Virus record (IMG/VR): IMGVR_UViG_3300045988_174371
Coordinates: 256,001 to 320,000 of that record
Reading direction: 5' to 3' (one strand)
Length of the DNA stretch: 64,000 nt
From: a virus
A program made the position numbers and the translations under genes. Positions 1 through 64,000 of this stretch are shown one piece after another. Numbering within the stretch: the first letter of the stretch is position 1; each line of letters opens with the position of its first letter. Under the pieces are notes generated by a model. The model did no database searches and was not told the origin of the DNA. It was given only the letters and a program-made list of their open reading frames with translations.

Positions 1-1
1 C

Positions 2-535
2 AGCATCGACCACCTCCCCGAAGATACTACTCCGGGGCTTGGGCAACAGCCAAAGAATCTCGACAAGAACACTATTGCCCCTATGACAATCAGAATCCCC
101 GAAGTAGGATTCAATGCCGGGCTTCAATACACGGGCGGAACCGACAACCCTACCACCGGAAGAACGGAAATCAACATCCCCGTAACGTACCGCATCGGCG
201 TTTACACCGACTCTGCACCCCTCACAAGCACCGAAGGAACCACTCTCCTTGTAGGGCACGTAAACTGGGCAAACGGAGTGCCTGCACCCATGAGCGCTAT
301 CGTCGCCTGCAAGCTAGGTGATACTGTCTACACCACCGACCTAGCCGGAACCATGACTACATGGAAAGTTACCCGAATTGAACCTCAAGTACCTCAGGTA
401 GACCTCAGCAAATGGTGGAACGTCACAGCGAAGACTGGTAAACGTCAGCTCATTATGGCAACCTGCCACGGAACCTACAAGAATGGCGTATGGACGTACA
501 CTGATAACCATGTGGTAGTAGCGGAACCCGCATAG
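2..535 (+). CDS. Sortase-family transpeptidase, 5' end outside the window
   Basis: Track ORF is 83..535, but the same frame is open back to nt 2 with no stop, so the gene starts upstream of the window. His motif TLLVGHVNW and Cys motif QLIMATCHG occur in sortase order. Paralogous to 44187..45047. Confidence 0.7.
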   Translation, partial: SIDHLPEDTTPGLGQQPKNLDKNTIAPMTIRIPEVGFNAGLQYTGGTDNPTTGRTEINIPVTYRIGVYTDSAPLTSTEGTTLLVGHVNWANGVPAPMSAIVACKLGDTVYTTDLAGTMTTWKVTRIEPQVPQVDLSKWWNVTAKTGKRQLIMATCHGTYKNGVWTYTDNHVVVAEPA

Positions 536-560
536 CCAAATACTTCTTAGAACAACCGGA

Positions 561-606
561 AGCGGGCGTTCAGACCATATACCTAACAATGGTCTGAACG
601 CCCGCT
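561..606. terminator. Bidirectional stem-loop between convergent genes
   Basis: Perfect 18-bp inverted repeat agcgggcgttcagaccat / atggtctgaacgcccgct (561..578 and 589..606) followed by ttt. It lies between the + sortase gene and the - gene ending at 709. Confidence 0.7.
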
Positions 607-708
607 TTAGGCAATTCACAATACACACATATGCGCTAAACTCGGTTTGTACGCCCAGCAGATTAGCTAGACGCTTGCGTTTTTCGCACTATGTATATAG
701 CAGACAGT

Positions 709-2289
709 TTAGAGAATCGTCATCCCATCAGCACTAACCAGCGTCGGAACGTTCGGTGCGTAGACAGCCTGAGCGTGCTTCTTATGAGTACTTTGCACGT
801 AAGCGCCGAAGCCCCTCTGGTAGTCGTCAAGCTTCAGTAGCGACTTGCGGGGGCCATCCACGGCATAGAACGGGGTGCCATGCAATGTGATACTTGTCCC
901 CCAACGGTGGTAATTCATCTTCTCTGCGTAGTACAGAGGGTGCATATACGTACTAAGCGCTTCATGCCCTGTAGCATCCCGCAGGGATAAAGAGCCATGC
1001 AACTGCGGGAAAGGGCAACGCTCAGAAGTAGCCATCCAAGAGCTGTAAACCTCAGCTATAGGATGCCCCATAATGGGGTTCGCCGCAAAATTAACACCAT
1101 TCCCCATGCGCAGGCACTCCCCCTGGTATAGCGTCCCCAAGTACTTCATGTTCAGCGCATAAGCCGCCTGCCTAGCCGTCTGAGGACGACCCAAATTAAC
1201 CCACTCACCATGTGAAAGACCTGCATGAGTGATAAGCCGACCGTCTGCTTCAACAGCCACGTAATAACGGAACGCCGCAGGGTTACGTTTCTCGTCCGTC
1301 AGCCACCCCTCACGAACAAAATTGATGCCGGTCTTGGTGTCTCGAAGATAATTGTCCGCCTGGCTCTTAGGCAGGTTCAGGTAGATAACCTCATTCGCCC
1401 CGATGACGTTCACAAACGGAACAGCAGACAGGTTCGCTCGACCCCAAATCTGCTTCATCAGGTTAGCATTCTCAACTACCGGAGAGACATTCCTATATTC
1501 GTCATCAGCGCTAGTACCCATCTCTAGGAAAGGCGCTAGACGCAACATATTACCCAAGGTAATCGTGGAATCGACACTATCAATCAGCGGCTCGTAACGC
1601 TTCTCCATAACCTTCACCTGCCCATGCAAGCCAGGAATGAAAAGCTTACTATCAAATGAGGAAGTATCCCACGGAAGAAGCTCCTCAGCAGGACGTTCCT
1701 CAGGGATGCCGAAGTAAGCTTCCTCGGGTGTTAGAGGCTTAACTCCCTCATTAGACTCGTCCGGCGAGACTGTAGGTAATGGTAGCGTTGCAGAAGCGAA
1801 CTTACGTTTCTTGCCTGAAGGGTAATAGAAACGAGGCTTAGCCCACTCAGGGATACGCTCGCTATCCACTATGTCCCAGCGTATCTCCTGAGGCTTCCCA
1901 CTAGGAGTTGTAGTGAAGCAATCTATCTCGTCCTCTGTGTAGAGACCCTGCGTGTATGTCGAGAGGACAATCTTGTAAAGCCTGTCACTCAGTACGTCAA
2001 TGCCAAGCTCCGCGCCACGCAGGAAGATAGGGTGGTCAGGCGGTAGCGGGTATGCACGTTTCGGTAGCGCGGTGTAGAAGAACTCATCGATAGTGTCAGG
2101 AGACTTACGTGTCTTCGCTTTACGCTGTTCCTCACTAAGGCGTAGCTTCTCACTATATGAGGCGCGAATATGCTTATGCATCTCGGCAACGTCTGCCGGG
2201 TTATTGATGTCTCCGATAGATGGGGTTGGTGCACGTTTAACCCCGTCATCAGGCGCACTGTCTTCCGCATGGTTAGTCCTGATAGCCAT
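709..2289 (-). CDS. Hypothetical protein with a degenerate metallophosphatase-like motif series
   Basis: 526-aa ORF with AAGGAG 7 nt upstream of the ATG at 2289. The C-terminal half carries relics of calcineurin-like phosphoesterase motifs in canonical order: IPGLHGQ (GDxHG), TLGNMLRLA (GDxxDRG), VIGANEV (GNHE), ITHAGLS, QLHGSLS. Most metal ligands are replaced. Confidence 0.55.
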   Translation of the reverse strand: MAIRTNHAEDSAPDDGVKRAPTPSIGDINNPADVAEMHKHIRASYSEKLRLSEEQRKAKTRKSPDTIDEFFYTALPKRAYPLPPDHPIFLRGAELGIDVLSDRLYKIVLSTYTQGLYTEDEIDCFTTTPSGKPQEIRWDIVDSERIPEWAKPRFYYPSGKKRKFASATLPLPTVSPDESNEGVKPLTPEEAYFGIPEERPAEELLPWDTSSFDSKLFIPGLHGQVKVMEKRYEPLIDSVDSTITLGNMLRLAPFLEMGTSADDEYRNVSPVVENANLMKQIWGRANLSAVPFVNVIGANEVIYLNLPKSQADNYLRDTKTGINFVREGWLTDEKRNPAAFRYYVAVEADGRLITHAGLSHGEWVNLGRPQTARQAAYALNMKYLGTLYQGECLRMGNGVNFAANPIMGHPIAEVYSSWMATSERCPFPQLHGSLSLRDATGHEALSTYMHPLYYAEKMNYHRWGTSITLHGTPFYAVDGPRKSLLKLDDYQRGFGAYVQSTHKKHAQAVYAPNVPTLVSADGMTIL

Positions 2290-2423
2290 TCAAACTCTCC
2301 TTAAAGTAGCAGGCAACCAGGTCTAGCTTCGCGAATAAGTATTCACTAAAACCAGACCTGGTTACAAATAATGCGGGGTTTCACTCAAATATTACGCATA
2401 AATATGCGTGGCGTTAAATAATG

Positions 2424-3539
2424 CTACTGCGACCGGGGGCTGGTGAGCATATCCGCAATCTGTGCCGCAGTCCCCCTCAAGTCTTCAATCGTCCCAGTGT
2501 TATAGACCGCAAAATCAAAGTCAGCCTCAGTGAGTGACACCTCGGAAGTGTGCGTATCAGTATTTCTGCCACTGGCACCCTGAACCCATGCGGTACTTCC
2601 ACCCATCTCCTTGATAGCATTCAATTCATTTGGAAAACGAATGCCCGTGACTGCCACATTCTTACCCTGCGCATGGAGCTGGCGAACACGTACACGCATC
2701 ATCTCAACCCAGGCATCCTCATCAATCATCTCACGCACCACATCAGTACCCAAGGACTGCAACAAAGAGCGTACCTCCTGCAAACGCTTAGCCTTAGCCC
2801 AGTCACCCTTACACACAACCTTCAGGTAGGTTGAAAGCTTCATCACCTCAACATTATCACCTTCACCAATAGGGCATACGATGGACGGATTGACCTTCAG
2901 CAAAGCTTCATAGAGCGGTTCAGACATGCCAATTACAGCCCAATCATCACCCAAGAAGCCTGCAAAGGTGTCCTTCCCTGAGGCTTTCCAGCCACCAATT
3001 CCCAGCAAAGCAGGATGAGCAACCTCAATAGCGCCGCCATCACTACTGGCACTTGCAGACTCGCCGCTACGGATGGACTCGTAAGCAACACTTAGGTGGT
3101 TGATGTTATTGCGGTACAGCTCATACACATCCATCACTGCGTCACTGAGAGCAAGCCCCTCATCCGGTCGAACAAAACGGTAAGGGGAATTTGTCGGCAG
3201 GTCAGCAAAAGCTAGAGCCAAAGAATGCATATCCACAACCTTACCGCCAATCAGAGCTGACAGTGCAGGAATTGCGTGCTTAGTCTCATTCAAGAGACGC
3301 TGAGCATCCCAAGCAACAAGCACAAAGCCAGCGTCCGCGTAAGAAGACTGACGCAACGAATCAATCGTAGAGATAATGTCCATCTGACCCTCAGGGATGG
3401 TCTTACCCGTAAACAAGGACTGTACAACAGGCACCCCTAGAAGGTCATGCGAGCCGCCAGTAATCGGCAGAAAAGCCACCCTCCGCCTATCCGCATCCAT
3501 GTGCGCAACAATATGTACAACAGGGTTCTGAGTATTCAA
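2424..3539 (-). CDS. Fusion protein: unassigned N-terminal domain + phage T5-type dNMP kinase-like P-loop domain
   Basis: The C-terminal ~190 aa match the T5 dNMP kinase pattern: GGWKASGKDTFA (P-loop), LLQSLGTDVVRE, VTGIRFPNELNAIKEMGG, DTHTSE, YNTGTIEDL. The track start is 3575. I prefer the TTG at 3539, which has AAGGAG 7 nt upstream. Confidence 0.7.
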   Translation of the reverse strand: MNTQNPVVHIVAHMDADRRRVAFLPITGGSHDLLGVPVVQSLFTGKTIPEGQMDIISTIDSLRQSSYADAGFVLVAWDAQRLLNETKHAIPALSALIGGKVVDMHSLALAFADLPTNSPYRFVRPDEGLALSDAVMDVYELYRNNINHLSVAYESIRSGESASASSDGGAIEVAHPALLGIGGWKASGKDTFAGFLGDDWAVIGMSEPLYEALLKVNPSIVCPIGEGDNVEVMKLSTYLKVVCKGDWAKAKRLQEVRSLLQSLGTDVVREMIDEDAWVEMMRVRVRQLHAQGKNVAVTGIRFPNELNAIKEMGGSTAWVQGASGRNTDTHTSEVSLTEADFDFAVYNTGTIEDLRGTAAQIADMLTSPRSQ

Positions 3540-3600
3540 GAAAAAGCTCCTTAACAGCAAAGTTCGTACCAACAATTTTAACGCATCGCCAACCTAAAAG

Positions 3601-3648
3601 GAAGGTGATGCGAGGGCTCCAATGCAGGAAACTCTTCGCATCACCTTC
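3601..3648 (-). terminator. Stem-loop terminator after the GH16-like gene
   Basis: 13-bp arms gaaggtgatgcga / tcgcatcaccttc, followed on the minus strand by cttttagg. Confidence 0.6.
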
Positions 3649-3665
3649 AATCTTACAATATGAGA

Positions 3666-5462
3666 TTAGGACTTGTCGCCGCTACTGCGACCAGCCCACC
3701 ATAGCCAACCAATAACGGCAACTACGCCAGCAACAATCGCAGAAACACCTACCGCGAACCAGTTAGTCCCTGAGTCGTGACCAGTAGCCGCAACAATAGG
3801 CTTCTCAGGTTTGCTAGACTCGAAAGAGTTGGAGGAATCACTTGGTGCTTTAGTGCTAGAGGGGTTAGATGAATCGACAACCCTATCTCCGCTCTTGTTC
3901 ACCGAAGCATCCTCACCTGTAGGCATAGAAGCCTCACTCACAGGCTGTTCCGCAGGAGTAGGTGAAGCAGTGGGAGAGGCGCTATCACTTACTACCGGGA
4001 CGCTACTAGGCTCAGCAGTGACCACAGGCGCAGACGAAGCATCCGCCGTAGGCGCTACAGACGGGGAAGGTTCCGTAGGCGACTCCACGGGCTTAGTAGG
4101 TTCCACCGTAGGCGCTACTGGAGCCAAGCTTGCCGTAGAAGTCGGAGATGGTGAGGATGAAGTAGTCGAGATGGCACTGGGCTTTACAGGTGCAGGGGCT
4201 TCCGTGGGCTCATGTGTCGCCACCGGCGGCTTAGTAGGCTCCACTGTAGGCTCAACACTAACGGTTGGCTCTGCTGGAGCTGGGGTTACTGTAGGCTTAG
4301 GTGTACCTACTGTGGGAGCGGGTATCGGTGTTGCGGTCGAAGTAGGCTCTACCGGCTTAGAAGCTTCAACAGTAGGGGTGGGGCTAGGGGTGCTCGCCGG
4401 GAGTGACGGAACAGGGCTTGCCGTAGGCTCTACCTTAGGGGTTTCCGTAGGCTGAGGGGCATCTGCCGTTGGCTTAGCCTCTACCGGCGTAGGAGCGGCA
4501 GTAGAATGCGCAGGGGTGGGCTTCGCGCTAGGGGTGCTCTCCGCAGGCTTGGGGGTTTCGGCGGTCACTAGAGGGTAGTGTCGAACATAGTCGAATGAGA
4601 TGCCGCCGGTCGGGTTGGATTGGAGACCCCAATATACGTTTGAGACACGCGCAGTCAAAGTCGTATTTAGAGGCTGACCCGCTGGGAAACTCTTCGCGTA
4701 ATTCGGGTCGGAAGACTTCATCTCCTGAACCAACTCACCATCACGGAAAACCTTGATACCATCAGCAGTCTTCAAGATACCAACTACTACAGGCTCACCA
4801 ACTGGCTTATTCTGGAACCAGGAAGGCTTACCGTGAGTAACCTTCTTCCCAGTCTGTGCGTTGATAGCGTCCTGGCTGTAGTGGATGATGGTCTGGTTCT
4901 TGTTGGACTGGTCGAACTTTTCCTTCTTACCGGACTCGTTACGGGTCTCCTTCACGGTACTGCCAAACGCTTCGTACCCATCAACTTCCCCAAGCTGAGG
5001 ACCGGCAACATTGCCGTTACCGTAGAGATAGCCACCGACATGCCCAAAACCGCTGTAGCTGGAAACCTTAAACTCCCAGTAGCCGTCCTCAAATGCCGCC
5101 TTGTTATTGGTGCTCATCTCAGCAGACTCACCCTTCTGCCCATTCGCGCCAACCTTTGTGGTGAGGTGTAGCTGACCATCCTTAACGGTTACAGCATCCT
5201 TGGTGTACTTCCCGTAAGGGTCTTGATTTACCTCGGAGTAGCCGTTGTAGACGCTCCAGAAGTCCTTATTTACTTCTGTACCGTCAAACTCATCCGCCCA
5301 GTCTGGGCACCCTAAACCTGGCTGGTACTGGCTCTTGAGGCATGACCCGGCAGGAACCGGGTTCTTCGGGGCAATATTTGCCGCGTTAGCTACAGCGGTT
5401 CCGGTCAGCATTGACACAGCCAAAGCAGTAGCCCCTGCGCGGCGCTTAGAAATACTCGTCAT
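3666..5462 (-). CDS. Wall-anchored secreted protein with GH16/ConA-like glucanase domain and long Pro/Thr/Ala-rich stalk
   Basis: Signal peptide MTSISKRRAGATALAVSMLTGTAVANA (start moved to the ATG at 5462). GH16-type catalytic signature GEVDGYE (ExDxxE). About 250 aa of P/T/S/A-rich linker. The C-terminus has IVAATG, a hydrophobic stretch and RSSGDKS, which reads as a sorting signal. Confidence 0.7.
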   Translation of the reverse strand: MTSISKRRAGATALAVSMLTGTAVANAANIAPKNPVPAGSCLKSQYQPGLGCPDWADEFDGTEVNKDFWSVYNGYSEVNQDPYGKYTKDAVTVKDGQLHLTTKVGANGQKGESAEMSTNNKAAFEDGYWEFKVSSYSGFGHVGGYLYGNGNVAGPQLGEVDGYEAFGSTVKETRNESGKKEKFDQSNKNQTIIHYSQDAINAQTGKKVTHGKPSWFQNKPVGEPVVVGILKTADGIKVFRDGELVQEMKSSDPNYAKSFPAGQPLNTTLTARVSNVYWGLQSNPTGGISFDYVRHYPLVTAETPKPAESTPSAKPTPAHSTAAPTPVEAKPTADAPQPTETPKVEPTASPVPSLPASTPSPTPTVEASKPVEPTSTATPIPAPTVGTPKPTVTPAPAEPTVSVEPTVEPTKPPVATHEPTEAPAPVKPSAISTTSSSPSPTSTASLAPVAPTVEPTKPVESPTEPSPSVAPTADASSAPVVTAEPSSVPVVSDSASPTASPTPAEQPVSEASMPTGEDASVNKSGDRVVDSSNPSSTKAPSDSSNSFESSKPEKPIVAATGHDSGTNWFAVGVSAIVAGVVAVIGWLWWAGRSSGDKS

Positions 5463-5533
5463 AAAGCAACTCTCCCGCACCTGAGGTATAGGCACGCAAT
5501 ATAGTGAGAAAAATTACAAAGACTGTATAGCAA

Positions 5534-5574
5534 AAGCCCCTTACTTTCAAGTAATACCTGAGAGTAAGGGGCTT
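5534..5574 (-). terminator. Rho-independent terminator
   Basis: Arms aagccccttact / agtaaggggctt, followed on the minus strand by TTTTGC. Confidence 0.65.
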
Positions 5575-5581
5575 GGTTGCG

Positions 5582-6034
5582 CTAGGGGTTAAGAACTTCG
5601 TTGAGATTATTCTCTTCTTCAAAGCCCCAGAGCTTGAGGAGATTATTCTTCTTCTCCTCTAGAACCTTATTGCGTGCGGCGAGAGCGTCACCCATAAGGA
5701 TACGGTGACCATGCTCGGTCTCCAGTAGAGGGACTTCGTTAGCGCGAATCATCTTCCAGAGCGTGCCAGGACCCACCAGGGCAACATCTGCCGCTTCAGT
5801 GACAAGAAGCTTTGCATTCGAATTGCTGATGGTGACGCTGTTGTCATTGAGTAGAGATTCAAGTGCTTCACTCAGTAAAGCGACCGCATGTTCGTGGTTC
5901 TCCCGCGAGTCTTCATGGTCTGGAATTGAGTTCTCAATAGCGGATACCGTGGCGTTGATGAGCTTCAGCATCTCCGGCGTTACGTGCGCCTGAAAATGTT
6001 TCATTGACAGCATGTGGTAACACACACCTTTCAT
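5582..6034 (-). CDS. Small helix-turn-helix (excisionase/MerR-type) DNA-binding protein
   Basis: The C-terminal segment LLVTEAADVALVGPGTLWKMIRANEVPLLETEHGHRILMGDAL fits the excisionase-family HTH pattern. The true start among three in-frame ATGs is uncertain. Confidence 0.45.
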   Translation of the reverse strand: MKGVCYHMLSMKHFQAHVTPEMLKLINATVSAIENSIPDHEDSRENHEHAVALLSEALESLLNDNSVTISNSNAKLLVTEAADVALVGPGTLWKMIRANEVPLLETEHGHRILMGDALAARNKVLEEKKNNLLKLWGFEEENNLNEVLNP

Positions 6035-6202
6035 GTAGTGATTGAAAATAACTTACTGCAAGTGTACCACATTTTTGCGCCCTACGCAGGTTGTTGCATG
6101 AGGCATAAAAAGAGGGGGTGTCCTCAGAAAGGGGGAAACCCCCCAACCCAAAGACACCCCTAAGCTAAGCCACCCAATCGGGGCTCAGCCTAAAGAAGCA
6201 TT

Positions 6203-9200
6203 TTACTTCTCGTCAGCCTCAGTAGCCTTACGGCGCTTACCCAGGAGCAAAGCCCCAAGACCAGCACCAACAGCGGCAAACAACCCAGCCTGACCAGCAA
6301 CACCATTACCAGTGTCACGACCAGTCTTAGCCTCCACCTGCTTCACAGGCTCAGCAGGCTTCTCAACTTTCGGCTCCTCAGGCTTAGGAGCCTCAGGAGT
6401 TACTGGCTCAATCTTGTGCTCAAGACGAATCACAGCCTGAGTAGTAAGACCCGAAACCGTGGACACCTGATAGGTCACCTCAGGAAGCTCGCCAGTGTAA
6501 CCTGCCACACGCAGGAACTTCACGACACCATTCTCATCAACGGTGTAAGTGCCCTTACCCTCGAAGGTTCGAGAAGTAACCCAAGAACCATCCTCAGCCT
6601 GGAAGCGAATAGTCTTCGCATCCAGCGGGTCATCAACACCGTTAATGGAACCGCCCTTGTCGTTGCTCAGAACGCCCTCTAGGACAGTCTCATCAGTGGT
6701 GATGGTGTAGCTGTCGTCAGATGCCTTCGGCTCAGTGTAGGTAGCTTCCGGGTTATCTGCGACAACCGGAGGGTTGCCCGGAACCTCAGAGACAACCTCA
6801 GCAGTCGCCTTAGCGGGGTCGGTCACAGTCTGAGCAGTACCAACAGTACCGTTTACCTTAGTACCGTCCCAACGCTTGAAGATATTAGCCGTCTGAGTCG
6901 CCTTGTAGGTAACCTCAGCAGTCTTACCCGAAGCCACGGAAACGGTGCCAACCTCAAGGGTCTTCGTCTCACCAGGGGCAAGGGTGAATCCAGCAGGCAA
7001 GGTTACCTTAGCGCCCGCCGCATTAGCGACAGTCAAAGTGTCAGCGTTCAAAGTGACAGCAGAGCCAGAGGTGTTAGTCACATCAACCGTGACCTTGCCA
7101 GTAGCACTACCATTCTCGTCAAGCTTCAACTTCACCGGGTTAATGTTCGCATCGTCACCGTTAATCTTAGTAACGATTCCGATAGCCGTGTTGATGGGCT
7201 GAATGTGCAAGGTGACAGTAGACTCTGCTTCCTTACCATCAGCAGTGGACACGATGTAACGGACAGTGAAATCGCCAATAATGTTCTGCGGGTGGTCGAA
7301 AACAACCTTGCCATTGACAACCTTGGCGGTCACGCCGGAATCACCGAAGCTGTAAGACGTGGAGCCCTTACCATCGCCAAGCTTCAAAGTAGAAGCATCG
7401 ACGGTGCTACCCTCAACCTTGGCAGTAGCCAGCGGGTCAAGAGTATGGGACTTCTCGCTATTCACCAGAACAGTCTTCTCCGCCGGAGCAACAGTCAGGT
7501 TCGACTGCTTAGCCCAAGTGAACGTTGCAGTGGACGGAACCTTAGTGGTTGCCTTACCGCTATCGTAAATATTGTAGTTCACGGTCACGGTGCCGCTGAA
7601 ACCCTTCTCGGGGACGGCAGTTGCGACACCATTAGCGTCGATAGTGATGGTCGCCTTACCCGGAACAACAATCTTCTTACCACCCTCAGAAATGGTCGCA
7701 CCATCCGTAGTGGAGAAGATAGTCTTAGTCTTATCCAGGGTGTACGGCTTAACCGTAGAGGAGTTCTCCATCAGGTCAGCAGTCAAAGTGACACCGTAAG
7801 CGCCCTGCTTCTGCTCGTTACCATCCTTGGGCAAAGCGTAAGACTCAGCGGAACTGTCCTCGTAGCTGTAGCCACCCCATGCGGTAATAAAACCAGTCTG
7901 CGGGCGACCGGCAACGTCAGTGCGGTAGGTGCGACCCTCAAAGGTGAAAGTCGTTTCCTTGTTTCGGATTGCCTCAGCGGTCAGCTGTACGTCACCGCAA
8001 CGCTTCCCCTCGGAGTCGATACCGGGGCCGTAATCCTTAACCTTCCAGTGAGGCTCCTGCTCAACAACCTTAGTGACATCAGGCGAGGTGGTGGAGAACC
8101 AGAACGACATACCATCCCACAAAGCGGTGTACTTGAGAACCAGCTTACCAGGGGTGGACTTCTCAAAGTCGATAGTTACCAGAGGCTCAGTGACACCACG
8201 TTCCTTCAACTCGCCACGGACAGTGTTAGCGAAGTTGCCTGTTGCGGAACGCGCCCAGAACTTGTCGGATACCGTATTAACATCATAAGTGCCGTCAAGC
8301 CACTCATTCTGCTTCATACCATCATTAACAGTAATGTACTTACGCAGGTCGGGGTTATCCTTACCCCACTGTGCCAGCTCCTTACCCTGAAGCGGGTACC
8401 AGCGCCCACCAATCTCCTTAGCAGGCATAGAAGCAATTAGCGCGAAGTTAGGGTTCTTCTTGAGGTAGTCATCTGCTTCACCCTGACCGATACGGAATTG
8501 CTGTTTCGCAGGGTCGATAATCAGCTCAATTTCGTAGGTGCCACCCTTGACAACGCCATTCGGGACAGTCTGACCCTTCAAGAATGCGTCAGGAACGCCA
8601 CACTTTGCGACACCCTGACCGCCGTACCAGACACCACCAGGTGAAATGAAGTTCGGCGTAGTGGCGGCGGGGTTCAGCTTAATCTGACCGCCATTGATGG
8701 TGCCAATACCTGTTGCCTTATACTTCAGGTCATAGGTCTTGAGAACCTTCTCATCATTTAGCGGGTCAATATTTGCTGTGAAGTTCGCGCTAATGTCACG
8801 CGGGTTCTCAGTAATCGCATCATTCCAGGTAATGCGGATAATGCGGCTATTCGTCGGGTGGTTAGACAGGGTACCAATCTTCTTGCCGCTTGCGTCAAGA
8901 ACATCTACCATCTTAGTGGTAAACAGAAGGTTGTTGGCATTTTCCTTACCTTCGGAGCCAGCCGCCAAAGTGGGGATAAGCTCAATCTCGGTAGTCTGCC
9001 CCGCCTTGAGCGCACCGTCCAGGTTCGGGATGGTGAGGGTTACCTGTCGGGTGACGCCACCACGACCATTGGTGAGAGTCTGCACTTCCTCGCCGCCAGC
9101 CACCTTGAGTGAAGCGCCTGCAAGGTTGCCGTTCAAGGTGGTAGCAGTAGTAGCGTTTGCATCAGCCGCAAACGCCGGAGCGATACCACTCACAGTCGGG

Positions 9201-9262
9201 ACAGCGGCAAGTGCGAGCATGGGAAGTGCGGTTAGTACCTTCTTTGAGGTAGTCTTAGCCAT
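6203..9262 (-). CDS. Large wall-anchored adhesin-like surface protein (Ig-like repeat rich)
   Basis: Signal peptide MAKTTSKKVLTALPMLALAAVPTVSGIAPAFA, from the ATG at 9262 with GGAG upstream. The body is long, beta-rich and T/V/G/K-rich, typical of MSCRAMM-like adhesins. The C-terminus has VEAKTG, a hydrophobic segment and KRRK. Confidence 0.7.
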   Translation of the reverse strand: MAKTTSKKVLTALPMLALAAVPTVSGIAPAFAADANATTATTLNGNLAGASLKVAGGEEVQTLTNGRGGVTRQVTLTIPNLDGALKAGQTTEIELIPTLAAGSEGKENANNLLFTTKMVDVLDASGKKIGTLSNHPTNSRIIRITWNDAITENPRDISANFTANIDPLNDEKVLKTYDLKYKATGIGTINGGQIKLNPAATTPNFISPGGVWYGGQGVAKCGVPDAFLKGQTVPNGVVKGGTYEIELIIDPAKQQFRIGQGEADDYLKKNPNFALIASMPAKEIGGRWYPLQGKELAQWGKDNPDLRKYITVNDGMKQNEWLDGTYDVNTVSDKFWARSATGNFANTVRGELKERGVTEPLVTIDFEKSTPGKLVLKYTALWDGMSFWFSTTSPDVTKVVEQEPHWKVKDYGPGIDSEGKRCGDVQLTAEAIRNKETTFTFEGRTYRTDVAGRPQTGFITAWGGYSYEDSSAESYALPKDGNEQKQGAYGVTLTADLMENSSTVKPYTLDKTKTIFSTTDGATISEGGKKIVVPGKATITIDANGVATAVPEKGFSGTVTVNYNIYDSGKATTKVPSTATFTWAKQSNLTVAPAEKTVLVNSEKSHTLDPLATAKVEGSTVDASTLKLGDGKGSTSYSFGDSGVTAKVVNGKVVFDHPQNIIGDFTVRYIVSTADGKEAESTVTLHIQPINTAIGIVTKINGDDANINPVKLKLDENGSATGKVTVDVTNTSGSAVTLNADTLTVANAAGAKVTLPAGFTLAPGETKTLEVGTVSVASGKTAEVTYKATQTANIFKRWDGTKVNGTVGTAQTVTDPAKATAEVVSEVPGNPPVVADNPEATYTEPKASDDSYTITTDETVLEGVLSNDKGGSINGVDDPLDAKTIRFQAEDGSWVTSRTFEGKGTYTVDENGVVKFLRVAGYTGELPEVTYQVSTVSGLTTQAVIRLEHKIEPVTPEAPKPEEPKVEKPAEPVKQVEAKTGRDTGNGVAGQAGLFAAVGAGLGALLLGKRRKATEADEK

Positions 9263-9392
9263 TAGGTTTGTCTCCAATAATAGGTTACAGAACAATTGCC
9301 GGGACACTGAGCACTCTATGCGGCATCAGTTCCCCGGCAGGTTAGCGTCTTACTCAGACGTGCTGGAGAGAAGCTAACCTTTACACAAGATA

Positions 9393-9457
9393 CATAGCAG
9401 AAAGGTTGCAACATGTGTTGCATATAGCCCCGTGCTGTATGCAACACTTCTGCTATG
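9393..9457. promoter_or_regulatory. Nested inverted repeats carrying three TGCAACA half-sites
   Basis: Outer repeat catagcagaaaggttgca (9393..9410) pairs with tgcaacacttctgctatg (9440..9457) at 16/18. Inner near-palindrome tgcaaca-tg-tgttgca is at 9407..9422. The element lies between the HD gene stop and the adhesin start. Confidence 0.4.
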
Positions 9458-9500
9458 TGGAATCCACAATAGCTCATCTGAACTAAAATGGAAAGCGAAT

Positions 9501-10175
9501 TTAGGCAGAAGTTTCCTTCAGCTTATCGTCAAGGTAGCGCGCCGCATAGTCATACTTCAACAGCTCCCAAGCCGCCTTGTCAGTAACTTCACGCAGGCGA
9601 GTCACATCGCGATTATCTTCAACCTCAGCGCGCTTCACAAGAGCCGCCAGATGGTTCTTAGTGACGCGAGATAGGTAGAGCCTGTAAGAATCCTCATGCT
9701 CTCCGTGGGTTAGGGCAACGACCGCCTCCATGACCTCAGCGGGCATGACCTTCTCCAGCTCATGAGCCGTGACCTTCGTGTGCTCCAACACGTCATGCAG
9801 GTATGCTACAGCTACAGCAAAATCATCACCGTGGGTAGCCTCACTGACCTGCATCGCAACATTGATAATATGCCCACCATAGTAGTCATTACCGCCCTCA
9901 TCGACCATACCCGCATGGGCAACCTTGGCGATATACTCAGCGGCATCCAGCACCCACGTCTTATAGTCAGTTTCGCGCTGGAATACACCCTTAGAAATGT
10001 CGGTACCAGACATCGCGCCAGAGCCAATGTCTACCAGGCTAATCATCCCGCTCTCAACCTTGAGAACCCATACGGTAGAGCCATCAACGAGAGCCGGTAC
10101 GGTTTCCCCGGCGGGAGTAGCTACAAGACCATACTCGTAGGCGGAAGAATCGGTGACAGGGTATACGAAACCCAT
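9501..10175 (-). CDS. HD-domain phosphohydrolase (RelA/SpoT-type, small-alarmone-hydrolase-like) with unassigned N-terminal ~80 aa
   Basis: Motif series AHAGMVDEGGNDYYGGHIINV ... AVAYLHDVLEHT ... ALTHGE ... VKRAEVEDN follows the H..HD..E..D order of (p)ppGpp-hydrolase-type HD domains. Confidence 0.6.
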   Translation of the reverse strand: MGFVYPVTDSSAYEYGLVATPAGETVPALVDGSTVWVLKVESGMISLVDIGSGAMSGTDISKGVFQRETDYKTWVLDAAEYIAKVAHAGMVDEGGNDYYGGHIINVAMQVSEATHGDDFAVAVAYLHDVLEHTKVTAHELEKVMPAEVMEAVVALTHGEHEDSYRLYLSRVTKNHLAALVKRAEVEDNRDVTRLREVTDKAAWELLKYDYAARYLDDKLKETSA

Positions 10176-10283
10176 AAGAGCACCACATGCCTTTCAAATA
10201 GATAACGAATGTGACACTAACAACATATCGCATGGTGCTGGTTGGTGTCCAACGCAACACGATAGTTTCTTTCACAGGACGCA

Positions 10284-10324
10284 ATTATGCCCCTGTAAGC
10301 TGTTGGAGCTTACAGGGGCATAAT
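10284..10324 (-). terminator. Stem-loop terminator after the NlpC/P60 gene
   Basis: Perfect 17-bp arms attatgcccctgtaagc / gcttacaggggcataat. Confidence 0.6.
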
Positions 10325-10478
10325 CAATATCGAACCTCGAAAATGTAAATACAGCCGAGCGAGTCACTGCTAGTTGTAATTACAGTTCGGTTTAGCTGAA
10401 GGCGTAACGACCCGAACGCCCCCATGTATTACATGATACCACGTAGGCATATGCCTTGCAACCCATGTGCGGAAGCAC

Positions 10479-11591
10479 TTATAGGGCGGTGTAGTAGCCA
10501 TCCACAGACATGATAGAAGTGGAGTGAATAAGGGTACCCTCAGATGGGTTGAGAGCAGAAATCATCTTGCCGTCGCCCAGGTAGATACCGACATGGCTGT
10601 AACCGTTCTGGAATACAATGTCGCCCGGCTTCGGGTTGTTAGTAACCTTGAGTTCACTAGCCATAGCGTAGGTGTACGCGGTTAGCTTAATGCCCTGCTG
10701 GGCATAAACCCATGACACAAAACCAGAGCAGTCCCAAGCACGGAACGTCTTGCCGCCCCAAATGTATGCGCCACCCAGACCAGTCTTTGCAGTCTCAACA
10801 ATTGCCGCGCGGGTAGCATCCAGGTTGGAAGTGTCTACTGCCGTGGAAGCCGCCTTACTGGAAGTCTTATCTACACGCACATCAAAGTTGGACGTGTAAT
10901 TCCCGTTAGTAGTGGTAGTGGAGGCAGGAGCACCATTATTGGTTGCTACGGAAGTGGAAGGCGTATATACGCGCTGAGAGTTCGACTGCGCAGATACGAC
11001 GGTAGCTGAACCGGCGGCATTCAGACCAGCGGGAGAGGTATCCCCACTAGTGTGAGAAGCAGGAGGGGTAAGCTCATTCGCCTTAGCGTCTGCGCGTGCC
11101 TTAGCCGCAAGTTCCTCTGCCTTCTTCTTCTCAGCCTCAGCAGTTGCCTTAGCTTCATCCTCAGCCTTCTTCTCGGCATCCGCCTTAGCCGCAAGCTCAT
11201 TGCGGGTAGCGTCAATGCCGGTCAAGAACTTATCCATAGCATTTGCGCGCGCCTGAGCCTTGCGAGCCGCATCATTCTGAAGGTTATTGAGCGTCACCAT
11301 ATCGATAGTAACGTCGCCATTCTCCATGTACACAGTCTTAAACTGCGCACGCTCTTCAGGAGTAAACTCAACAACCTTAGTATTATTAACATCCACAAGG
11401 TCATTAACGCTTGAGGTGGTTGCCGGGGCAGTAAAAGACGCAGGCACATCCGCAACATGATTAGCGGCAGACGTATCTGCATACGCTACCGACGGGGCAA
11501 CCAGAGCGGCAATAATAGGAGTGGTCAGAGTCAGCTTAGTGTAAATGTTTTTCTTGCCCATAAGGGTAAGTAACTTTCTTGTAGGGGTCAT
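10479..11591 (-). CDS. Secreted NlpC/P60 peptidoglycan endopeptidase with Ala/Lys/Glu coiled-coil (RipA-like architecture)
   Basis: Signal peptide ...KLTLTTPIIAALVAPSVAYA. Coiled-coil segment AAKADAEKKAEDEAKATAEAEKKKAEELAAKARADAKA. C-terminal NlpC/P60 core WGGKTFRAWDCSGFVSWVY...GYSHVGIYLGDGKMISA (Cys/His). Confidence 0.8.
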   Translation of the reverse strand: MTPTRKLLTLMGKKNIYTKLTLTTPIIAALVAPSVAYADTSAANHVADVPASFTAPATTSSVNDLVDVNNTKVVEFTPEERAQFKTVYMENGDVTIDMVTLNNLQNDAARKAQARANAMDKFLTGIDATRNELAAKADAEKKAEDEAKATAEAEKKKAEELAAKARADAKANELTPPASHTSGDTSPAGLNAAGSATVVSAQSNSQRVYTPSTSVATNNGAPASTTTTNGNYTSNFDVRVDKTSSKAASTAVDTSNLDATRAAIVETAKTGLGGAYIWGGKTFRAWDCSGFVSWVYAQQGIKLTAYTYAMASELKVTNNPKPGDIVFQNGYSHVGIYLGDGKMISALNPSEGTLIHSTSIMSVDGYYTAL

Positions 11592-11597
11592 CTGTCA

Positions 11598-11818
11598 GTG
11601 GCTTACGAAATTAGCTGTCAGGCTCGGCATGTCAGATTCTTGCCTAACTTCAGGTGAAGTCTTCGCCTCTAGAGAGATGCCTGTGATGCGCAAGACAATG
11701 CTTGTCGTACCCGCGCCGCAGGTACACATCTCAGATGTGGTTCTTCCGCCTCTCGGAAGGTAAATTGTTAGCCCCAAGGCTTGAGCTGAACCCCGAGAGC
11801 TCAACCAGCTCAGCTCGT
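11598..11818 (-). promoter_or_regulatory. Candidate ydaO/yuaA-type cyclic-di-AMP riboswitch in the leader of the NlpC/P60 gene
   Basis: Minus-strand leader contains GAGCUCUCGGGGUUCA, UUGGGGCUAAC and the 3' block GCCGAGCCUGACAGCUAAUUUCGUAAGCC. These resemble the conserved ydaO elements GAGC..GGGGACCCA, GGGGUGAAUC and CCCGAA.CCG.CAGCUAACCUCGUAAGCG. The boundaries are approximate. Confidence 0.55.
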
Positions 11819-11836
11819 CACATTTCCAGAAAAGAT

Positions 11837-11881
11837 GAAGCCGACTTCCGTAGGCGAAACTGCCAAACGGAAGTCGGCTTC
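11837..11881 (-). terminator. Stem-loop with U-tract downstream of the CPBP protease gene
   Basis: 14-bp arms gaagccgacttccg / cggaagtcggcttc, followed on the minus strand by ATCTTTTCT. It lies between a candidate promoter and the riboswitch, so it may belong to the leader instead. Confidence 0.5.
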
Positions 11882-11910
11882 ACAAGGTCTTTCACCTTGG
11901 AACCTTAAAA

Positions 11911-11919
11911 ATTGTACCA
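11911..11919 (-). promoter_or_regulatory. Candidate extended -10 element TGGTACAAT
   Basis: Minus strand reads TTGCGC-17 nt-TACAAT with TG one base upstream of the hexamer. The same TGGTACAAT occurs upstream of secA. Confidence 0.35.
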
Positions 11920-11951
11920 CTGAAAGTATAGCGGCGCAACAGCCACCTGCC

Positions 11952-12854
11952 TTACGAAATGAGCAGAGACGCAATCATGCCATTCACCCCGTAGAGCAAA
12001 GCAAGGTTATAAACGGCATGTGCAATCCATGAGGCGTAGATGTTCTGAGTCTTCAGCGCCAGGAAGCACAAAGCAATACCCGAAAGCACATACATGAGCA
12101 CCTGCGGAGCGATAGAGAACAAAGTGCCAGTGAAGATGTCCATAGAGCCAAGCGAAACCGCGAGATTAAACGAAGTGAGCAGAGTGCCTGCAACATGGTA
12201 TGCCATGAACCCCAAGGAAGACAGCAGAACCATAAGAACCTTCGCGCCAGGAATGACACTGTTGCGCACGGCAGACATAAGAACACCACGGAACAGCATT
12301 TCCTCAGCAATGGGCGCGAGAGCTACCGTAAACCCAAGGTAAGCCAAGAGCGTAGGGAGATTCATCACCTGGTAGGGCGCTACAGCCTCCACAGGCGGCT
12401 TTCCACCCGCCAACATCGTAGAACCCACACTGATGACCATAAGCGCCACAGCGCCCAGCAGACCGCTCCACAGGTACCTATAAGACAGCATAGGGTTGAA
12501 GACACCAAACAAGACGGAGCGGATGGAGCCGCCAATTCGAGGTGCCACCAGCTTAGCAACAATCACCGTAACCCCAATGATGGTGGCGCTGTACACCATT
12601 GAGACAATGTGATGATTCGCAACAGGGAGGTTAAGGCTCGCAATTGGGTTGCTAAGAAGCCAGGTAATGCCGTTGCTGACGACAAACACGGCGACAATTG
12701 CCGCCAACCCATAGAAAGCAAGCTTCAGTAGACTTCCAGCGCTACTGGAGGTAGGGGAACTAACCTTTTCAGGGATGACATCGGCGGAGTGTTCTTCCTG
12801 CTCCTGTGCAGGCAAAGTGGAAGGCTCAGCGGCGGCAGTCGTATTTTCAGACAC
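11952..12854 (-). CDS. CPBP-family (CAAX/Abi) intramembrane glutamic protease
   Basis: Multi-TM protein with the three CPBP motifs EEMLFRG, FMAYHV and HAVYNL in order. Confidence 0.8.
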   Translation of the reverse strand: MSENTTAAAEPSTLPAQEQEEHSADVIPEKVSSPTSSSAGSLLKLAFYGLAAIVAVFVVSNGITWLLSNPIASLNLPVANHHIVSMVYSATIIGVTVIVAKLVAPRIGGSIRSVLFGVFNPMLSYRYLWSGLLGAVALMVISVGSTMLAGGKPPVEAVAPYQVMNLPTLLAYLGFTVALAPIAEEMLFRGVLMSAVRNSVIPGAKVLMVLLSSLGFMAYHVAGTLLTSFNLAVSLGSMDIFTGTLFSIAPQVLMYVLSGIALCFLALKTQNIYASWIAHAVYNLALLYGVNGMIASLLIS

Positions 12855-12911
12855 GAATATCTATTCCTTTCAGTAGTAAAGTTTCAAGCAGGGGTGGTAT
12901 AAGTATAACGC

Positions 12912-12958
12912 ATTGGCGGGCTAACTAAAGAGAAGACCTCAATAGTTAGCCCGCCAAT
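12912..12958 (-). terminator. Stem-loop terminator
   Basis: Perfect 15-bp arms attggcgggctaact / agttagcccgccaat, downstream of the gene ending at 12974. Confidence 0.6.
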
Positions 12959-12973
12959 CTCGCTAACTATACA

Positions 12974-14581
12974 CTAGTCAGCGATGCGCTTGTAATAGGT
13001 TCGAGGACGCAAGCCCTGAGCCTTATTCAGACGGCGCGCCTCAGCAATATCTGCCATGTCGCGCTTACGGTACTCAGCGAAAGTCATACCGTACTTGTAG
13101 GTTTCGTATTCGTAATCGTCAGCAAAACGCTTATCGGTACCTGCACGGCGCTTCATATCCTTCGCCTCGGCGTAAGGAAGAAGACCTTCAATGTAGAGCA
13201 AGTAGCCGTCTTCGGTGCCGAAAACAAACTTCGGGTTGCCAGAGTTGCCGGTAAGGATTACGCCAAAGCTATTACCAGATACCTTGAACAGCTCATTGCG
13301 GAGCTTGTCGGAAGTGTCAGCAGACTTGTAGCGCTTGAAGTCACCCTTATTGACCTGCCACACCAGCTGGCTCTGGGTGTTAATGATGGTCAGGTCGCCA
13401 AACTGGGAGCGAATGGCGTGCCACACCTCAGAGTTTGAGGACATGTAGGTGTGAAGGATGCCCATGTCCTTCTCGGGGTTACTTTCGTTCGGGATGGCAA
13501 GGTCGAAACCCTTAGCCTTGTTGCGGTGACGAATGTAACCCTGGATGCCGCGAACGTTGCGGTCAGACTTCATATCGCCGGGCTCGAAACGCCAACCATC
13601 CGCAAACTCGTAAACGTCAGACGGCAGGACAGTGGCAGGGGAAGTAAATACATCGCTCACAGTCCAGTTATGGTCGTAACCATGCTCATCGGAGTAAACG
13701 TTGGGGTTGGTTACGTTCGAACGGGAGAAGCCGTCATCGCGAACAGCCTGAAGCTTAGTACCGTCACCATCCGTCAAGATGATGAGAACATCTTCCTTGC
13801 CCTTACCACGAACGTTACGGGTAGCACGAACCGTAATGTTACCACCCTGAGCATTCTGCTTAGCGGTCGGAAGCAGTCGCACAGACTGGTTCGGCGCAGA
13901 GGAAATGTATGCCGGAACAAAGCCGCCCTCAAAGTCGCCCATAAGAACGACGCCCTCTTCGTATGCCAGACCGTGAATGGGGTCATTATGGGAGCTGATG
14001 CTAATAAACAGGGTTTCATTAGTGCCCGGCGCGGAGCAGATGTCCCAGACATGTTCCGCCTTATACGGGCGACCCTGCGGGTCACGAATATCACGCAGAA
14101 CCCAATCCTTACCAGTGGTGTCCGACTCCCAAACAGCGGTGCGGTTCCACAGGTCACGGAAGTTTGCAGGCTGAGACGGGTCAGTAAGCGGGACGTAGAT
14201 GCGACCTGCCGCATACTGAGCAGTAACAGCCTCAGAGCCAGCAGGCTTGAACTGCATCAGAGAGTTGCCACTCGCATCAAAGCTGGAGAGGTAGACTCGA
14301 CTAGTGCCGTAAGTGTCGCCATTTGCGTTATAGTCGCCGTAGCCGGGGGTTACAACATTGTTCCACGGGGAAACGGTGACGGAGTTAATTGCGGAAAGCG
14401 ACGTGGTGCTGTTGCCTCGCTTGATTGCGTGACCAACAGCGGGGGTTGCTACCTTCTTGACCACGGGGTCCTTTGCGGCGGCAACGAAACGACTGCGCGC
14501 ATTGGCGGCAGGCGCATTGATAGCCATCAGTGCGCCACCAGCGGCGACACCAGCAATCAGAGAACGGCGGGAAATAGACAT
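12974..14581 (-). CDS. Secreted protein of unknown function with a twin-arginine-like signal peptide
   Basis: N-terminus MSISRRSLIAGVAAGGALMAINAPAANA (RR + hydrophobic + AxA). Weak Asp-box-like strings (ESDTTGKDW, TDGDGTKL) hint at a beta-propeller. No catalytic motif recognised. Confidence 0.55.
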   Translation of the reverse strand: MSISRRSLIAGVAAGGALMAINAPAANARSRFVAAAKDPVVKKVATPAVGHAIKRGNSTTSLSAINSVTVSPWNNVVTPGYGDYNANGDTYGTSRVYLSSFDASGNSLMQFKPAGSEAVTAQYAAGRIYVPLTDPSQPANFRDLWNRTAVWESDTTGKDWVLRDIRDPQGRPYKAEHVWDICSAPGTNETLFISISSHNDPIHGLAYEEGVVLMGDFEGGFVPAYISSAPNQSVRLLPTAKQNAQGGNITVRATRNVRGKGKEDVLIILTDGDGTKLQAVRDDGFSRSNVTNPNVYSDEHGYDHNWTVSDVFTSPATVLPSDVYEFADGWRFEPGDMKSDRNVRGIQGYIRHRNKAKGFDLAIPNESNPEKDMGILHTYMSSNSEVWHAIRSQFGDLTIINTQSQLVWQVNKGDFKRYKSADTSDKLRNELFKVSGNSFGVILTGNSGNPKFVFGTEDGYLLYIEGLLPYAEAKDMKRRAGTDKRFADDYEYETYKYGMTFAEYRKRDMADIAEARRLNKAQGLRPRTYYKRIAD

Positions 14582-14808
14582 AGTGTGTACTCCTAAATAG
14601 TTGAAGTTGAAGTGAATAAAAGAAGTGAATAATGCCGACCCGACTACCAGAGGCGAGCCAACGAAATTTAGTGTACCACATGTAAAACGAGTTGCGCAAA
14701 TCGAGTGTTTTAGGCGTAAATATAGAGGGGTTCCTCCGTCCCACTCCCTTATTTAGGAAGCAAGACAGAGGAACCCCTCCGAAAACAGTCACCTTCCAGC
14801 AGGTAGCC

Positions 14809-17052
14809 CTACCACAGCTTCAAATCATACTTTGAAGTCGTTGAGCTGTCGTCATTTACCACAATATTCTCCAAATCTCCAGGCTTGAAAGCGGCTCCAC
14901 CAAAGAAGTACTCGGCACGCGCCGCCTTTAGAAAATACGGGTCAGGATACTCTAGACCGTCAGCATCCTTAAACGTCGCCTCCTTAGGCAGGTGGACAAC
15001 ATCGAGGGTTCCTTCACGATTACCCTGAGGCGCATACGCAAACCTAGTGTCACCGGATTCATCCTTATACGTCATCACAAAATCATATGAGCGTGAAGCA
15101 TCATCACTCTCCCACCAATACTCTTCAAAGCCATTAGCACTGTTTGACAGAGACGAGTCCTGCATATTGCTACGCTTATAGGTCAGAGACTCCTGCCTAG
15201 CTGTAGCACGACCAGCGAAAGCCGCCGCCAAAGTCTCCGCCTGCGAAACATCCGCAGGGTTCACAGTGGTACTAACATTAGGCAGGTAAGAGCGGCGCGA
15301 AACAGCTTGCGCCATATCCGTATAAGAGCCACCCCTAGCGCTCCTACCGCGCAACACTCGCAAGCGAGGAGTTATACCATCCTCTTCAGGGTTGCCGGGC
15401 ACAATGTCATCCAGGGTGGGCTCAAAAGTATCTGAAGCCATCTTATACTTGCCACTCTTCAGCCCCTCAACGATTACGTCAGAGAAGTACGGGTCTGTAG
15501 GGTCACCTTCAATACCTAGGCGGCTCTGCAATGCGACAAGGGCATTGTACTTGTCGTCTTCCTGCTCATTCCGAATGTAGTAATCCATTACACCTGAGAC
15601 GGCGACCGACTGGTACTGCAACTTGCGCAAACTGTTGAGCGCATCCTTCTGAGGGGCGGTGAGCTCCAAATGGGCGTTCTCCGGGTCTTGCGACAAGTCC
15701 TCGTATACATCCCTCAACTGTTCGCGCTCCTGTGCGTCCCACCTGTACGCCCGATACATGACAGCATCCTCTTGAGAGCCATACCTGCGGATAGCCGCCC
15801 TCTGCGTTACGGTATCTGAATAAGGGCTAATGTTTATTGCCACATACCCACCATCATCAATGTACTTCGTGATGGATTTATCTTTTTCGCGAACAACTGA
15901 CCCGGCAAATTGAGAGTCATTCTCTCGTAGAGGGTAATTCATATCCCCGTCTGGAGTCTGAGGGAGGCTGTGCAACAGCTCGCCATCTTCAGGGATGTAA
16001 GGGCTGGCAATACCAAACTCCATGACGTAGCCACTATCCGTCTCATCCCTATCCTGCCCCAACGGGTCAATAGTCTCAAACATTCTAACTCGACCACGCC
16101 CCTGAGGGGTCTCAGCCCAAACCTTCTGAGCGCGCTCAGCTTCCTCCTCATCAAGAGGCTTATCGAAGTTTCGCGTAATCCACGTAAGAGGCGAATACTC
16201 TACAGCCTTCAACTCCTCCGAAACATCATTACCCTCCGCCTCAAGGTCTTCCAGCATATTCCTACGCCACTCCAGAACCTCATCCAAGTCCTTCTCATCC
16301 CACCCAGCATACGCAAGAGCTTCCTTTATTCGCTCCGCATCAGTCTCAGGCTCCCAGTAGCGGTCATCGTCAAGCTCATATACAGGGCGGGCAATGCGCA
16401 TTGAAGAAACATCGAAGTCCAACGCGAACTGACCTGTATCAGGGTCAAGCCAACCCGCACTGTCCCTACCATGCTCGACAGGCTTACCCTGTACGGGCTG
16501 TTCAGTCTCTACCGGCGGCGTGGGCGGCGGGGCAATATCAATATCTACAATATGGAAGTTGTCGATAGCTTCCTCAAGAGTAGCCATTGGAATAGGCTGA
16601 GCAGGCTCTTCTGCCGCGCCAGCGTTATCGGCAGGCGGTGACGGGACATTGAGGTCAATGTCAATAAAGCTTACGTTCCCAATAGTGCCAGCGAGAGTTG
16701 CAGTGGACTCAACCTTCGGAGTTTCCTGTGGGGCTTCAGTGGGCTTATCGGGTTCAACTTCCAATAGGTCTGCTGGGTCACCTGGATAGGGATAATTCTC
16801 AGGGTCGCGGCTGTATAGCGTCCAAGGGGTTATGCCCAATGTCTCAAAAATTTCAGGGCTCAGACCATCCTCACCAAACGTATCTAGCGCCATATCGTAG
16901 TTATGTCGGCTCAAAGCTTCCAGCTCTAGCCAGCTATCTGCTTCAGCAGGAGTATTGAAGTGTGGAGCGTTGGAGGCGAACTTGCACTGATGCTCGGCAC
17001 TGCAAGGAAGCCGCCGGTTATCGTCGTTAATATGGTACTGTCCCTTAGCCAT
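14809..17052 (-). CDS. Member of the H-C-C-H knuckle / C-terminal-Trp family (747 aa, acidic)
   Basis: N-terminus MAKGQYHINDDNRRLPCSAEHQCKFASNAPHFNTPAEADSWLE aligns with the array proteins at 51039..61333. The protein ends ...KYDLKLW. No signal peptide or TM segment. Confidence 0.7.
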   Translation of the reverse strand: MAKGQYHINDDNRRLPCSAEHQCKFASNAPHFNTPAEADSWLELEALSRHNYDMALDTFGEDGLSPEIFETLGITPWTLYSRDPENYPYPGDPADLLEVEPDKPTEAPQETPKVESTATLAGTIGNVSFIDIDLNVPSPPADNAGAAEEPAQPIPMATLEEAIDNFHIVDIDIAPPPTPPVETEQPVQGKPVEHGRDSAGWLDPDTGQFALDFDVSSMRIARPVYELDDDRYWEPETDAERIKEALAYAGWDEKDLDEVLEWRRNMLEDLEAEGNDVSEELKAVEYSPLTWITRNFDKPLDEEEAERAQKVWAETPQGRGRVRMFETIDPLGQDRDETDSGYVMEFGIASPYIPEDGELLHSLPQTPDGDMNYPLRENDSQFAGSVVREKDKSITKYIDDGGYVAINISPYSDTVTQRAAIRRYGSQEDAVMYRAYRWDAQEREQLRDVYEDLSQDPENAHLELTAPQKDALNSLRKLQYQSVAVSGVMDYYIRNEQEDDKYNALVALQSRLGIEGDPTDPYFSDVIVEGLKSGKYKMASDTFEPTLDDIVPGNPEEDGITPRLRVLRGRSARGGSYTDMAQAVSRRSYLPNVSTTVNPADVSQAETLAAAFAGRATARQESLTYKRSNMQDSSLSNSANGFEEYWWESDDASRSYDFVMTYKDESGDTRFAYAPQGNREGTLDVVHLPKEATFKDADGLEYPDPYFLKAARAEYFFGGAAFKPGDLENIVVNDDSSTTSKYDLKLW

Positions 17053-17077
17053 AATCCAACTACTTTCATAACGTGTA

Positions 17078-17134
17078 ATATATAGGTGGTACCAAAACGC
17101 CTACATAGCAAGCCTTCTGGTACCACCTATATAT
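17078..17134. promoter_or_regulatory. 17-bp inverted repeat in the divergent 14809-family / pspA intergenic region
   Basis: atatataggtggtacca (17078..17094) pairs with tggtaccacctatatat (17118..17134). The arms contain the recurrent ATATATAG motif on both strands. Confidence 0.45.
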
Positions 17135-17184
17135 CAATAAGAGCCGAAACACACAGGAAACCCACAGGAGTTATTCGCCCAGCC

Positions 17185-17215
17185 TTGACAGACAGCTCTA
17201 AAAATGTGCTATAGT
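17185..17215 (+). promoter_or_regulatory. Candidate pspA promoter
   Basis: TTGACA (17185..17190), a 19-nt spacer, then TGCTATAGT (extended -10, hexamer at 17210..17215). It lies 65 nt upstream of the ATG. Confidence 0.45.
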
Positions 17216-17280
17216 GTAACTGTAGTGGTCGCAATCTCGCGGGCACACACCAATAACCCAACCTCGAAAGGTAAAACACT

Positions 17281-18000
17281 ATGGCTAAGAAGATTGGCAT
17301 CTTTGACCGCATCTCCCAGCTGGTGAAGGCAAACATCAACGACCTCCTGGACAAGGCAGAAGACCCTCAGAAGATGCTGGCTCAGCTCATCCTTGACTAC
17401 ACCAACAACATCCGCGAAGCAGAAGGCTCTGTTGCTCAGCTCATCGGCACCCTCCGCCTACTGGAGAAGGACTACGCCGAAGACGAGAAGACTGCGAAGG
17501 AGTGGGGCACTAAGGCTCTAGCCGCCTCCAATAAGGCAGACGAGTACCGCGCCGCCGGTGACACCGCCAACGCTGACAAGTTCGACAGGCTCGCCAAGAC
17601 CGCCATCTCCAACCAGCTCGCCGCTGAGAAGAAGATGCAGATTGCTGAGCCTCAGATTACTGCACAGGCCGAGACTGTCAATAAGCTCAAGGCAAGCCTT
17701 GACGTTATGCGCAACAAGCTTGAGCAGGTGAAGCAGAAGAAGGCTGAGCTGGAGGCGCGCCAGAAGACCGCTGAAGCTACCCTGCTCATGGCAGAAACTT
17801 CCAAGAACTTCAACACTATTGACCCCACCTCTGCACTGGCAGGTGTGGAAGAGAAGGTTCGCCGCCTGGAAGCCAAGTCCCTGGGTGAGCAGGAGCTTGC
17901 TGAAAGCCGCCTAGATGACGACTTCGAGGCACTTGCAGACCTTGAGCGTGACCAGGAGCTAGAGGCTCGCCTTGCGGCTCTGAAGGGTAACAAGGCATAG
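17281..18000 (+). CDS. pspA: PspA/IM30 family membrane-stress protein
   Basis: N-terminus GIFDRISQLVKANINDLLDKAEDPQKMLAQLILDY is the PspA/IM30 signature. The remainder is predicted coiled coil. Confidence 0.85.
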   Translation: MAKKIGIFDRISQLVKANINDLLDKAEDPQKMLAQLILDYTNNIREAEGSVAQLIGTLRLLEKDYAEDEKTAKEWGTKALAASNKADEYRAAGDTANADKFDRLAKTAISNQLAAEKKMQIAEPQITAQAETVNKLKASLDVMRNKLEQVKQKKAELEARQKTAEATLLMAETSKNFNTIDPTSALAGVEEKVRRLEAKSLGEQELAESRLDDDFEALADLERDQELEARLAALKGNKA

Positions 18001-18074
18001 CCCTAAGGCAATAACGTCACCCAGCGATGCATTACATGTAGGTGATTTGGCTGTTACCCCGCAGGAGTGACGCA

Positions 18075-18114
18075 GTGAAACCCCCAACCAGTCAAGGTTG
18101 GGGGTTTCACTTTT
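18075..18114 (+). terminator. Rho-independent terminator of pspA
   Basis: 15-bp arms gtgaaacccccaacc / ggttgggggtttcac with a 6-nt loop, followed by TTTT. Confidence 0.8.
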
Positions 18115-18122
18115 ATACGCAG

Positions 18123-18210
18123 AGACGGTGACGGGATTTGAACCCGCATACCCGCGAACGGGTGTAACAGTTTTGCAGACTGCCGCCTAAACCAATTCAG
18201 CCACACCGTC
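18123..18210 (-). tRNA. Atypical 88-nt tRNA: long variable arm (type II shape), anticodon GCA, discriminator U73
   Basis: Hand fold: acceptor GACGGTG/CACCGTC; D-arm GCT-GAATTGGTTTA-GGC; anticodon arm GCAGT-CTGCAAA-ACTGT; 19-nt variable arm with ACCCG-TTCG-CGGGT stem-loop; T-arm GCGGG-TTCAAAT-CCCGT. No encoded CCA. Confidence 0.7.
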
Positions 18211-18284
18211 GTAAGCCCCTCAGGGGCTATGTAAGCGGCTAATGCCAACTTATATGTAAAACTCTATCAGATGGAGGTTGAAAT

Positions 18285-18337
18285 GCGCAAGCGGGGCATA
18301 TAGCCCCTTTGCAGGTGGCGGTATGCCCCGCTTGCGC
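18285..18337 (-). terminator. Long stem-loop after the GH25-LGFP-NlpC/P60 gene
   Basis: 16-bp arms gcgcaagcggggcata / tatgccccgcttgcgc. Confidence 0.6.
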
Positions 18338-18450
18338 GAGTGAAAATGCGTGTAAGTGTGCCCATCTATAAGCTCCGTCCAACGACCCTTACAATATGTC
18401 GCCGGTGCATATGGATGGATAATTACAACACTTACAGTATAGCGTATCTC

Positions 18451-21417
18451 CTACTTGGCTGTAAAGTACCCATCAACAGGCATCCATGAAGTCGGGTGGA
18501 TAAGGGTGCCATTTGACGGGTTGAGAGCAGAAATCATCTTCCCATCGCCCAAGTAGATACCAACATGGTTGTACCCGTTCTGGAACACAATGTCGCCAGG
18601 CTGAGGGGTGGCAGTAGGCTTCAGCTCATTCTTCATTGCAAAAGTGTACGGGGTGAGCTTAATGCCGTGCTGAGCGTAAACCCAGGAGACGAAGCCGGAG
18701 CAGTCCCACAACTTAAAGGTCTTGCCACCCCAAACATAGGTACCGCCTAGACCGCTCTTAGCCGTCGCCACAATCTTATCCTTAACGTTAGCGGACTGAT
18801 TAACTAGTGGCTCAGCGGATAGGCTTGCAGGCACTACAACTGACCCACGTGCGACATTATGCAGAGTACTGAGCTTGCCAGTGCGCGAGAACCACTGAGT
18901 AGTAGCGTTACGGTTACCAACAACGTCGCTCACCGGGAAGCCATGCTTGTCCCAGTGACCTTCACGAGCCCACTTCTTACCTACCTCGCTGTTGAACTGG
19001 ATGACGTGCGTGCGGTTAGCGGAAGCATCCCAGCCAACGATGTAGTAGTCGTCACCATTCTTGAAGTCCTGAGCACGCCCACCATGCACGTAATACTCTT
19101 CACTTACAGGAACGCCGAGTTTATTCTTGCCCACCTCGCCGTAGCTCAGCCACTTGCGCGCAATAGCACTATTGATGTCAATACTATGCACGCCGGTCTG
19201 CTCCGTCCATACCAGCTTAACGGTACGACCATCCTTAGTCAGGAAGTCCTGCGTCACAACACCGTTACCCTGGCTGGTTTCCTCAGAGATAGGTACACCA
19301 ATCTCGTTCTGGTGTTGCTCCCAATAGTGACCGATAGCGCCCGGCATCCAAATGTTATAAACACCAGTCTTCTCAGTCCACACCATCTTATGTCCAGAGC
19401 CGAAGTCCTGATAAGTGTAGCCGTTCTTAGTGACCTCTTCAGTCGTTGGGTACTTGTAGGTGCCTGCTGAGCCACCTGCCTGAACCCAACGGTTACCAAT
19501 CGCGCCGCGAGTCCAGATAGTCTTACCCCGAGCCTGATGAGAATAAACTACCGTATGCCCAGACTCGAAACGCTGTTCCCAGGAGGTAGCACTGGTCTTA
19601 CGCTCATTCTCAACAGGCGCACCATAGTTGCGCCTAGTGTCAGTCAGATACTTCTTAATACCATTGACAGCCTGGAACTTGGAGGTCGGGTCAGAAACAG
19701 AGACCTTGCCGGTAGCCTTATCCAAGGTAAGGCGAGTCACAACACCATTCTCAGTACGGAAGTCCTGGTAAACCGTGTTACCCTGAGCCACCTCATCGGT
19801 GATAGGCGTACCAATCGTGCGCACATCACCCATCTCAAGCCACTTATTCGTAATAGGCTCGAAGTTAGTCATGACGTGGACACCATTCTTGGCTGACCAA
19901 ATCAGTTTCTTGCCGCTATCGAAGTCTTGCTGTGCAGACTCACGGAAGCTGTACTCGTCAGTCAAGGGGTACCCAAAGCGCCCATATTCGTTACCGTTCT
20001 TTACCCAGAGGTCACCGATTGCTCCACGCAGGTAGATAGCACCACCCTTACCATCCTTACGGTGCAGGATACGGTAACTATTCGTGAAGTCCTGAGCCCA
20101 ACCTCCCGGCAACGCAAGCTCACGCCCAATAGGGGTGCCGTAACGCGCCTCATCCTTATGCCAGTAGCTACCGATACCAGAGTAAATGTTGATGTAGCCG
20201 CCGTTATTGAAGTGACGGTCACCATTATCCTTGACGGGAGCGGGGGCATCCTTCGGCTTCTCGGGGGCGGCAGAACGGTCAGTTACCGGCGAAGGGGACA
20301 CCTTGCCATTACTGCCCCACTTAGAAACATAATCGCGGTTGCGCACAAAGTTATCCAGCTCAGCGGCAGTACCGTTGAATACGTTGGAGTCACCGGCGAA
20401 CGGCGCAACAGATGAGAACTGCCAAATGTCGAAGCTGGTAGAGCCGCCAGGCATGAAGCCAGGACCCGTGGAATAGTTTGCAATATGCAACGGCAAACCA
20501 TTGAACTCATTGGTGCCACCCATACAAGTATTCCACCAGTCAGTAGTGGAGTAGATGGTGGGGTAGCGTCCGGTCTTATCCTTATAGGTATTCACAAAGT
20601 CCCACGTCCAAGTCTTCAACTGAGACTGAGACATGCCGAAGCAAGTGTTGCCTAGCGACGGGTAGGGGTTGTATTCCAAGTCAAGCATACCCGGCAAAGT
20701 CTTGCCGTCTGCCGTCCAGCCGCCACCGTTCTTAATGAAAATTTCAGCCTGAGTACGCCCAGAGGACTGCGGCGGCAAGGCGAAGTGGTAGCCGCCAGTG
20801 ACAAGACCTGCGTCACGTGCTCCCGCATAGTGCTTGGAGAACGTAGGGTCTACATAGGTGGTGCCTTCACTGCTCTTCATCCAGGAGAAGCGGCTACCAG
20901 CGGCATACTGCGCTCCCCAGTTGATGTTCGGCTGATGGTTCGAGACATCCTGACCTAGGACACCCCAGGAGGGCTTCCAGCCGTTCCTGGTGGTTAGCGG
21001 GACTACAGCCAGGGTAGGTGCGGTCGCGTTAGAGATAGTTGAGTCCTGTGCGCCAGTAAGGTTCTGCTTGTCAATAGCCTGCGCCTTAGCACCCCAGCCG
21101 ACAGTAGCGCCCCCCTTCTTCGCGCCCTCTTCAGGAGTCTCAGCGAGAGCAACCTGAATGTTCTGGACGGATACAGAGCCCTGCAAGGTAGGCGCGGCTT
21201 CAGTAGTAGCAGTATCACCCTCTAGATGGGTTTCCGCGTCATTCTTAATGGTTTCCGTCTCGGAGACCGTAATAGTTGAACCGGCGGTAAGAGGCTTCTT
21301 CTTCTCATCCGGCTCAGCATTAGCCACAGCCGGAGCTACTGTGCCTGCAATAGTAGCAGTCAGCAGGGCAGAAGCGAGAACGGTCTTCTTAACGTTGGTA
21401 TTGGTCTTCGTAGTCAA
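18451..21417 (-). CDS. Secreted tri-modular cell-wall hydrolase: GH25 muramidase + ~8 LGFP repeats + NlpC/P60 endopeptidase
   Basis: GH25 pattern GQDVSNHQPNINW...FSWMKSSEGTTYVDPTF...GGYHFA...LDLEYNPY...DIWQFSS. Repeats of the form (Y/L/I)G.P...E......Q.F. C-terminal WGGKTFKLWDCSGFVSWVY...GYNHVGIYLGDG. Start moved to the TTG at 21417 (GAAGGA upstream), which gives signal peptide TTKTNTNVKKTVLASALLTATIAGTVAPAVANA. Confidence 0.8.
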   Translation of the reverse strand: MTTKTNTNVKKTVLASALLTATIAGTVAPAVANAEPDEKKKPLTAGSTITVSETETIKNDAETHLEGDTATTEAAPTLQGSVSVQNIQVALAETPEEGAKKGGATVGWGAKAQAIDKQNLTGAQDSTISNATAPTLAVVPLTTRNGWKPSWGVLGQDVSNHQPNINWGAQYAAGSRFSWMKSSEGTTYVDPTFSKHYAGARDAGLVTGGYHFALPPQSSGRTQAEIFIKNGGGWTADGKTLPGMLDLEYNPYPSLGNTCFGMSQSQLKTWTWDFVNTYKDKTGRYPTIYSTTDWWNTCMGGTNEFNGLPLHIANYSTGPGFMPGGSTSFDIWQFSSVAPFAGDSNVFNGTAAELDNFVRNRDYVSKWGSNGKVSPSPVTDRSAAPEKPKDAPAPVKDNGDRHFNNGGYINIYSGIGSYWHKDEARYGTPIGRELALPGGWAQDFTNSYRILHRKDGKGGAIYLRGAIGDLWVKNGNEYGRFGYPLTDEYSFRESAQQDFDSGKKLIWSAKNGVHVMTNFEPITNKWLEMGDVRTIGTPITDEVAQGNTVYQDFRTENGVVTRLTLDKATGKVSVSDPTSKFQAVNGIKKYLTDTRRNYGAPVENERKTSATSWEQRFESGHTVVYSHQARGKTIWTRGAIGNRWVQAGGSAGTYKYPTTEEVTKNGYTYQDFGSGHKMVWTEKTGVYNIWMPGAIGHYWEQHQNEIGVPISEETSQGNGVVTQDFLTKDGRTVKLVWTEQTGVHSIDINSAIARKWLSYGEVGKNKLGVPVSEEYYVHGGRAQDFKNGDDYYIVGWDASANRTHVIQFNSEVGKKWAREGHWDKHGFPVSDVVGNRNATTQWFSRTGKLSTLHNVARGSVVVPASLSAEPLVNQSANVKDKIVATAKSGLGGTYVWGGKTFKLWDCSGFVSWVYAQHGIKLTPYTFAMKNELKPTATPQPGDIVFQNGYNHVGIYLGDGKMISALNPSNGTLIHPTSWMPVDGYFTAK

Positions 21418-21602
21418 AAGTTTGTTTCCTTCAAATGTGTTACTCGGGTCGCATAGCTCTATGAACGTACAACCGGCGGTCAAGTCTAGCGGCTCATTGA
21501 ACCTCACCTGTTTAGGCATACTCGAATAATATAGCGGAACACCCGCCGCATAAGTATACTCAGGTGGCAGATACTCACTTAAGGAAACATTAGGCTTTAG
21601 TG

Positions 21603-21647
21603 CATAAAAATGCTGCTACCCGGCTAATTAAAGCCGGGTAGCAGCAT
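21603..21647 (-). terminator. Rho-independent terminator
   Basis: 15-bp arms atgctgctacccggc / gccgggtagcagcat, followed on the minus strand by TTTTTATGC. Confidence 0.75.
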
Positions 21648-21663
21648 CACAAAGAAGGTCACT

Positions 21664-23178
21664 CTACCAGACCGTCCACCCCTCATAATCTTCTACAGCC
21701 ACCCTATCAGGGTATGCGGTGAAACCAATCGGAGTTTCCGTCTTGCTCGCGCCTGCACGATACAGACCTAGCGCCCTATCTGCGTTAGTGAGAACAGGTG
21801 AGTTGTCTCCCTCGTAAGCCCCCACAGTCTGATAGAGAACCCCATCAGCATTGGTCTCCAAAACTACAGCATACTGCTGGGAACTACCCCCACCGCTGGG
21901 TCTACAAACAATATCACCTGGGGCGACATGAGACATCGCCTCTCTCTCCCCCAAATCCCTGAACATCTCGTCGCGGTAATGGGCGTAACTACTAGTCGCA
22001 AACTTGCGGCGACGCTCCTGCTCAGCTGAAGTCATGTAGCTATGGGAGATAATGTCATTCCACTCCAAAGCCTTAATATCTTCTTTCAAAGACTCGCCGC
22101 GCGTAGGAGACTGAGCAATAACCGCCTGACGGGGAGTTTGCGGCGGCACCTCACCATCAGCCACAATAAGAAGCTGTTCAAGCTCATCTGCCGACTTCCC
22201 TACACCCATAAGGTTAGGGTTGATGACCAGATAACCGTGTTCGGTTGGTTGGGATGAACATGCTTCCAAGAGCTGACGCATCTGCCGTGCATCTCGCGGG
22301 TAGTGCAACCCATTCTCATCAACATCAGTCTCAGCGGTCTGAAGCCACACTTGATACTCTGGGTGGTTCTGAAGCGCATCAGCAACCGCCTGCCGGATAG
22401 CTTCTTGAGTCCCTTCATCTAACTGGTGTGATGCACGAAGCGACTCTGGCAAATGTGAAGCAGTCATAAGTCTCTCAAGGAGTATGCCGGTATGCTTCGC
22501 TAATGCTCTGTTGTGGTTATTTAGGTAATGCGCGTATGCCGCGTTCGCATACCCCAAATACCTCTTCTCACCAATACCTTCAATGCGTTTAAGGTATTGC
22601 GATTTATTTTTTGAAAGCTGTTCATATGAGGGATACTTCTTGTCGGCGGCAATGACCATCGCAGTAGTCTGACTATTCGTCTTTTCCCGCTTATGCGCCT
22701 CAAACATAGCCTTAGCCGTAGCAATATTCGCAGGACTCGAAGACGACAACCCGGCAGGAGTTACCTTAGCCAACCTTGAAATGGATGTCGTCTCCACAAT
22801 CTCCCATAACGAAAGCGGAGTGGTTGAAACATAATTCGGGGCAGAAACAGAGGTAGCGTCAGTATCAGCATACATCTTGTCGGCAGGCTGTTTCTTCGCG
22901 ACCGCATAGTCAATACGCGCGCGGCTGTCAGCGGCATAAGCGGCGGCATCAGTGTCAGGGATAAGGGATACCTGCTCCTTCGTGAGCGTAGAACGCTCAG
23001 CTGGAGCCTTGCCTTCCAGGACAGCCTTAGCAGAAATCTGCTCAGCGGCTTCAATTGCCTCAATCAGAGTGTCGAAGTGCAGAACACCCTCACCATTATT
23101 CAGGTGCCTGTACGCGCAAACATCCCTGCCTCGGCACTCATTAGGCTTATTATTGGGGGAGATGTGGTAGCATTGCAT
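21664..23178 (-). CDS. Member of the H-C-C-H knuckle / C-terminal-Trp family (504 aa)
   Basis: N-terminus MQCYHISPNNKPNECRGRDVCAYRHLNNGEGVLHFDTLIEAIEAAE. The protein ends ...YEGWTVW. AGGAAAA lies upstream of the ATG. Confidence 0.65.
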   Translation of the reverse strand: MQCYHISPNNKPNECRGRDVCAYRHLNNGEGVLHFDTLIEAIEAAEQISAKAVLEGKAPAERSTLTKEQVSLIPDTDAAAYAADSRARIDYAVAKKQPADKMYADTDATSVSAPNYVSTTPLSLWEIVETTSISRLAKVTPAGLSSSSPANIATAKAMFEAHKREKTNSQTTAMVIAADKKYPSYEQLSKNKSQYLKRIEGIGEKRYLGYANAAYAHYLNNHNRALAKHTGILLERLMTASHLPESLRASHQLDEGTQEAIRQAVADALQNHPEYQVWLQTAETDVDENGLHYPRDARQMRQLLEACSSQPTEHGYLVINPNLMGVGKSADELEQLLIVADGEVPPQTPRQAVIAQSPTRGESLKEDIKALEWNDIISHSYMTSAEQERRRKFATSSYAHYRDEMFRDLGEREAMSHVAPGDIVCRPSGGGSSQQYAVVLETNADGVLYQTVGAYEGDNSPVLTNADRALGLYRAGASKTETPIGFTAYPDRVAVEDYEGWTVW

Positions 23179-23353
23179 TCTTCATTTTCCTGCTGTCTTT
23201 TTACGAGATTTAGGGGTCTAGCATTTATCGTGCGTAAAAGCCGCCCAGCACCCCAAGCGCCCCATCGTAGGGGCGGAAGGTAACTGGGCGGCTCCACTAT
23301 GAGGAGGTCAGCCGATGAAGGCTAGAGTATTCACACATACAATATATCAGTGG

Positions 23354-23899
23354 CTATTTCCGCTTCGTGGCAGTAATAGACGGTGCAGGCTTCGGGGTGC
23401 TCATGGGCACAAGCTCACCGTCAGTGGTCATATTCGTGCACCGGGGCGTAATCTTCACCTTCAGCTCACGGTTATCAAAGATAATACCCTGCTCACGCTG
23501 TTCATCAGTGAAAATAAGAGGACACTGACGGTACACCTGCTTAGCCGGGTTGCTGAAGTCCTTGAAAACAGGGACACCTTCAGCATTGATGTGTGAATAC
23601 ACCAAGTTCATTCCTACCTCATCGCCACGCCACTGCCGAAGCTGGTCTTCATCTACGGTCAGGCGATTAGTGATATTGGAGGATAGCTCCACAGTCCTGC
23701 TGGTATGGTCGTTCCACCACAGCCACCCAGCGCCGGAAAGACATGCAAATGCTAAAACTCCGAATGTGGCAATAGTGCGTTCGTGAGCGTCCGTGAAGAG
23801 CTCAAACAGCGTAAAGATGAGGCAGATGCCGCCAATGACGACTAGGGGGATAATCCAGAATAGCGGGTTGATGCTGTCGTGGGCTGTAATGTACATCAT
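23354..23899 (-). CDS. Membrane-anchored hypothetical protein (2 N-terminal TM segments)
   Basis: Hydrophobic segments LFWIIPLVVIGGICLIFTLF and FGVLAFACLSGAGWLWW, followed by a soluble domain. Last gene of a three-gene small-protein cluster. Confidence 0.5.
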   Translation of the reverse strand: MMYITAHDSINPLFWIIPLVVIGGICLIFTLFELFTDAHERTIATFGVLAFACLSGAGWLWWNDHTSRTVELSSNITNRLTVDEDQLRQWRGDEVGMNLVYSHINAEGVPVFKDFSNPAKQVYRQCPLIFTDEQREQGIIFDNRELKVKITPRCTNMTTDGELVPMSTPKPAPSITATKRK

Positions 23900-23946
23900 G
23901 GTATGTAAGTGTGATTTCCTAATAGTTGTTTAGTTTGTTGTGCGGT

Positions 23947-24084
23947 CTACATTACACCAAATAGTCGTAGAGCAATGAGGGTTGCAGAGCTCCAGAAAGC
24001 GGTAGAAATAGCGCCCGCAATGAGGAAGCCTCGCATAAACTCAGTGCCATACTCGGCATCAACGAAAGTGTCAGTCATTTCCAT
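23947..24084 (-). CDS. Small (45-aa) single-TM protein
   Basis: AAGGAG lies 9 nt upstream of the ATG at 24084 (the track start at 24177 was rejected). Sequence MEMTDTFVDAEYGTEFMRGFLIAGAISTAFWSSATLIALRLFGVM. Confidence 0.45.
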   Translation of the reverse strand: MEMTDTFVDAEYGTEFMRGFLIAGAISTAFWSSATLIALRLFGVM

Positions 24085-24107
24085 TATTGGTTTCTCCTTA
24101 TTGGGGT

Positions 24108-24296
24108 TTAGTAGTTGTTCCACGGGCGGTTGTCTACCACCTTCACAGGCAAAGGTCGCTTGTTGCGACTGCCCCATCCAGAGTTGCGAGCCAATGCTCG
24201 GATAGGGTCGGGGCGGTTCAGTGCATTAGCGGTGTTGCGGTCGTATCGTGCGGCAAGAGCGCGTAGGGAATAGAAGACTTCACGAATATACTTCAT
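24108..24296 (-). CDS. Small basic hypothetical protein (62 aa)
   Basis: GAAAGGA upstream of the ATG at 24296. First gene of the small cluster. Confidence 0.4.
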   Translation of the reverse strand: MKYIREVFYSLRALAARYDRNTANALNRPDPIRALARNSGWGSRNKRPLPVKVVDNRPWNNY

Positions 24297-24429
24297 GGTA
24301 GTTCCTTTCAAGTAAGTAATAAATGAAAAATAAATCTGCCAATAAGTGTATCACATACTTAGAAGGTGTGCAAAAGCGCCGCGCATGTGCTAAGACATAC
24401 GCGGCGCTTCACAGCATAGCAATTAGATG

Positions 24430-27400
24430 CTACTGCTCACCATCATCCTTCTTCTTGGAACGGACACGGCGGATAAGCACTACCACAGCGGCAATCAGCC
24501 CGCCAACAAGAGCACCCTTGAAAGCTGAAACTAGGACAGAATCACCATTGTGACCAGTCTTAGCCTCAACAGGCTTGGAAGGCTTCTCTGAAGGCTGTTC
24601 AGGCTTCTCAACAATCCCAGTAGAGCTTCCATCGTTCTGCGTCGGAACTACCTTGGAAGCAGGAGCCTCTGACGGAGTGCCAGCGGGAACAGTGGCTTCA
24701 CCCCTCGGCTCAGCAGTAGCAGAACCACCATTCACAGAACCCTCATATTCAGGGCCATTCTCACGAACAGCGGGCTCAGTACCGTTCACGCCACCGGTAA
24801 AGTCGTCCTTCTTGTTAGAGTCAGCCTCTACCGCGTTCGCACCACCCGTATACTCAGGGTCATCTTCACGGATAGCAGGCTCGGAGCCGTTCACGCCGCC
24901 GTTAAACTCGGGATTCTCAGTAGCAACCTCGGGTTCACCCTTCTCAGTGACAACCTGGTCGGGGTTTGCAGGCTGGGTAGCAGGTTCGCCCTTCTCGCTA
25001 GAAGTATTCGCTAGAGCCAATGCCTTGCCGGTAGTAGAACCAATCAGCAAGGTAACAGCGCCCTTAGAAGATACGGTGCCGTCGGAACGTACAGCCGCGT
25101 AGGATACGGTCGGCGCGAAACCCTCCTTAGTCTTGGTGGTAATCTCGATACCCTTACGGTTCTTGCCGGGCACGTCCACAACACGGTAGGTAGCCATACC
25201 ATCATCATACTGGGTGACTTCCTCGCCGTTGGTGTTGTACAGCTTAACGCCCGTAAGGGTCATTCCGTTATTATCGCCGAAATTCGTAGAATCATTAGCC
25301 AGTACGTCCACAATCTGAGTGGTACCAGTCTTGAGGCGCGGGTAATCAGAAGCCGCTAGAGGGTTAGCTTCCTGAACGCCACCGAGTGTGTAGCTAATGC
25401 CACGGTAAGCATAGTTGGGGTCATTCGCGTATGCCTGGAAATACCACTTTTTAGTCTTCGCGTTCACCACAGGGACATCTTCACGTCCAGCCTGACGGAT
25501 AACCTGCTTCGTCTCATCGGTAATCGGGACGGTGGTACCCGTCCACTGGGACTTGTCTTCCAATTTTTCGTAGGCGAGGTAGTCCTTGGACTTGCGCAAG
25601 TTCTCGGTGACCAGATGTACGGGGGTTGATACACCCTCGCGGGTCGGGGTGATGGTCATGCCCAGCTCTTCGCCCTGCACCACACCGTTATCAGTCTCGG
25701 TAGTGGACTTGTAGCCCGGAGTCTCGTGGAAATCGGTATGTAGGTTCATAACCCAGAAAGGGTCGGTCACGGTGTAGGTACGTGAATCACGACCAGTGTG
25801 TGTGGTGTGACCGATGTACCCGTTCTCATGTACACGGTCAGGCAAGAAGGTGCGGACAGTAGTATCAGCCGGGATAGCATCAGCCGACCAGTTCACAAGC
25901 GTGTTCTGCTGACCTTTAGAACCCGCAGGAAGCTCGGCGTAGTTCACGGGCATCCATTGGACAGCCTGCCACGGGAACGCGGCGTTGCCGCCGGTGTGCT
26001 TGTCGAACATTTTCTTCAACCAGCCATTTTCGACAGTCTCATCGGTATAGATATTCTTGCCTTCACGTGCGGCAGGCGCGTATGACCAGCCCGACTCGAA
26101 GTTGAAAGCAATCGTTGCGAGGTTGCGGTCAGTGACAATGCCGCCGTATTCCTTAGCGGCTTCAATCTGCATACGCAGAATAGCGTCGTCGGTCTTGTCA
26201 ATGGAGCGCAGATAACCATCAGTATCAAAGTCCTTCGGCAAACGCCAACGCTGACCGGCGTGCGGAGCTTCCGGGTACTTGGTGGTGTCGATATTGCCGT
26301 CTGCCATTTTCGCTGGGAAAGACGCGCCGCGCTGGTAGTTCGGGAAAGTCACCGACAGGGCATGGTTAATCTTGCCGCTACGAAGCTCATCGATGCCAAT
26401 CTGCGTATTCTCATTAGCCATACCCACAACAGATGAAGTGCCAGAAATAAGGTTCAGCCAGTAGTTGTTTTCACCCATGCCGCCAAAGTTGGGCTTAGCG
26501 GGAATGTAGCCACCCGAAGAGTACTTAATGACGGGTGTCCAGTCTGCTTCAATCTGAACATTCAGAGTGCCACCTGCCTTCTCTACAGCCGCACGGGTAG
26601 CGGTGATAGCGCCGGTATGTGCGTCAATAGTTACACCTTCAACCGGGTTTACGATGCGGAAGGTCTGACCACGACCAATAGGGTATCGCATATCGCGACC
26701 AGATTCCATGTCACGAGAGTAAGCCTGCACCGTGATAGTATCACCCGCAGAATACGGCGACACGTGGTTCCTGGGGGTGTCCACAGGAGTCAAACCATCC
26801 TTAGCGGTGGTCTTCTCACCAGGAACAGCCTGTAGCCGTGCGCTCTCAGCGTCAATGGTCTGGGTCTTACCCTCAACGGGTGCGGAGGTGAAGTACGCCG
26901 TATCGTAGTTCACCTTCTGGCGCTGGGTCTTATCCTTAGCCCCACCCCATGCGGTGACGTTGGGGACAGTGCCGTCTTCGGACATCTTGATAGTCGCCGT
27001 AGTGCTGTAGGTCTGCGCGGGCGCATCCTGCATGACGTGGAACATGGAAGTCCACAGACCAGTAGCCACGTCATAAGTCGCCAAGGACTTATCACCGGAA
27101 GGATTCGGATGCTTCAGGTGCCAAGTCGGAATAGGGCGAGAACCCATAGTGAGGCGGCGGGTCGCCTCACTGGTGAGGGCGCGGTTATCGCGGGACACGA
27201 CCTCCACATATTCCTGGTTAGGGTTAGAGGAATCGACAGTGAGGGTGGGAATAAGTTCCTGACCAGCACCGCCCCGGTTCACATTCTCAGCGGTCAGCCA
27301 CTTATTGATAGTGCGTGAGTACACGAGGTGCTGGGAATTGATGTTCTGGCTGTTATCCAGCACGGGCGTATTATCGGGTAGCTTCTGGTAGGCGAAAGTA

Positions 27401-27756
27401 TCGCGTGCTACCTGCTGACCAGCACCCCAAATGCCAGTATCCTCAACCTTATGCAGGTCTTCGGTGGTCTTATTGCTGTCCACTGGGGCGTAAGGTGCAA
27501 GCACTTCGTGGGTGGGGTCAGCATTGTTGAAACAGAAACCGTTTACAGTGTTGCCGTTTTCATCCAGGGGCACGAGTCGGTACCCGGTGACGAGGCACGG
27601 CTTACCGTTACTGGTGCTAACGGTCTTGGTGGGGGCGGTTTCGCCGTGGTGGTTATCCCACGGGTTAGACCCAGTAGCCGTTGATGCTGATGCGAAGGTG
27701 CTAGGCATTAGGGAAGCGGTGGCAAGCGCCACAGCTAGGAACTTCTTATTTGACAT
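24430..27756 (-). CDS. Large wall-anchored surface protein of unknown fold with short C-terminal PE(F/Y)xGGxN repeats
   Basis: Signal peptide MSNKKFLAVALATASLMPSTFASA (ATG at 27756, GGAGAAAGG upstream). Repeats NPEFNGGVNG / DPEYTGGANA / DDFTGGVNG / GPEYEGSVNG. The C-terminus has VEAKTG, a hydrophobic segment and RRVRSKKK. Confidence 0.7.
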   Translation of the reverse strand: MSNKKFLAVALATASLMPSTFASASTATGSNPWDNHHGETAPTKTVSTSNGKPCLVTGYRLVPLDENGNTVNGFCFNNADPTHEVLAPYAPVDSNKTTEDLHKVEDTGIWGAGQQVARDTFAYQKLPDNTPVLDNSQNINSQHLVYSRTINKWLTAENVNRGGAGQELIPTLTVDSSNPNQEYVEVVSRDNRALTSEATRRLTMGSRPIPTWHLKHPNPSGDKSLATYDVATGLWTSMFHVMQDAPAQTYSTTATIKMSEDGTVPNVTAWGGAKDKTQRQKVNYDTAYFTSAPVEGKTQTIDAESARLQAVPGEKTTAKDGLTPVDTPRNHVSPYSAGDTITVQAYSRDMESGRDMRYPIGRGQTFRIVNPVEGVTIDAHTGAITATRAAVEKAGGTLNVQIEADWTPVIKYSSGGYIPAKPNFGGMGENNYWLNLISGTSSVVGMANENTQIGIDELRSGKINHALSVTFPNYQRGASFPAKMADGNIDTTKYPEAPHAGQRWRLPKDFDTDGYLRSIDKTDDAILRMQIEAAKEYGGIVTDRNLATIAFNFESGWSYAPAAREGKNIYTDETVENGWLKKMFDKHTGGNAAFPWQAVQWMPVNYAELPAGSKGQQNTLVNWSADAIPADTTVRTFLPDRVHENGYIGHTTHTGRDSRTYTVTDPFWVMNLHTDFHETPGYKSTTETDNGVVQGEELGMTITPTREGVSTPVHLVTENLRKSKDYLAYEKLEDKSQWTGTTVPITDETKQVIRQAGREDVPVVNAKTKKWYFQAYANDPNYAYRGISYTLGGVQEANPLAASDYPRLKTGTTQIVDVLANDSTNFGDNNGMTLTGVKLYNTNGEEVTQYDDGMATYRVVDVPGKNRKGIEITTKTKEGFAPTVSYAAVRSDGTVSSKGAVTLLIGSTTGKALALANTSSEKGEPATQPANPDQVVTEKGEPEVATENPEFNGGVNGSEPAIREDDPEYTGGANAVEADSNKKDDFTGGVNGTEPAVRENGPEYEGSVNGGSATAEPRGEATVPAGTPSEAPASKVVPTQNDGSSTGIVEKPEQPSEKPSKPVEAKTGHNGDSVLVSAFKGALVGGLIAAVVVLIRRVRSKKKDDGEQ

Positions 27757-27959
27757 ATAGCCTTTCTCCAATGTGGATGCGTGGTAGTTCTATTAACGCT
27801 AATGTATAACTTTAAGTATCCCTGCCAGATGCTTCACCTGACAGGAAGTGGCTACATAAAGCTGGGACTAGCGATGTAACCTAATATTTATAGCACGACT
27901 ATGCACGATTTGGGAAATCGGGCAGGTTGCATACGAATAACAAGCGTATAAACATACAC

Positions 27960-27988
27960 TTGTTGCCGCTTTGAATATGTGGTATGAT
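27960..27988 (+). promoter_or_regulatory. Candidate promoter of the nucleotidyltransferase gene
   Basis: TTGTTG, a 17-nt spacer, then TGGTATGAT (extended -10, hexamer at 27983..27988). Confidence 0.45.
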
Positions 27989-28036
27989 TGAGCTATTGAT
28001 AAGGAGTTGGCAACGCAATCATATAAGGAGTACGCC

Positions 28037-28636
28037 ATGCAAACCCCTGACTGGGAAGATATTGTTAATGCCGCAGAAAACGTCGGCATTAACCGCCTAT
28101 CTATCATCGCCTACGGCTACTACGGCTCCCGCGCTACTGGGCTTGCCACCCCTGAAAGCGACGAGGACATCTTCGTAGTCATTGACACTACTGTCCAGAA
28201 AGATGAGAAGATGAACATTAGCGACGCTTGCGACATTAAGTTCATCTCTGCCAAAGAATGGCCCACCAATGCAGACTTCCTCTTCGACATTATTGCCATC
28301 GGCAACATTATCTTCCCGAAGCAAATTCGCGATGCAGGGGCAAAGGAGGAACGTAACCCGTGGGCGGCATACATTCAGAACTACCGCACCCCCGTATATT
28401 CTGCAATGCAGGGTTCTATCTCAGCATCTCGCGCCGCTGATAAGCGACTGGAAAACATTAAGCGTCGCGAAACTTTCGACCCTATCAGCAAGCGCAAGCG
28501 CGCAAAGAACGCCCGCAAGGAGAAGGTTCGCAAGCGCAAGCTAGAGGAATACGCATACAGTATGTTCAGTAGCGACCGACCCGTGTATAAGCCGTACTTC
28601 AATGCGGCAGAACGTGAATACGTACTGAACGGCTAG
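28037..28636 (+). CDS. Small Pol-beta-superfamily nucleotidyltransferase with Lys/Arg-rich tail
   Basis: GS-x10-DxD signature YGSRATGLATPESDEDIFVV. AAGGAG lies 6 nt upstream of the ATG at 28037 (track start 28007). The C-terminus is KRRETFDPISKRKRAKNARKEKVRKRK. Confidence 0.65.
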   Translation: MQTPDWEDIVNAAENVGINRLSIIAYGYYGSRATGLATPESDEDIFVVIDTTVQKDEKMNISDACDIKFISAKEWPTNADFLFDIIAIGNIIFPKQIRDAGAKEERNPWAAYIQNYRTPVYSAMQGSISASRAADKRLENIKRRETFDPISKRKRAKNARKEKVRKRKLEEYAYSMFSSDRPVYKPYFNAAEREYVLNG

Positions 28637-28650
28637 GAGCCCAAGCTGTA

Positions 28651-28705
28651 AAGGGATGAAACCCTCTCGCATTACCAGGCGGCGAGAGGGTTTCATCCCT
28701 TTTTG
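28651..28705 (+). terminator. Rho-independent terminator
   Basis: 20-bp arms aagggatgaaaccctctcgc / gcgagagggtttcatccctt, followed by TTTG. Confidence 0.8.
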
Positions 28706-28843
28706 TGCGCCGCATTTGAAATAATGGGGCACCCTGTGGTAGAGTGAGTTACATCTTCACCCGATAACCTCTAAAGTGGGGGAATCGAATACGTGAAGCA
28801 GACACTTTCAGGCAACTTTCACCCCGTACTGATAGGGCGAAAG

Positions 28844-28873
28844 TTGCAAGGTCTCCGTTCTATGTGCTATGAT
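28844..28873 (+). promoter_or_regulatory. Candidate HU promoter
   Basis: TTGCAA, an 18-nt spacer, then TGCTATGAT (extended -10). It lies about 80 nt upstream of the HU start. Confidence 0.5.
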
Positions 28874-28953
28874 AAAGTCACTTGGAACTTCGAGGCTCCG
28901 CCTGGAATGCGTCTGAGCACCCCCATTGTTTACTTAGTAGAACGGATACGGAA

Positions 28954-29238
28954 ATGTCCACCATCTCCACCAAGGAAATTTACGCACAGGTCGCTGAGAA
29001 GGCTGGTAAGAGCCAGGCAACCGTAAAGGCTACCATCGACGCACTACTTGAGACCATCGCTGAGAACGTTTCTCAGGGCAACAAGGTTCAGCTCGTCGGC
29101 TGGCTGGCTGTAGAGCGCACTGAGCGTGCGGCGCGTCCTGGTCGCAACCCGCAGACTGGTGAGGCTATTCAGATTCCTGCTGGTTACGGTGTGAAGGTTG
29201 CCGCAGGCGCTAAGCTGAAGGATGCAGTCAAGAAGTAG
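28954..29238 (+). CDS. hup: HU-family nucleoid DNA-binding protein
   Basis: MSTISTKEIYAQVAEKAGKSQATVKATIDALLETIAENVSQGNKVQLVGWLAVERTERAARPGRNPQTGEAIQIPAGYGVKVAAGAKLKDAV is the HU/IHF fold signature, including the RNPQTGE arm. Start moved to the internal ATG at 28954. Confidence 0.9.
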   Translation: MSTISTKEIYAQVAEKAGKSQATVKATIDALLETIAENVSQGNKVQLVGWLAVERTERAARPGRNPQTGEAIQIPAGYGVKVAAGAKLKDAVKK

Positions 29239-29255
29239 TCTCCGACTACTTTTAT

Positions 29256-29306
29256 GGCGGTGATACACTCCAATCTATTTGGAGACGCATCACCGCCCTG
29301 CTTTTT
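29256..29306 (+). terminator. Rho-independent terminator of the HU gene
   Basis: Arms ggcggtgat / atcaccgcc with inner ctccaa/ttggag pairing, followed by CTGCTTTTT. Confidence 0.7.
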
Positions 29307-29329
29307 GTCTTAAAGGTGACACAACAAAG

Positions 29330-29376
29330 AATAATGAAAGCCCCTACCTGGATGATAGGTAGGGGCTTTCATTATT
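29330..29376 (-). terminator. Stem-loop terminator after 29387..30607
   Basis: Perfect 19-bp arms aataatgaaagcccctacc / ggtaggggctttcattatt. Confidence 0.7.
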
Positions 29377-29386
29377 GCTTCTCTTT

Positions 29387-30607
29387 CTACAGGTCACGAA
29401 CCATGCGCATTACGCTATGTGCGTCGCTCAGTAGCCCTGCAAGGCGTTCATGGGCGCTGGGTGGTACATTCTTGCCGGTGGCGGTGATGCACGCCTGAGA
29501 GATGCCATCAATCGCCGCCGCAAGGCTGACAGCTACAGGCTCCACAATCTCAGGGTCACATTTCACCACCTGTGACATAGGCGGGCTAGGCTTTTCAGCA
29601 GTAGAAGCATCGTCGCCTGCCTCACTCACGGGAGCGCTTACAGGGGGCGCGGTTTCAACGGGCGTAGCATCCTCCTCCGAAGCAGAATCGTCGTCAGTGT
29701 GCTCAACAGAATACTCGGGCAGTCGCCCAGCAATGTCTTCCGGTAGGCTCGCCCTAAACGTCTCATACGCATCAATAACCCACTGACACGTTTCCGTATA
29801 CTGCTCACGCTGAGTCTTATTGGACTGCTCGATAAGGAACGTAAGAAACGCAGTCAGCTCAACGCCATCCTCATGGACAGTCTCAGTATTACCGACACTA
29901 TAGGGAGGCAACGTGAGGCGACGCATTGAAGTAGCCGTCTCAGGCGAGTTCCGAAGCTCAGACGTGAGAGCACCCATAGCGACACCAAGGAGCCTATTCA
30001 CGCCCTTGATGCGCGCATAAACCTCACCGTCGCAATACTGTAGGTGAATGAACTTGAAGCTCTTAACGTGGCTCCCCGCATGAGCGACCATCGTGTGCGG
30101 GTTATCGAGAAGGAACGTTGCGTGGTGAACCTTGCCGGAAGCCTCAGACTCAGAGAATAGCGGCTCAGGCGCGGGAAAATGATTTGTGGCTTCTTTCAAC
30201 CCGTCAATGCGGGGCGGCATCTTCGGCAGGTGGGAAGCCACCTCTTCTTGAAGTTCCTGAAGCCAAGACACCATTTCCTGAACAGACTTCTTGTGCTTGA
30301 AGATGCGGATAACGTGCTCTACAGTAACGAAGGACTCCATGTGGTTGTGGAACTCCGTTCTCTGCTCTTCAGGAGGGATAGCATAGAAGCTCTTCCCCCA
30401 CTTGTAGGATGACCTTTTGACATAGTTGTAAGGAATGATGCGAGTGCCGAAAAGCTCACTCGGGAAAGACCTGTTTACATACAAGGTGTCGCCAGCGATA
30501 GCGAAGTAGATGGGGAGAGACTTGTATGGTGAGGGGCACTTCTCGTGAATTTCCAGGGTGTCATTACTTGTGTTGAAAGAGAAGATGTACGGGTTTTCGA
30601 AGGTCAA
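29387..30607 (-). CDS. Hypothetical protein, tandem paralogue A (406 aa)
   Basis: Aligns along its length with 30738..32048. N-terminus YIFSFNTSNDTLEIHEKCPSPYKSLPIYFAIAGDTLYVNRSFPSELFG, an acidic linker, and C-terminus GISQACITATGKNVPPSAHERLAGLLSDAH. No known motif. Confidence 0.6.
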   Translation of the reverse strand: MTFENPYIFSFNTSNDTLEIHEKCPSPYKSLPIYFAIAGDTLYVNRSFPSELFGTRIIPYNYVKRSSYKWGKSFYAIPPEEQRTEFHNHMESFVTVEHVIRIFKHKKSVQEMVSWLQELQEEVASHLPKMPPRIDGLKEATNHFPAPEPLFSESEASGKVHHATFLLDNPHTMVAHAGSHVKSFKFIHLQYCDGEVYARIKGVNRLLGVAMGALTSELRNSPETATSMRRLTLPPYSVGNTETVHEDGVELTAFLTFLIEQSNKTQREQYTETCQWVIDAYETFRASLPEDIAGRLPEYSVEHTDDDSASEEDATPVETAPPVSAPVSEAGDDASTAEKPSPPMSQVVKCDPEIVEPVAVSLAAAIDGISQACITATGKNVPPSAHERLAGLLSDAHSVMRMVRDL

Positions 30608-30662
30608 GGTGTTTCCTTTCGTTAGATGTCTTTAGGTGGGCAGTTCATGATTTGCGAGAGTG

Positions 30663-30724
30663 GTAAAGGCGAGCAGGAACCAAAATGAGTTTTAGTGCTC
30701 TTAGGGGTTCCTGCTCGCCTTTAC
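30663..30724 (-). terminator. Stem-loop terminator between the two paralogues
   Basis: Perfect 19-bp arms gtaaaggcgagcaggaacc / ggttcctgctcgcctttac. Confidence 0.65.
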
Positions 30725-30737
30725 GTCAGGGGCGGGC

Positions 30738-32048
30738 TTAGATGGAGTTTACGTCCTTCAATGCCAGGTGTGCATTGGTCAGCAGTTTAGTGAGCTTGCT
30801 GTGAACGTCAGCGGGAATTTCCTGTGCGGTAGCGGCAAAGCACGCGCTGGAAATGTGGTCGATGACCTCAAGAAGTTCCTGCCGCAAAGCCTCAACCGGC
30901 GACTGAGACTCAGTGTCGGCAGGAGCGTGCAACTTACGGGAAGCTTCAATGATGCGCTCAAAAGCCTCAGCAGTTTTCTGCTGAACCTTATCTACAGCGG
31001 GTAGGAGCTTGTCTGCGGGGGTCTCAGGGGCATCCTCGGCAGTAGCCTCATCTACCTTCTCCTCAGGGGCATCTTCCTTCACTACCGCTACGGGCTCAGG
31101 CTCTTCCACAGTATCCTCAGCCACAACCTCAGTGGTAGCTTCTTCGGAGGCATCTACGTCAGAGGGGAAGTCAGCCCTCAGGTCGGGGAGCTTGGCGGCA
31201 TCTTCATCAGAAAGACCCGCCTTCAGGGTTTCATACGCAGTAAGAAGCCATTCACGAGCGTGTTCATGTTCGCCGCGCAGACGGCGGACGCGGCTACGCT
31301 CAATGATGCGGTCAAGGGTCTCCAGCATGGAGCGAATATCCACGGAATTGAGGGTGTCGTAGCTGGTGGCGGTCTTTACTCGGATGCTCGACTTCGGGGC
31401 ATCAACAGCGTACTTATTGTACTGCGCCCAGAAGTTCTGGTGGGTAACCTTCCACACCTCGTTCATGTAGTGCAGGGTGACCTGTACACCACCATTTCCG
31501 TCATGCTGGAGGTGGACAAGCTTGCGTCCACGGCGGATGCTAGACAGGTCAGTGATAGGGGTCTTCGGGTCAGTCGGCATGAAGGTCATAACAACTCGCT
31601 TACCGTGACGCATCTCGCGCGCCTTCTCGGTGTCGCCCTTGGTTACGGTTACGGGCGGAGTGCCAGGGAGGTAAGGGACTACTTCAAGGAGGCAGTTATT
31701 CAGCCAGTCATGCATCTTTCGTGCCTCGGGGCGTTCCTTGAGTGCCATAATTGCGAAGCGGATAGGAACAAAGTCCTCTACGTAATTATGTTCGCCTACG
31801 CGCTGTTCTTCGGGGATTTCACACGAGATGGCGCGGGCATTATTGTCGGCAAGAATCTGGTAAATGCGGTCGAAGGGGAATACGTCGTCACCAAATGCTT
31901 CATTCGGGAGCGATGCGTTCACGTAGACGTTGCCGTTGTGGATGGCGAAATAGACGGGAGTCGATTCGTCAGGGCAGGGCACGAGGGGGTGGAGCGAGGT
32001 GTTATCGTTGCCGGTGTTGAACGAGAATACCGAAGGGGTCTGAGACAT
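30738..32048 (-). CDS. Hypothetical protein, tandem paralogue B (436 aa)
   Basis: N-terminus SVFSFNTGNDNTSLHPLVPCPDESTPVYFAIHNGNVYVNASLPNEAFG. C-terminus HISSACFAATAQEIPADVHSKLTKLLTNAH. AAGGAAA upstream of the ATG. Confidence 0.6.
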   Translation of the reverse strand: MSQTPSVFSFNTGNDNTSLHPLVPCPDESTPVYFAIHNGNVYVNASLPNEAFGDDVFPFDRIYQILADNNARAISCEIPEEQRVGEHNYVEDFVPIRFAIMALKERPEARKMHDWLNNCLLEVVPYLPGTPPVTVTKGDTEKAREMRHGKRVVMTFMPTDPKTPITDLSSIRRGRKLVHLQHDGNGGVQVTLHYMNEVWKVTHQNFWAQYNKYAVDAPKSSIRVKTATSYDTLNSVDIRSMLETLDRIIERSRVRRLRGEHEHAREWLLTAYETLKAGLSDEDAAKLPDLRADFPSDVDASEEATTEVVAEDTVEEPEPVAVVKEDAPEEKVDEATAEDAPETPADKLLPAVDKVQQKTAEAFERIIEASRKLHAPADTESQSPVEALRQELLEVIDHISSACFAATAQEIPADVHSKLTKLLTNAHLALKDVNSI

Positions 32049-32119
32049 TAGCTTATTTCCTTACTGTGGATAAAGGTTGTTAAGTAGTTTCACGAGGGAT
32101 AAATACCTGCGATGGTTTT

Positions 32120-32128
32120 ATTGTAGCA
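32120..32128 (-). promoter_or_regulatory. Candidate extended -10 element TGCTACAAT for paralogue B
   Basis: Minus strand reads TGTGCTACAATAAA, about 72 nt upstream of the ATG at 32048 and just downstream of the 32150..32193 terminator. Confidence 0.4.
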
Positions 32129-32149
32129 CATAATTATATGAGTATTGCA

Positions 32150-32193
32150 AACGGGGGTGTATATGTGATTAAGACCTCATATACACCCCCGTT
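32150..32193 (-). terminator. Stem-loop terminator after the Cys-rich gene
   Basis: Perfect 16-bp arms aacgggggtgtatatg / catatacacccccgtt, followed on the minus strand by TTTGC. Confidence 0.7.
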
Positions 32194-32199
32194 CCCGTG

Positions 32200-33267
32200 C
32201 TAGTTATTCGGTGGCTTAGGGAAATGCTCAATCTTCGCCCACGCCTGAGCCTCTATAACGTTCCAATACTTCCAGGTGAAAAGCAGGGCGTGTTCAGGTG
32301 AAGGGTATACCTGCGCCCTATTAGATGCCTGAGACTTCGGACGATTCTCCCACCGCTTCCTACATGCCGGGCAACCCCGCATGAAAAGGCTTAGCGGCGC
32401 AGGGCACACCCTACCATCAGTAGCTACATGCCCACACTTCACATGTACTTGCTCAATCAAATGCTGGTAATCTAGGTAATCAGCATAAGGAGTCGGTATC
32501 CCTCGTAACCACTTGCGAGTATGCCTCTTCTGGCAAGACTCACACCCCTTGGTGAATGAATCCGCGTCTGCTCCGCACTCTTCACATAGGATAGGCTTCC
32601 TGTGTTGCGGTCGGTAAGGGGTCGCATCCACTTCAATGGGCGCTACCCCGTCAGTGAGGAACACCTCAGAGTTGAGCGCGGAAATCCTCACCCACACCTG
32701 CTTCATGGCAAGAGGAGTGACAACTTTCCCTGTATCCAGTACATACTGGTGGCTCTTAAAGCACGCATTGCATCCTGGCGAGAAAAGAGCTTCGGGCGCG
32801 CAACAGACATTGCAGACATTAGTCGTAGCGCCACCCCCGTCCGCATAGTCCAGCATCTCCCTGAAGACGTGGCGGCTCGTACTAAACTTATTGCTATTCA
32901 CGATACGCTCATAACATGCTAGACAGCTGGGCGTAGGAATAGACTCATCTGCTGTAGGGCACTCCATGCAGGGGGCATCCTCGCGCTGTTCACGGAAGGA
33001 AACCCATAGGGAGAAGTCGTACCCCTGCATATACCACCAGTAGTGGCGGTATTGGCACGCTTTACAACTCATGTTTAAGTCAAGGTGGTATGTGCCGCAA
33101 GGACAGTTGGAACCCATTGCGTCTCTGTATGCCATTGTTGCAGGGTAATCACTAGAGAGGCCCTTGAAATGAAGCCGTCGGTGTCGCTTAAAGCACTTCT
33201 GGCAGTCTGGGTCGATGGTTGGTGAATCCATAGACCAGCCGCACTCAGTGCAATATCGCTTTCCCAT
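32200..33267 (-). CDS. Cysteine-rich protein with six tandem CxxC..CxxC zinc-ribbon-like modules
   Basis: Six units: CTEC-x12-CQKCFKRH, CPC-x10-CKACQYRH, CMEC-x11-CLACYER, CNVC-x10-CNACFKSH, CEEC-x10-CESCQKRH, C-x9-C-x10-CPACRKRW. Start moved to the ATG at 33267, because the track extension to 33366 runs through the palindrome at 33321..33356. Confidence 0.6.
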   Translation of the reverse strand: MGKRYCTECGWSMDSPTIDPDCQKCFKRHRRLHFKGLSSDYPATMAYRDAMGSNCPCGTYHLDLNMSCKACQYRHYWWYMQGYDFSLWVSFREQREDAPCMECPTADESIPTPSCLACYERIVNSNKFSTSRHVFREMLDYADGGGATTNVCNVCCAPEALFSPGCNACFKSHQYVLDTGKVVTPLAMKQVWVRISALNSEVFLTDGVAPIEVDATPYRPQHRKPILCEECGADADSFTKGCESCQKRHTRKWLRGIPTPYADYLDYQHLIEQVHVKCGHVATDGRVCPAPLSLFMRGCPACRKRWENRPKSQASNRAQVYPSPEHALLFTWKYWNVIEAQAWAKIEHFPKPPNN

Positions 33268-33320
33268 AAAGTGTGCGTTCCCCCTTTCTGAAACTGATAT
33301 TGAAACCTTTAGGGATAGCT

Positions 33321-33356
33321 GGAGGGGGTTACCAGTCATGACTGGTAACCCCCTCC
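33321..33356. terminator. Perfect 36-bp palindrome downstream of secA
   Basis: ggagggggttaccagtcatgactggtaaccccctcc is its own reverse complement. It lies 50 nt after the secA stop. No U-tract. Confidence 0.5.
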
Positions 33357-33405
33357 ACACTAGCACTTCAAGTATACCACCAAAATAGGTGGCGTATGAG
33401 CAATC

Positions 33406-36400
33406 CTACTTGCGCTCGCCTAGCAGAATCTTCATGAAAGTGCGCTTCACAAAGACAGTGTTCATCTGGTTATACATGTCGCCAGCTTCAAGCTTATATT
33501 CAATCTTCGGGTCTTTCTGCGCGTAAGCCCTCATCCCGATACCTTCCTTGAGGTAATCCAGCTCTGCGAGGTGTGCAATCCACTCCTCATCAATTGCGGT
33601 CAATGCGGCAAGTCGAGCCGTCGTCGCGGCAAGGTCACGCGCCACCTCAACCCGCATGTCCCACTGTTGCTCGGCGGCTGACACAAGCTCCCTCACCAAC
33701 ACTTCCTGCGTCAGCTCAGTAGCCGTCGGGTACTCCTCCAACAAGTCCTTAGGACTAATCGAAGGCTTCCAATCCAGCTCCTCGTAAAGGTGCTTCCAGA
33801 GCCCCTGCAAGTCCCAGTCATCCAAATGCTGACCATTATCTGCAAGCCACTGCTCTACGGCAACCGTAACGGCTCCTTCCAAGAACCATAGGGTCTGGTC
33901 TAGAGTGAAGTCAGTATCACCATGCAAGAGCTTCTTGCGTTCTGAGTACGTCTTCTCACGCTGTTTCGTGAGTACGTCATCATATTCCAGAGTGCTCTTG
34001 CGCCCTTCCCTGTGCCTGCCATCAATTGCCGCCTGTGCATTCTCAATGGCTTTGGAGAGAACCTTGCCGGAAAGCGGCATGTCAGGGGACTTCGCCATAA
34101 CGCGCCTAATTCCTTCCACCTGTCGCGGGCTGTAAAAGCGTAGCAATTCATCGTCAAGAGAGAGGAAGAACTTACTGCGCCCTGGGTCTCCCTGCCTGCC
34201 GGAACGACCAATAAGCTGGTTGTCGATACGGCGGGAATCGTGCCTTGCGGTACCTATCACATACAAGCCGCCAAGCTCACGTACAAGCTCAGCTTCCTGC
34301 GCCACCTTCTTATCCATGATGGGCTGGATTGCCTGCCGCTGTTCTTCGTAAGCCGTGGGCGTATGCTCAGGGGTTAGCCCCATAATTTGCATCTGCTCTT
34401 CAACTAGCATGTCCGCGCTACCACCCAGTAGAATATCGGTGCCTCGACCTGCCATGTTGGTAGATACGGTGACGGCTCCCAGGCGACCTGCTTGGGCGAT
34501 AATGTGGGCTTCCTGCTCCACGTGTTTTGCGTTCAGGACGTTGTGGTTAATACCAGCGGCGGTTAGCATCCTGGAAAGCTTCTCGGAAGCTGAAACGCTG
34601 GTTGTGCCGATAAGGATAGGCTGTACCATGCGGCGCTTCTCACCATCAGGTGTCGTATAGAACTCGTCAGTGTCCTCATGAAGGGCTTTAATCTCCTGCA
34701 CAACAGCCTGGAACTTCTTAGCCTCAGAAATGTATATTTCATCTGCCAAGTCCACACGTTGCTTCTCCTTGTTCGGGGGAATAGTGCGGACAGCCAGGTT
34801 GTAGGTTGCCGCAAGCTCCGCCGCCTCAGAAGCCGCTGTACCAGTCATCCCAGACATCTTCTCGTAAAGTCGGAAGAAGTTCTGAAGGGTGATGGTCGCT
34901 ACTGTCGGGTTCTCAGGCTGAATCTGAACCTGCATATTGCCGTTACGTCGCTCTTTCGCTTCAAGTGCCTGGTGTAGACCATGACTGTAGCGGCGACCTT
35001 CCATCGCGCGCCCAGTGTGCTCATCGACAATCATCACTTCAGCACCCTGAATAATATAGTCCTTACCCAGAGTGTAGAGAGTTTCCGCTTTGAGGGCGGC
35101 GTTGAGGAAGGTGAGCAATTCGCTGTGGGTGCTAAAAATTGCGTTCTCTTTACCCCCAAGCTGGTTCTCTATCTCGTCGTAACCTGCGTCAAGGAACTCT
35201 GCTGTACGCTTCTTCAAGTCGAAAACGTAATGAACATCCGGCTTGAGGCTACCAACAATACTGGCACTAGCAGTAAACCATTTCTCGGCGGTTGCCGCGT
35301 CTCCTGCCGGGGCGGAGATGATAAGCGGAGTACCTGCCTCATCAATAAGGATTGAATCCAGCTCGTCAATGATGACGTAGTTCAGCTCACGTTGGACAAG
35401 CTCGTTAGGGCTCTTAGCGATATTGTCTCGCAGGTAATCAAAGCCAAACTGGTTATTCGTGCCATACACAATGTCGCGCGCATAGATGCCCTGCCGTTCC
35501 TCAGGCGACATCTGCTCCTGAATAGCCCCATGAGTGAGTCCCAGGAAAGAATAGACGCGACCCATCTGCTCCTCCTGCTCACGGGCAAGGTAGTCATTAG
35601 TGGTCACAAGGTGAGCACCTTTGCCAGTCAAGGCATTAAGGTACATTGGGGCTACCGCCGTAAGCGTGTTATGGGTGACGATATGGTCACCCGCGAGGAA
35701 CAGATGAGTGGGGTGGGTGACAGTGAAGCAAACCTGCTCAGCTGACCTACCTAGGTTCTCTACAGCAATAATACCCACCTTGCTCTTAGGCTTCTTATTG
35801 ATGTCTACAGCCCAAGCCAGTACACCTGATGAGGGATAGACGCAGGCGTGCCACCCCATAGAGCGCGCGACCCATGCAATAGAGTCCGCCGCCGCCTCAG
35901 ACCAGGCGAGCGCAGTCAGCTTATTGGACTCCTGACGGACAGCCAAATGCTTCATAAGGAGCGCAATCTGTTTCTCTGACCCTGAAAGATGATGGGAGCC
36001 GAAAGGCATCGCTGGGTAGATGGTGTTAGCCAGAATATCGTTCAGGTTACAGTCATCCGGCAAAGCCTGCAAAGCGGTGATGTTTACCTGGTAGTGGGTA
36101 CAGCTATTGTCGTAATCCGTGGTTTCAATAATAGCCCCTTCATCGATAAGCTCGCGCAGTTTCGTCCAAGCGGGGCTAGAATCGCCTGTATGCTGGTTTC
36201 TGGAGTAGCCTAGGTAAATAGAGGTGAAGGTCGTTGAGGGGTCTAGAATGGACGATACATGCCCTGACGTTGGCATTTTAGAGGCAGTTGCACCCTGCAT
36301 GGGAATGAAAAGCCTCTCGCCTGCATCCAATCGCTCAATAATCTCACCCGTGGTGACAGTCTCATACGAGTTGTACTTACCACGTACATCCCATAGGTGC

Positions 36401-36909
36401 TCCAGGTTACAGTCAATAAACCTGCCGTCTTCAAAGTGGACACGGTAGACCTGCTGAGAGCCCTGCGGGAACACCCCACTAACCACAGTGAGCTCACCCG
36501 AACCAGCATAGATAGTGTCACCCACGCTAATCTCCCCCGCCGGGATAGCGCCCTCAGGGGTGGGGATGAGCGTATCAGTAGTAACCGCCTTGCCTTCACC
36601 AGTGCCCATTTCTGCGACCTGCCCGAAATGCAGAGCAATTCCACCTAGGAGCTGTACAGGGTACTGCTTCTTGCCAAGAACACGGTTAGATGCTTCGCGA
36701 GCGACGGCAAACGCCTCAGGAAGAAGGATGTCTAGGCTTTCGCCTGCGGTGACCCTATCTTTAAAATCGTCAGTCTGAGAACGCAACTCAGCATCAGACA
36801 TCTCCTCATACACTGGCTCTAGGTCTAGGATGGCTTTCACTAGCTCCTGGGCGCGCTTCTCTTCACGGCGCTCACCAAAACGCAAAGCCTTCTCAATAGG
36901 ATTAACCAA
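33406..36909 (-). CDS. secA: SecA preprotein translocase ATPase, interrupted by an intein
   Basis: SecA motifs MGTGEGK[intein]TLTAVAPMYLNALTGKGAHLVTTNDYLA, IIDELDSILIDEAGTPLIIS, SGMTGTA, TNMAGRGTDI, GGLYVIGTARHDSRRIDNQLIGRSGRQGDPG, AYAQKDPKIEYK. TTG start with GGAAGGGA upstream. The protein ends about 40 aa after the AYAQKDP motif, with no Cys-rich C-terminal tail. Confidence 0.9.
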   Translation of the reverse strand: MVNPIEKALRFGERREEKRAQELVKAILDLEPVYEEMSDAELRSQTDDFKDRVTAGESLDILLPEAFAVAREASNRVLGKKQYPVQLLGGIALHFGQVAEMGTGEGKAVTTDTLIPTPEGAIPAGEISVGDTIYAGSGELTVVSGVFPQGSQQVYRVHFEDGRFIDCNLEHLWDVRGKYNSYETVTTGEIIERLDAGERLFIPMQGATASKMPTSGHVSSILDPSTTFTSIYLGYSRNQHTGDSSPAWTKLRELIDEGAIIETTDYDNSCTHYQVNITALQALPDDCNLNDILANTIYPAMPFGSHHLSGSEKQIALLMKHLAVRQESNKLTALAWSEAAADSIAWVARSMGWHACVYPSSGVLAWAVDINKKPKSKVGIIAVENLGRSAEQVCFTVTHPTHLFLAGDHIVTHNTLTAVAPMYLNALTGKGAHLVTTNDYLAREQEEQMGRVYSFLGLTHGAIQEQMSPEERQGIYARDIVYGTNNQFGFDYLRDNIAKSPNELVQRELNYVIIDELDSILIDEAGTPLIISAPAGDAATAEKWFTASASIVGSLKPDVHYVFDLKKRTAEFLDAGYDEIENQLGGKENAIFSTHSELLTFLNAALKAETLYTLGKDYIIQGAEVMIVDEHTGRAMEGRRYSHGLHQALEAKERRNGNMQVQIQPENPTVATITLQNFFRLYEKMSGMTGTAASEAAELAATYNLAVRTIPPNKEKQRVDLADEIYISEAKKFQAVVQEIKALHEDTDEFYTTPDGEKRRMVQPILIGTTSVSASEKLSRMLTAAGINHNVLNAKHVEQEAHIIAQAGRLGAVTVSTNMAGRGTDILLGGSADMLVEEQMQIMGLTPEHTPTAYEEQRQAIQPIMDKKVAQEAELVRELGGLYVIGTARHDSRRIDNQLIGRSGRQGDPGRSKFFLSLDDELLRFYSPRQVEGIRRVMAKSPDMPLSGKVLSKAIENAQAAIDGRHREGRKSTLEYDDVLTKQREKTYSERKKLLHGDTDFTLDQTLWFLEGAVTVAVEQWLADNGQHLDDWDLQGLWKHLYEELDWKPSISPKDLLEEYPTATELTQEVLVRELVSAAEQQWDMRVEVARDLAATTARLAALTAIDEEWIAHLAELDYLKEGIGMRAYAQKDPKIEYKLEAGDMYNQMNTVFVKRTFMKILLGERK
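35668..36588 (-). mobile_element. 307-codon intein in the SecA Walker A loop (class-3-like: Ala1, Trp-Cys-Thr triad, terminal HN, +1 Thr)
   Basis: Extein junctions GEGK|AVTTDTL... and ...LFLAGDHIVTHN|TLTAV. Excision restores the canonical GEGKTLTA. Block B is NLEHLW, block F is VCFTV, block G is VTHN. The central ~180 aa may be a decayed homing-endonuclease domain. Confidence 0.8.
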
Positions 36910-36962
36910 TGACGTAAGTCCCTTCCAAAATCATTGCGGTGTTTCCTGCATGTAACTAACCC

Positions 36963-36971
36963 ATTGTACCA
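36963..36971 (-). promoter_or_regulatory. Candidate extended -10 element TGGTACAAT upstream of secA
   Basis: Minus strand reads GTTTGGTACAATGGG, about 55 nt upstream of the secA TTG. Confidence 0.4.
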
Positions 36972-37059
36972 AACTTCCAGAATGAATATATCCCCGAAAT
37001 AAGGGGTTGTTCAGCTATGAGTATAGGAGATTCCCTGTAAGACCAACCTCTAGGTAATA

Positions 37060-37440
37060 ATGATTCGAACTCTCCTTCACAAACTTAACCTGCCCGCCAG
37101 TGAGCTAACCCTGATGACCCTTGGGGCTGTCGCATACATTATTGCCGCCGCATGGCTATCGGTACAGCTGGAAAACCCCGTACTGCCGCTCCTGGCGCTC
37201 GTTGCTGTAGGGGTTACTCTGAGGCAGACACTCAAGGCAGATGATAGCTACATATTCATGCTCATACTTACCTTCTCCGCTTATGGTGGGGTGTCGCTGT
37301 TTGCGGCGGCGGATGGAGCGCGTCGCGGCGACCCGTTCGGCGCGGTTGCAGTGCTTCTTGGTGGCGCTCTTATCCAAGCCGCCGGTAACGCTGTCGCAAC
37401 CCACCCCATGAGCACAGGACACGCTGACCACTCCGAGTAG
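37060..37440 (+). CDS. Small integral membrane protein (about 4 TM)
   Basis: 126-aa ORF with hydrophobic segments LMTLGAVAYIIAAAWL, LPLLALVAVGV, IFMLILTFSAYGGVSLFAAA and AVAVLLGGALIQAAG, followed by a strong terminator. Confidence 0.5.
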   Translation: MIRTLLHKLNLPASELTLMTLGAVAYIIAAAWLSVQLENPVLPLLALVAVGVTLRQTLKADDSYIFMLILTFSAYGGVSLFAAADGARRGDPFGAVAVLLGGALIQAAGNAVATHPMSTGHADHSE

Positions 37441-37442
37441 CA

Positions 37443-37492
37443 ATAAGAAGGGAGCCCCTAAAGAATTATCTCTTTAGGGGCTCCCTTCTTAT
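37443..37492. terminator. 22-bp perfect stem-loop shared by the + membrane gene and the - tRNA-Ser
   Basis: ataagaagggagcccctaaaga (37443..37464) pairs with tctttaggggctcccttcttat (37471..37492) across a 6-nt loop. It abuts the tRNA-Ser CCA end. Confidence 0.8.
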
Positions 37493-37584
37493 TGGCGGTG
37501 CCGACAGGATTCGAACCTGCGAGCGCCTTTTACAGCGCTACCTCATTAGCAGTGAGGCTCTTTAAACCACTCAGACACGGCACC
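37493..37584 (-). tRNA. tRNA-Ser (anticodon GCU), CCA encoded
   Basis: Acceptor GGTGCCG/CGGCACC, G73, encoded CCA. Anticodon arm CCTCA-CTGCTAA-TGAGG. Long variable arm. T-arm GCAGG-TTCGAAT-CCTGT. Confidence 0.9.
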
Positions 37585-37662
37585 AGGCGAAGGTAACTGC
37601 TACCCAGCTACCAACACATTATTCAGTATAGCAGAGTATTGCTACATCTGCAAGTATTGCCA

Positions 37663-38103
37663 TCACGACGGTGAATGCATCAGTATGTTATCTGCAATCG
37701 CATCAGCCAAGCCAGCGTACTCGACTGACAGGGTAAGCAGACCTGCATCATAGAGTACCTTCTCAGGGTTCTCCAAAGCGCCGAAGCTTTGCAGGTCTTC
37801 ATCGGGAACACTGAACCTATCCACACCCTCTTCCAGACCAGGGATGGCGACAGCATTAAGAGCTGACTCTGCGCGAGTATACCACTTGCGAATATCCGCT
37901 TCATTAAGTTCGGCTACCTGGGTGGCGACACTAATCGCTCGCTCCAGCTCTTTAAAAAGCTTGTCCATGTTGGTTTGGAGAAGCTGTTCCTTGATGAACA
38001 GAATGGTATCGCGGTCAATGTTGGAGGTAAGCTCTCGCACGTCCTGCATGGGCTGGAATACGTTTGTGAGGGGTGAATCTGCGAGCTCAAAGACAGTAGT
38101 CAT
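37663..38103 (-). CDS. Small acidic hypothetical protein (146 aa)
   Basis: ORF between tRNA-Ser and the next small gene, with protein-like composition. No motif recognised. Confidence 0.45.
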   Translation of the reverse strand: MTTVFELADSPLTNVFQPMQDVRELTSNIDRDTILFIKEQLLQTNMDKLFKELERAISVATQVAELNEADIRKWYTRAESALNAVAIPGLEEGVDRFSVPDEDLQSFGALENPEKVLYDAGLLTLSVEYAGLADAIADNILMHSPS

Positions 38104-38126
38104 GGTGTTCCTTATGATTTGGCAAA

Positions 38127-38516
38127 CTATGCTTTCAACGCCTCTTCCCAGCTAGTAAGCTGAGTGTTCAGGTCTTCGCCCGCGTAACCTTCCATGATGT
38201 CCATGAATGATTCAGCGGGGACGGGGACAATCTTCTTATCCAAGTCGTATACCGAAGAGTATACCACATTTTCTGGCGGCTGACCAGTGGCTCTGATGAT
38301 GACCGCTACACCTGACATGCTGGCGACGCTAGTCACATAAGGTGAAACGACATAATCGTCCGCTAGTGCCACTCCGACGGCATCCTGAATGTACTTGTCG
38401 AGCTTCGAGCTACTATCGCTCGTGAACGCAACGTTAATCTCAGGAGTAATAGCGGCGGGGTCGAGGTTGCGGGTGGATACAGTGCAGATAGCCTTCTTGA
38501 AATGAGTGTCACTCAT
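38127..38516 (-). CDS. Small hypothetical protein (129 aa)
   Basis: GAAAGGAAAG upstream of the ATG at 38516 (track start 38531). No motif recognised. Confidence 0.45.
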   Translation of the reverse strand: MSDTHFKKAICTVSTRNLDPAAITPEINVAFTSDSSSKLDKYIQDAVGVALADDYVVSPYVTSVASMSGVAVIIRATGQPPENVVYSSVYDLDKKIVPVPAESFMDIMEGYAGEDLNTQLTSWEEALKA

Positions 38517-38603
38517 TATCTTTCCTTTCACAAAGAGGTTACCGCAGGTAAGAAGAGAAAGGGTCTCTTGGTACCTGCGGTAACATGAACTTATATTCTA
38601 GCG

Positions 38604-38674
38604 AGCGGCTGACGGGAATCGAACCCGCGTATCAGGCTTGGGAAGCGTGCGCTCTACCATTGAGCTACAGCCGC
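38604..38674 (-). tRNA. tRNA-Gly (anticodon CCC)
   Basis: GCGGCTG TAGCTCAATGGTAGAGC ... TTCCCAA ... GCGGGTTCGATTCCCGT CAGCCGC with discriminator U. One C-C mismatch in the anticodon stem. No encoded CCA. Confidence 0.85.
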
Positions 38675-38718
38675 ATTGATAGAATCAACTATAGCACACC
38701 CAAAAAGAAGATGCAAAC

Positions 38719-39984
38719 CTACTTCTTTAAATGCCCCATAAGGCACCCACCAACTAGGAATGCGAGGCGCGGAGGAACAGCATTGCCAACCTGCCGATAC
38801 TGAGCTGTAACACCGCCCTCAAAACGCCAATCATCAGGGAAAGTCTGAACCCTAGCCGCCTCACGAACCGTCAATGGGCGTGTCTCCGTAGGGTGGCAAC
38901 GCTCAGTTCGCCTTTGTGCCGGGGATGCAAGAATTGTGAGACTAGGCTCACCCCAAGCTAGACGCTTAGCTGTCCCTGAGTATGAGCCGTCTACACCGCC
39001 CTTGCCGTTAGTTAGCTCACGCTGTAGCTCTTCTGGCAAGTCCTTCCAGTTGCCGCCCTCAGGAACTTGCCGCATAATTTCATATTTTGCGGGGCTGTAG
39101 GTTACACCCGCCGATTCAGGAACCCCTTCTAGCGCGCTTCTGAGAGGGACAACGCCGCTCTCATATTCGGGAAAAGTGAAACCTGATGGGTTGAGCTGGT
39201 CGTCTCTGATGCCAACAATGATGAGCCTATCACGCTTCTGTGGGATACCCAACCAGTGACTTTTAAGCACCTCGTAATGTATGACGTACTTATGACCTTG
39301 GGGAGTCTCTGCTTCCAGTGCCTCCTTAATGGTTGCCCATGTACGTCCCTTATCGTTAGTCAGCAGTCCGGGGACGTTCTCGGCAATAAATGCCTTTGGC
39401 TCTATCTCGTGGACTGCGCGTAAGTAGTGGTGAAAAAGTGTTCCGCGCGTGTCCGCAAAACCAGCCCTACCCCCGGCGTAGCTGAATGGCTGGCATGGGA
39501 ACCCGCCTTCCAATACGTCTATGCGCCCGCGAAGATGAGTGAAGTCTGTCTGAGTTATATCTGCCTGCGCCACGTCCCAGTGTGGGCGGTTTGCCTGCAA
39601 TGTGGCAGATGCCGCTTTATCCAGTTCGTAACACCCGCTAATGCTGTAGCCCGCTTTCTCTAACCCTAATGCGGAGCCGCCCGCCCCTGCAAAGAGCGAG
39701 CACGCCGTAAAACCATTCACAGGCTCTTGGGGAAGAACTGAGTCGATGTACCTGCGTTTACCCGTTTTCAATTGAGCGTATGAGTTTGCAGAGATTACTT
39801 TTACTCGCTCACCCTCGATAACCTTAGTTTCGGTTACCTTCAGAAGGTCTTTCAGGACTAGGCGGTGGAGCTTCCTCTGCGTCTCGGCAGAGCCTATATC
39901 CAAAGCAATGTTGGGTGGAAGTAGCGCATCAAGGATGTATCGAGTCATACCTATAAAATAGCGGCACAACCCCATTGCAGGCAC
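38719..39984 (-). CDS. DNA (cytosine-5) methyltransferase, no recognisable restriction partner
   Basis: Motif I FAGAGGSALG, motif IV GGFPCQPFS, motif VI ENVPGLL, motifs IX/X TVREAARVQTFPDDW ... QVGNAVPP. The true start may be the ATG at 39948. Confidence 0.85.
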   Translation of the reverse strand: MPAMGLCRYFIGMTRYILDALLPPNIALDIGSAETQRKLHRLVLKDLLKVTETKVIEGERVKVISANSYAQLKTGKRRYIDSVLPQEPVNGFTACSLFAGAGGSALGLEKAGYSISGCYELDKAASATLQANRPHWDVAQADITQTDFTHLRGRIDVLEGGFPCQPFSYAGGRAGFADTRGTLFHHYLRAVHEIEPKAFIAENVPGLLTNDKGRTWATIKEALEAETPQGHKYVIHYEVLKSHWLGIPQKRDRLIIVGIRDDQLNPSGFTFPEYESGVVPLRSALEGVPESAGVTYSPAKYEIMRQVPEGGNWKDLPEELQRELTNGKGGVDGSYSGTAKRLAWGEPSLTILASPAQRRTERCHPTETRPLTVREAARVQTFPDDWRFEGGVTAQYRQVGNAVPPRLAFLVGGCLMGHLKK

Positions 39985-40032
39985 AACAAAGCCCGCCCCT
40001 CTACTAGCGAGAAGGAGCGGGCTTTAACGGTG

Positions 40033-40362
40033 TTAGCGCCTAATGACGGCGAGAGCCATTGCCGTTGCCGCATCATACAGTAGACGCGAAGTGAGCATAT
40101 AAGCAGGCACGGATACAGCCAAGCCTCCCAAAATCATAAAGGACGCAAGATAAGGGGACATAGCCACCAGCCCCATACCGCCGAGAGCATAAGTCGCAAA
40201 CACAATAATGTATGCGGAAATGAGGACAATCGCCGCAATTGCAACCACACCCACAATATCCTTACCAAGGCACTTGAAGAAACCCTTCAAAGTATCGGTC
40301 GGGTAAGGCTTAAATGCGAGGCGGATAGGGATAGCTAGGGGGAAGTGAATGAGCGCTATCAT
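40033..40362 (-). CDS. Small membrane protein, possibly the 3' remnant of a gene interrupted by the TnpB element
   Basis: 109-aa ORF from the ATG at 40362. The same frame stays open and TM-like (ANVAVIVTLIGFYLAIISDILGW) for 48 further codons up to the tnpB stop at 40507, with no ATG/GTG/TTG in that stretch. Confidence 0.45.
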   Translation of the reverse strand: MIALIHFPLAIPIRLAFKPYPTDTLKGFFKCLGKDIVGVVAIAAIVLISAYIIVFATYALGGMGLVAMSPYLASFMILGGLAVSVPAYMLTSRLLYDAATAMALAVIRR

Positions 40363-40469
40363 GCCAGCGTAACGAGCAACCTCACCTGCAAGCTCCCATC
40401 CTGAAGCTCCCGTAGTAACACGCCACCCCAGGATGTCAGAAATGATAGCCAGATAGAAGCCGATTAGCG

Positions 40470-40700
40470 TGACGATAACGGCAACATTGGCGCAACGCCT
40501 AGCGTATCAATTTAGACTACATAACCTACATTCGCAGGTTACGTTGCCCAGATTGATAGCCGCCTGTTTGGTCTCCACGGCACCGTATGTGTCGCAGTCC
40601 GCTAGTACGCTGGTCATATTAACCCTAGCGGGGCTAAAAAGAGTTTTCACCCCCTTAGAGATGCGGTTCTTCCTCTTAGGAGTAGAAGCATTCTTAGTCC
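40470..40700 (-). ncRNA. Candidate omega (right-end) guide RNA scaffold overlapping the tnpB 3' end
   Basis: Minus-strand stem-loops CCGCTAG/CTAGCGG (40599..40631) and TAACCT/AGGTTA (40522..40541) lie within or just before the last codons of tnpB, where TnpB guide RNAs are normally encoded. Extent unknown. Confidence 0.3.
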
Positions 40701-42114
40701 TGTCGCGCCCTGGGTGCTTGAGGGATGCCCTAGCAACCGGAGTCTTAAGAGCCGCCTGTGGCTGTAGTGCGCGGTTCTTAGCACGAGTCTTCCTCGCCTT
40801 CTCCACCTTCGGCACGGCGCGGGCGGCAATATTAGCGGCGGCATTAACATCCCTACCCATGTCACCATGCTTGGAGCAAACGGAAACCTTGTGAGTAGGA
40901 TGAGTAATTTTCTCGCCGCACAGGTGGCAGACCTGCGACGTGTTAGCCGCGTTCACTGACACAACCCAGCCGCCATTCTGCGTGACGTAGTGGGTGAGCC
41001 ACTGGGTGAACGCGCCGCGATTCCAGCGCCCGTTCTGCATGGTGTTGCTAATCCAACCAAGGTCTTCCACAGCCACAACCGCATTGCCGTAGAAGTGCGA
41101 CAGGTAAGCAATTTCCTGCGCCGCAACAATCGCCAGCTCCCGTTTCTTCCTAGAAGCGGCTTCACGATGAAGTTGAGCCTCATCAATCGCACACATGTGC
41201 GCCTGGCGGTCATAAAGAAGCTTGTCTGCTTTCTTGTTGAGCGCTCGAACCTGACGCTCAGACGCTTTAATAGAGTTCCACAGGGAATGGACGCGCCGTG
41301 AGAGGGTGGTTTCATGAACCACACGCCCAGTGGTGGAGTTGCGAACCACAACAGTAGCATAATCATTGATACCAACATCCACACCGACAACGTAATCACC
41401 TGAGAACTGCACGATAGGGTTATCAGTAACAATCGTGAAAATGAAGATGGGGTGACCCTTTTCAACCTTGACCAGCGGCAAAGTCACTTTACCCTCAGTG
41501 AAACGCACGTTATCGAAATTAAAGATTAGCCGGCACCACTTGCCCCAAATAATCATTTTCAAGATGATTTCACCATTAACAACAGGGTCATTCTCGATGA
41601 CCGCGTACTGCTTATCTACCGCGCCAAGATTAATGTAGTCCTCGCCATACGACGGCGCAGAAGCGTTCACAGTGCGCTTCCAACCCTGCGAAACGTACTT
41701 ACTGCTCTCGCCGCTTGCCGCCGCAATACGCTCCTGCCAGGCGCGATATTCCGTCACCACGCGATGCCTAAACAGGCGCTCCTTGCGGGACCTGCCCGTC
41801 TTGAGTTTGATAGGCTCACCATTCTTATCTGTGAGTGGATTGCCATCCTCGCCTTTTTTATCAGGCACCAGAAAATCAGGCATAGTGACACCAGCCTGGC
41901 GACCAACCTCAGCAGGCGCAGTAGCAGTAGCGGGCGACAGCTCAGCACCTAGCACCTCATCGTTACGGACAGTATAGGTTGCGTAAGCTGAAAGGTTACG
42001 AACCTCAGATGCAAGCTCAGCCATGATGAGCCTAGTATCAAGTACCTCACCATCCAGGTCTAGGATGTGGGAAGGGCGCGCCACAAAAGCCCTATAGGTT
42101 TGGTTTCTTGCCAA
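40507..42114 (-). CDS. tnpB: TnpB-like RuvC/zinc-finger nuclease (IS200/IS605 accessory, OMEGA-type)
   Basis: RuvC-I VGVDVGINDYA, RuvC-II AVVAVEDLGWI, zinc finger CHLCGEKITHPTHKVSVCSKHG, RuvC-III DRDVNAAANIA. Start placed at the TTG at 42114, with AGGAGG 5 nt upstream (track start 42315). Confidence 0.8.
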   Translation of the reverse strand: MARNQTYRAFVARPSHILDLDGEVLDTRLIMAELASEVRNLSAYATYTVRNDEVLGAELSPATATAPAEVGRQAGVTMPDFLVPDKKGEDGNPLTDKNGEPIKLKTGRSRKERLFRHRVVTEYRAWQERIAAASGESSKYVSQGWKRTVNASAPSYGEDYINLGAVDKQYAVIENDPVVNGEIILKMIIWGKWCRLIFNFDNVRFTEGKVTLPLVKVEKGHPIFIFTIVTDNPIVQFSGDYVVGVDVGINDYATVVVRNSTTGRVVHETTLSRRVHSLWNSIKASERQVRALNKKADKLLYDRQAHMCAIDEAQLHREAASRKKRELAIVAAQEIAYLSHFYGNAVVAVEDLGWISNTMQNGRWNRGAFTQWLTHYVTQNGGWVVSVNAANTSQVCHLCGEKITHPTHKVSVCSKHGDMGRDVNAAANIAARAVPKVEKARKTRAKNRALQPQAALKTPVARASLKHPGRDRTKNASTPKRKNRISKGVKTLFSPARVNMTSVLADCDTYGAVETKQAAINLGNVTCECRLCSLN

Positions 42115-42162
42115 CGCACCCTCCTTTCTGGCATCCTTAGTTACTGTTAATCCATCTAATGT

Positions 42163-42203
42163 TACCAATATTACCAATATTAAATCATGGGCGCAATACC
42201 AAT
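42163..42203 (-). repeat. Three ATTGGTA direct repeats upstream of tnpB
   Basis: Plus-strand taccaat at 42163..42169, 42172..42178 and 42197..42203. The first two are part of a 9-bp tandem ttaccaata x2. Confidence 0.6.
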
Positions 42204-42358
42204 GAAAGTGGCGACAGTTGTCTAGCCTTAGTATGCCAGGGCTTCCACTCTTCCCACGTCTGCTCCCTCGAATCCTTGAAGAAGGGCTCGATAGCATCAC
42301 GAAGCTCCGCCTCATTGGGGGTGTTATCGGGGATGGGATGGGTCTGGTCTTCGGTCAC
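42185..42358 (-). CDS. Short ORF (57 aa), possible 5' remnant of the interrupted gene
   Basis: GTG at 42358 with GAAAGG 7 nt upstream. Encodes TEDQTHPIPDNTPNEAELRDAIEPFFKDSREQTWEEWKPWHTK... and stops inside the region upstream of tnpB. Confidence 0.3.
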   Translation of the reverse strand: MTEDQTHPIPDNTPNEAELRDAIEPFFKDSREQTWEEWKPWHTKARQLSPLSLVLRP

Positions 42359-42477
42359 GGTGCCGCCTTTCTGCTCTTCGAAACGTTGTGATGTACAGCA
42401 TACCACAGTATTCACCTGGGGCGCAAATACATGAAAAAGGGGCACCTTATTTTCAGGTGCCCCTTTGTGAAGGAGAG

Positions 42478-43065
42478 CTATTCTGCTACACTCTCTTCCG
42501 CATCTGAATCCTCCACCCAGATAACAGTGTCAGTCAGCATGGGTGCAACATCATAGAGGGAAAGTTGCCAGATGTACGAGATGGCGAGCGCAACGATAGA
42601 CGATAGTGGCAGGAATGCGTCGGTATTCATTGCCAGAGATAGAGATGCGCCGCCTACCGTGAGAATTGGGATGATGATAGTGAAGGCTCTGCCGTAATCC
42701 AGTGAGTTCCAGAACCCAATTCGAGCGGCATACTGCTTGGGGGTAAGCTCTTCATCATGACACCGGACGTATCCCTCCGACTTGGAGTATCTATACCTCA
42801 AGATATTGATTACCACTATAACCAGAATTAGTAGAGCCGTGCTGGACATGAAGTAGTCCACTGGTCGAATAGTCGATGACCTGAGGTTACCCAGTTGTAG
42901 CCATTGAAGGAAATACCAGAACAAAGTGTTCGCTGTCATGTACGCGCCTGCCTTGCGCAGTTTCTTGTTCCGCTCTTCCTTGGTTAGCTGTTTGAAGCTT
43001 GGATGAACCACCGCGCCCTCCTTGAGGGGGATAGCTTCTCCAGTTACAGAGTCGATTACTTCCAA
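42478..43065 (-). CDS. Integral membrane protein of unknown function
   Basis: Start moved to the TTG at 43065 (AAAGGAAC upstream), because the track start at 43164 lies inside the terminator hairpin. Four hydrophobic segments. Confidence 0.5.
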   Translation of the reverse strand: MEVIDSVTGEAIPLKEGAVVHPSFKQLTKEERNKKLRKAGAYMTANTLFWYFLQWLQLGNLRSSTIRPVDYFMSSTALLILVIVVINILRYRYSKSEGYVRCHDEELTPKQYAARIGFWNSLDYGRAFTIIIPILTVGGASLSLAMNTDAFLPLSSIVALAISYIWQLSLYDVAPMLTDTVIWVEDSDAEESVAE

Positions 43066-43121
43066 AATGTTCCTTTGTTTGCATGTGAATAAGTCGATAA
43101 CCGTCCTTATCGTACCACAAA

Positions 43122-43166
43122 AGATGCGGCATATAAACTCTTGGGTTGAGCTTATATGCCGCATCT
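43122..43166 (-). terminator. Rho-independent terminator
   Basis: 15-bp arms agatgcggcatataa / ttatatgccgcatct, followed on the minus strand by TTTTGTGG. Confidence 0.75.
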
Positions 43167-43178
43167 AAGGGCTCATAT

Positions 43179-43409
43179 TTAGAACTTGATTGGGTCGATA
43201 AGTGTCGCCCCTCCAACGCCAGTACCTCGCGTCTGAGTACGCGCCACATCAAGAGTGTTTAGTCGAATGACGCGAGTATCTACCTGACCTGCTCCACCCT
43301 CTACAAGGGGGACATCCGAGACTGGCTTCGGGTCTTTACTGACCTCCGTAGAATAGCCGCCTTCAGGCTCAGTGGGCTTCTTGAAAATCTTCACTAGTCC
43401 AGAGAACAA
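43179..43409 (-). CDS. Small hypothetical protein (76 aa)
   Basis: ORF with protein-like composition between a terminator and the upstream gene. No motif recognised. Confidence 0.4.
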   Translation of the reverse strand: MFSGLVKIFKKPTEPEGGYSTEVSKDPKPVSDVPLVEGGAGQVDTRVIRLNTLDVARTQTRGTGVGGATLIDPIKF

Positions 43410-43466
43410 AACGGAACCTTTCCTTGGGTGTTTCGTAGCATGTACTACTACTATAGCACCACGCTC

Positions 43467-44051
43467 CTAATAGTCGCTAAGCTGTTTCTTTGCAACTTCA
43501 AGCAGGATTGCGTACAGCTTCTCCGTTGCTTCAGGAGTCCCGCCAAGGGAACTGTGGAGCTTGTTGTACAGGTTGATACCTGCCTGCAACATCTCCTCGA
43601 AGGATGCATACTCCTTACCGGACTCGTCAGTCACAGCAACCATACCAATTTCAGCAAAGACGAAAGTGGGGTCTGCGGCAATGCCAAAGTCTCCGCGCTG
43701 AGCATACGCTTCCCGAGCAATATCCTCATAGATGCTTGCCATAGTGTTAGCGTAGGCGTTACCGCCGTGTGCTACCGCCTTGCGGAGGGTATTGGCGTTC
43801 TCCTTGATGATGGAGTCGTTGAGTGCATCTACTGCGTCTGCGGCAACTTCCTCTGAAGCCTGCGGGTAGGTATCCAGGTAACCGTCAATGGTCATAGCTT
43901 CCTGCATGTCAGTGTTCAGGGTGGGTTCGGGTGCGATGGGTAGGCGCATGTCGTTGCTGATTGTCCAGCGGGGGTTCTTGGCGAGGGCTTCCCAGATGCC
44001 AGACTTGGCGGCGGGAGCGATGAAAGCATTTGTAATCGAGTTGGTGTCCAT
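43467..44051 (-). CDS. Hypothetical protein (194 aa)
   Basis: TAAGGAG 7 nt upstream of the ATG at 44051 (track start 44108). No motif recognised. Confidence 0.5.
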   Translation of the reverse strand: MDTNSITNAFIAPAAKSGIWEALAKNPRWTISNDMRLPIAPEPTLNTDMQEAMTIDGYLDTYPQASEEVAADAVDALNDSIIKENANTLRKAVAHGGNAYANTMASIYEDIAREAYAQRGDFGIAADPTFVFAEIGMVAVTDESGKEYASFEEMLQAGINLYNKLHSSLGGTPEATEKLYAILLEVAKKQLSDY

Positions 44052-44186
44052 GTAAAACTCCTTAATCGGGGTTACGTAAAAATATCCTCTAGAAATATTG
44101 TACCACACATTTTATGCGAGTTGCAGGTGAAATGGTGGTGCAAGTTCATTACGCGCCCCTAGTCATAACCAGGCCCACGTTCACCC

Positions 44187-45047
44187 CTATATACAAGGCT
44201 CACACTTCACCACAAGATTGTACTTATAGCCAAACCCAAACGTATTACCGTATGCTGAAGCCCCATCATCTCCTACCTGTGCTCCAGCGCACGTAACAAG
44301 CCATAGTGACCTTGCGCCATCCCTGCGCCACATATCTTCAATGTCGGTCAGCTGACTCTGAGGAACCGTATACATCTGCGTTACATGCCACTGGGTCACC
44401 TTCCCCCCACCGTCAGTCACGAACACCCGCTCACAGCCCTTCAAGCGATGCAAGTACCCCCACGGGGACAAATAGTAGTTCTGCCTATTGACATGCCCCG
44501 CAAGGATTGTTGAGCCCTCTGCGGCTGAAATCCTATTCGACGGCGAATACCAAATACCGGAACCATCAGTTGTGATAGGTAGAACCATCTTCCCGCTCTG
44601 GACACCACTAGGGGTTAGCCTAGTAGAAACACCTAAGGATGGGATGCTCCACCCAAAGGCGGGGAGTCCCGCCGGAATATTAGCAGTAATCTTGTTGGCG
44701 TCCGCTTCGCAAGTAGGCTCATGCACGGGCTCAGCAGGCTCAGGGGCGTACAAGGTGTAGTCATCTAGCACAGGCATCTTTTCGTCACCCCCCGCATCTG
44801 GCGTAGGCTGATACACCGGCTGACCGGCATCACTCGTCGCAATAGGCGTAGCATCCTGATGTGTAGCCGTGTAAGGCACACGAATAGTGTTGTCTTTGCC
44901 GACATATGGGCGATATGTAGCCATACCCCACCAAGCGCCGCCACCAAGCGCCGCCGCCGCTCCACCAAACACCAGAGCACGCCTAGAAACTAGCGGACTC
45001 GACTTATTAGCTTCACTAGATGTAACATTCTCGCTCTGTTTACGCAT
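44187..45047 (-). CDS. Membrane-anchored sortase-family transpeptidase
   Basis: N-terminal TM segment ALVFGGAAAALGGGAWWGMA. His motif TILAGHVNR. Cys motif LWLVTCAG. Confidence 0.8.
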   Translation of the reverse strand: MRKQSENVTSSEANKSSPLVSRRALVFGGAAAALGGGAWWGMATYRPYVGKDNTIRVPYTATHQDATPIATSDAGQPVYQPTPDAGGDEKMPVLDDYTLYAPEPAEPVHEPTCEADANKITANIPAGLPAFGWSIPSLGVSTRLTPSGVQSGKMVLPITTDGSGIWYSPSNRISAAEGSTILAGHVNRQNYYLSPWGYLHRLKGCERVFVTDGGGKVTQWHVTQMYTVPQSQLTDIEDMWRRDGARSLWLVTCAGAQVGDDGASAYGNTFGFGYKYNLVVKCEPCI

Positions 45048-45144
45048 ACCACTACCATATCTGATATTCTAATAGGAACAGGTGAACACGAAAGAGTACC
45101 CCAAAGCAGGGGCACCTCACCTCGAATACTACAAAGGATAACAC

Positions 45145-45945
45145 ATGAAGAAGCCCGTGGCTCTAACCCTAATCACCCTAACCTTCGCGCTTTCCGCTTG
45201 CAGTGCACAGCAGGACGCAAGCAACCATACGACGAACAGCCCCAGCGCAATGGCAACCGCCACCGCATCTGCCACCCCGACTGCACCAATTACCGTAGAG
45301 CCCAGCAAGGACGCTGACCACCCTGAGCGCGCCCAGGGCAACGACTACGCCACCGGAATGATTGGCGCAGAGGAGCAGACCCCCGGAACTATCAGCACCG
45401 TAGCTCCTGACGCTACCGCCTCCCCTACCTCGAACGTCGTAGTACCCAACCCCGACCATAACGCTGTTGCAAGCGACGCAGACAAGCAGAAGCTCACTGA
45501 CATGCTGAACGCCCTTGAAGGTTCCCCTGTTATCTCAGGGAGGAATGTCGTCGCCCAGCCTCTACGCGAGTACAAGATTAAGCCCGGCGACAGTAAAGAG
45601 CAGAATGGCGAGCTATCAGCCAACAAGTATGCAGAAATCGTCATCCTAGATGACGTTAGCGAAGGCGGCGAGGAGTACGCCATCGTCTCCCCGCAAATCA
45701 AAGGCAACGAAGCGGACATCCGAGCTAATGGTCTACGCCCCGTCAGCCTCAACACTGCACGCGAAGCCATCAAGAACGACTATAACACTCGAATCCAGGG
45801 CTTCCTGCACTACGAACCGAACGCCACATACACCGGCGAAACCATCCTAGTGCTCCACGTGAAGCAGGCTAACCACGGAGCCTACGTCAAGGGCGGCGCA
45901 ACCGCTGTAGACTCAGCCCCCACCCCCACGAACACCCCTCAGTAA
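45145..45945 (+). CDS. Lipoprotein of unknown function
   Basis: MKKPVALTLITLTFALSAC has lipobox LSAC. AAAGGA upstream. Ala/Thr/Pro-rich linker followed by a globular domain. Confidence 0.75.
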   Translation: MKKPVALTLITLTFALSACSAQQDASNHTTNSPSAMATATASATPTAPITVEPSKDADHPERAQGNDYATGMIGAEEQTPGTISTVAPDATASPTSNVVVPNPDHNAVASDADKQKLTDMLNALEGSPVISGRNVVAQPLREYKIKPGDSKEQNGELSANKYAEIVILDDVSEGGEEYAIVSPQIKGNEADIRANGLRPVSLNTAREAIKNDYNTRIQGFLHYEPNATYTGETILVLHVKQANHGAYVKGGATAVDSAPTPTNTPQ

Positions 45946-45966
45946 CCAATAAACCCCATCAACTAG

Positions 45967-46002
45967 AAATGCCCCTCACCTCCGAAGAGGTGAGGGGCAT
46001 TT
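45967..46002 (+). terminator. Stem-loop terminator of the lipoprotein gene
   Basis: 16-bp arms aaatgcccctcacctc / gaggtgaggggcattt. Confidence 0.7.
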
Positions 46003-46262
46003 CAGCCAGCTACGAGCAAGCACCGCTGGATAGCGAAAGCATTACCAATCACAGACGGCGAGGTTGCAACCCCGGAACTAAGAACTCATTGGTGGGGTAT
46101 ACCATTCCATCCACCTGAGGTGTTCCAAGATGCGACAGATACACCGAATGCACACCAGCAGAAAACTCAAGCAAGGGCTGAAGACCCTACCGTAACCAAT
46201 GCCCTAGCAGGCACTTAACATGGTCGGTAGCTAAAACATCAACCATTACTTATTATAGCAGA

Positions 46263-46311
46263 AGAAATTCTCCCCCTGCAACCAGAAAAGGTTACTAGGG
46301 GGAGAATTTCT
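46263..46311. terminator. Stem-loop with T-tract on the plus strand
   Basis: 15-bp arms agaaattctccccct / agggggagaatttct, followed by TTTGTGG on the plus strand. It lies 100 nt beyond the stop of the minus-strand adhesin gene. Confidence 0.55.
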
Positions 46312-46409
46312 TTGTGGCGCTACAGCCCCATATGCGGCTTTAAACACTCTACTGCGGAGAACTTATGCCCTGCACAGTAGATGGAGCCGCTAAGAAGCTC
46401 CCAGGTGCT

Positions 46410-49118
46410 CTAGGAGGCATCCTCAGCGTTCTTCTTGCGACGCTTCGTGAAGTACACAGCGCCACCCGCAAGAGCCAGAATACCAATACCGCCAGCAACA
46501 GCCACAGTAGTAGCATCCATACCGGTAATACCGTAACCAGTGTCACCAGTCTCAGCCTTAGCCTTCTCAATAGGCTTAGGCTGTTCAGGCTTAGCAGGCT
46601 CAGAAGGCTTCGGGGTCTCGGGGGTTACAGGCGGAGGGGTAACCTTGGTGACAGTCATGTCGCAACCGTCAGTGTCTTCATCCACGGTAGCGTTCACCTG
46701 GCACTCCTTCGGAGGGGTGGTGGGGGTCGGGTCTTCCGGGGTGGGGTTATTCGTTAGCACGATAGTGTTGAGAATACCCTCAGAGGCGACACGAGCCATG
46801 TCAAGGTCGTTCTTGAGAGTGACCTCAACCTCAAACTCGACAGTCTCACCCGCCTTAAGCTCACCAATTTCCCAGACATTGCCGTTTACGACACCGCGAC
46901 CGTTAGTGTTCAGGAACTTCACCGAAGCAACATCGAACTGCGCGTTATCCGGGAACTCGGAGATAACAGCCTTCTCCATGTCAGCACCGGAGGCGTTCTT
47001 AGCCTGAGCCTTCCAACGCAAGGTAGCGCCCGGCTTCACCTCAGATGCAGGAGTCATCAGCTCCTTATTCACCTGACCAGTAATTTCCTTCACACGGTGG
47101 ATGGAAGTGACGATAGGCTTATTATTGATGGTCACAACACCAAGGTCACGCATCTCATCAGCCTTAAAGTCGTTCAGGGACTTAGACTCCACCTTAAGAG
47201 AGTAGGCGGAATTAACAGCCAGCTTACCCGGCTCCTTAGCGGTAGCGGTAACCACGTCAGCAACATGACCGTCAAAGTCGGTGCCAGTACCAGAGACGAG
47301 CTTACCCTTCTCAACCTTGATGTCGAAGAGGTTGGTTACGTCCTTGCCATCAGCGTCCACAACCTTAAGCTTATCCTCAGTAATGGACACCAGAGCACGC
47401 CAATTGCCGTCGCCGTCCTTCGCATACTCCACAAGGTCAGTGATGGAGAACTGCTCAGGTGCCTTCACGCCGGTATTGCCCGTAACGGTCTGAGTCGGCA
47501 AATCGTTACCAGCAGGAATAACAATGTCCTCGTTCGCAACGGTCTTCTCAGGCGCAACATTAGCCAGCTTAATGACCTTCTTGTTCACCTTAACCTCGGG
47601 AACCGGCTTCGGGGCAGGCTTAGCCACCGGAGGAAGCTCAGGGACAGGCTTCAGAGGCTTCAGCTGAGGCTTCACCGGAGCAACAGCGGTAGGCGCAACA
47701 GTGTTAGCGCTCAACATCAAGTGGTTGTAGGAAGCATCAATGGAGTAGTCGCTGTAGCGGGAAGCGCCGGTGTTCTGCGGGTCACCAATAACACCGTCAG
47801 TGCCAGGCACACCCTCATTGCCAGTGGTGCCGAAGAAGAACGTGCCACCATTCTCCATCAGGTAAGTGACACCCAGGTACTTCAACGCATCGTCGTTCTC
47901 ATCAAACACTGCGCCGCCCTGGTTCGAACCAGCCTTGATGTAGAAGCCACGGTCTACCAGCTGAGAAGCAGTACCGTGAACCTTCTGAGCCTCAGGCGCG
48001 ATACGAGAGTCCTTATTCACGAACGTAGCAAGGACACCCTTACCCGGCGCAGTAATCTCGTAACGAACAGCAGACTCAGTACCATTGTTCTCCTGAGCAT
48101 TCAGAGAACCAACAGTGTTGTAAATCTTCTTCTCGTACTTCTCACCAGTATCACCATAGGTGAAGTACAGCTGAACCTCAGAAGCGTAAGACTTCTGCAT
48201 AGCCACAATGTCATTGTAAGAAGAATAGACATCGTACATGTTCTGCCACTTAGGAGAACCATCAGCGCCTACCGGAGAGCCGTTCGGGTTGGATACGAAA
48301 CGAAGAATCTTCACTTCAACATCCAGAGGACGCTTCGTTTCCTTGTCAATCGCCACACCCTTGTACTTCATGGTCAAGTTCGGGTTGTTCGGGTCAAGGT
48401 TAGTGAAACGGTAGGCGTACTCAGACGACCAGCTATCCGGGAAGTCGGTACGGTCAGCGGTTGAGCCAGCCGGTGCCTTGCCGTTGATGGTTGCGAGGTT
48501 ATTCGGGCTATCTACAAGCTCGAAAGGCTGTTCCAGCGCAAGCTTATCAACGTTGTTGATAGCCTTGTACGGGTTAGCGTTGGATACCTGCTCAGCGTAC
48601 AGCTTGTCGTAAGCCGCCTTCGCCTCGTTGTACCGCTTGGTAGCTTCCTCGTTTTCCTTGGTAATCTTCTCGTTCTCAGCCTTGATGTCAGCAATCTGCT
48701 TCTCAATCTGAGAGCGGTCAGCATTAGCCTTCTCAGCCTTCTTAGCGTCAGCCTTATTATCAGCGATGGTCTTTACAGCTTCACGCAACTTGGCAATGGT
48801 GGCAGTACTTTCCTTCTTAGCCTCAGCAACCTTAGCCTCAGCCTCAGCCATAGAAGAAACAGTCACCTCCTGAGTCTCACCAGCAGACACCTTGACACCC
48901 TGCGCCTCAGCCGCCTTCACAGCCTCATCAAGCGCAGAATAATCAACAGGGATGTCCTGCGTGGTCTTACCGTAAGCCTCAGCAGACACAGCACCCTCAT
49001 ACTTGAGGGGCTTCGCCTCATCGGTCGTGATGGCATTAGCCGCACCTGCAACAGAGGTCGTGCCAATAAGTGCAAGACCGACACCAGCGGTCATCTTCTT
49101 CATAGAACTCTTAGACAT
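46410..49118 (-). CDS. Wall-anchored adhesin with antigen I/II-like domain order
   Basis: Signal peptide MSKSSMKKMTAGVGLALIGTTSVAGAANA (GAGGAG upstream). The order is an Ala/Lys/Glu coiled-coil region, a central beta-rich domain, a Pro-rich segment PVKPQLKPLKPVPELPPVAKPAPKPVPE, then Ig-like C-terminal domains. The C-terminus has KAKAETG, a hydrophobic segment and KRRKK. Confidence 0.7.
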   Translation of the reverse strand: MSKSSMKKMTAGVGLALIGTTSVAGAANAITTDEAKPLKYEGAVSAEAYGKTTQDIPVDYSALDEAVKAAEAQGVKVSAGETQEVTVSSMAEAEAKVAEAKKESTATIAKLREAVKTIADNKADAKKAEKANADRSQIEKQIADIKAENEKITKENEEATKRYNEAKAAYDKLYAEQVSNANPYKAINNVDKLALEQPFELVDSPNNLATINGKAPAGSTADRTDFPDSWSSEYAYRFTNLDPNNPNLTMKYKGVAIDKETKRPLDVEVKILRFVSNPNGSPVGADGSPKWQNMYDVYSSYNDIVAMQKSYASEVQLYFTYGDTGEKYEKKIYNTVGSLNAQENNGTESAVRYEITAPGKGVLATFVNKDSRIAPEAQKVHGTASQLVDRGFYIKAGSNQGGAVFDENDDALKYLGVTYLMENGGTFFFGTTGNEGVPGTDGVIGDPQNTGASRYSDYSIDASYNHLMLSANTVAPTAVAPVKPQLKPLKPVPELPPVAKPAPKPVPEVKVNKKVIKLANVAPEKTVANEDIVIPAGNDLPTQTVTGNTGVKAPEQFSITDLVEYAKDGDGNWRALVSITEDKLKVVDADGKDVTNLFDIKVEKGKLVSGTGTDFDGHVADVVTATAKEPGKLAVNSAYSLKVESKSLNDFKADEMRDLGVVTINNKPIVTSIHRVKEITGQVNKELMTPASEVKPGATLRWKAQAKNASGADMEKAVISEFPDNAQFDVASVKFLNTNGRGVVNGNVWEIGELKAGETVEFEVEVTLKNDLDMARVASEGILNTIVLTNNPTPEDPTPTTPPKECQVNATVDEDTDGCDMTVTKVTPPPVTPETPKPSEPAKPEQPKPIEKAKAETGDTGYGITGMDATTVAVAGGIGILALAGGAVYFTKRRKKNAEDAS

Positions 49119-49390
49119 AGTTCGAATCTCCTCATAGGGGAAGTGTGAATGAACGAGTTATGCCACTGAACCTAAGCGTTGAACCTAGTCAAACACCCCG
49201 GCAGGCAAAGAAACATCACCCCTAGCCAGTGCATATACACAACTATATAGCATCAGCACCCGCCGTGCATACCCCGAAGGCACAGGGAAAATAAAGAACC
49301 CCCGAAAATGTTCCCAGGGCACAGAATGAGTGGGGAGCTAATTCGAACACTCGAACTAACACCCCACTCATTGCCATATTGAGTTATGAG

Positions 49391-49462
49391 AGCCGGTTGT
49401 CGGAATCGAACCGACGACTTGCAATTTACGAGATTGCCGCTCTACCACTGAGCTAAACCGGC
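49391..49462 (-). tRNA. tRNA-Thr (anticodon CGU)
   Basis: GCCGGTT TAGCTCAGTGGTAGAGC GGCAAT-CTCGTAA-ATTGC ... GTCGGTTCGATTCCGAC AACCGGC U. No encoded CCA. Confidence 0.9.
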
Positions 49463-49561
49463 ATGAACAACGAAAAGAGCGAAAACACACCATTGCTCTA
49501 AGGATAGTACATGCGTACCATCAATACGTGTAATACAAAGGTTAGTACTTCTCGTTGCCCG

Positions 49562-49635
49562 TCGGGATGACAGGATTCGAACCTGTGACCCTCTGCTCCC
49601 AAAGCAGATGCGCTACCAAACTGCGCCACACCCCG
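49562..49635 (-). tRNA. tRNA-Pro (anticodon UGG)
   Basis: CGGGGTG TGGCGCAGTTTGGTAGCGC ATCTGC-TTTGGGA-GCAGA ... CACAGGTTCGAATCCTGT CATCCCG A. The C1-G72 pair is typical of tRNA-Pro. Confidence 0.9.
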
Positions 49636-49785
49636 GAAAGATAAGCTCTAAGACTGAATGATGAACGCATTCGATAGTGTCCAGCATTCTGACTAGCGCT
49701 TACTTTACCAGCTGAAAGCTATGAGGCTCTATCCCGCTAGGGGACGCTAACCTCATAGCCCCAACCGGCTTTGGTCTTAATTATC

Positions 49786-50571
49786 TTACCCCAAGCTTGC
49801 AGACAATTGCAAGTCACGAGACTCACTTTCCCGTATGACATGCATCACACCAGCCCAGTCAAGCCTGAAAGTCTCTACAGTACATAGCAAACTGTCAAGA
49901 GGAATCGGATAGAAGTAAGCCATACAGCACCTCAGGAACTCTGCTACCAGCGGCAAATCGGCGTTAAGGCAGATGTCGAATAGGTCACGGTTCTCGCCCT
50001 CAGCGATGGGTAGGAGCCAGTCGGTTGAGGTGCTCAGGAAGTCCTCGATAACTTTTCGAGCATGTCCTTCAGGCGTATCCGCCTGCAAGTCCACTTCCTT
50101 ATTCTTAATAACCTCAACGTCCCCGAAGTCTGCGCCATTCACTTTAGGGATGACATACAGTTGCAGGAAGTTGTAGATAGGGTTGGAAATCTCTGGTGAT
50201 AGCAGGAGCGCCCGAGCGTCCGCAGGAACATTCCAGCCCGTAGCGTCGATAGTTGCCGCCGCTTTCCCAGAAACACCATCGCCCTTTACCGTGGTACCCT
50301 CCGCATCATCTCCCTCAGAGTCACCTGTAGTCGTGATACCAGCTTCCGCTAGGATGTTAGCGAGTGTAAAGTCCTCCTCTGAGGGGATGTACCCCTCAGG
50401 TCGGGCGCGCCACAAGAAAATGCCTGTAACATCGAGCACTCTATGCCCCGAACTCTCAGCGGAATCTGAAACCGGAGTCATATTCACGATAGGGATACCA
50501 GCCAAATACTGAAAGTCCAGACCAGGCTCTTCGGGCTTCGTCGGACTCAAAGGAGTTGAGTGATTACTCAT
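49786..50571 (-). CDS. Hypothetical protein (261 aa), translationally coupled to the upstream small gene
   Basis: The ATG at 50571 overlaps the TAA of the upstream ORF (TAATG). No motif recognised. Confidence 0.5.
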   Translation of the reverse strand: MSNHSTPLSPTKPEEPGLDFQYLAGIPIVNMTPVSDSAESSGHRVLDVTGIFLWRARPEGYIPSEEDFTLANILAEAGITTTGDSEGDDAEGTTVKGDGVSGKAAATIDATGWNVPADARALLLSPEISNPIYNFLQLYVIPKVNGADFGDVEVIKNKEVDLQADTPEGHARKVIEDFLSTSTDWLLPIAEGENRDLFDICLNADLPLVAEFLRCCMAYFYPIPLDSLLCTVETFRLDWAGVMHVIRESESRDLQLSASLG

Positions 50572-50861
50572 TAGAAGGGTGCCTCCTGACGCGCATCAAC
50601 TAGACCAGCCACATATGAAAGCGCCTCTACAGGGGTAGGAGCCCGGTTAAGGTTCCTTGAATAAGCGATAGCTTCCACAGCAAGCGCCTCAGCTGGAGTG
50701 CCAGAATAATTCCTGCTCCTATATAGCTTCTGCGCCACAGCGGTCAATGCACCACTCTCATCGGCATTCAGGCGAGCCTGCCAGAACCCCACGGTGAGGG
50801 TGGTCATCGGGACACGCCGCAAAGCACCTTGTGTACGGCGAGAAAACTTATGATAAGCCAT
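50571..50861 (-). CDS. Small hypothetical protein (96 aa)
   Basis: GGAGG 5 nt upstream of the ATG at 50861 (track start 50996 rejected). Sequence MAYHKFSRRTQGALRRVPMTTLTVGFWQARL... Confidence 0.5.
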   Translation of the reverse strand: MAYHKFSRRTQGALRRVPMTTLTVGFWQARLNADESGALTAVAQKLYRSRNYSGTPAEALAVEAIAYSRNLNRAPTPVEALSYVAGLVDARQEAPF

Positions 50862-50948
50862 ACATCCTCCAAAGGTAGTAGCGAACCTATTAGCACTAAA
50901 CATGGTACCACTAAACCCACACCCACGCACCTTAACCGGAAACACCTG

Positions 50949-50999
50949 AGACAAAAAGGATGGGGAACCTAAGCGTGAAAACCTTAGGTTCCCCATCCT
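50949..50999 (-). terminator. Rho-independent terminator closing the paralogue array
   Basis: 17-bp arms aggatggggaacctaag / cttaggttccccatcct, followed on the minus strand by TTTTTGTCTC. Confidence 0.8.
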
Positions 51000-51038
51000 G
51001 TAGTGCCCCTATTCGCTGGCTAGGAGCATCGTCCGAAA

Positions 51039-53551
51039 TTACCAGACTCGAAGCTTATCGCCGTACCTGTTCTTATCAGAGATTGGCTGAACGTTAAGCG
51101 TCTGGTCTTCCATCTCGTAGCGGCGCAACACGTTCTGAATAGCATACTCAGAAGTGGTAGCCTGGAAAGCAGTTGCCCTGCTACCGTCAGGGTCACTCAA
51201 CCTGTCCATCGGCGTAAGGTTCTCACGTATCTGAACCATCAGCCCCTTCTTATCGTCTACAACGACGTAAGTCTCACGAGTGCCATCCTTATCTGGAGCA
51301 TTACCAATAATAAGGTTGCCCTTCTCAGCGTCCTCAATCTTCACAGACTCAGTGTTCCAGTTCACACGCCTAGATGCCACAGGGTTATGCTCCGTGAGCC
51401 TCGGCTCAAACGCGCCCGCGAACTCATCAGCCTGCGCCGTAATCATATCGCGCTTACGTCGAGCACTATTCATGATGGATACACGAGTTTCCGGCGAAAC
51501 GTCAGGGTGCTCACTAAGGATACGCTTCATGTCCTCAGCCTCATTGTACTGTTTCACCGGCTCACGCTTAGAAGCCTTAAACTCCTTCGCGTTAGCGTCA
51601 AACTCCACCTTACCAGCATCAATCTGCTCCTTGAGGTACTTCCTCACCTCACGCTTGAGCGCACCTTCGTTACCTGCCTTGAGCGCATTACTGGACTTAC
51701 TGATGGCGGGCATACCGAACTGCTTGCGGGCAACCTCATAAAGCTTCCCGGCGTCCATAGAGTCCACACCATCCGCAAGCTCCCTATTGCGGCGAGACTG
51801 CTCAGTTAGAGCACTCTCACGTTCCTTAAGGTAGTTCGTCACATTATCAAACATCTCCCCATAGGTTCCACTACCTTCATAGGTGCTCACAATACCAGGG
51901 TCAGCAGAGCTACGCCCAGCACGGAAATGACCGCCGTTATCGAGTGCCGCATACTCGTATAGCTCATCCTCATTAGAGTAAACGCGGGCACCGCCTGAGT
52001 GAAGCAGGTTCGTACCATCAAGGTCATGCATCGCACCAGTCTTCAGGTTCACATGACCCCACAACGCCCCATTAGGCGCACGCAGGGAACCGTCTTCCCC
52101 AATCTTGTAAACGAGAGCGTCTTGGTCGTTTAGCATGACGTAAGCGCCAGGCTTGACCTTTGCCTTCAACTTCGCGCCAGCTTCCTTGTGGTAAGCCTTC
52201 ACAGCTGGCGAAGAATCATGCAGATAGAAGTTCTTACTGATAGGTGAATTTTTCAGCTGGTCAAGGCTGGAAGTATTGGACTTAATACTTGCCTTAATAT
52301 CCTCCAGCTTCGCCGGGCCACTCTTTCGCGCCGCCTCATGCTTTGCATTAGTCGCATCCTTAAGCGCATCACCATACTTCTCAGCGTACAGCTGGTGACG
52401 CAACTTATTCAGCTCAACCTCCGGGTTCAACCCAAGCTTGGACAGCTCATCAGGCGACACATCCCCCATGTAACGCCCCCAAGCCTCACTACTATCAATG
52501 CCGTCATTGTGAATGACATCTGCGTTGATATGGTTATAAGCCGCCTTACGGAAGTATGGGTTAGAGTCCCCGGATACTGAATCATCATATTCTGCATAAT
52601 TGCGTCATTGACTTGGTTGCCATCTTCACCGTAGTCAGTGATAGAACGCCAAGCGCGAGTATCGCGCTCACCAGCAACACCATCATACGCCGCGTCAGCC
52701 GCCTCATTAAGGAGCTTAAACTCATCCTCATAGTTAGAGGCAATAGTCCGCTCCTCAACGTTCAGTTGGTCAGTCTGACCTGTGCGCATAGCCGTCAAAG
52801 CTACCCCAAAGTTATGGTACTCACCTTCCAGAGCCTTGTAGTAATCGCCGCCCCTGTCCCCATAAGAGTAAGAGTACCCTTGCCTGTCCAATGCAGGCGG
52901 AAGCTCCTCAAAGTCGCTCCTAGCAGACATCTTGTAGGTACTGAGAACTTCCTGGAACTTAGCGAAACCCTCTTCCGTTTCCAGGTCAATGTCTTCCGGC
53001 TTAGACCTTTGAACCAGCGGGTGCGTCTCACCTGTCAAAGAGTCTCGCAATGAAGCCTCTCGCTTAGCCATAAATTCGCCAACAGCTTCACTCATTGACG
53101 CGGGAGGCTCATAATCCTCATAATCATCGTCATCCTCCAGGTCACCCAAATTAGCGCTCAGCGCTTCTCGAAGTTCCTTCAACCCATCAGACTCAGCCTC
53201 AACGGTAGGTTCCTCTGCTACGACATCCTTACCTACGTTCTCGCGGGCGTACTTCGGGTCAGTCGGCTCACCAGCCAGTAGGTGAGCAATATCTTCAGGG
53301 AAGCCCATTTCAACCGCTTCATCGAACGGAATTTTCGACTCGCCCATAGCCTGAACGTGAATCTGGTACCCTTCCCTTAGGGTGGGTTCAAGAGACTGGA
53401 AAGCATTAGAAACTTCTTCCAAGTAGTTGTGCGCTTCCGAAGGGTCTGCGAAGTGGTTACCGTAAGGGCAACGTCCCTTATCGGCGCGGCATGTACCGCT
53501 GGTGAGTTCACCCTTCTTATTGAAACCTACGTGAGTTTTCTGTGCTGTCAT
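51039..53551 (-). pseudogene. Frameshifted copy of the H-C-C-H knuckle / C-terminal-Trp family (array copy 1)
   Basis: Track ORFs 52427..53551 (N-terminal part) and 51039..52469 (C-terminal part) together align with the intact paralogues. The downstream frame is open from 52604, and homology switches frame (-1) near 52565..52585. Confidence 0.7.
53247..53391 (-). repeat. 145-bp block identical to 55886..56030
   Basis: Base-by-base comparison shows 145/145 identity between array copies 1 and 2, while flanking codons are diverged. Confidence 0.9.
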
Positions 53552-53585
53552 ATTAGTTATCTATCCTTTTCATTGTTTCAAGTGT

Positions 53586-53629
53586 GCGGTGTGCGCCATG
53601 TAAGCAATAAGCCACATGGCGCACACCGC
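53586..53629 (-). terminator. Stem-loop between array copies 2 and 1
   Basis: Perfect 15-bp arms gcggtgtgcgccatg / catggcgcacaccgc. No U-tract. Confidence 0.5.
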
Positions 53630-53658
53630 ATATTGCCCTCTATCGGGCGAAAAATGTC

Positions 53659-56187
53659 TTACCAGAGAATAAGGTCGTAATCGTTATCACTCTCGTAAGG
53701 CATATCCAGGACTTCAAGGCTAGTATCGCCCATCTTGTAGCGGTTAAGGATGTCAGTGACCGCATAGTCGGAAGTCATAGACTGATGGCTATCAGGAACC
53801 AATAGACCCTTAGAGTCGCTAGTGCTCTTCGCGTTCCTATGCTGTGAAGTGACCGTATGGAGAGGCACCATGCGCCCCTTCTCGCGGTCTACCACAACAA
53901 ACGTAGGATGCTGGTCTTTCTCCTTATCCACTGAGTTGAACAGAATGTCGCCAGTTCGAGCATACTTAGGTGCCACACGCTTATTGTCCCAGACCCTACG
54001 CCTATGGGCGGATGGGTTGTTCTCAGTGAGCTTAGGCTCAAAAGCTCCCGCAAACTCATCGCCCTGCGTGGTGACACGGTTACGTGAACGCCTTGCCGCA
54101 TTGATGATAGACATCTTCGTGGCTACAGGGGTGGTAGTGCCCAACAAATCAACAAGAGACTTCTTAGGCTTGTAGTCACTCAACGGCTTACGGTTAGCCT
54201 TGACGATACTGCCAGTCTTCGGGTTGTACTTAGCCTTACCGTCATTAAACTGCTTCTCCAAGAAATCCTGAACCATGATTTCTTTCTTAAACTGCCCCTC
54301 AGCACTATTGTCATCAGCAAGTTCCTTGTCGAAGGCGGGCATCCCAAACCTTGACGTAGCAACCTTGTACAGCTCGCTAGTGTCCTTGCCGCTAATTGCA
54401 GTGCTGTACTCCTGACGGATGGTTGAAGCATGGGCTAGAGCTTTCTCTTCACGCTTCAAATACTCCAGAGCACGCGCATATTTCTTCGCGTACTTCGGGT
54501 CGTCCTCGTAGCGGGAGCGGTAGCCAGGGTCGGAAGAAACAATCTCATCGTCAGCCAATCCCGGACGGTCATCAAGCGCCGCATGGCTAATCAGCTCATT
54601 CTCATCAGCGTAAACAGTGACACCGCCACTATCTCGCGTAACGTTCCTACCGTGAGCGTTATACACCTTGCCCGACTTCGTATCCACGTAGCCCCACGTC
54701 TTACCATCAGGAGTAATGAGCGCGCCTTCATCGTCAATCTGGTACACCTCAGCATCGTGCCCGTGAAGCATGACGTATGCGCCTGGCTTCAGCTTCTCCG
54801 CAACACGGCGACCTGACTCCTCATAATAATCGTTCGCAAGGAAATTGTCGTCCCTATATGCGAATGGCTTCTCCAAGATGGAGCTATCTACTGACCTGGG
54901 GATGGTTCCGTAGGCTTCTATGTTCGCCTTAATCTCATCAACGTACAAGCCCTTAGCGGTCGCATTCGCGGACTTCTTCGCGCCTGCGTCCTTAGCGAGC
55001 ATGTCAGTGTACTTATTGATGAACATGCGGTGACGGAACCTATTCATCTCAATGTCTGGCTCGTACCCCATCTCAGTAGGAGCACTTCGCGGTATGCCGT
55101 AGGGTCCAATGACGCGATGCCAGTCAGCATCCCCTGCTACACCGTCATTGTGGATAAGGTCGCCGTTAATAGCTTCATCCGCCTGCCTGCGGAGCGACTT
55201 GTCTTCCCCTTTCATCTTCCTGAAAAGAGTGTCTTGGGTAATCAAGTCGTTAATTTCGTTGCCGAACTCGCCATAGTTTGCCATAGTCCTGAACGCTGGC
55301 GACCCTGGGAGATATATCCCCTGCGCATCATAGGCTTTACCAGCCTCATAATCAGTTTCAATATGGCTCAACAGGACATTGTTAATCATGTCTCGACGGG
55401 CTTTGTCGCGCTCATCCAGTCGCTCAAGGTTCCCGGTACGAAGAGCATTAACTGCTCCTGCGTACCTGTGAAGTTCCTTCTTCATCCGGTCACGGTCGCC
55501 GTTAGGGTCATGCCCCTCATAGATTGCGTCACGCAAGTAAGGGGACATTGCTTCAAACTCTTCCCCGTCCGAAAGCCTATAACTGTCCAGTACCTTACGG
55601 AAAAGGCGATACCCTTCATCTGTATCCAATTCAATCGGAACCATAGGGTACCTATCATGGTCAATCCCTGCGGCACCTATCTCCTCTAGAAGTTTAGCCT
55701 TAGGGTTCGAGGCATCCACGGATGCTACCTTAGGTTCCTCCTGGGGGGGGGTGGGGGCGGCTTCTTTCGACTCAGGTTCAGCTCCCATAGGTGAGCCCTT
55801 AGGCTCCTCAACGGGTTCCTCCTTTACCTCTGACACCTCAGAGACAGGCTCAGTGGGCTCAACGTCCTTGCCGACGTTCTCGCGCGCGTACTTCGGGTCA
55901 GTCGGCTCACCAGCCAGTAGGTGAGCAATATCTTCAGGGAAGCCCATTTCAACCGCTTCATCGAACGGAATTTTCGACTCGCCCATAGCCTGAACGTGAA
56001 TCTGGTACCCTTCCCTTAGGGTGGGTTCAATGCTCTGGAATGCTAGTGAGACCTCCTCAAGGTAGTTATGGGCTTCGGCGGGGTCTGCGAAGTGGTTACC
56101 GTAAGGACAACGACCCTTCTCGGCGCGGCATGTACCGCTGGTGAGTTCACCCTTCTTGTTGAATCCTACGTGGGTTTTCTGTGCCAT
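53659..56187 (-). CDS. H-C-C-H knuckle / C-terminal-Trp family protein (array copy 2, 842 aa)
   Basis: N-terminus MAQKTHVGFNKKGELTSGTCRAEKGRCPYGNHFADPAEAHNYLEE (ATG at 56187). Conserved central and C-terminal blocks. The protein ends ...DYDLILW. Confidence 0.75.
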   Translation of the reverse strand: MAQKTHVGFNKKGELTSGTCRAEKGRCPYGNHFADPAEAHNYLEEVSLAFQSIEPTLREGYQIHVQAMGESKIPFDEAVEMGFPEDIAHLLAGEPTDPKYARENVGKDVEPTEPVSEVSEVKEEPVEEPKGSPMGAEPESKEAAPTPPQEEPKVASVDASNPKAKLLEEIGAAGIDHDRYPMVPIELDTDEGYRLFRKVLDSYRLSDGEEFEAMSPYLRDAIYEGHDPNGDRDRMKKELHRYAGAVNALRTGNLERLDERDKARRDMINNVLLSHIETDYEAGKAYDAQGIYLPGSPAFRTMANYGEFGNEINDLITQDTLFRKMKGEDKSLRRQADEAINGDLIHNDGVAGDADWHRVIGPYGIPRSAPTEMGYEPDIEMNRFRHRMFINKYTDMLAKDAGAKKSANATAKGLYVDEIKANIEAYGTIPRSVDSSILEKPFAYRDDNFLANDYYEESGRRVAEKLKPGAYVMLHGHDAEVYQIDDEGALITPDGKTWGYVDTKSGKVYNAHGRNVTRDSGGVTVYADENELISHAALDDRPGLADDEIVSSDPGYRSRYEDDPKYAKKYARALEYLKREEKALAHASTIRQEYSTAISGKDTSELYKVATSRFGMPAFDKELADDNSAEGQFKKEIMVQDFLEKQFNDGKAKYNPKTGSIVKANRKPLSDYKPKKSLVDLLGTTTPVATKMSIINAARRSRNRVTTQGDEFAGAFEPKLTENNPSAHRRRVWDNKRVAPKYARTGDILFNSVDKEKDQHPTFVVVDREKGRMVPLHTVTSQHRNAKSTSDSKGLLVPDSHQSMTSDYAVTDILNRYKMGDTSLEVLDMPYESDNDYDLILW
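55886..56030 (-). repeat. 145-bp block identical to 53247..53391
   Basis: See the partner feature. Encodes ...IHVQAMGESKIPFDEAVEMGFPEDIAHLLAGEPTDPKYA... in both copies. Confidence 0.9.
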
Positions 56188-56363
56188 AATGTTATCCAAT
56201 CAAAAGATGCTTTTACTATGGTGTTTGTTATAGGCGGCTTATCGGTCGTTGATTTCCGCTTATAACACCTATATATCAGGGGTGGGCGCCTCATTGCTGA
56301 ATAGGAATCCCTACAGCACGTGTGAGGCACCCGCCCCTGGAACTACATCCGTCACCTATCGCG

Positions 56364-58748
56364 CTACCATAGTTCCAAGTCGTCATTATCTTCAAAGGAG
56401 ACGTTCTGCACGTTGAGGGATGAATCCTCTACCTGGTGGCGGTGTTCTATATTCTCAATCGTGTACTCAGAAGCCAGTGCGTTAATTCCGGTTGAGGTGG
56501 GGGTGGTGTCCAGCCTATCCACGGGTATCTTGTTGTTGCGGATAGCCGCGATACTGCCTTTCTCCCTATCAACTACCACGTAGACATCGCGAGTGCCATC
56601 AGGTTTAGCTTTCTTACTGTAGAGCAGATTGCCGTTCTCGGCTTCACGCAGAGACATCTTCTTAGCGTTACCCCAATTCCTGCGCCTATGCGCCGATGGG
56701 TTACTCTCAGAGATTTTCTCCTCAAACATACCAGCAAATCGGTCTGCCTGAGAAGTGACCATATCGCGTTGCCGCCTTGCCGCATTAACAAGAGAAACCT
56801 TCACCTCAATAGGCAAAGACCCGTCTATCGTGTCATAGGGACTCCCTGTGGGGGCGAAGGACTCCACATTCGGTCGCTTCGCGGGAACGATAGTTTGCCT
56901 CTTAGATGAGTAGCGGATAGAGCCCTCGTCAATTTTCTTGTCCAAGTAATTGTGGAGAGCTCTCCTGCCTGGCTCGTCAAGCTTGCCTCTGAGCTTTGCT
57001 ATGGGCGGCATCTCAAACCGCTCCACCGCAAGCTTATACATCGCATCAGGCGTAGGGTGCCCAGCTAGGAGGCTCTTCTCCCTATTGCGGGCGGCACGCT
57101 CCCTCGCGGCACGTTCTTTACGGCGGAAGAAGTTCAATACGCGCTTGAAGGGTCGCTTATACTTTGGCTCTTGCTCATACTTGCTGAAGCGCCCTGGGTC
57201 TGCCGAATCCTTACCTGCCTCGTCGTGAGGTGAATCGTCAAGAGCGGCGTACTGCATCAACTCTGCCTCATTCTCATATACGCGGGCACCACTTGTGGTG
57301 AACACTTCGTGACCGTCCTGCCCAATGATAACGCCGGTTTCGTAGTCCACTCGCCCCCATACACCACCACTGGTTGTTCGCAGGTTACCGTCCTCGTCCA
57401 GGCGGTACACTTCAGCGTCTTGCCCATTAAGCATCACAAAAGCGCCAGGCTTAAGCTTCTCACGGGTGCGCTTAACTGCTGACTGGTAGTACTCTTCGGA
57501 GATAACCCTCTTATCTTTACTTACGTAAGATGGTTCCCATTTAGGGGTTCCAGTGCTTTGGGGAGCCTTAGGGGTAGGCGGTTGGTTCTCAAGCATAGCT
57601 TGTTTCCTGAGGGCGGCTTCTTTCCTGAACTTGCTGTCTTGAAGCTCGCTCAGGTACATCCGTACAGCTCTAGAATGCTTTTCTGTAGCCATAGTGAGCT
57701 CAAGCTGTGCCTGTAGCTTCTCGTCACCGTCTTCCATCTTGCCGATAGCTTTAATGAGCTCATCGTAATTCGGCTTATGTGGGTCTTCTGGTGGTACCCC
57801 ATATTTTGCCCGCAGTGCCGCCGCAAGGCGCTCACTCTGCCCCCTAACTGCTTCACGATGAATGAGTTTACCATTGATTGCCTTACGCGCCTCCAGGAAC
57901 TCGCTATACGTATCGCCATTCGACATCTCCGCAAGCCTATCCTGAATAAGCCTGTCTTCCAGCTCATGACCATCTTCACCGTAATCAGTGACAAATTTCC
58001 ACTTGTCATCATCATCGGTCTTCTTCACAGGTATGCCCTGCTCAGCGGATGCCTGCCTCATGACTTCCTTAAAGTACCTGGCGCGCGCAGTAAGCTCCAC
58101 CACCCGCTCGGCATCAGCCGAAGAAATCTCGTCAGTCAAACCCAAACGCATCTTCGCCAAGGTCTTACCGAACCTACGGTATTCCTCAACGAAATTGTCC
58201 TTCTTCACGTCACCCTCACCCTCCAAGGTTTTAATGTCTTCGAGGATATACGGCGGAGGTGAGTCGAAATCTTCCGGCGCTGACACCTTATAGCCCCGCA
58301 AGATTGTGTACATCTTGCGGACATCATCAGGGTTATCCAAGTCCAGCTTAGGGGCTTTGCCGCTACCCTCCTGAAACTCGCTCTCGCTCTCCACAATGAG
58401 TGGCGCAGACTCACCCTTAACCTCTGCTTCGACGTACTCTCGGGCGTACTTCGGGTCGGTAGGCTCACCTGCAAGAAGCTTCGCAACCTCCTCAGGGAAA
58501 CCCTTAGCTTCAGCAACTTCTAGAGGTATCTTACTGAATCCACCTTCCTGCTTCGCCTGCTCATCGATATAGCCTTTAAGCTCCGGGGACAGAGAATTGA
58601 CAAGCTCTGACGTGCGCTCTAGATAGTCATGAGCATCTGATGGGTCGGAAAAGTGGTTGCCGTAAGGGCAACGACCCTTCTTCGCGTCGCACTTACCGCT
58701 AGTGAGCTCACCCTTCTTATTGAACCCAACGTGAGTTTTGTTTTCCAT
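56364..58748 (-). CDS. H-C-C-H knuckle / C-terminal-Trp family protein (array copy 3, 794 aa)
   Basis: N-terminus MENKTHVGFNKKGELTSGKCDAKKGRCPYGNHFSDPSDAHDYLER (ATG at 58748). The protein ends ...DDLELW. Confidence 0.75.
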   Translation of the reverse strand: MENKTHVGFNKKGELTSGKCDAKKGRCPYGNHFSDPSDAHDYLERTSELVNSLSPELKGYIDEQAKQEGGFSKIPLEVAEAKGFPEEVAKLLAGEPTDPKYAREYVEAEVKGESAPLIVESESEFQEGSGKAPKLDLDNPDDVRKMYTILRGYKVSAPEDFDSPPPYILEDIKTLEGEGDVKKDNFVEEYRRFGKTLAKMRLGLTDEISSADAERVVELTARARYFKEVMRQASAEQGIPVKKTDDDDKWKFVTDYGEDGHELEDRLIQDRLAEMSNGDTYSEFLEARKAINGKLIHREAVRGQSERLAAALRAKYGVPPEDPHKPNYDELIKAIGKMEDGDEKLQAQLELTMATEKHSRAVRMYLSELQDSKFRKEAALRKQAMLENQPPTPKAPQSTGTPKWEPSYVSKDKRVISEEYYQSAVKRTREKLKPGAFVMLNGQDAEVYRLDEDGNLRTTSGGVWGRVDYETGVIIGQDGHEVFTTSGARVYENEAELMQYAALDDSPHDEAGKDSADPGRFSKYEQEPKYKRPFKRVLNFFRRKERAARERAARNREKSLLAGHPTPDAMYKLAVERFEMPPIAKLRGKLDEPGRRALHNYLDKKIDEGSIRYSSKRQTIVPAKRPNVESFAPTGSPYDTIDGSLPIEVKVSLVNAARRQRDMVTSQADRFAGMFEEKISESNPSAHRRRNWGNAKKMSLREAENGNLLYSKKAKPDGTRDVYVVVDREKGSIAAIRNNKIPVDRLDTTPTSTGINALASEYTIENIEHRHQVEDSSLNVQNVSFEDNDDLELW

Positions 58749-58780
58749 AGTGTCTTCCATCTTTCAACATGCATTTAGCA

Positions 58781-58819
58781 GTAGTGGGGGTGAAAGTCGA
58801 AAACCTTCACCCCCACTAC
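58781..58819 (-). promoter_or_regulatory. Stem-loop preceded by a CGATATATAG motif, upstream of array copy 3
   Basis: 14-bp arms gtagtgggggtgaa / ttcacccccactac with no U-tract. Motif at 58823..58832. It is either a terminator of copy 4 or a 5'-leader structure of copy 3. Confidence 0.45.
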
Positions 58820-58879
58820 TAACTATATATCGCATATAACCAGCGCTATGAAGCACCTACCAGTAAGGTTGTATGTATA

Positions 58880-64000: not shown

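What the first reader, a model, noticed from the sequence alone, without database searches (positions are those of the whole stretch)
18123..18210. Type-II-shaped tRNA with a cysteine anticodon (GCA) and U73
The 88-nt gene folds by hand into a regular 7/5 cloverleaf with a well-formed 19-nt variable arm: a 5-bp stem ACCCG/CGGGT capped by a UUCG tetraloop. Bacteria normally restrict that feature to tRNA-Leu, Ser and Tyr (and Sec). The 7-nt anticodon loop CUGCAAA places GCA at positions 34-36 with U33 and A37. The discriminator is U. GCA plus U73 are the main CysRS identity elements, whereas the long arm is the main SerRS element. Its D-arm resembles that of the bona fide tRNA-Ser(GCU) at 37493..37584, whose anticodon differs by one base (GCU vs GCA). 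The options are an unusual tRNA-Cys, a Ser-to-Cys-codon mistranslating tRNA, or a decaying tRNA-Ser copy.
Basis: partly seen in the sequence, partly recalled or inferred. Interest (0 to 1): 0.65.

Follow-up and report, generated by a model that had tools for sequence, protein, structure and literature searches.

The report
Long-armed cysteine tRNA on giant phage-like element
This is a real, conserved cysteine tRNA gene with an extra arm that bacteria normally reserve for serine, leucine and tyrosine tRNAs; it sits on a roughly 360 kb phage-like element from the human mouth and belongs to a widespread group of phage tRNAs that I could not find described.

Summary
An 88-nt tRNA gene lies on the minus strand at 18123..18210. 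It has a 7/5 cloverleaf, a GCA anticodon, U73 and a 19-nt variable region that forms a 5-bp UUCG-capped hairpin.

It is not a decaying copy. Six strain variants from independent oral metagenomes keep every stem paired, with two double compensatory changes.

The window is probably not a bacterial chromosome. It looks like part of a ~360 kb circular, phage-like element (IMG/VR lists a 307 kb copy). Its stop-codon usage and PspA point to Rothia as host.

The tRNA belongs to a large family. I found 47 unique 7/5 long-armed tRNA-Cys in viral contigs and about 48 more in metagenomes, mostly in tRNA arrays. One is in the cultured Caulobacter phage CcrColossus.

Family features:
- U73 in 46 of 47.
- Pair 2:71 is variable, unlike the tRNA-Ser genes from the same loci (G2:C71 in 33 of 36, G73 in 30 of 36).
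- The arm geometry is like tRNA-Tyr, not tRNA-Ser.
- The 15:48 tertiary pair covaries.

Most likely it is a working tRNA-Cys charged by the host CysRS. Serine mischarging is disfavoured but not excluded. It is distinct from selC* tRNA-Cys and allo-tRNAs, which have 8/4 or 9/3 folds. I found no paper describing this type.

The parts
18123..18210 (-). Class-II-shaped tRNA-Cys(GCA) gene, 88 nt, with a 7/5 acceptor/T configuration. U73 is at 18123. No CCA is encoded.
   Evidence: ARAGORN; Rfam RF00005 at 54.9 bits; minimum-energy cloverleaf; strain covariation.
18174..18176 (-). Anticodon GCA (positions 34-36) within the loop CUGCAAA (18172..18178).
   Evidence: The loop is invariant in 6 strain variants.
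18148..18166 (-). 19-nt variable region. It has 3 unpaired nt, a 5-bp stem ACCCG/CGGGU with a UUCG loop (18150..18163), then 2 unpaired nt. The last nt, U48, can pair with A15.
   Evidence: The stem is invariant among strains; the loop varies UUCG/UUAG.
18185..18201 (-). D arm GCUGAAUUGGUUUAGGC. It has a 3-bp stem, a G13/A22 mismatch, A14, A15, G18G19 and an extended 20a/20b loop.
   Evidence: This is the same architecture as in the 47 viral family members.
18131..18147 (-). T arm GCGGG-UUCAAAU-CCCGU. Pair 49:65 is G.U, and becomes A-U in two strain variants.
18214..18228 (-). Conserved small hairpin AGCCCC-UGA-GGGGCU, ending 3 nt upstream of the mature 5' end. Its role is unknown; it could be a leader or processing structure.
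   Evidence: Sequence. Strain variants change C to U within the stem and keep G.U pairing.
18074..18111 (.). Long G+C-rich hairpin between the convergent pspA gene and the tRNA. It is probably a bidirectional terminator.
   Evidence: Sequence. Terminator-like partial Rfam matches on both strands. The simple scan did not flag it, because the T run is short.
18285..18337 (.). 15-bp perfect inverted repeat (GCGCAAGCGGGGCAT / ATGCCCCGCTTGCGC) between the upstream GH25-LGFP-NlpC/P60 gene and the tRNA. It is probably that gene's terminator, so the tRNA would need its own start site downstream of it.
   Evidence: Sequence. The only sigma-70-like match lies at 18465..18436, upstream of this repeat.

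Best explanation
The gene encodes a functional cysteine tRNA with a class II (long variable arm) body.

It is carried by a ~360 kb circular, phage-like extrachromosomal element of the human oral microbiome. The host is probably Rothia.

Proposed mechanism (inferred):
1. The transcript is processed and receives CCA from the host enzyme.
2. The host cysteinyl-tRNA synthetase charges it with cysteine, through its two dominant identity elements, U73 and the GCA anticodon.
3. The tRNA then reads UGC and UGU codons of the element's genes alongside the host's own tRNA-Cys.

The extra arm is tolerated because CysRS, a class I enzyme, approaches the tRNA from the side away from the variable region.

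The arm is under selection as part of the folded core: the 3-bp D stem, the extended D loop and the R15:Y48 pair all fit a class II core. What advantage the arm gives is not shown. It could be an inherited scaffold from a Ser/Tyr-type ancestor, or protection from tRNA-targeting host factors.

What is shown: the gene, its fold, its conservation, its family and its genomic setting. What is inferred: charging by CysRS and use in translation.
For: Real tRNA.

Purifying selection on structure: six distinct strain variants differ at 8 sites, and 150 of 150 stem cells remain paired. Changes include 29:41 A-U to G-C, 30:40 G-C to C-G, 2:71 A-U to G.U and 49:65 G.U to A-U.

Family: 47 unique 7/5 long-arm tRNA-Cys occur in IMG/VR contigs.
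- U73 in 46 of 47.
- All stems covary with all four Watson-Crick pair types.
- 15:48 covaries (G:C 36, A:U 5).
- C3:G70 in 27 of 47.

Contrast with tRNA-Ser from the same loci: G73 in 30 of 36, G2:C71 in 33 of 36, A3:U70 in 29 of 36, and arm geometry 1 nt / 5-6 bp / 1 nt. The long-arm Cys family has variable 2:71 (G:C in 12 of 47) and arm geometry 1 / 3-4 / 3, like tRNA-Tyr. Short canonical phage tRNA-Cys genes share the same acceptor statistics.

The window tRNA itself has A2:U71 (G.U in some strains), C3:G70, U73 and A15:U48.

Identity rules (PMC9976931): U73 plus GCA are the major CysRS determinants. G1:C72 and G2:C71 are conserved in bacterial tRNA-Ser, and G73 is a serine determinant in vivo.

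Precedent (PMC5389517): a long-arm tRNA-Cys (selC*) is cysteinylated by CysRS and used in translation.

Element context. About 48 more 7/5 family members occur in metagenomes, mostly in tRNA arrays. One is in the cultured phage CcrColossus, annotated simply as tRNA-Cys.
Against: No expression or aminoacylation data exist for this gene.

No convincing promoter was found between the upstream inverted repeat and the gene.

The window member has a longer arm stem (5 bp) than most of the family. Its D arm is of the tRNA-Ser type, and U73 is tolerated by SerRS in allo-tRNAs (PMC5389517). Some serylation therefore cannot be excluded.

The E. coli CysRS core determinant G15:G48 is absent; this tRNA has A15:U48.

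I could not inspect the rest of the element or the host genome. Whether a canonical tRNA-Cys co-occurs is therefore unknown. There is none in the 84 kb I could see.

The viral and metagenome scans forced the CUGCAAA loop, and the metagenome scan also forced T at position 73. Conservation of those features in those sets is partly by design. U73 in the viral set was not forced.
Confidence: 0.68

Rival explanations
1. Serine-accepting or dual Ser/Cys identity tRNA. SerRS recognises the long arm and charges serine, so UGY codons are read partly as Ser. This would be deliberate or tolerated mistranslation.
For: The arm is long, with a 5-bp stem. The D arm is of the tRNA-Ser type with 20a/20b nucleotides. 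One family member (L093) is 86% identical over 72 nt to a cyanophage tRNA-Ser(UGA). Bodies of 29 of 53 members are closest to tRNA-Ser(UGA). SerRS ignores the anticodon and accepted U73 in allo-tRNAs (PMC5389517).
Against: This tRNA has U73 rather than G73, and A2:U71 rather than the G2:C71 that is near-universal in tRNA-Ser (33 of 36 in the same loci). C2:G71, an anti-determinant for E. coli SerRS, occurs in 12 of 47 family members. Arm geometry is 3/5/2 here and 1/3-4/3 in the family, against 1/5-6/1 for tRNA-Ser (PMC9976931). The acceptor stem is exactly the part that differs from the Ser look-alikes.
Confidence: 0.13
2. A tRNA-shaped RNA that does not act mainly in decoding. It could be a decoy or shield against tRNA-targeting host defences, or a processing or regulatory element of the phage-like element.
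For: Phage arrays in the same loci also carry long-variable-region versions of Asn, Thr, Val, Asp, Ile, Met and Lys tRNAs, often next to a normal-length copy. That pattern suggests the arm itself is selected in mobile elements. Some allo-tRNAs appear not to be used in translation (PMC5389517).
Against: Every feature needed for decoding and charging is conserved: the anticodon loop with U33 and A37, U73, the T loop, G18G19 and R15:Y48. A decoy would not need compensatory maintenance of all four stems together with the identity elements.
Confidence: 0.09
3. A member of the selC*-type tRNA-Cys (tRNA-Sec mimic), used with a dedicated elongation factor or CysRS for recoding.
For: It shares U73, GCA and a long arm with selC* tRNA-Cys (PMC5389517). 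Sec-like long tRNA-Cys genes do exist in metagenomes.
Against: The fold is 7/5, not 8/4. The D arm is normal, with G18G19, rather than a 6-bp stem with a tetraloop. The anticodon stem is 5 bp. No selB- or cysS-like gene occurs in the 84 kb seen. Sec-like forms sit alone, whereas this type sits in tRNA-rich elements.
Confidence: 0.03
4. A decaying or pseudogenised tRNA-Ser duplicate whose anticodon drifted from GCU to GCA.
For: There is one base of difference between the GCU and GCA anticodons. The D loop is similar to that of the tRNA-Ser(GCU) at 37493..37584.
Against: It is 57% identical to that gene and 59% to the element's tRNA-Ser(UGA), no more than to its tRNA-Gly or tRNA-Thr. Substitutions among strains are perfectly pair-preserving. 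The Rfam score is high. It belongs to a large conserved family.
Confidence: 0.02

Closest known systems
selC* tRNA-Cys (Mukai et al. 2017, NAR 45:2776; PMC5389517)
   Same: It is a cysteine tRNA with U73, a GCA anticodon and a long variable arm. That family was shown to be cysteinylated by CysRS and to work in translation.
   Different: selC* tRNAs mimic tRNA-Sec. They have 8-bp acceptor and 4-bp T stems, long D and anticodon stems, and some have UCA anticodons. They occur in anaerobes that have the Sec machinery, sometimes with selB* and cysS*. The window tRNA is 7/5 with an ordinary D arm and a 5-bp anticodon stem, and lies on a phage-like element with many other tRNAs.
allo-tRNAs (same paper; reviewed in PMC7609411)
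   Same: They are long-armed bacterial or phage tRNAs with anticodons outside Ser/Leu/Tyr. U73 occurs among them.
   Different: allo-tRNAs are defined by 8/4 or 9/3 acceptor branches and a Sec-like D arm, and are predicted or shown to accept serine. Here the fold is 7/5 and the acceptor stem lacks the serine elements.
Canonical bacterial and phage tRNA-Cys (class I)
   Same: It shares the GCA anticodon, U73, frequent C3:G70, the A36-A37-A38 loop, and a D arm with a 3-bp stem and G13/A22. Acceptor-stem statistics match short phage tRNA-Cys genes from the same loci.
   Different: It has a 14-21 nt variable region forming a hairpin instead of 4-5 nt, and an extended D loop (20a/20b).
Bacterial tRNA-Ser and tRNA-Tyr (class II)
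   Same: It shares the class II core: a 3-bp D stem, an extended D loop and an extruded arm. Bodies are often closest to tRNA-Ser(UGA). Arm geometry across the family (1 nt / 3-4 bp / 3 nt) equals that of tRNA-Tyr from the same loci.
   Different: The discriminator is U rather than G (Ser) or A (Tyr). There is no conserved G2:C71/A3:U70. The anticodon specifies Cys.
Nematode nev-tRNAs (V-arm tRNAs with Gly/Ile anticodons charged with Leu; recalled from my own knowledge of Hamashima et al. 2012, not checked here)
   Same: They are class II bodies carrying an anticodon of a class I family.
   Different: Those are eukaryotic and keep the identity of the class II synthetase, so they mistranslate. 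Here the acceptor identity elements match the anticodon.

Membership tests
Bacterial tRNA-Cys (functional isoacceptor) | Anticodon GCA in a 7-nt loop with U33 and a purine at 37 | tested here: met
   Loop CUGCAAA; invariant in 6 strain variants.
Bacterial tRNA-Cys (functional isoacceptor) | Discriminator U73, a major CysRS determinant | tested here: met
   U at 18123. U73 in 46 of 47 viral family members, where it was not forced by the search pattern.
Bacterial tRNA-Cys (functional isoacceptor) | Short (4-5 nt) variable loop, i.e. class I architecture | tested here: not met
   The variable region is 19 nt with a 5-bp hairpin.
Bacterial tRNA-Cys (functional isoacceptor) | Charged with cysteine by CysRS | not testable with these tools
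   Needs an aminoacylation assay.
Bacterial tRNA-Ser | Serine anticodon (NGA or GCU) | tested here: not met
   The anticodon is GCA. SerRS itself does not read the anticodon.
Bacterial tRNA-Ser | G73 with G1:C72 and G2:C71 (PMC9976931) | tested here: not met
   U73; G1:C72 is present; 2:71 is A:U or G.U. tRNA-Ser from the same loci have G73 in 30 of 36 and G2:C71 in 33 of 36.
Bacterial tRNA-Ser | Long variable arm of the Ser type (about 1 unpaired nt, 5-7 bp, about 1 unpaired nt) | tested here: inconclusive
   The stem is 5 bp but is flanked by 3 and 2 unpaired nt. The element's own tRNA-Ser(GCU) is 1/6/1. Three-dimensional orientation cannot be computed here.
selC* tRNA-Cys | U73 plus a GCA or UCA anticodon and a long variable arm | tested here: met
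selC* tRNA-Cys | tRNA-Sec-like body: 8-bp acceptor with a 4-bp T stem, and elongated D and anticodon stems | tested here: not met
   The fold is 7/5; an eighth pair would be U8/U65. The D stem is 3 bp with a G18G19 loop and the anticodon stem is 5 bp. Sec-like long tRNA-Cys seen in metagenomes look clearly different.
selC* tRNA-Cys | Genome encodes the Sec machinery, or adjacent selB*/cysS* | tested here: inconclusive
   None in the 84 kb examined. The rest of the element and the host were not seen.
allo-tRNA | 12-bp acceptor branch arranged 8/4 or 9/3 | tested here: not met
   7/5.
   The window tRNA shows all of these features. The family comprises 47 unique viral members, about 48 unique metagenomic members and phage CcrColossus. 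The window member is atypical in having 3 unpaired nt 5' of the arm and a 5-bp stem.

The most novel reading that the evidence does not exclude
The long arm is not a relic. It is a selected device of large phages and giant elements. They would encode arm-bearing versions of normally short tRNAs (Cys here; Asn, Thr, Val, Asp, Ile, Met and Lys elsewhere). These would keep their cognate charging but escape a host or competitor factor that recognises class I tRNA shape, such as tRNA-cleaving or tRNA-modifying defence toxins. Alternatively, for this Cys tRNA, the arm gives dual CysRS/SerRS identity, so that the element translates UGY ambiguously.
Probability: 0.15. Interest if true: 0.85.

Novelty: new variant of a known kind. 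Interest (0 to 1): 0.6.

Why it matters
Textbook tRNA biology restricts long variable arms in bacteria to Leu, Ser, Tyr and Sec. The known exceptions, selC* tRNA-Cys and allo-tRNAs, have irregular 8/4 or 9/3 folds.

This tRNA is an ordinary 7/5 tRNA-Cys with a class II body. It is under clear structural selection and is common in large phage genomes and giant elements.

If CysRS charges it, as the identity elements predict, three things follow:
- Anticodon and discriminator identity can be moved onto a class II scaffold in nature.
- It offers a natural, possibly orthogonal scaffold for engineering.
- It raises the question of why mobile elements keep arm-bearing duplicates next to normal tRNAs.

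The cultured Caulobacter phage CcrColossus carries a member, so the question can be tested directly.

Tried and rejected
1. The single genome-contig scan went on PspA. It did show that Micrococcaceae carry an initiator tRNA, not tRNA-Cys, downstream of pspA.

2. I first assumed the organism was Rothia dentocariosa and rejected this. Its PspA is only 61% identical. No synteny exists beyond pspA.

3. Inocle elements were rejected as the identity of the replicon. They have 24-32% GC and a Streptococcus host, against 52% GC here.

4. BLAST of the window tRNA against cultured phages found nothing close.

5. Covariance model R1, built from the strain variants, could not separate long-arm Cys from Ser and Leu tRNAs by score. 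Family statistics were therefore computed from ARAGORN-anchored segments in Python.

6. Pfam and PHROGs gave no hits for most large proteins, so phage hallmark genes were not identified.

7. My attempt to classify Sec-like versus standard long tRNA-Cys by D-stem length failed. It was replaced by a D-loop motif test, which is only approximate.

8. Searches for literature on a 7/5 long-arm tRNA-Cys found nothing.

9. Whether a canonical tRNA-Cys exists elsewhere on the element or in the host could not be resolved with the available look-ups.

Full report
THE OBSERVATION. ARAGORN finds five tRNA genes in the window, all on the minus strand. One is a tRNA-Cys(gca) at 18122..18210. Rfam's tRNA model matches 18123..18210 at 54.9 bits, against a gathering score of 29, and places the extra 16-17 nt as an insertion in the variable region. 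It has a 7-bp acceptor stem, a 3-bp D stem, a 5-bp anticodon stem with loop CUGCAAA, a variable region UAC-ACCCG-UUCG-CGGGU-AU, a 5-bp T stem and discriminator U. No CCA is encoded.

IS IT A LIVE GENE? The neighbouring PspA protein occurs, identical or nearly so, on many independent human oral metagenome contigs. Those loci give six distinct versions of the tRNA. They differ at eight positions. Every change inside a helix preserves pairing:
- 29:41 A-U to G-C;
- 30:40 G-C to C-G;
- 2:71 A-U to G.U;
- 49:65 G.U to A-U.

The remaining differences fall at position 26, in the UUCG loop and in the T loop. On the named cloverleaf 150 of 150 cells pair. Sliding the 3' partners by one to three columns drops this to 38-58%. 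The gene is only 57% identical to the tRNA-Ser(GCU) at 37493..37584. It is 59% identical to a tRNA-Ser(UGA) found just beyond the window. Neither value exceeds the identity to the element's tRNA-Gly or tRNA-Thr. A decaying serine-tRNA copy is therefore excluded.

WHERE IT SITS. I expected a bacterial chromosome and did not find one. Most large ORFs in the window have no Pfam or PHROG match. Nearly all lie on one strand. The few annotated genes are:
- a phage-type dNMP kinase, whose best relatives are Microbacterium and Arthrobacter phages;
- a C5 methylase, a TnpB-like protein, sortases and adhesins;
- a GH25-LGFP-NlpC/P60 hydrolase and a SecA homologue.

Ten kilobases beyond each end lie a MazG-like pyrophosphatase, a PIF1/RecD-type helicase, metallophosphatases and three more tRNAs.

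Contigs carrying this locus in dozens of assemblies cluster at 345-380 kb and never exceed 1 Mb. Within equally long contigs the pspA gene sits at very different offsets, for example about 237, 261, 273, 326 and 347 kb of about 360 kb. That is what circularly permuted assemblies of one ~360 kb circular replicon look like. IMG/VR holds a 306,861-bp copy with the identical tRNA.

The nearest named PspA proteins are from Rothia, at 61-64% identity, including R. dentocariosa. The element almost never uses TGA as a stop codon. The only two cases in the window are the TnpB gene and a frameshifted fragment. The Rothia loci fetched here show the same bias (TAA 77, TAG 49, TGA 5), whereas Micrococcus and Kocuria loci use TGA in 47 of 67 genes.

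I conclude that the window is part of a giant phage-like element whose host is probably Rothia. It is not one of the described Inocles, which have 24-32% GC and Streptococcus hosts. The host genus is an inference.

THE FAMILY. I scanned IMG/VR for a Cys anticodon loop placed 22-32 nt before a T loop. ARAGORN finds 83-93-nt tRNA-Cys(GCA) genes in 53 of those loci, giving 47 unique sequences. Their features are:
- All are 7/5 with an ordinary D arm.
- 46 of 47 have U73, which the pattern did not require.
- Every helix covaries with all four Watson-Crick pair types.
- The 15:48 tertiary pair covaries (G:C 36, A:U 5). The window tRNA has A15:U48.
- The variable region is 14-21 nt, usually one unpaired nt, a 3-4 bp stem with a GNRA-type loop, then three unpaired nt.

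Eleven loci also carry a normal 71-76-nt tRNA-Cys close by.

It gave 66 loci with long tRNA-Cys genes. About 48 unique genes are of this 7/5 type, and 25 of them lie in loci with five or more tRNAs. About 16 are clearly tRNA-Sec-like, and 13 of those stand alone; these are the selC* kind.

One member is in a cultured phage. Caulobacter phage CcrColossus carries an 87-nt gene with U73 and an encoded CCA, deposited simply as tRNA-Cys. The genome paper does not remark on it.

WHICH SYNTHETASE? From the same loci and with the same parsing I compared 36 tRNA-Ser, 17 tRNA-Tyr, 39 tRNA-Leu and 12 short tRNA-Cys genes.
- tRNA-Ser has G73 (30 of 36), G2:C71 (33 of 36), A3:U70 (29 of 36) and arms of 1 nt / 5-6 bp / 1 nt.
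- The long-arm Cys family has U73 and a freely varying 2:71. That pair is U:A in 15, G:C in 12, C:G in 12 and A:U in 6.
- C:G at 2:71 is an anti-determinant for E. coli SerRS.
- C3:G70 occurs in 27 of 47 members.
- Its acceptor statistics match those of the short tRNA-Cys genes.
- Its arm geometry is that of tRNA-Tyr.

The published identity rules state three things (PMC9976931). U73 and GCA are the major cysteine determinants. G1:C72 and G2:C71 are conserved in bacterial tRNA-Ser. G73 is a serine determinant in vivo. A long-arm tRNA-Cys, selC*, is known to be cysteinylated and used in translation (PMC5389517). It is established knowledge, not tested here, that class I synthetases bind with the variable region facing the solvent.

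The bodies do look Ser-like. One member is 86% identical over 72 nt to a cyanophage tRNA-Ser(UGA), yet it differs exactly in the acceptor stem, discriminator and anticodon. In a crude nearest-body test, 29 of 53 members are closest to tRNA-Ser(UGA) and 10 to short tRNA-Cys.

My reading is a class II scaffold carrying cysteine identity, charged by CysRS. Serylation of the window member cannot be excluded without an assay, because its arm stem is 5 bp and its D arm is Ser-like.

COMPARISON WITH KNOWN SYSTEMS. The closest described entities are selC* tRNA-Cys and allo-tRNAs (PMC5389517, PMC7609411). Both are defined by 8/4 or 9/3 acceptor branches and tRNA-Sec-like D arms, which this tRNA lacks. 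It therefore works like a selC* tRNA-Cys, in being a long-armed Cys acceptor, but is not a member of that family. Eight literature searches found no description of a 7/5 long-armed tRNA-Cys. Absence from the searchable library is not proof of absence.

VERDICT. It is not a bacterium's strange tRNA-Cys. It is one member of a widespread family of class-II-shaped cysteine tRNAs carried by mobile elements, and I found no description of that family. Here it sits on a giant oral phage-like element. I rate it a new variant of a known kind, with interest 0.6.

Noticed in passing
window 1..64000 (whole window); loci L001, L002, L203-L213, L217, L219: The window seems to be part of a ~360 kb circular, phage-like extrachromosomal element that is common in human oral metagenomes. 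Contigs cluster at 345-380 kb. The same gene sits at widely different offsets in equally long contigs. Most large proteins lack Pfam or PHROG hits. IMG/VR lists a 306,861-bp copy. At 52% GC with actinobacterial affinities, it is not one of the described Inocles (24-32% GC, Streptococcus host).
   Followed up: partly
window-wide; Rothia loci L123-L130, L141, L146, L163, L168: TGA is almost never used as a stop codon in the element. There are 2 of 34 cases in the window, and neither looks like a genuine native stop. The Rothia chromosomal loci show the same bias (TAA 77, TAG 49, TGA 5). Micrococcus and Kocuria loci use TGA in 47 of 67 genes. This supports Rothia as host. The near-absence of TGA stops in Rothia is itself unexplained.
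   Followed up: partly
viral loci L003-L122 (e.g. L048, L104, L083, L014); cultured phages L222 (RcXuper), L223 (CcrColossus), L225 (Psa21): Phage tRNA arrays also hold 38 unique tRNAs of normally short-armed families with 10-24 nt variable regions. The families are Asn, Asp, Thr-UGU, Val-UAC, Ile-UAU, Met, Lys, Pro, Glu, Gly, Trp and Arg. Each keeps its isotype-typical discriminator, and many sit beside a normal-length copy. Cultured examples are RcXuper tRNA-Lys(CUU) at 88 nt, Psa21 tRNA-Asn at 88 nt and CcrColossus tRNA-Met at 87 nt.
   Followed up: partly
window 33406..36909 (-): A SecA homologue carries an insertion of about 330 aa directly after the Walker A motif (GTGEGK). The insertion ends in HN followed by T, which looks like an intein.
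   Followed up: no
window 51039..61333 (-): Four tandem paralogues of an unknown protein family of about 800-850 aa share 33-47% identity. The first copy is split into 374-aa and 476-aa ORFs by a frameshift, whereas homologues in other strains are single proteins of about 840 aa.
   Followed up: partly
window 11585..11783 (-): A c-di-AMP (ydaO-type) riboswitch scores 52.6 bits and lies upstream of an NlpC/P60 hydrolase gene (10479..11591). The C-terminal domain of that hydrolase is 60% identical to the end of the GH25-LGFP-NlpC/P60 protein next to the tRNA.
   Followed up: no
loci L123-L181 (Rothia, Micrococcus, Kocuria, Citricoccus): In Micrococcaceae chromosomes the pspA gene is followed, convergently, by the initiator tRNA-fMet gene. 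In the element the same position is occupied by the long-armed tRNA-Cys.
   Followed up: partly
window 38719..42315 (-): A C5 cytosine methylase gene lies next to a TnpB-like (Cas12f1-like TNB domain) gene. The latter is one of only two ORFs in the window that end in TGA, which suggests a foreign insertion.
   Followed up: no
metagenome loci L258, L269, L312, L317, L318, L309, L291, L292, L337, L313: These loci carry tRNA-Sec-like long tRNA-Cys(GCA) genes of 90-96 nt, with a long D stem and tetraloop. They resemble selC* tRNA-Cys and nearly always stand alone in their locus. They are clearly distinct from the 7/5 type.
   Followed up: partly
L217 3298..3585: Just beyond the window's right end the element has a cluster of three tRNA genes: Gln(UUG), Gln(CUG) and Ser(UGA). 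That makes at least 8 tRNA genes in the 84 kb examined. Only the tRNA-Ser(GCU) encodes its CCA.
   Followed up: partly

Follow-up and report, generated by a model that had tools for sequence, protein, structure and literature searches.

What is a 307-codon insert doing inside the ATP-binding P-loop of a SecA gene, and could the interrupted protein still give rise to a working translocase? The gene lies on the minus strand of the window, by which we mean the whole 64,000-nucleotide stretch of DNA that was analysed, and the insertion point falls between the Lys and the Thr of the SecA Walker A motif (GEGK/T). A first-pass annotation, made from the letters of the sequence, had read the insert as an intein with class-3 hallmarks at this Lys/Thr site, and this reading is supported by homology, by a predicted Hint fold and by the invariance of the relevant residues. 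Here we report that the in-frame insert is very probably an intein bearing all the sequence signatures of class 3, one of the less common intein types, with splicing predicted from its sequence and from related inteins. The features discussed below, all on the minus strand, are as follows.

33406..36909, minus strand: secA gene encoding a 1167-residue precursor (TTG start according to the ORF lister; stop codon included)
36589..36909, minus strand: N-extein, 107 codons, ending in ...AEMGTGEGK, with the Walker A Lys as residue -1 (colinear with 1NKT after removal of the insert)
35668..36588, minus strand: putative intein, 307 codons, Ala1 to Asn307 (translation, PDB sequence matches, family search, AlphaFold and Foldseek)
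36289..36588, minus strand: N-terminal Hint part, residues 1-100, including block A (AVTTDTLIPT) and block B (pLDDT about 80-95; aligns with 6RIZ, 6RIX and 6BS8)
36391..36408, minus strand: block B, NLEHLW, with His64 (B:10) and Trp66 (B:12, the W of the WCT triplet) (coordinates checked, alignments)
35794..36288, minus strand: central inserted domain, residues 101-265, both catalytic motifs missing, with a LAGLIDADG homing endonuclease as its probable origin (alignment, model, dN/dS)
36196..36243, minus strand: motif-1 remnant, DPSTTFTSIYLGYSRN (alignment with relatives)
35923..35979, minus strand: motif-2 remnant, SEKQIALLMKHLAVRQESN (alignment with relatives)
35668..35793, minus strand: C-terminal Hint part, residues 266-307, with blocks F and G (alignment, model)
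35719..35733, minus strand: block F, VCFTV, with Cys287 (F:4), the predicted initiating nucleophile (coordinates checked, alignments)
35668..35679, minus strand: block G, VTHN, with Thr305 (G:5), His306 and the terminal Asn307, which is predicted to cyclise (translation, alignments)
[quoted passage not shown]
33406..35667, minus strand: C-extein, 753 codons and the stop codon, covering the rest of NBD1, PPXD, NBD2 and the scaffold/wing domains (Pfam, 1NKT alignment)

The open reading frame at 33406-36909 is, by its sequence, that of a canonical SecA. Its Pfam matches (SecA_DEAD, SecA_PP_bind, P-loop_SecA and SecA_SW) account for all four SecA domains, the SecA_DEAD domain being split into two stretches on either side of the insert, and the NCBIfam SecA equivalogs clear their cut-offs (PRK12904, 926.3 bits vs 814; TIGR00963, 890.9 vs 800), while the NCBIfam SecA2 models fall short of theirs. 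The minus-strand translation of 35668-36588 (921 bp) yields the 307 residues AVTTDTLIPTPEG...LFLAGDHIVTHN, preceded by ...VAEMGTGEGK and followed by TLTAVAPMYLNALTGKG; the coordinates of the first-pass annotation are thus exact, although it had left the strand unstated. Its proposal that taking out the 307 codons gives back the Walker A context GEGKTL is confirmed by the resulting 860-residue product, which matches Mycobacterium tuberculosis SecA1 (1NKT) with E=2.7e-226 and aligns with it ungapped through AEM.TGEGKTLT..P.YLNAL, that is, across Walker A.

The intein identity of the insert was recognised despite the failure of family profiles, because pairwise comparison with PDB sequences, a family search and the predicted fold all point to it. 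The Pfam and NCBIfam intein and Hint models gave no significant match (Hint_2 at E=0.13; none in NCBIfam), so that the Hint check suggested earlier was unproductive in its Pfam form while the PDB matches and the family search established intein homology; the missed profiles are a sensitivity limit of the models and not a defining feature of inteins. The full insert matched the solved inteins 6RIZ (1.2e-9), 6RIX (2.7e-7) and 6BS8 (6e-7), and, once its central domain was removed, it aligned with these solved inteins from end to end, with blocks A, B, F and G in register. Two AlphaFold models, the first with a pLDDT of about 90 in the Hint part and the second, built with the clade alignment, with a mean pLDDT of 84.3 and a pTM of 0.78, predict a Hint region at a pLDDT of about 80-95 in both. 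Foldseek matches at E<0.001 comprised inteins only (PI-SceI, TliVMA, PhoVMA, 6BS8, MchDnaB-1 and gp41-1), Hedgehog/BIL Hint domains appearing at weaker E-values. The family search with the insert retrieved 8163 proteins at E<=0.001, and with thousands of inteins as its homologues, the insert is not a chance pattern. This family is found mostly at GK/T of many P-loop ATPases, a Lys/Thr site that Kelley et al. [quoted passage not shown]

Class 3 is defined by the WCT triplet (Trp B:12, Cys F:4 and Thr G:5) together with a first residue that is not a nucleophile and a +1 residue that is either Thr or Ser (PMC2807308; PMC5050341; PMC7891396), and every one of these sequence features is present in the SecA intein. 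All the motifs named in the first-pass annotation (Ala1, NLEHLW, VCFTV, VTHN and Thr+1) could be placed at checked coordinates. Ala1, His64, Trp66, Cys287, Thr305-His306-Asn307 and Thr+1 are invariant across seven diverged SecA-borne inteins (alignment A2) and again in eight representatives of the window's own clade (alignment A5), in which extein identity falls to 62%, and Cys287 is also invariant in a third alignment (A3). In the alignment, the W, C and T of Msm DnaBi1, the Mycobacterium smegmatis DnaB intein 1 (PDB 6BS8/6OWN), and of MchDnaB-1 have their counterparts in Trp66, Cys287 and Thr305. Within 6BS8, His64 and Trp66 pair with the His and Trp of ...AQHQW (His65 and Trp67 in Msm DnaBi1 numbering; PMC6195587), Cys287 with the Cys of ...VRCVEV and THN with THN; the same Cys287 aligns with the engineered D107C of 6RIZ.

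Msm DnaBi1, a class-3 mini-intein in the P-loop of DnaB, is related to the SecA intein in sequence (E about 2e-8) and in predicted structure (TMt up to 0.84). Both inteins sit in Walker A directly before the Mg2+-coordinating hydroxyl residue that is also the +1 nucleophile; they share Ala1, the block-B His and Trp, the block-F Cys and the block-G Thr-His-Asn, and both are without the Thr of the TxxH motif, which reads DxxH in DnaBi1 (PMC6195587) and NLEH in the SecA intein, where Asn occupies position B:7, Thr in class 1, and the His is kept. Class-3 inteins keep this His and usually lack the Thr. They differ in host and in the +1 residue (DnaB and Ser vs SecA and Thr), and a disordered linker is all that Msm DnaBi1 has in the place of the approximately 165-residue central domain, predicted to be folded, of the SecA intein. 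The regulatory-disulfide Cys48 of Msm DnaBi1 aligns with Val47; the SecA intein has a Cys at residue 60 that is invariant among the SecA-borne copies. The prototype class-3 intein, MP-Be DnaB from mycobacteriophage Bethlehem (PMC2807308), shares the non-nucleophilic residue 1, the WCT triplet, Thr+1, a length of about 300-340 residues and an inserted endonuclease-type domain, but it begins with Pro1 after Gln in a phage helicase, whereas the SecA intein begins with Ala1 after the P-loop Lys.

The Lys/Thr inteins of phage terminases and other ATPases (mycobacteriophage TerL1-a; P0002, P0012 and P0070) occupy the same Walker A position and belong to one family with the SecA intein (46-53% identity in the splicing blocks, Ala1, ...VTHN/T), a family that is widespread in phage genomes (212 records); they differ in their hosts, which are terminases, helicases and AAA-type ATPases, and in that most have intact LAGLIDADG motifs. 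Among PDB sequences, the N-terminal Hint half is matched best by the gp41-1 split intein (6QAZ and its engineered WCT variant 6RIZ; E=1e-9 to 7e-11). Unlike the SecA intein, gp41-1 is split in nature and belongs to class 1, with Cys as residue 1, Phe at B:12 and Asp at F:4; the class-3 triplet is mimicked only by the engineered C1A/F65W/D107C form. With the whole intein as query, full-length Foldseek matches to PI-SceI and TliVMA had a TM-score of about 0.5, and these two with PhoVMA were the best full-length structural matches (0.5-0.55, query-normalised), sharing the two-domain layout of a Hint part and an inserted domain; they are class-1 inteins and active endonucleases, whereas the SecA intein is without the catalytic LAGLIDADG residues.

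The class-3 chemistry that we infer for the SecA intein draws on its sequence and on its relatives, its individual steps being borrowed from those proposed for MP-Be DnaB and Msm DnaBi1. The unspliced precursor could not form its P-loop, and therefore no ATPase activity would be expected of it. Cys287 of block F would attack the peptide bond between Lys(-1) and Ala1 and give an internal thioester branch, Asn307 would cyclise with the help of His306 and so release the intein, and an O-to-N acyl shift would produce GEGKTL, with Thr+1 becoming the Mg2+-coordinating Walker A Thr. The contiguous junction peptide of mature SecA would read ...GTGEGKTLTAVAPMYLNALTGK.

We consider it quite unlikely that splicing follows another route, for instance a class-2-like direct attack of Thr+1 on the N-terminal junction with Cys287 in a structural role only. 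Class assignments made from sequence do have exceptions, some SecA-borne relatives (P0059, P0173 and P0175) start with Ser instead of Ala, and WCT inteins with Ser1 or Cys1 were left as an open case by the original authors (PMC2807308). However, class 2 uses Cys+1 (PMC2807308) where the SecA intein has Thr+1, the full co-varying set of Ala1, W, C, T and Thr+1 is present, and the homologous Msm DnaBi1 needs the equivalent block-F residue, Cys118, its C118A variant being inactive (PMC6195587).

The window's secA is a core gene of a contig family of roughly 280-370 kb, one member of which IMG/VR lists as viral, and its carrier is a virus-like element of roughly 300 kb and not a demonstrated bacterial chromosome. 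The earlier description of the protein as an essential translocase, with secretion made dependent on splicing, is for this reason unproven: because secA is carried on a virus-like contig family, it may not encode the cell's only SecA. The host may have a SecA of its own, which would make the element copy dispensable, and apparently damaged copies do occur, one NCBI long-read contig having a frameshifted secA and two close relatives (L001 and L002) an in-frame TAG, an ordinary stop codon in this genome, 34 codons past the intein. The TAG means either that some strains can do without the gene or that the assembly is wrong at low coverage; since the frameshift stands in a long-read assembly and the TAG in a contig of about 3x coverage, both may be errors.

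There is accordingly some ground for regarding the insert as a relic that no longer splices, within a pseudogene or a non-functional precursor, but this is very unlikely in view of the selection acting on the gene. The copy in the window is an intact ORF of 1167 codons, the invariance of all the catalytic residues in the clade extends over the divergence of the exteins noted above, and purifying selection acts on the catalytic residues as well as on the exteins and the remainder of the intein, with dN/dS of 0.03-0.05 in the exteins and 0.06-0.13 in the Hint domain. The intein has the same GC and GC3 as the exteins (0.53 and 0.59-0.60). Synonymous divergence in the intein is 1.4-2x that of the exteins. 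An intein was present in every sampled member of the window's SecA clade, within which it appears to have been inherited vertically: in the comparison with P0004, the exteins are 71% and 69% identical and the Hint parts 63-64%, with the central domain at 37%.

The central domain had been described as a decayed homing endonuclease, and this holds for its catalytic motifs but not for the domain as such. At the motif positions the relatives read PYVxGAFLGDGC and LLQGLMDTDGSI. In motif 1, the ...GAFLGDGC... of the relatives is replaced in the window by ...SIYLGYSR... (IYLGYS for FLGDGC), with loss of the acidic residue, and in motif 2, ...GLMDTDGS... is replaced by ...LLMKHLAV..., the DTDG segment and its acidic residue having gone. 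No Pfam match was found for the central domain of the window copy and seven clade members even at E<=10, and with a clade profile of the domain, too, Pfam gave nothing; among PDB sequences, both the window copy and the profile were without a match. An hhalign comparison with the LAGLIDADG-bearing relatives gave a weak match (E=0.0033, probability 9.7%, 57 columns), which is weakly suggestive of a LAGLIDADG origin. In the AlphaFold model built with the clade alignment, the domain has a pLDDT of 74-92, and its second half is predicted to comprise helices and strands (H205-215, E216-219, E223-228, H231-243, E247-252 and E259-264) that fit the alpha-beta-beta-alpha-beta-beta-alpha order, the first half being irregular. 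Given its predicted fold and the strong purifying selection on it (dN/dS 0.04-0.08), the domain is retained rather than decaying, its endonuclease motifs lost.

The same selection and predicted fold might be taken to mean that homing endonuclease activity persists in the central domain and that the intein is still mobile, and the raised synonymous divergence of the intein could reflect allele exchange between strains. We give this little credence, since the acidic residues are missing from both LAGLIDADG motifs, searches with the domain and with its clade profile gave no match to a LAGLIDADG model, and among the sampled clade members not one had an empty target site; with its catalytic residues lost from the central domain, the intein is probably no longer mobile by homing. 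That the insert is instead a lineage-specific domain which SecA keeps permanently, as its conserved and foldable centre might suggest, is scarcely credible for a sequence that splits Walker A between Lys and Thr, combines a predicted Hint fold with a +1 nucleophile and a terminal His-Asn that is still intact, and has thousands of homologous inteins in unrelated ATPases, while a related element lineage encodes a SecA without it.

If the intein splices as predicted, it may be a fixed passenger; that it has become a domesticated post-translational switch gating SecA seems to us unlikely. In such a switch, the catalytically dead but maintained central domain, together with a block-F Cys that is redox- and metal-sensitive as in Msm DnaBi1, could make splicing depend on a signal such as redox state, zinc or the binding of a ligand. 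Were this true, splicing would time the activation of the element-encoded SecA and hence determine when the many surface and cell-wall proteins of the element are exported.

A survey of SecA orthologues, as proposed in the first-pass annotation, revealed that a same-site intein recurs in many metagenomic SecA genes, with at least ten other lineages represented (copies P0051, P0058, P0059, P0125, P0149, P0173-P0175, P0184, P0192, P0194 and P0198). These inteins are inserted at the identical point (TG(E/S)GK, then the intein ending in ...THN, then TL) and agree with the window copy in the invariant His, Trp, Cys and Thr-His-Asn, but their splicing blocks are only 46-51% identical to it, no nearer than those of inteins in unrelated ATPases, and several keep canonical LAGLIDADG motifs. 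The searched literature yielded no description of a natural SecA intein or of this SecA insertion site, and no name or publication for the other metagenomic copies; the novelty thus lies in SecA as a host protein, the element itself being of a well-known kind. The other intein-bearing SecA genes that were inspected also lie in mobile-element-like contexts. If this pattern holds, SecA with a P-loop intein could recur in giant virus-like elements rather than in bacterial chromosomes.

The insert interrupts a single reading frame, which lies on the strand that encodes most genes of the window:

33406-36909, minus strand, secA ORF of 1167 codons

All four SecA domains were detected in this ORF with Pfam, the SecA_DEAD domain being split into two stretches, and the protein exceeds the NCBIfam cut-offs of the canonical SecA equivalog and falls below those of the SecA2 models. 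The first-pass annotation had placed the insert at 35668-36588 without naming a strand; minus-strand translation of this interval gives precisely the 307 residues that it quoted. Removal of the 307 codons leaves an 860-aa SecA that aligns over its full length with SecA1 of M. tuberculosis (1NKT, E=2.7e-226), including a gap-free Walker A stretch, AEM.TGEGKTLT..P.YLNAL, so both the boundaries and the claim that excision restores SecA proved exact. The quoted motifs NLEHLW, VCFTV and VTHN and the Thr+1 residue were each found at their own coordinates.

Curated profiles do not recognize this insert, as Hint_2 in Pfam reached only E=0.13 and NCBIfam returned no match. The identification was therefore based on PDB sequences, an exhaustive family search and the predicted fold, and the alignment to intein models proposed in the initial annotation was negative in Pfam and NCBIfam but positive in these three comparisons. 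The significant phmmer matches in PDB are exclusively inteins, namely gp41-1 (6RIZ/6QAZ), DnaB-1 of Mycobacterium chimaera (6RIX/6RIY), and the class-3 DnaB intein of M. smegmatis (6BS8/6OWN, hereafter Msm DnaBi1), and once the central domain (residues 101-265) is cut out these alignments span from residue 2-5 to the terminal Asn. An exhaustive search with HMMER, covering 1.84 billion representative proteins, matched 8163 of them to the intein at E<=0.001. We extracted 227 intein copies, mostly from the best 150 of these proteins; Ala is the first residue in 155 of the 227 copies, Lys precedes the intein in 175, Thr follows it in 182, and nearly all end in ...THN. A word-indexed protein search with the intein gave just two matches, and even a profile missed long proteins such as the related SecA P0004. 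The Hint domain was modeled confidently in two AlphaFold runs (pLDDT about 80-95), and all Foldseek matches of the predicted model below E=0.001 are inteins, including full-length matches to the endonuclease-bearing PI-SceI, TliVMA, and PhoVMA (TM about 0.5) and a splicing-domain match to 6BS8 (TMt up to 0.84).

The insert had been assigned to class 3, which the defining paper characterizes by a first residue that is not a nucleophile, Trp at B:12, Cys at F:4, Thr at G:5, and Thr or Ser at +1 (PMC2807308), a definition restated in two later papers (PMC5050341; PMC7891396), and the comparison with Msm DnaBi1 bears this out at the level of sequence. [quoted passage not shown] The equivalent residues there are His65/Trp67, Cys118, and Thr137, and a C118A mutant does not splice (PMC6195587). 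The class-1 Thr at position B:7 is absent from both inteins, which have DxxH (Msm DnaBi1) and NxxH (window) in its place. The catalytic residues do not vary among seven SecA-borne inteins that are 29-49% identical to the window copy, nor among eight representatives of the clade to which the window SecA belongs, the group of close relatives that all carry the intein. Judged by its residues, the window intein shows every feature by which class 3 is recognized. A further cysteine, Cys60 (36409-36411), located four residues ahead of the block-B His, is invariant in the aligned SecA-borne inteins and frequent in the family at large; in Msm DnaBi1 the corresponding residue is Ala, and the regulatory disulfide of that intein involves another cysteine, Cys48.

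A domain of 307 residues between the Lys and Thr of GEGKT blocks the P-loop, and therefore the precursor should lack a functional P-loop and hence ATPase activity; a similar argument on P-loop inteins was made for RadA and DnaB (PMC6195587). The predicted splicing route, drawn after the prototype class-3 intein MP-Be DnaB and DnaBi1 (PMC7891396, PMC2807308), would start with an attack of Cys287 on the Lys-Ala1 bond, yielding an internal thioester branch, after which the N-extein would be transferred to the Thr+1 oxygen, the intein would be released upon cyclisation of Asn307, and an O-to-N shift would restore GEGKTL. Thr+1 would then assume a second role as the Walker A Thr, in parallel to the P-loop Ser of DnaB at DnaBi1 (PMC6195587). 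If the intein splices as predicted, this SecA copy would be active only after splicing, and protein export by the window SecA would thus be placed under a post-translational step. In a homologous class-3 intein, splicing is reversibly blocked by oxidants and zinc.

Inteins are concentrated in ATPases of replication, recombination, and repair; SecA is the motor that drives general protein export. In phages, the present family frequently occupies helicase and terminase genes (212 phage records). The Lys/Thr P-loop insertion site was already established, as were class-3 inteins and their association with phages (PMC5050341; PMC4760082; PMC6195587; PMC2807308). In searchable full texts, we found no description of a natural SecA intein, as joint mentions of SecA and inteins concern biotechnology uses or unrelated matters; SecA is not named among the intein hosts in the main text of a large survey (PMC4760082), nor in the founding paper on class 3 (PMC2807308). 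A natural SecA intein is thus apparently undescribed, although it may have been catalogued earlier. The finding leaves the current understanding of inteins unchanged and broadens a known pattern by a host protein and a genomic setting that are both new; a SecA host combined with a conserved dead endonuclease domain is noteworthy to the specialist rather than surprising. It also gives protein engineers a further tool, a compact class-3 intein from a P-loop with Thr+1.

A search with the spliced SecA, corresponding to the orthologue survey suggested at the outset, showed that the site is filled throughout the window's clade and empty in its next relatives. The clade comprises seven 90%-identity clusters that are 99, 88, 74, 73, 69, 67, and 62% identical to the window protein and hold roughly 1200 member sequences in total; all are 1163-1183 aa long, and in each the site holds an intein of 306-328 aa that shares the catalytic residues and lacks LAGLIDADG motifs. 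The next SecA relatives are about 50% identical and all intein-free, and include SecA1 proteins of Actinomycetota (Rothia, Arthrobacter, Nocardia, Corynebacterium, Mycolicibacterium) and a second group of 858-aa SecA proteins. One of the latter is encoded on a 331-kb contig (L090, 10001-12577) with an uninterrupted TGSGK|TIMAL, where the gene layout resembles that of the window, having TnpB upstream and a GH25-LGFP gene about 10 kb downstream of secA. The GC and GC3 values of the window intein equal those of its exteins. Together, the intein-bearing clade, its intein-free next relatives, and this equal composition fit one old invasion followed by fixation, endonuclease loss, and vertical inheritance. 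Such a succession is what one expects late in the homing cycle.

Outside the clade, inteins fill this SecA site in at least 10 other metagenomic SecA lineages; several of these inteins have intact LAGLIDADG motifs, and some start with Ser. In the splicing blocks these inteins are no closer to the window copy than are the inteins of terminases, helicases, and AAA-type ATPases (46-53%), which makes repeated invasions of the SecA P-loop likely. A scan of species-representative genomes was dominated by the extein pattern and was uninformative on SecA inteins in named organisms; its candidates L009, L010, L067, and L083 were rejected as ordinary intein-free secA genes.

The central domain was described in the first-pass annotation as a decayed homing endonuclease, which holds for its catalytic motifs but not for the domain as a whole. 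In related inteins the LAGLIDADG motifs are canonical (PYVxGAFLGDGC and LLQGLMDTDGSI), and Pfam detects LAGLIDADG_3/Hom_end domains; the window intein shows DPSTTFTSIYLGYSRN and SEKQIALLMKHLAV at the equivalent positions and lacks the DTDG segment. Neither the central domain nor a profile built from seven members of the clade matched any Pfam family or PDB sequence, and hhalign against the LAGLIDADG domains of relatives gave a weak colinear match restricted to the second half-domain (E=0.0033, probability 9.7%). Given the motif loss, the lack of profile matches, and the weak hhalign result, endonuclease activity is very unlikely; descent from a LAGLIDADG domain is plausible but unproven. AlphaFold modeled this region poorly with distant relatives in the alignment (pLDDT 31-65) and well with a clade-only alignment (pLDDT 74-92), its second half adopting a helix-strand-strand-helix-strand-strand order, and 18 residues of the domain do not vary within the clade. 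Codon comparisons of three pairs of close strains gave a dN/dS of 0.04-0.08 for the central domain, 0.06-0.13 for the Hint domain, and 0.03-0.05 for the exteins, so that the central domain is as constrained as the Hint domain and nearly as the exteins. Over longer distances it evolves faster: relative to P0004, identity is 37% in this domain, 63-64% in the Hint parts, and 69-71% in the exteins. In L086, a relative from IMG/VR, the motif-1 remnant has a 12-nt (4-codon) in-frame deletion (window 36220-36231, residues 120-123, TFTS), and this region therefore tolerates in-frame indels. In each of the three strain pairs, the intein exceeds the exteins 1.4-2-fold in synonymous divergence (e.g., 0.31-0.33 versus 0.16) at equal GC3, which could reflect exchange of intein alleles between strains or a different codon constraint. 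With SecA copies that retain intact motifs, a clade with a dead but conserved domain, and an element lineage with an empty site, the locus offers a natural series for the fate of an intein after fixation.

The window has a GC content of 52% and nearly all of its genes on one strand, and most ORFs have neither a Pfam nor a PHROG match. Those that can be named include a cell-envelope cluster, and five tRNA genes are scattered among the protein genes on the coding strand:

10479-11591, minus strand, NlpC/P60-CHAP protein
11952-12854, minus strand, Rce1-like protease
18122-18210, minus strand, tRNA Cys-GCA
18451-21519, minus strand, 1022-aa GH25-LGFP-NlpC/P60 protein
32200-33366, minus strand, 388-aa ORF immediately downstream of secA
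37493-37584, minus strand, tRNA Ser-GCT
38603-38674, minus strand, tRNA Gly-CCC
40507-42315, minus strand, 602-aa Cas12f1-like/TnpB TNB-domain ORF
44187-45047, minus strand, sortase
46410-49118, minus strand, 902-aa adhesin-like protein (Adhesin_P1_N, DUF11)
49390-49462, minus strand, tRNA Thr-CGT
49561-49635, minus strand, tRNA Pro-TGG

PspA/IM30, a second sortase, a C5 methylase, and a dNMP kinase are encoded elsewhere in the window, and at least 7 ORFs have signal-peptide-like N-termini. The cell-surface and secretion flavour of the nameable genes, among them sortases and giant adhesin-like proteins, suggests that the element remodels the surface of its host, possibly by means of the SecA that it encodes. 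Immediately upstream of secA, L090 and another related contig, L001, have TnpB-like genes. The 388-aa ORF has repeated Cys-x2-Cys pairs followed by basic and aromatic residues (...C..C(F/Y)(K/E)RH...) and no Pfam or PHROG family match, and relatives have an ORF of 355-402 aa in its place.

The contigs with the window's SecA clade, among them L003, L004, and L086, cluster at about 280-370 kb, and SecA apparently belongs to the core genes of these elements. One member of the family, IMG/VR UViG_3300045988_174689 (306,861 bp), is catalogued as viral and shares 98.6% identity with the window across secA. Genes for capsid, portal, or terminase proteins were not found in the window, and therefore the designation as a virus derives solely from the IMG/VR label; DNA searches with 24 kb of the window gave no match among GenBank phages or PLSDB plasmids. 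The replicon may be a huge phage or a giant plasmid-like element. The giant oral 'Inocle' elements, which are similar in size and in their sortase and surface theme, were rejected because their GC content is 24-32%. The earlier description of SecA as an essential translocase is unproven, since nothing identifies the window, which belongs to this contig family, as part of a bacterial chromosome. The presence of SecA on a virus-like element is unusual in itself, and SecA matches in a curated phage collection were discarded as apparent host DNA or unannotated fragments. Intein-bearing secA genes with the same P-loop site occupied were also located on three further contigs:

L087, 6155-9862
L088, 1138-4533
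L089, 5758-9300

No typical chromosomal neighbours adjoin these genes, and their surroundings contain unannotated ORFs, DNA methylases, GmrSD, PARG, an nrdD interrupted by a NUMOD1 ORF, and giant Rib/SLH surface proteins. These three loci hint that intein-bearing secA genes may be typical of large mobile elements.

Some related copies of secA carry apparent disruptions. In L001 (3754-3756) and in a second closely related contig, L002, an in-frame TAG occurs at secA codon 448, 34 codons past the intein, where the window has CAG for Gln (35566-35568). Recoding of TAG to Gln is ruled out because TAG is the commonest stop codon among window ORFs (23 of 39), and the TAG is either a nonsense mutation or an assembly error at low coverage (about 3x). 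On the 306-kb contig L003 (BNJU01003487.1, 10001-13395), secA was called as two overlapping genes of 798 aa and 334 aa, which implies a frameshift, possibly caused by long-read assembly error. Both the TAG and the frameshift may thus be assembly errors or real inactivation of secA.
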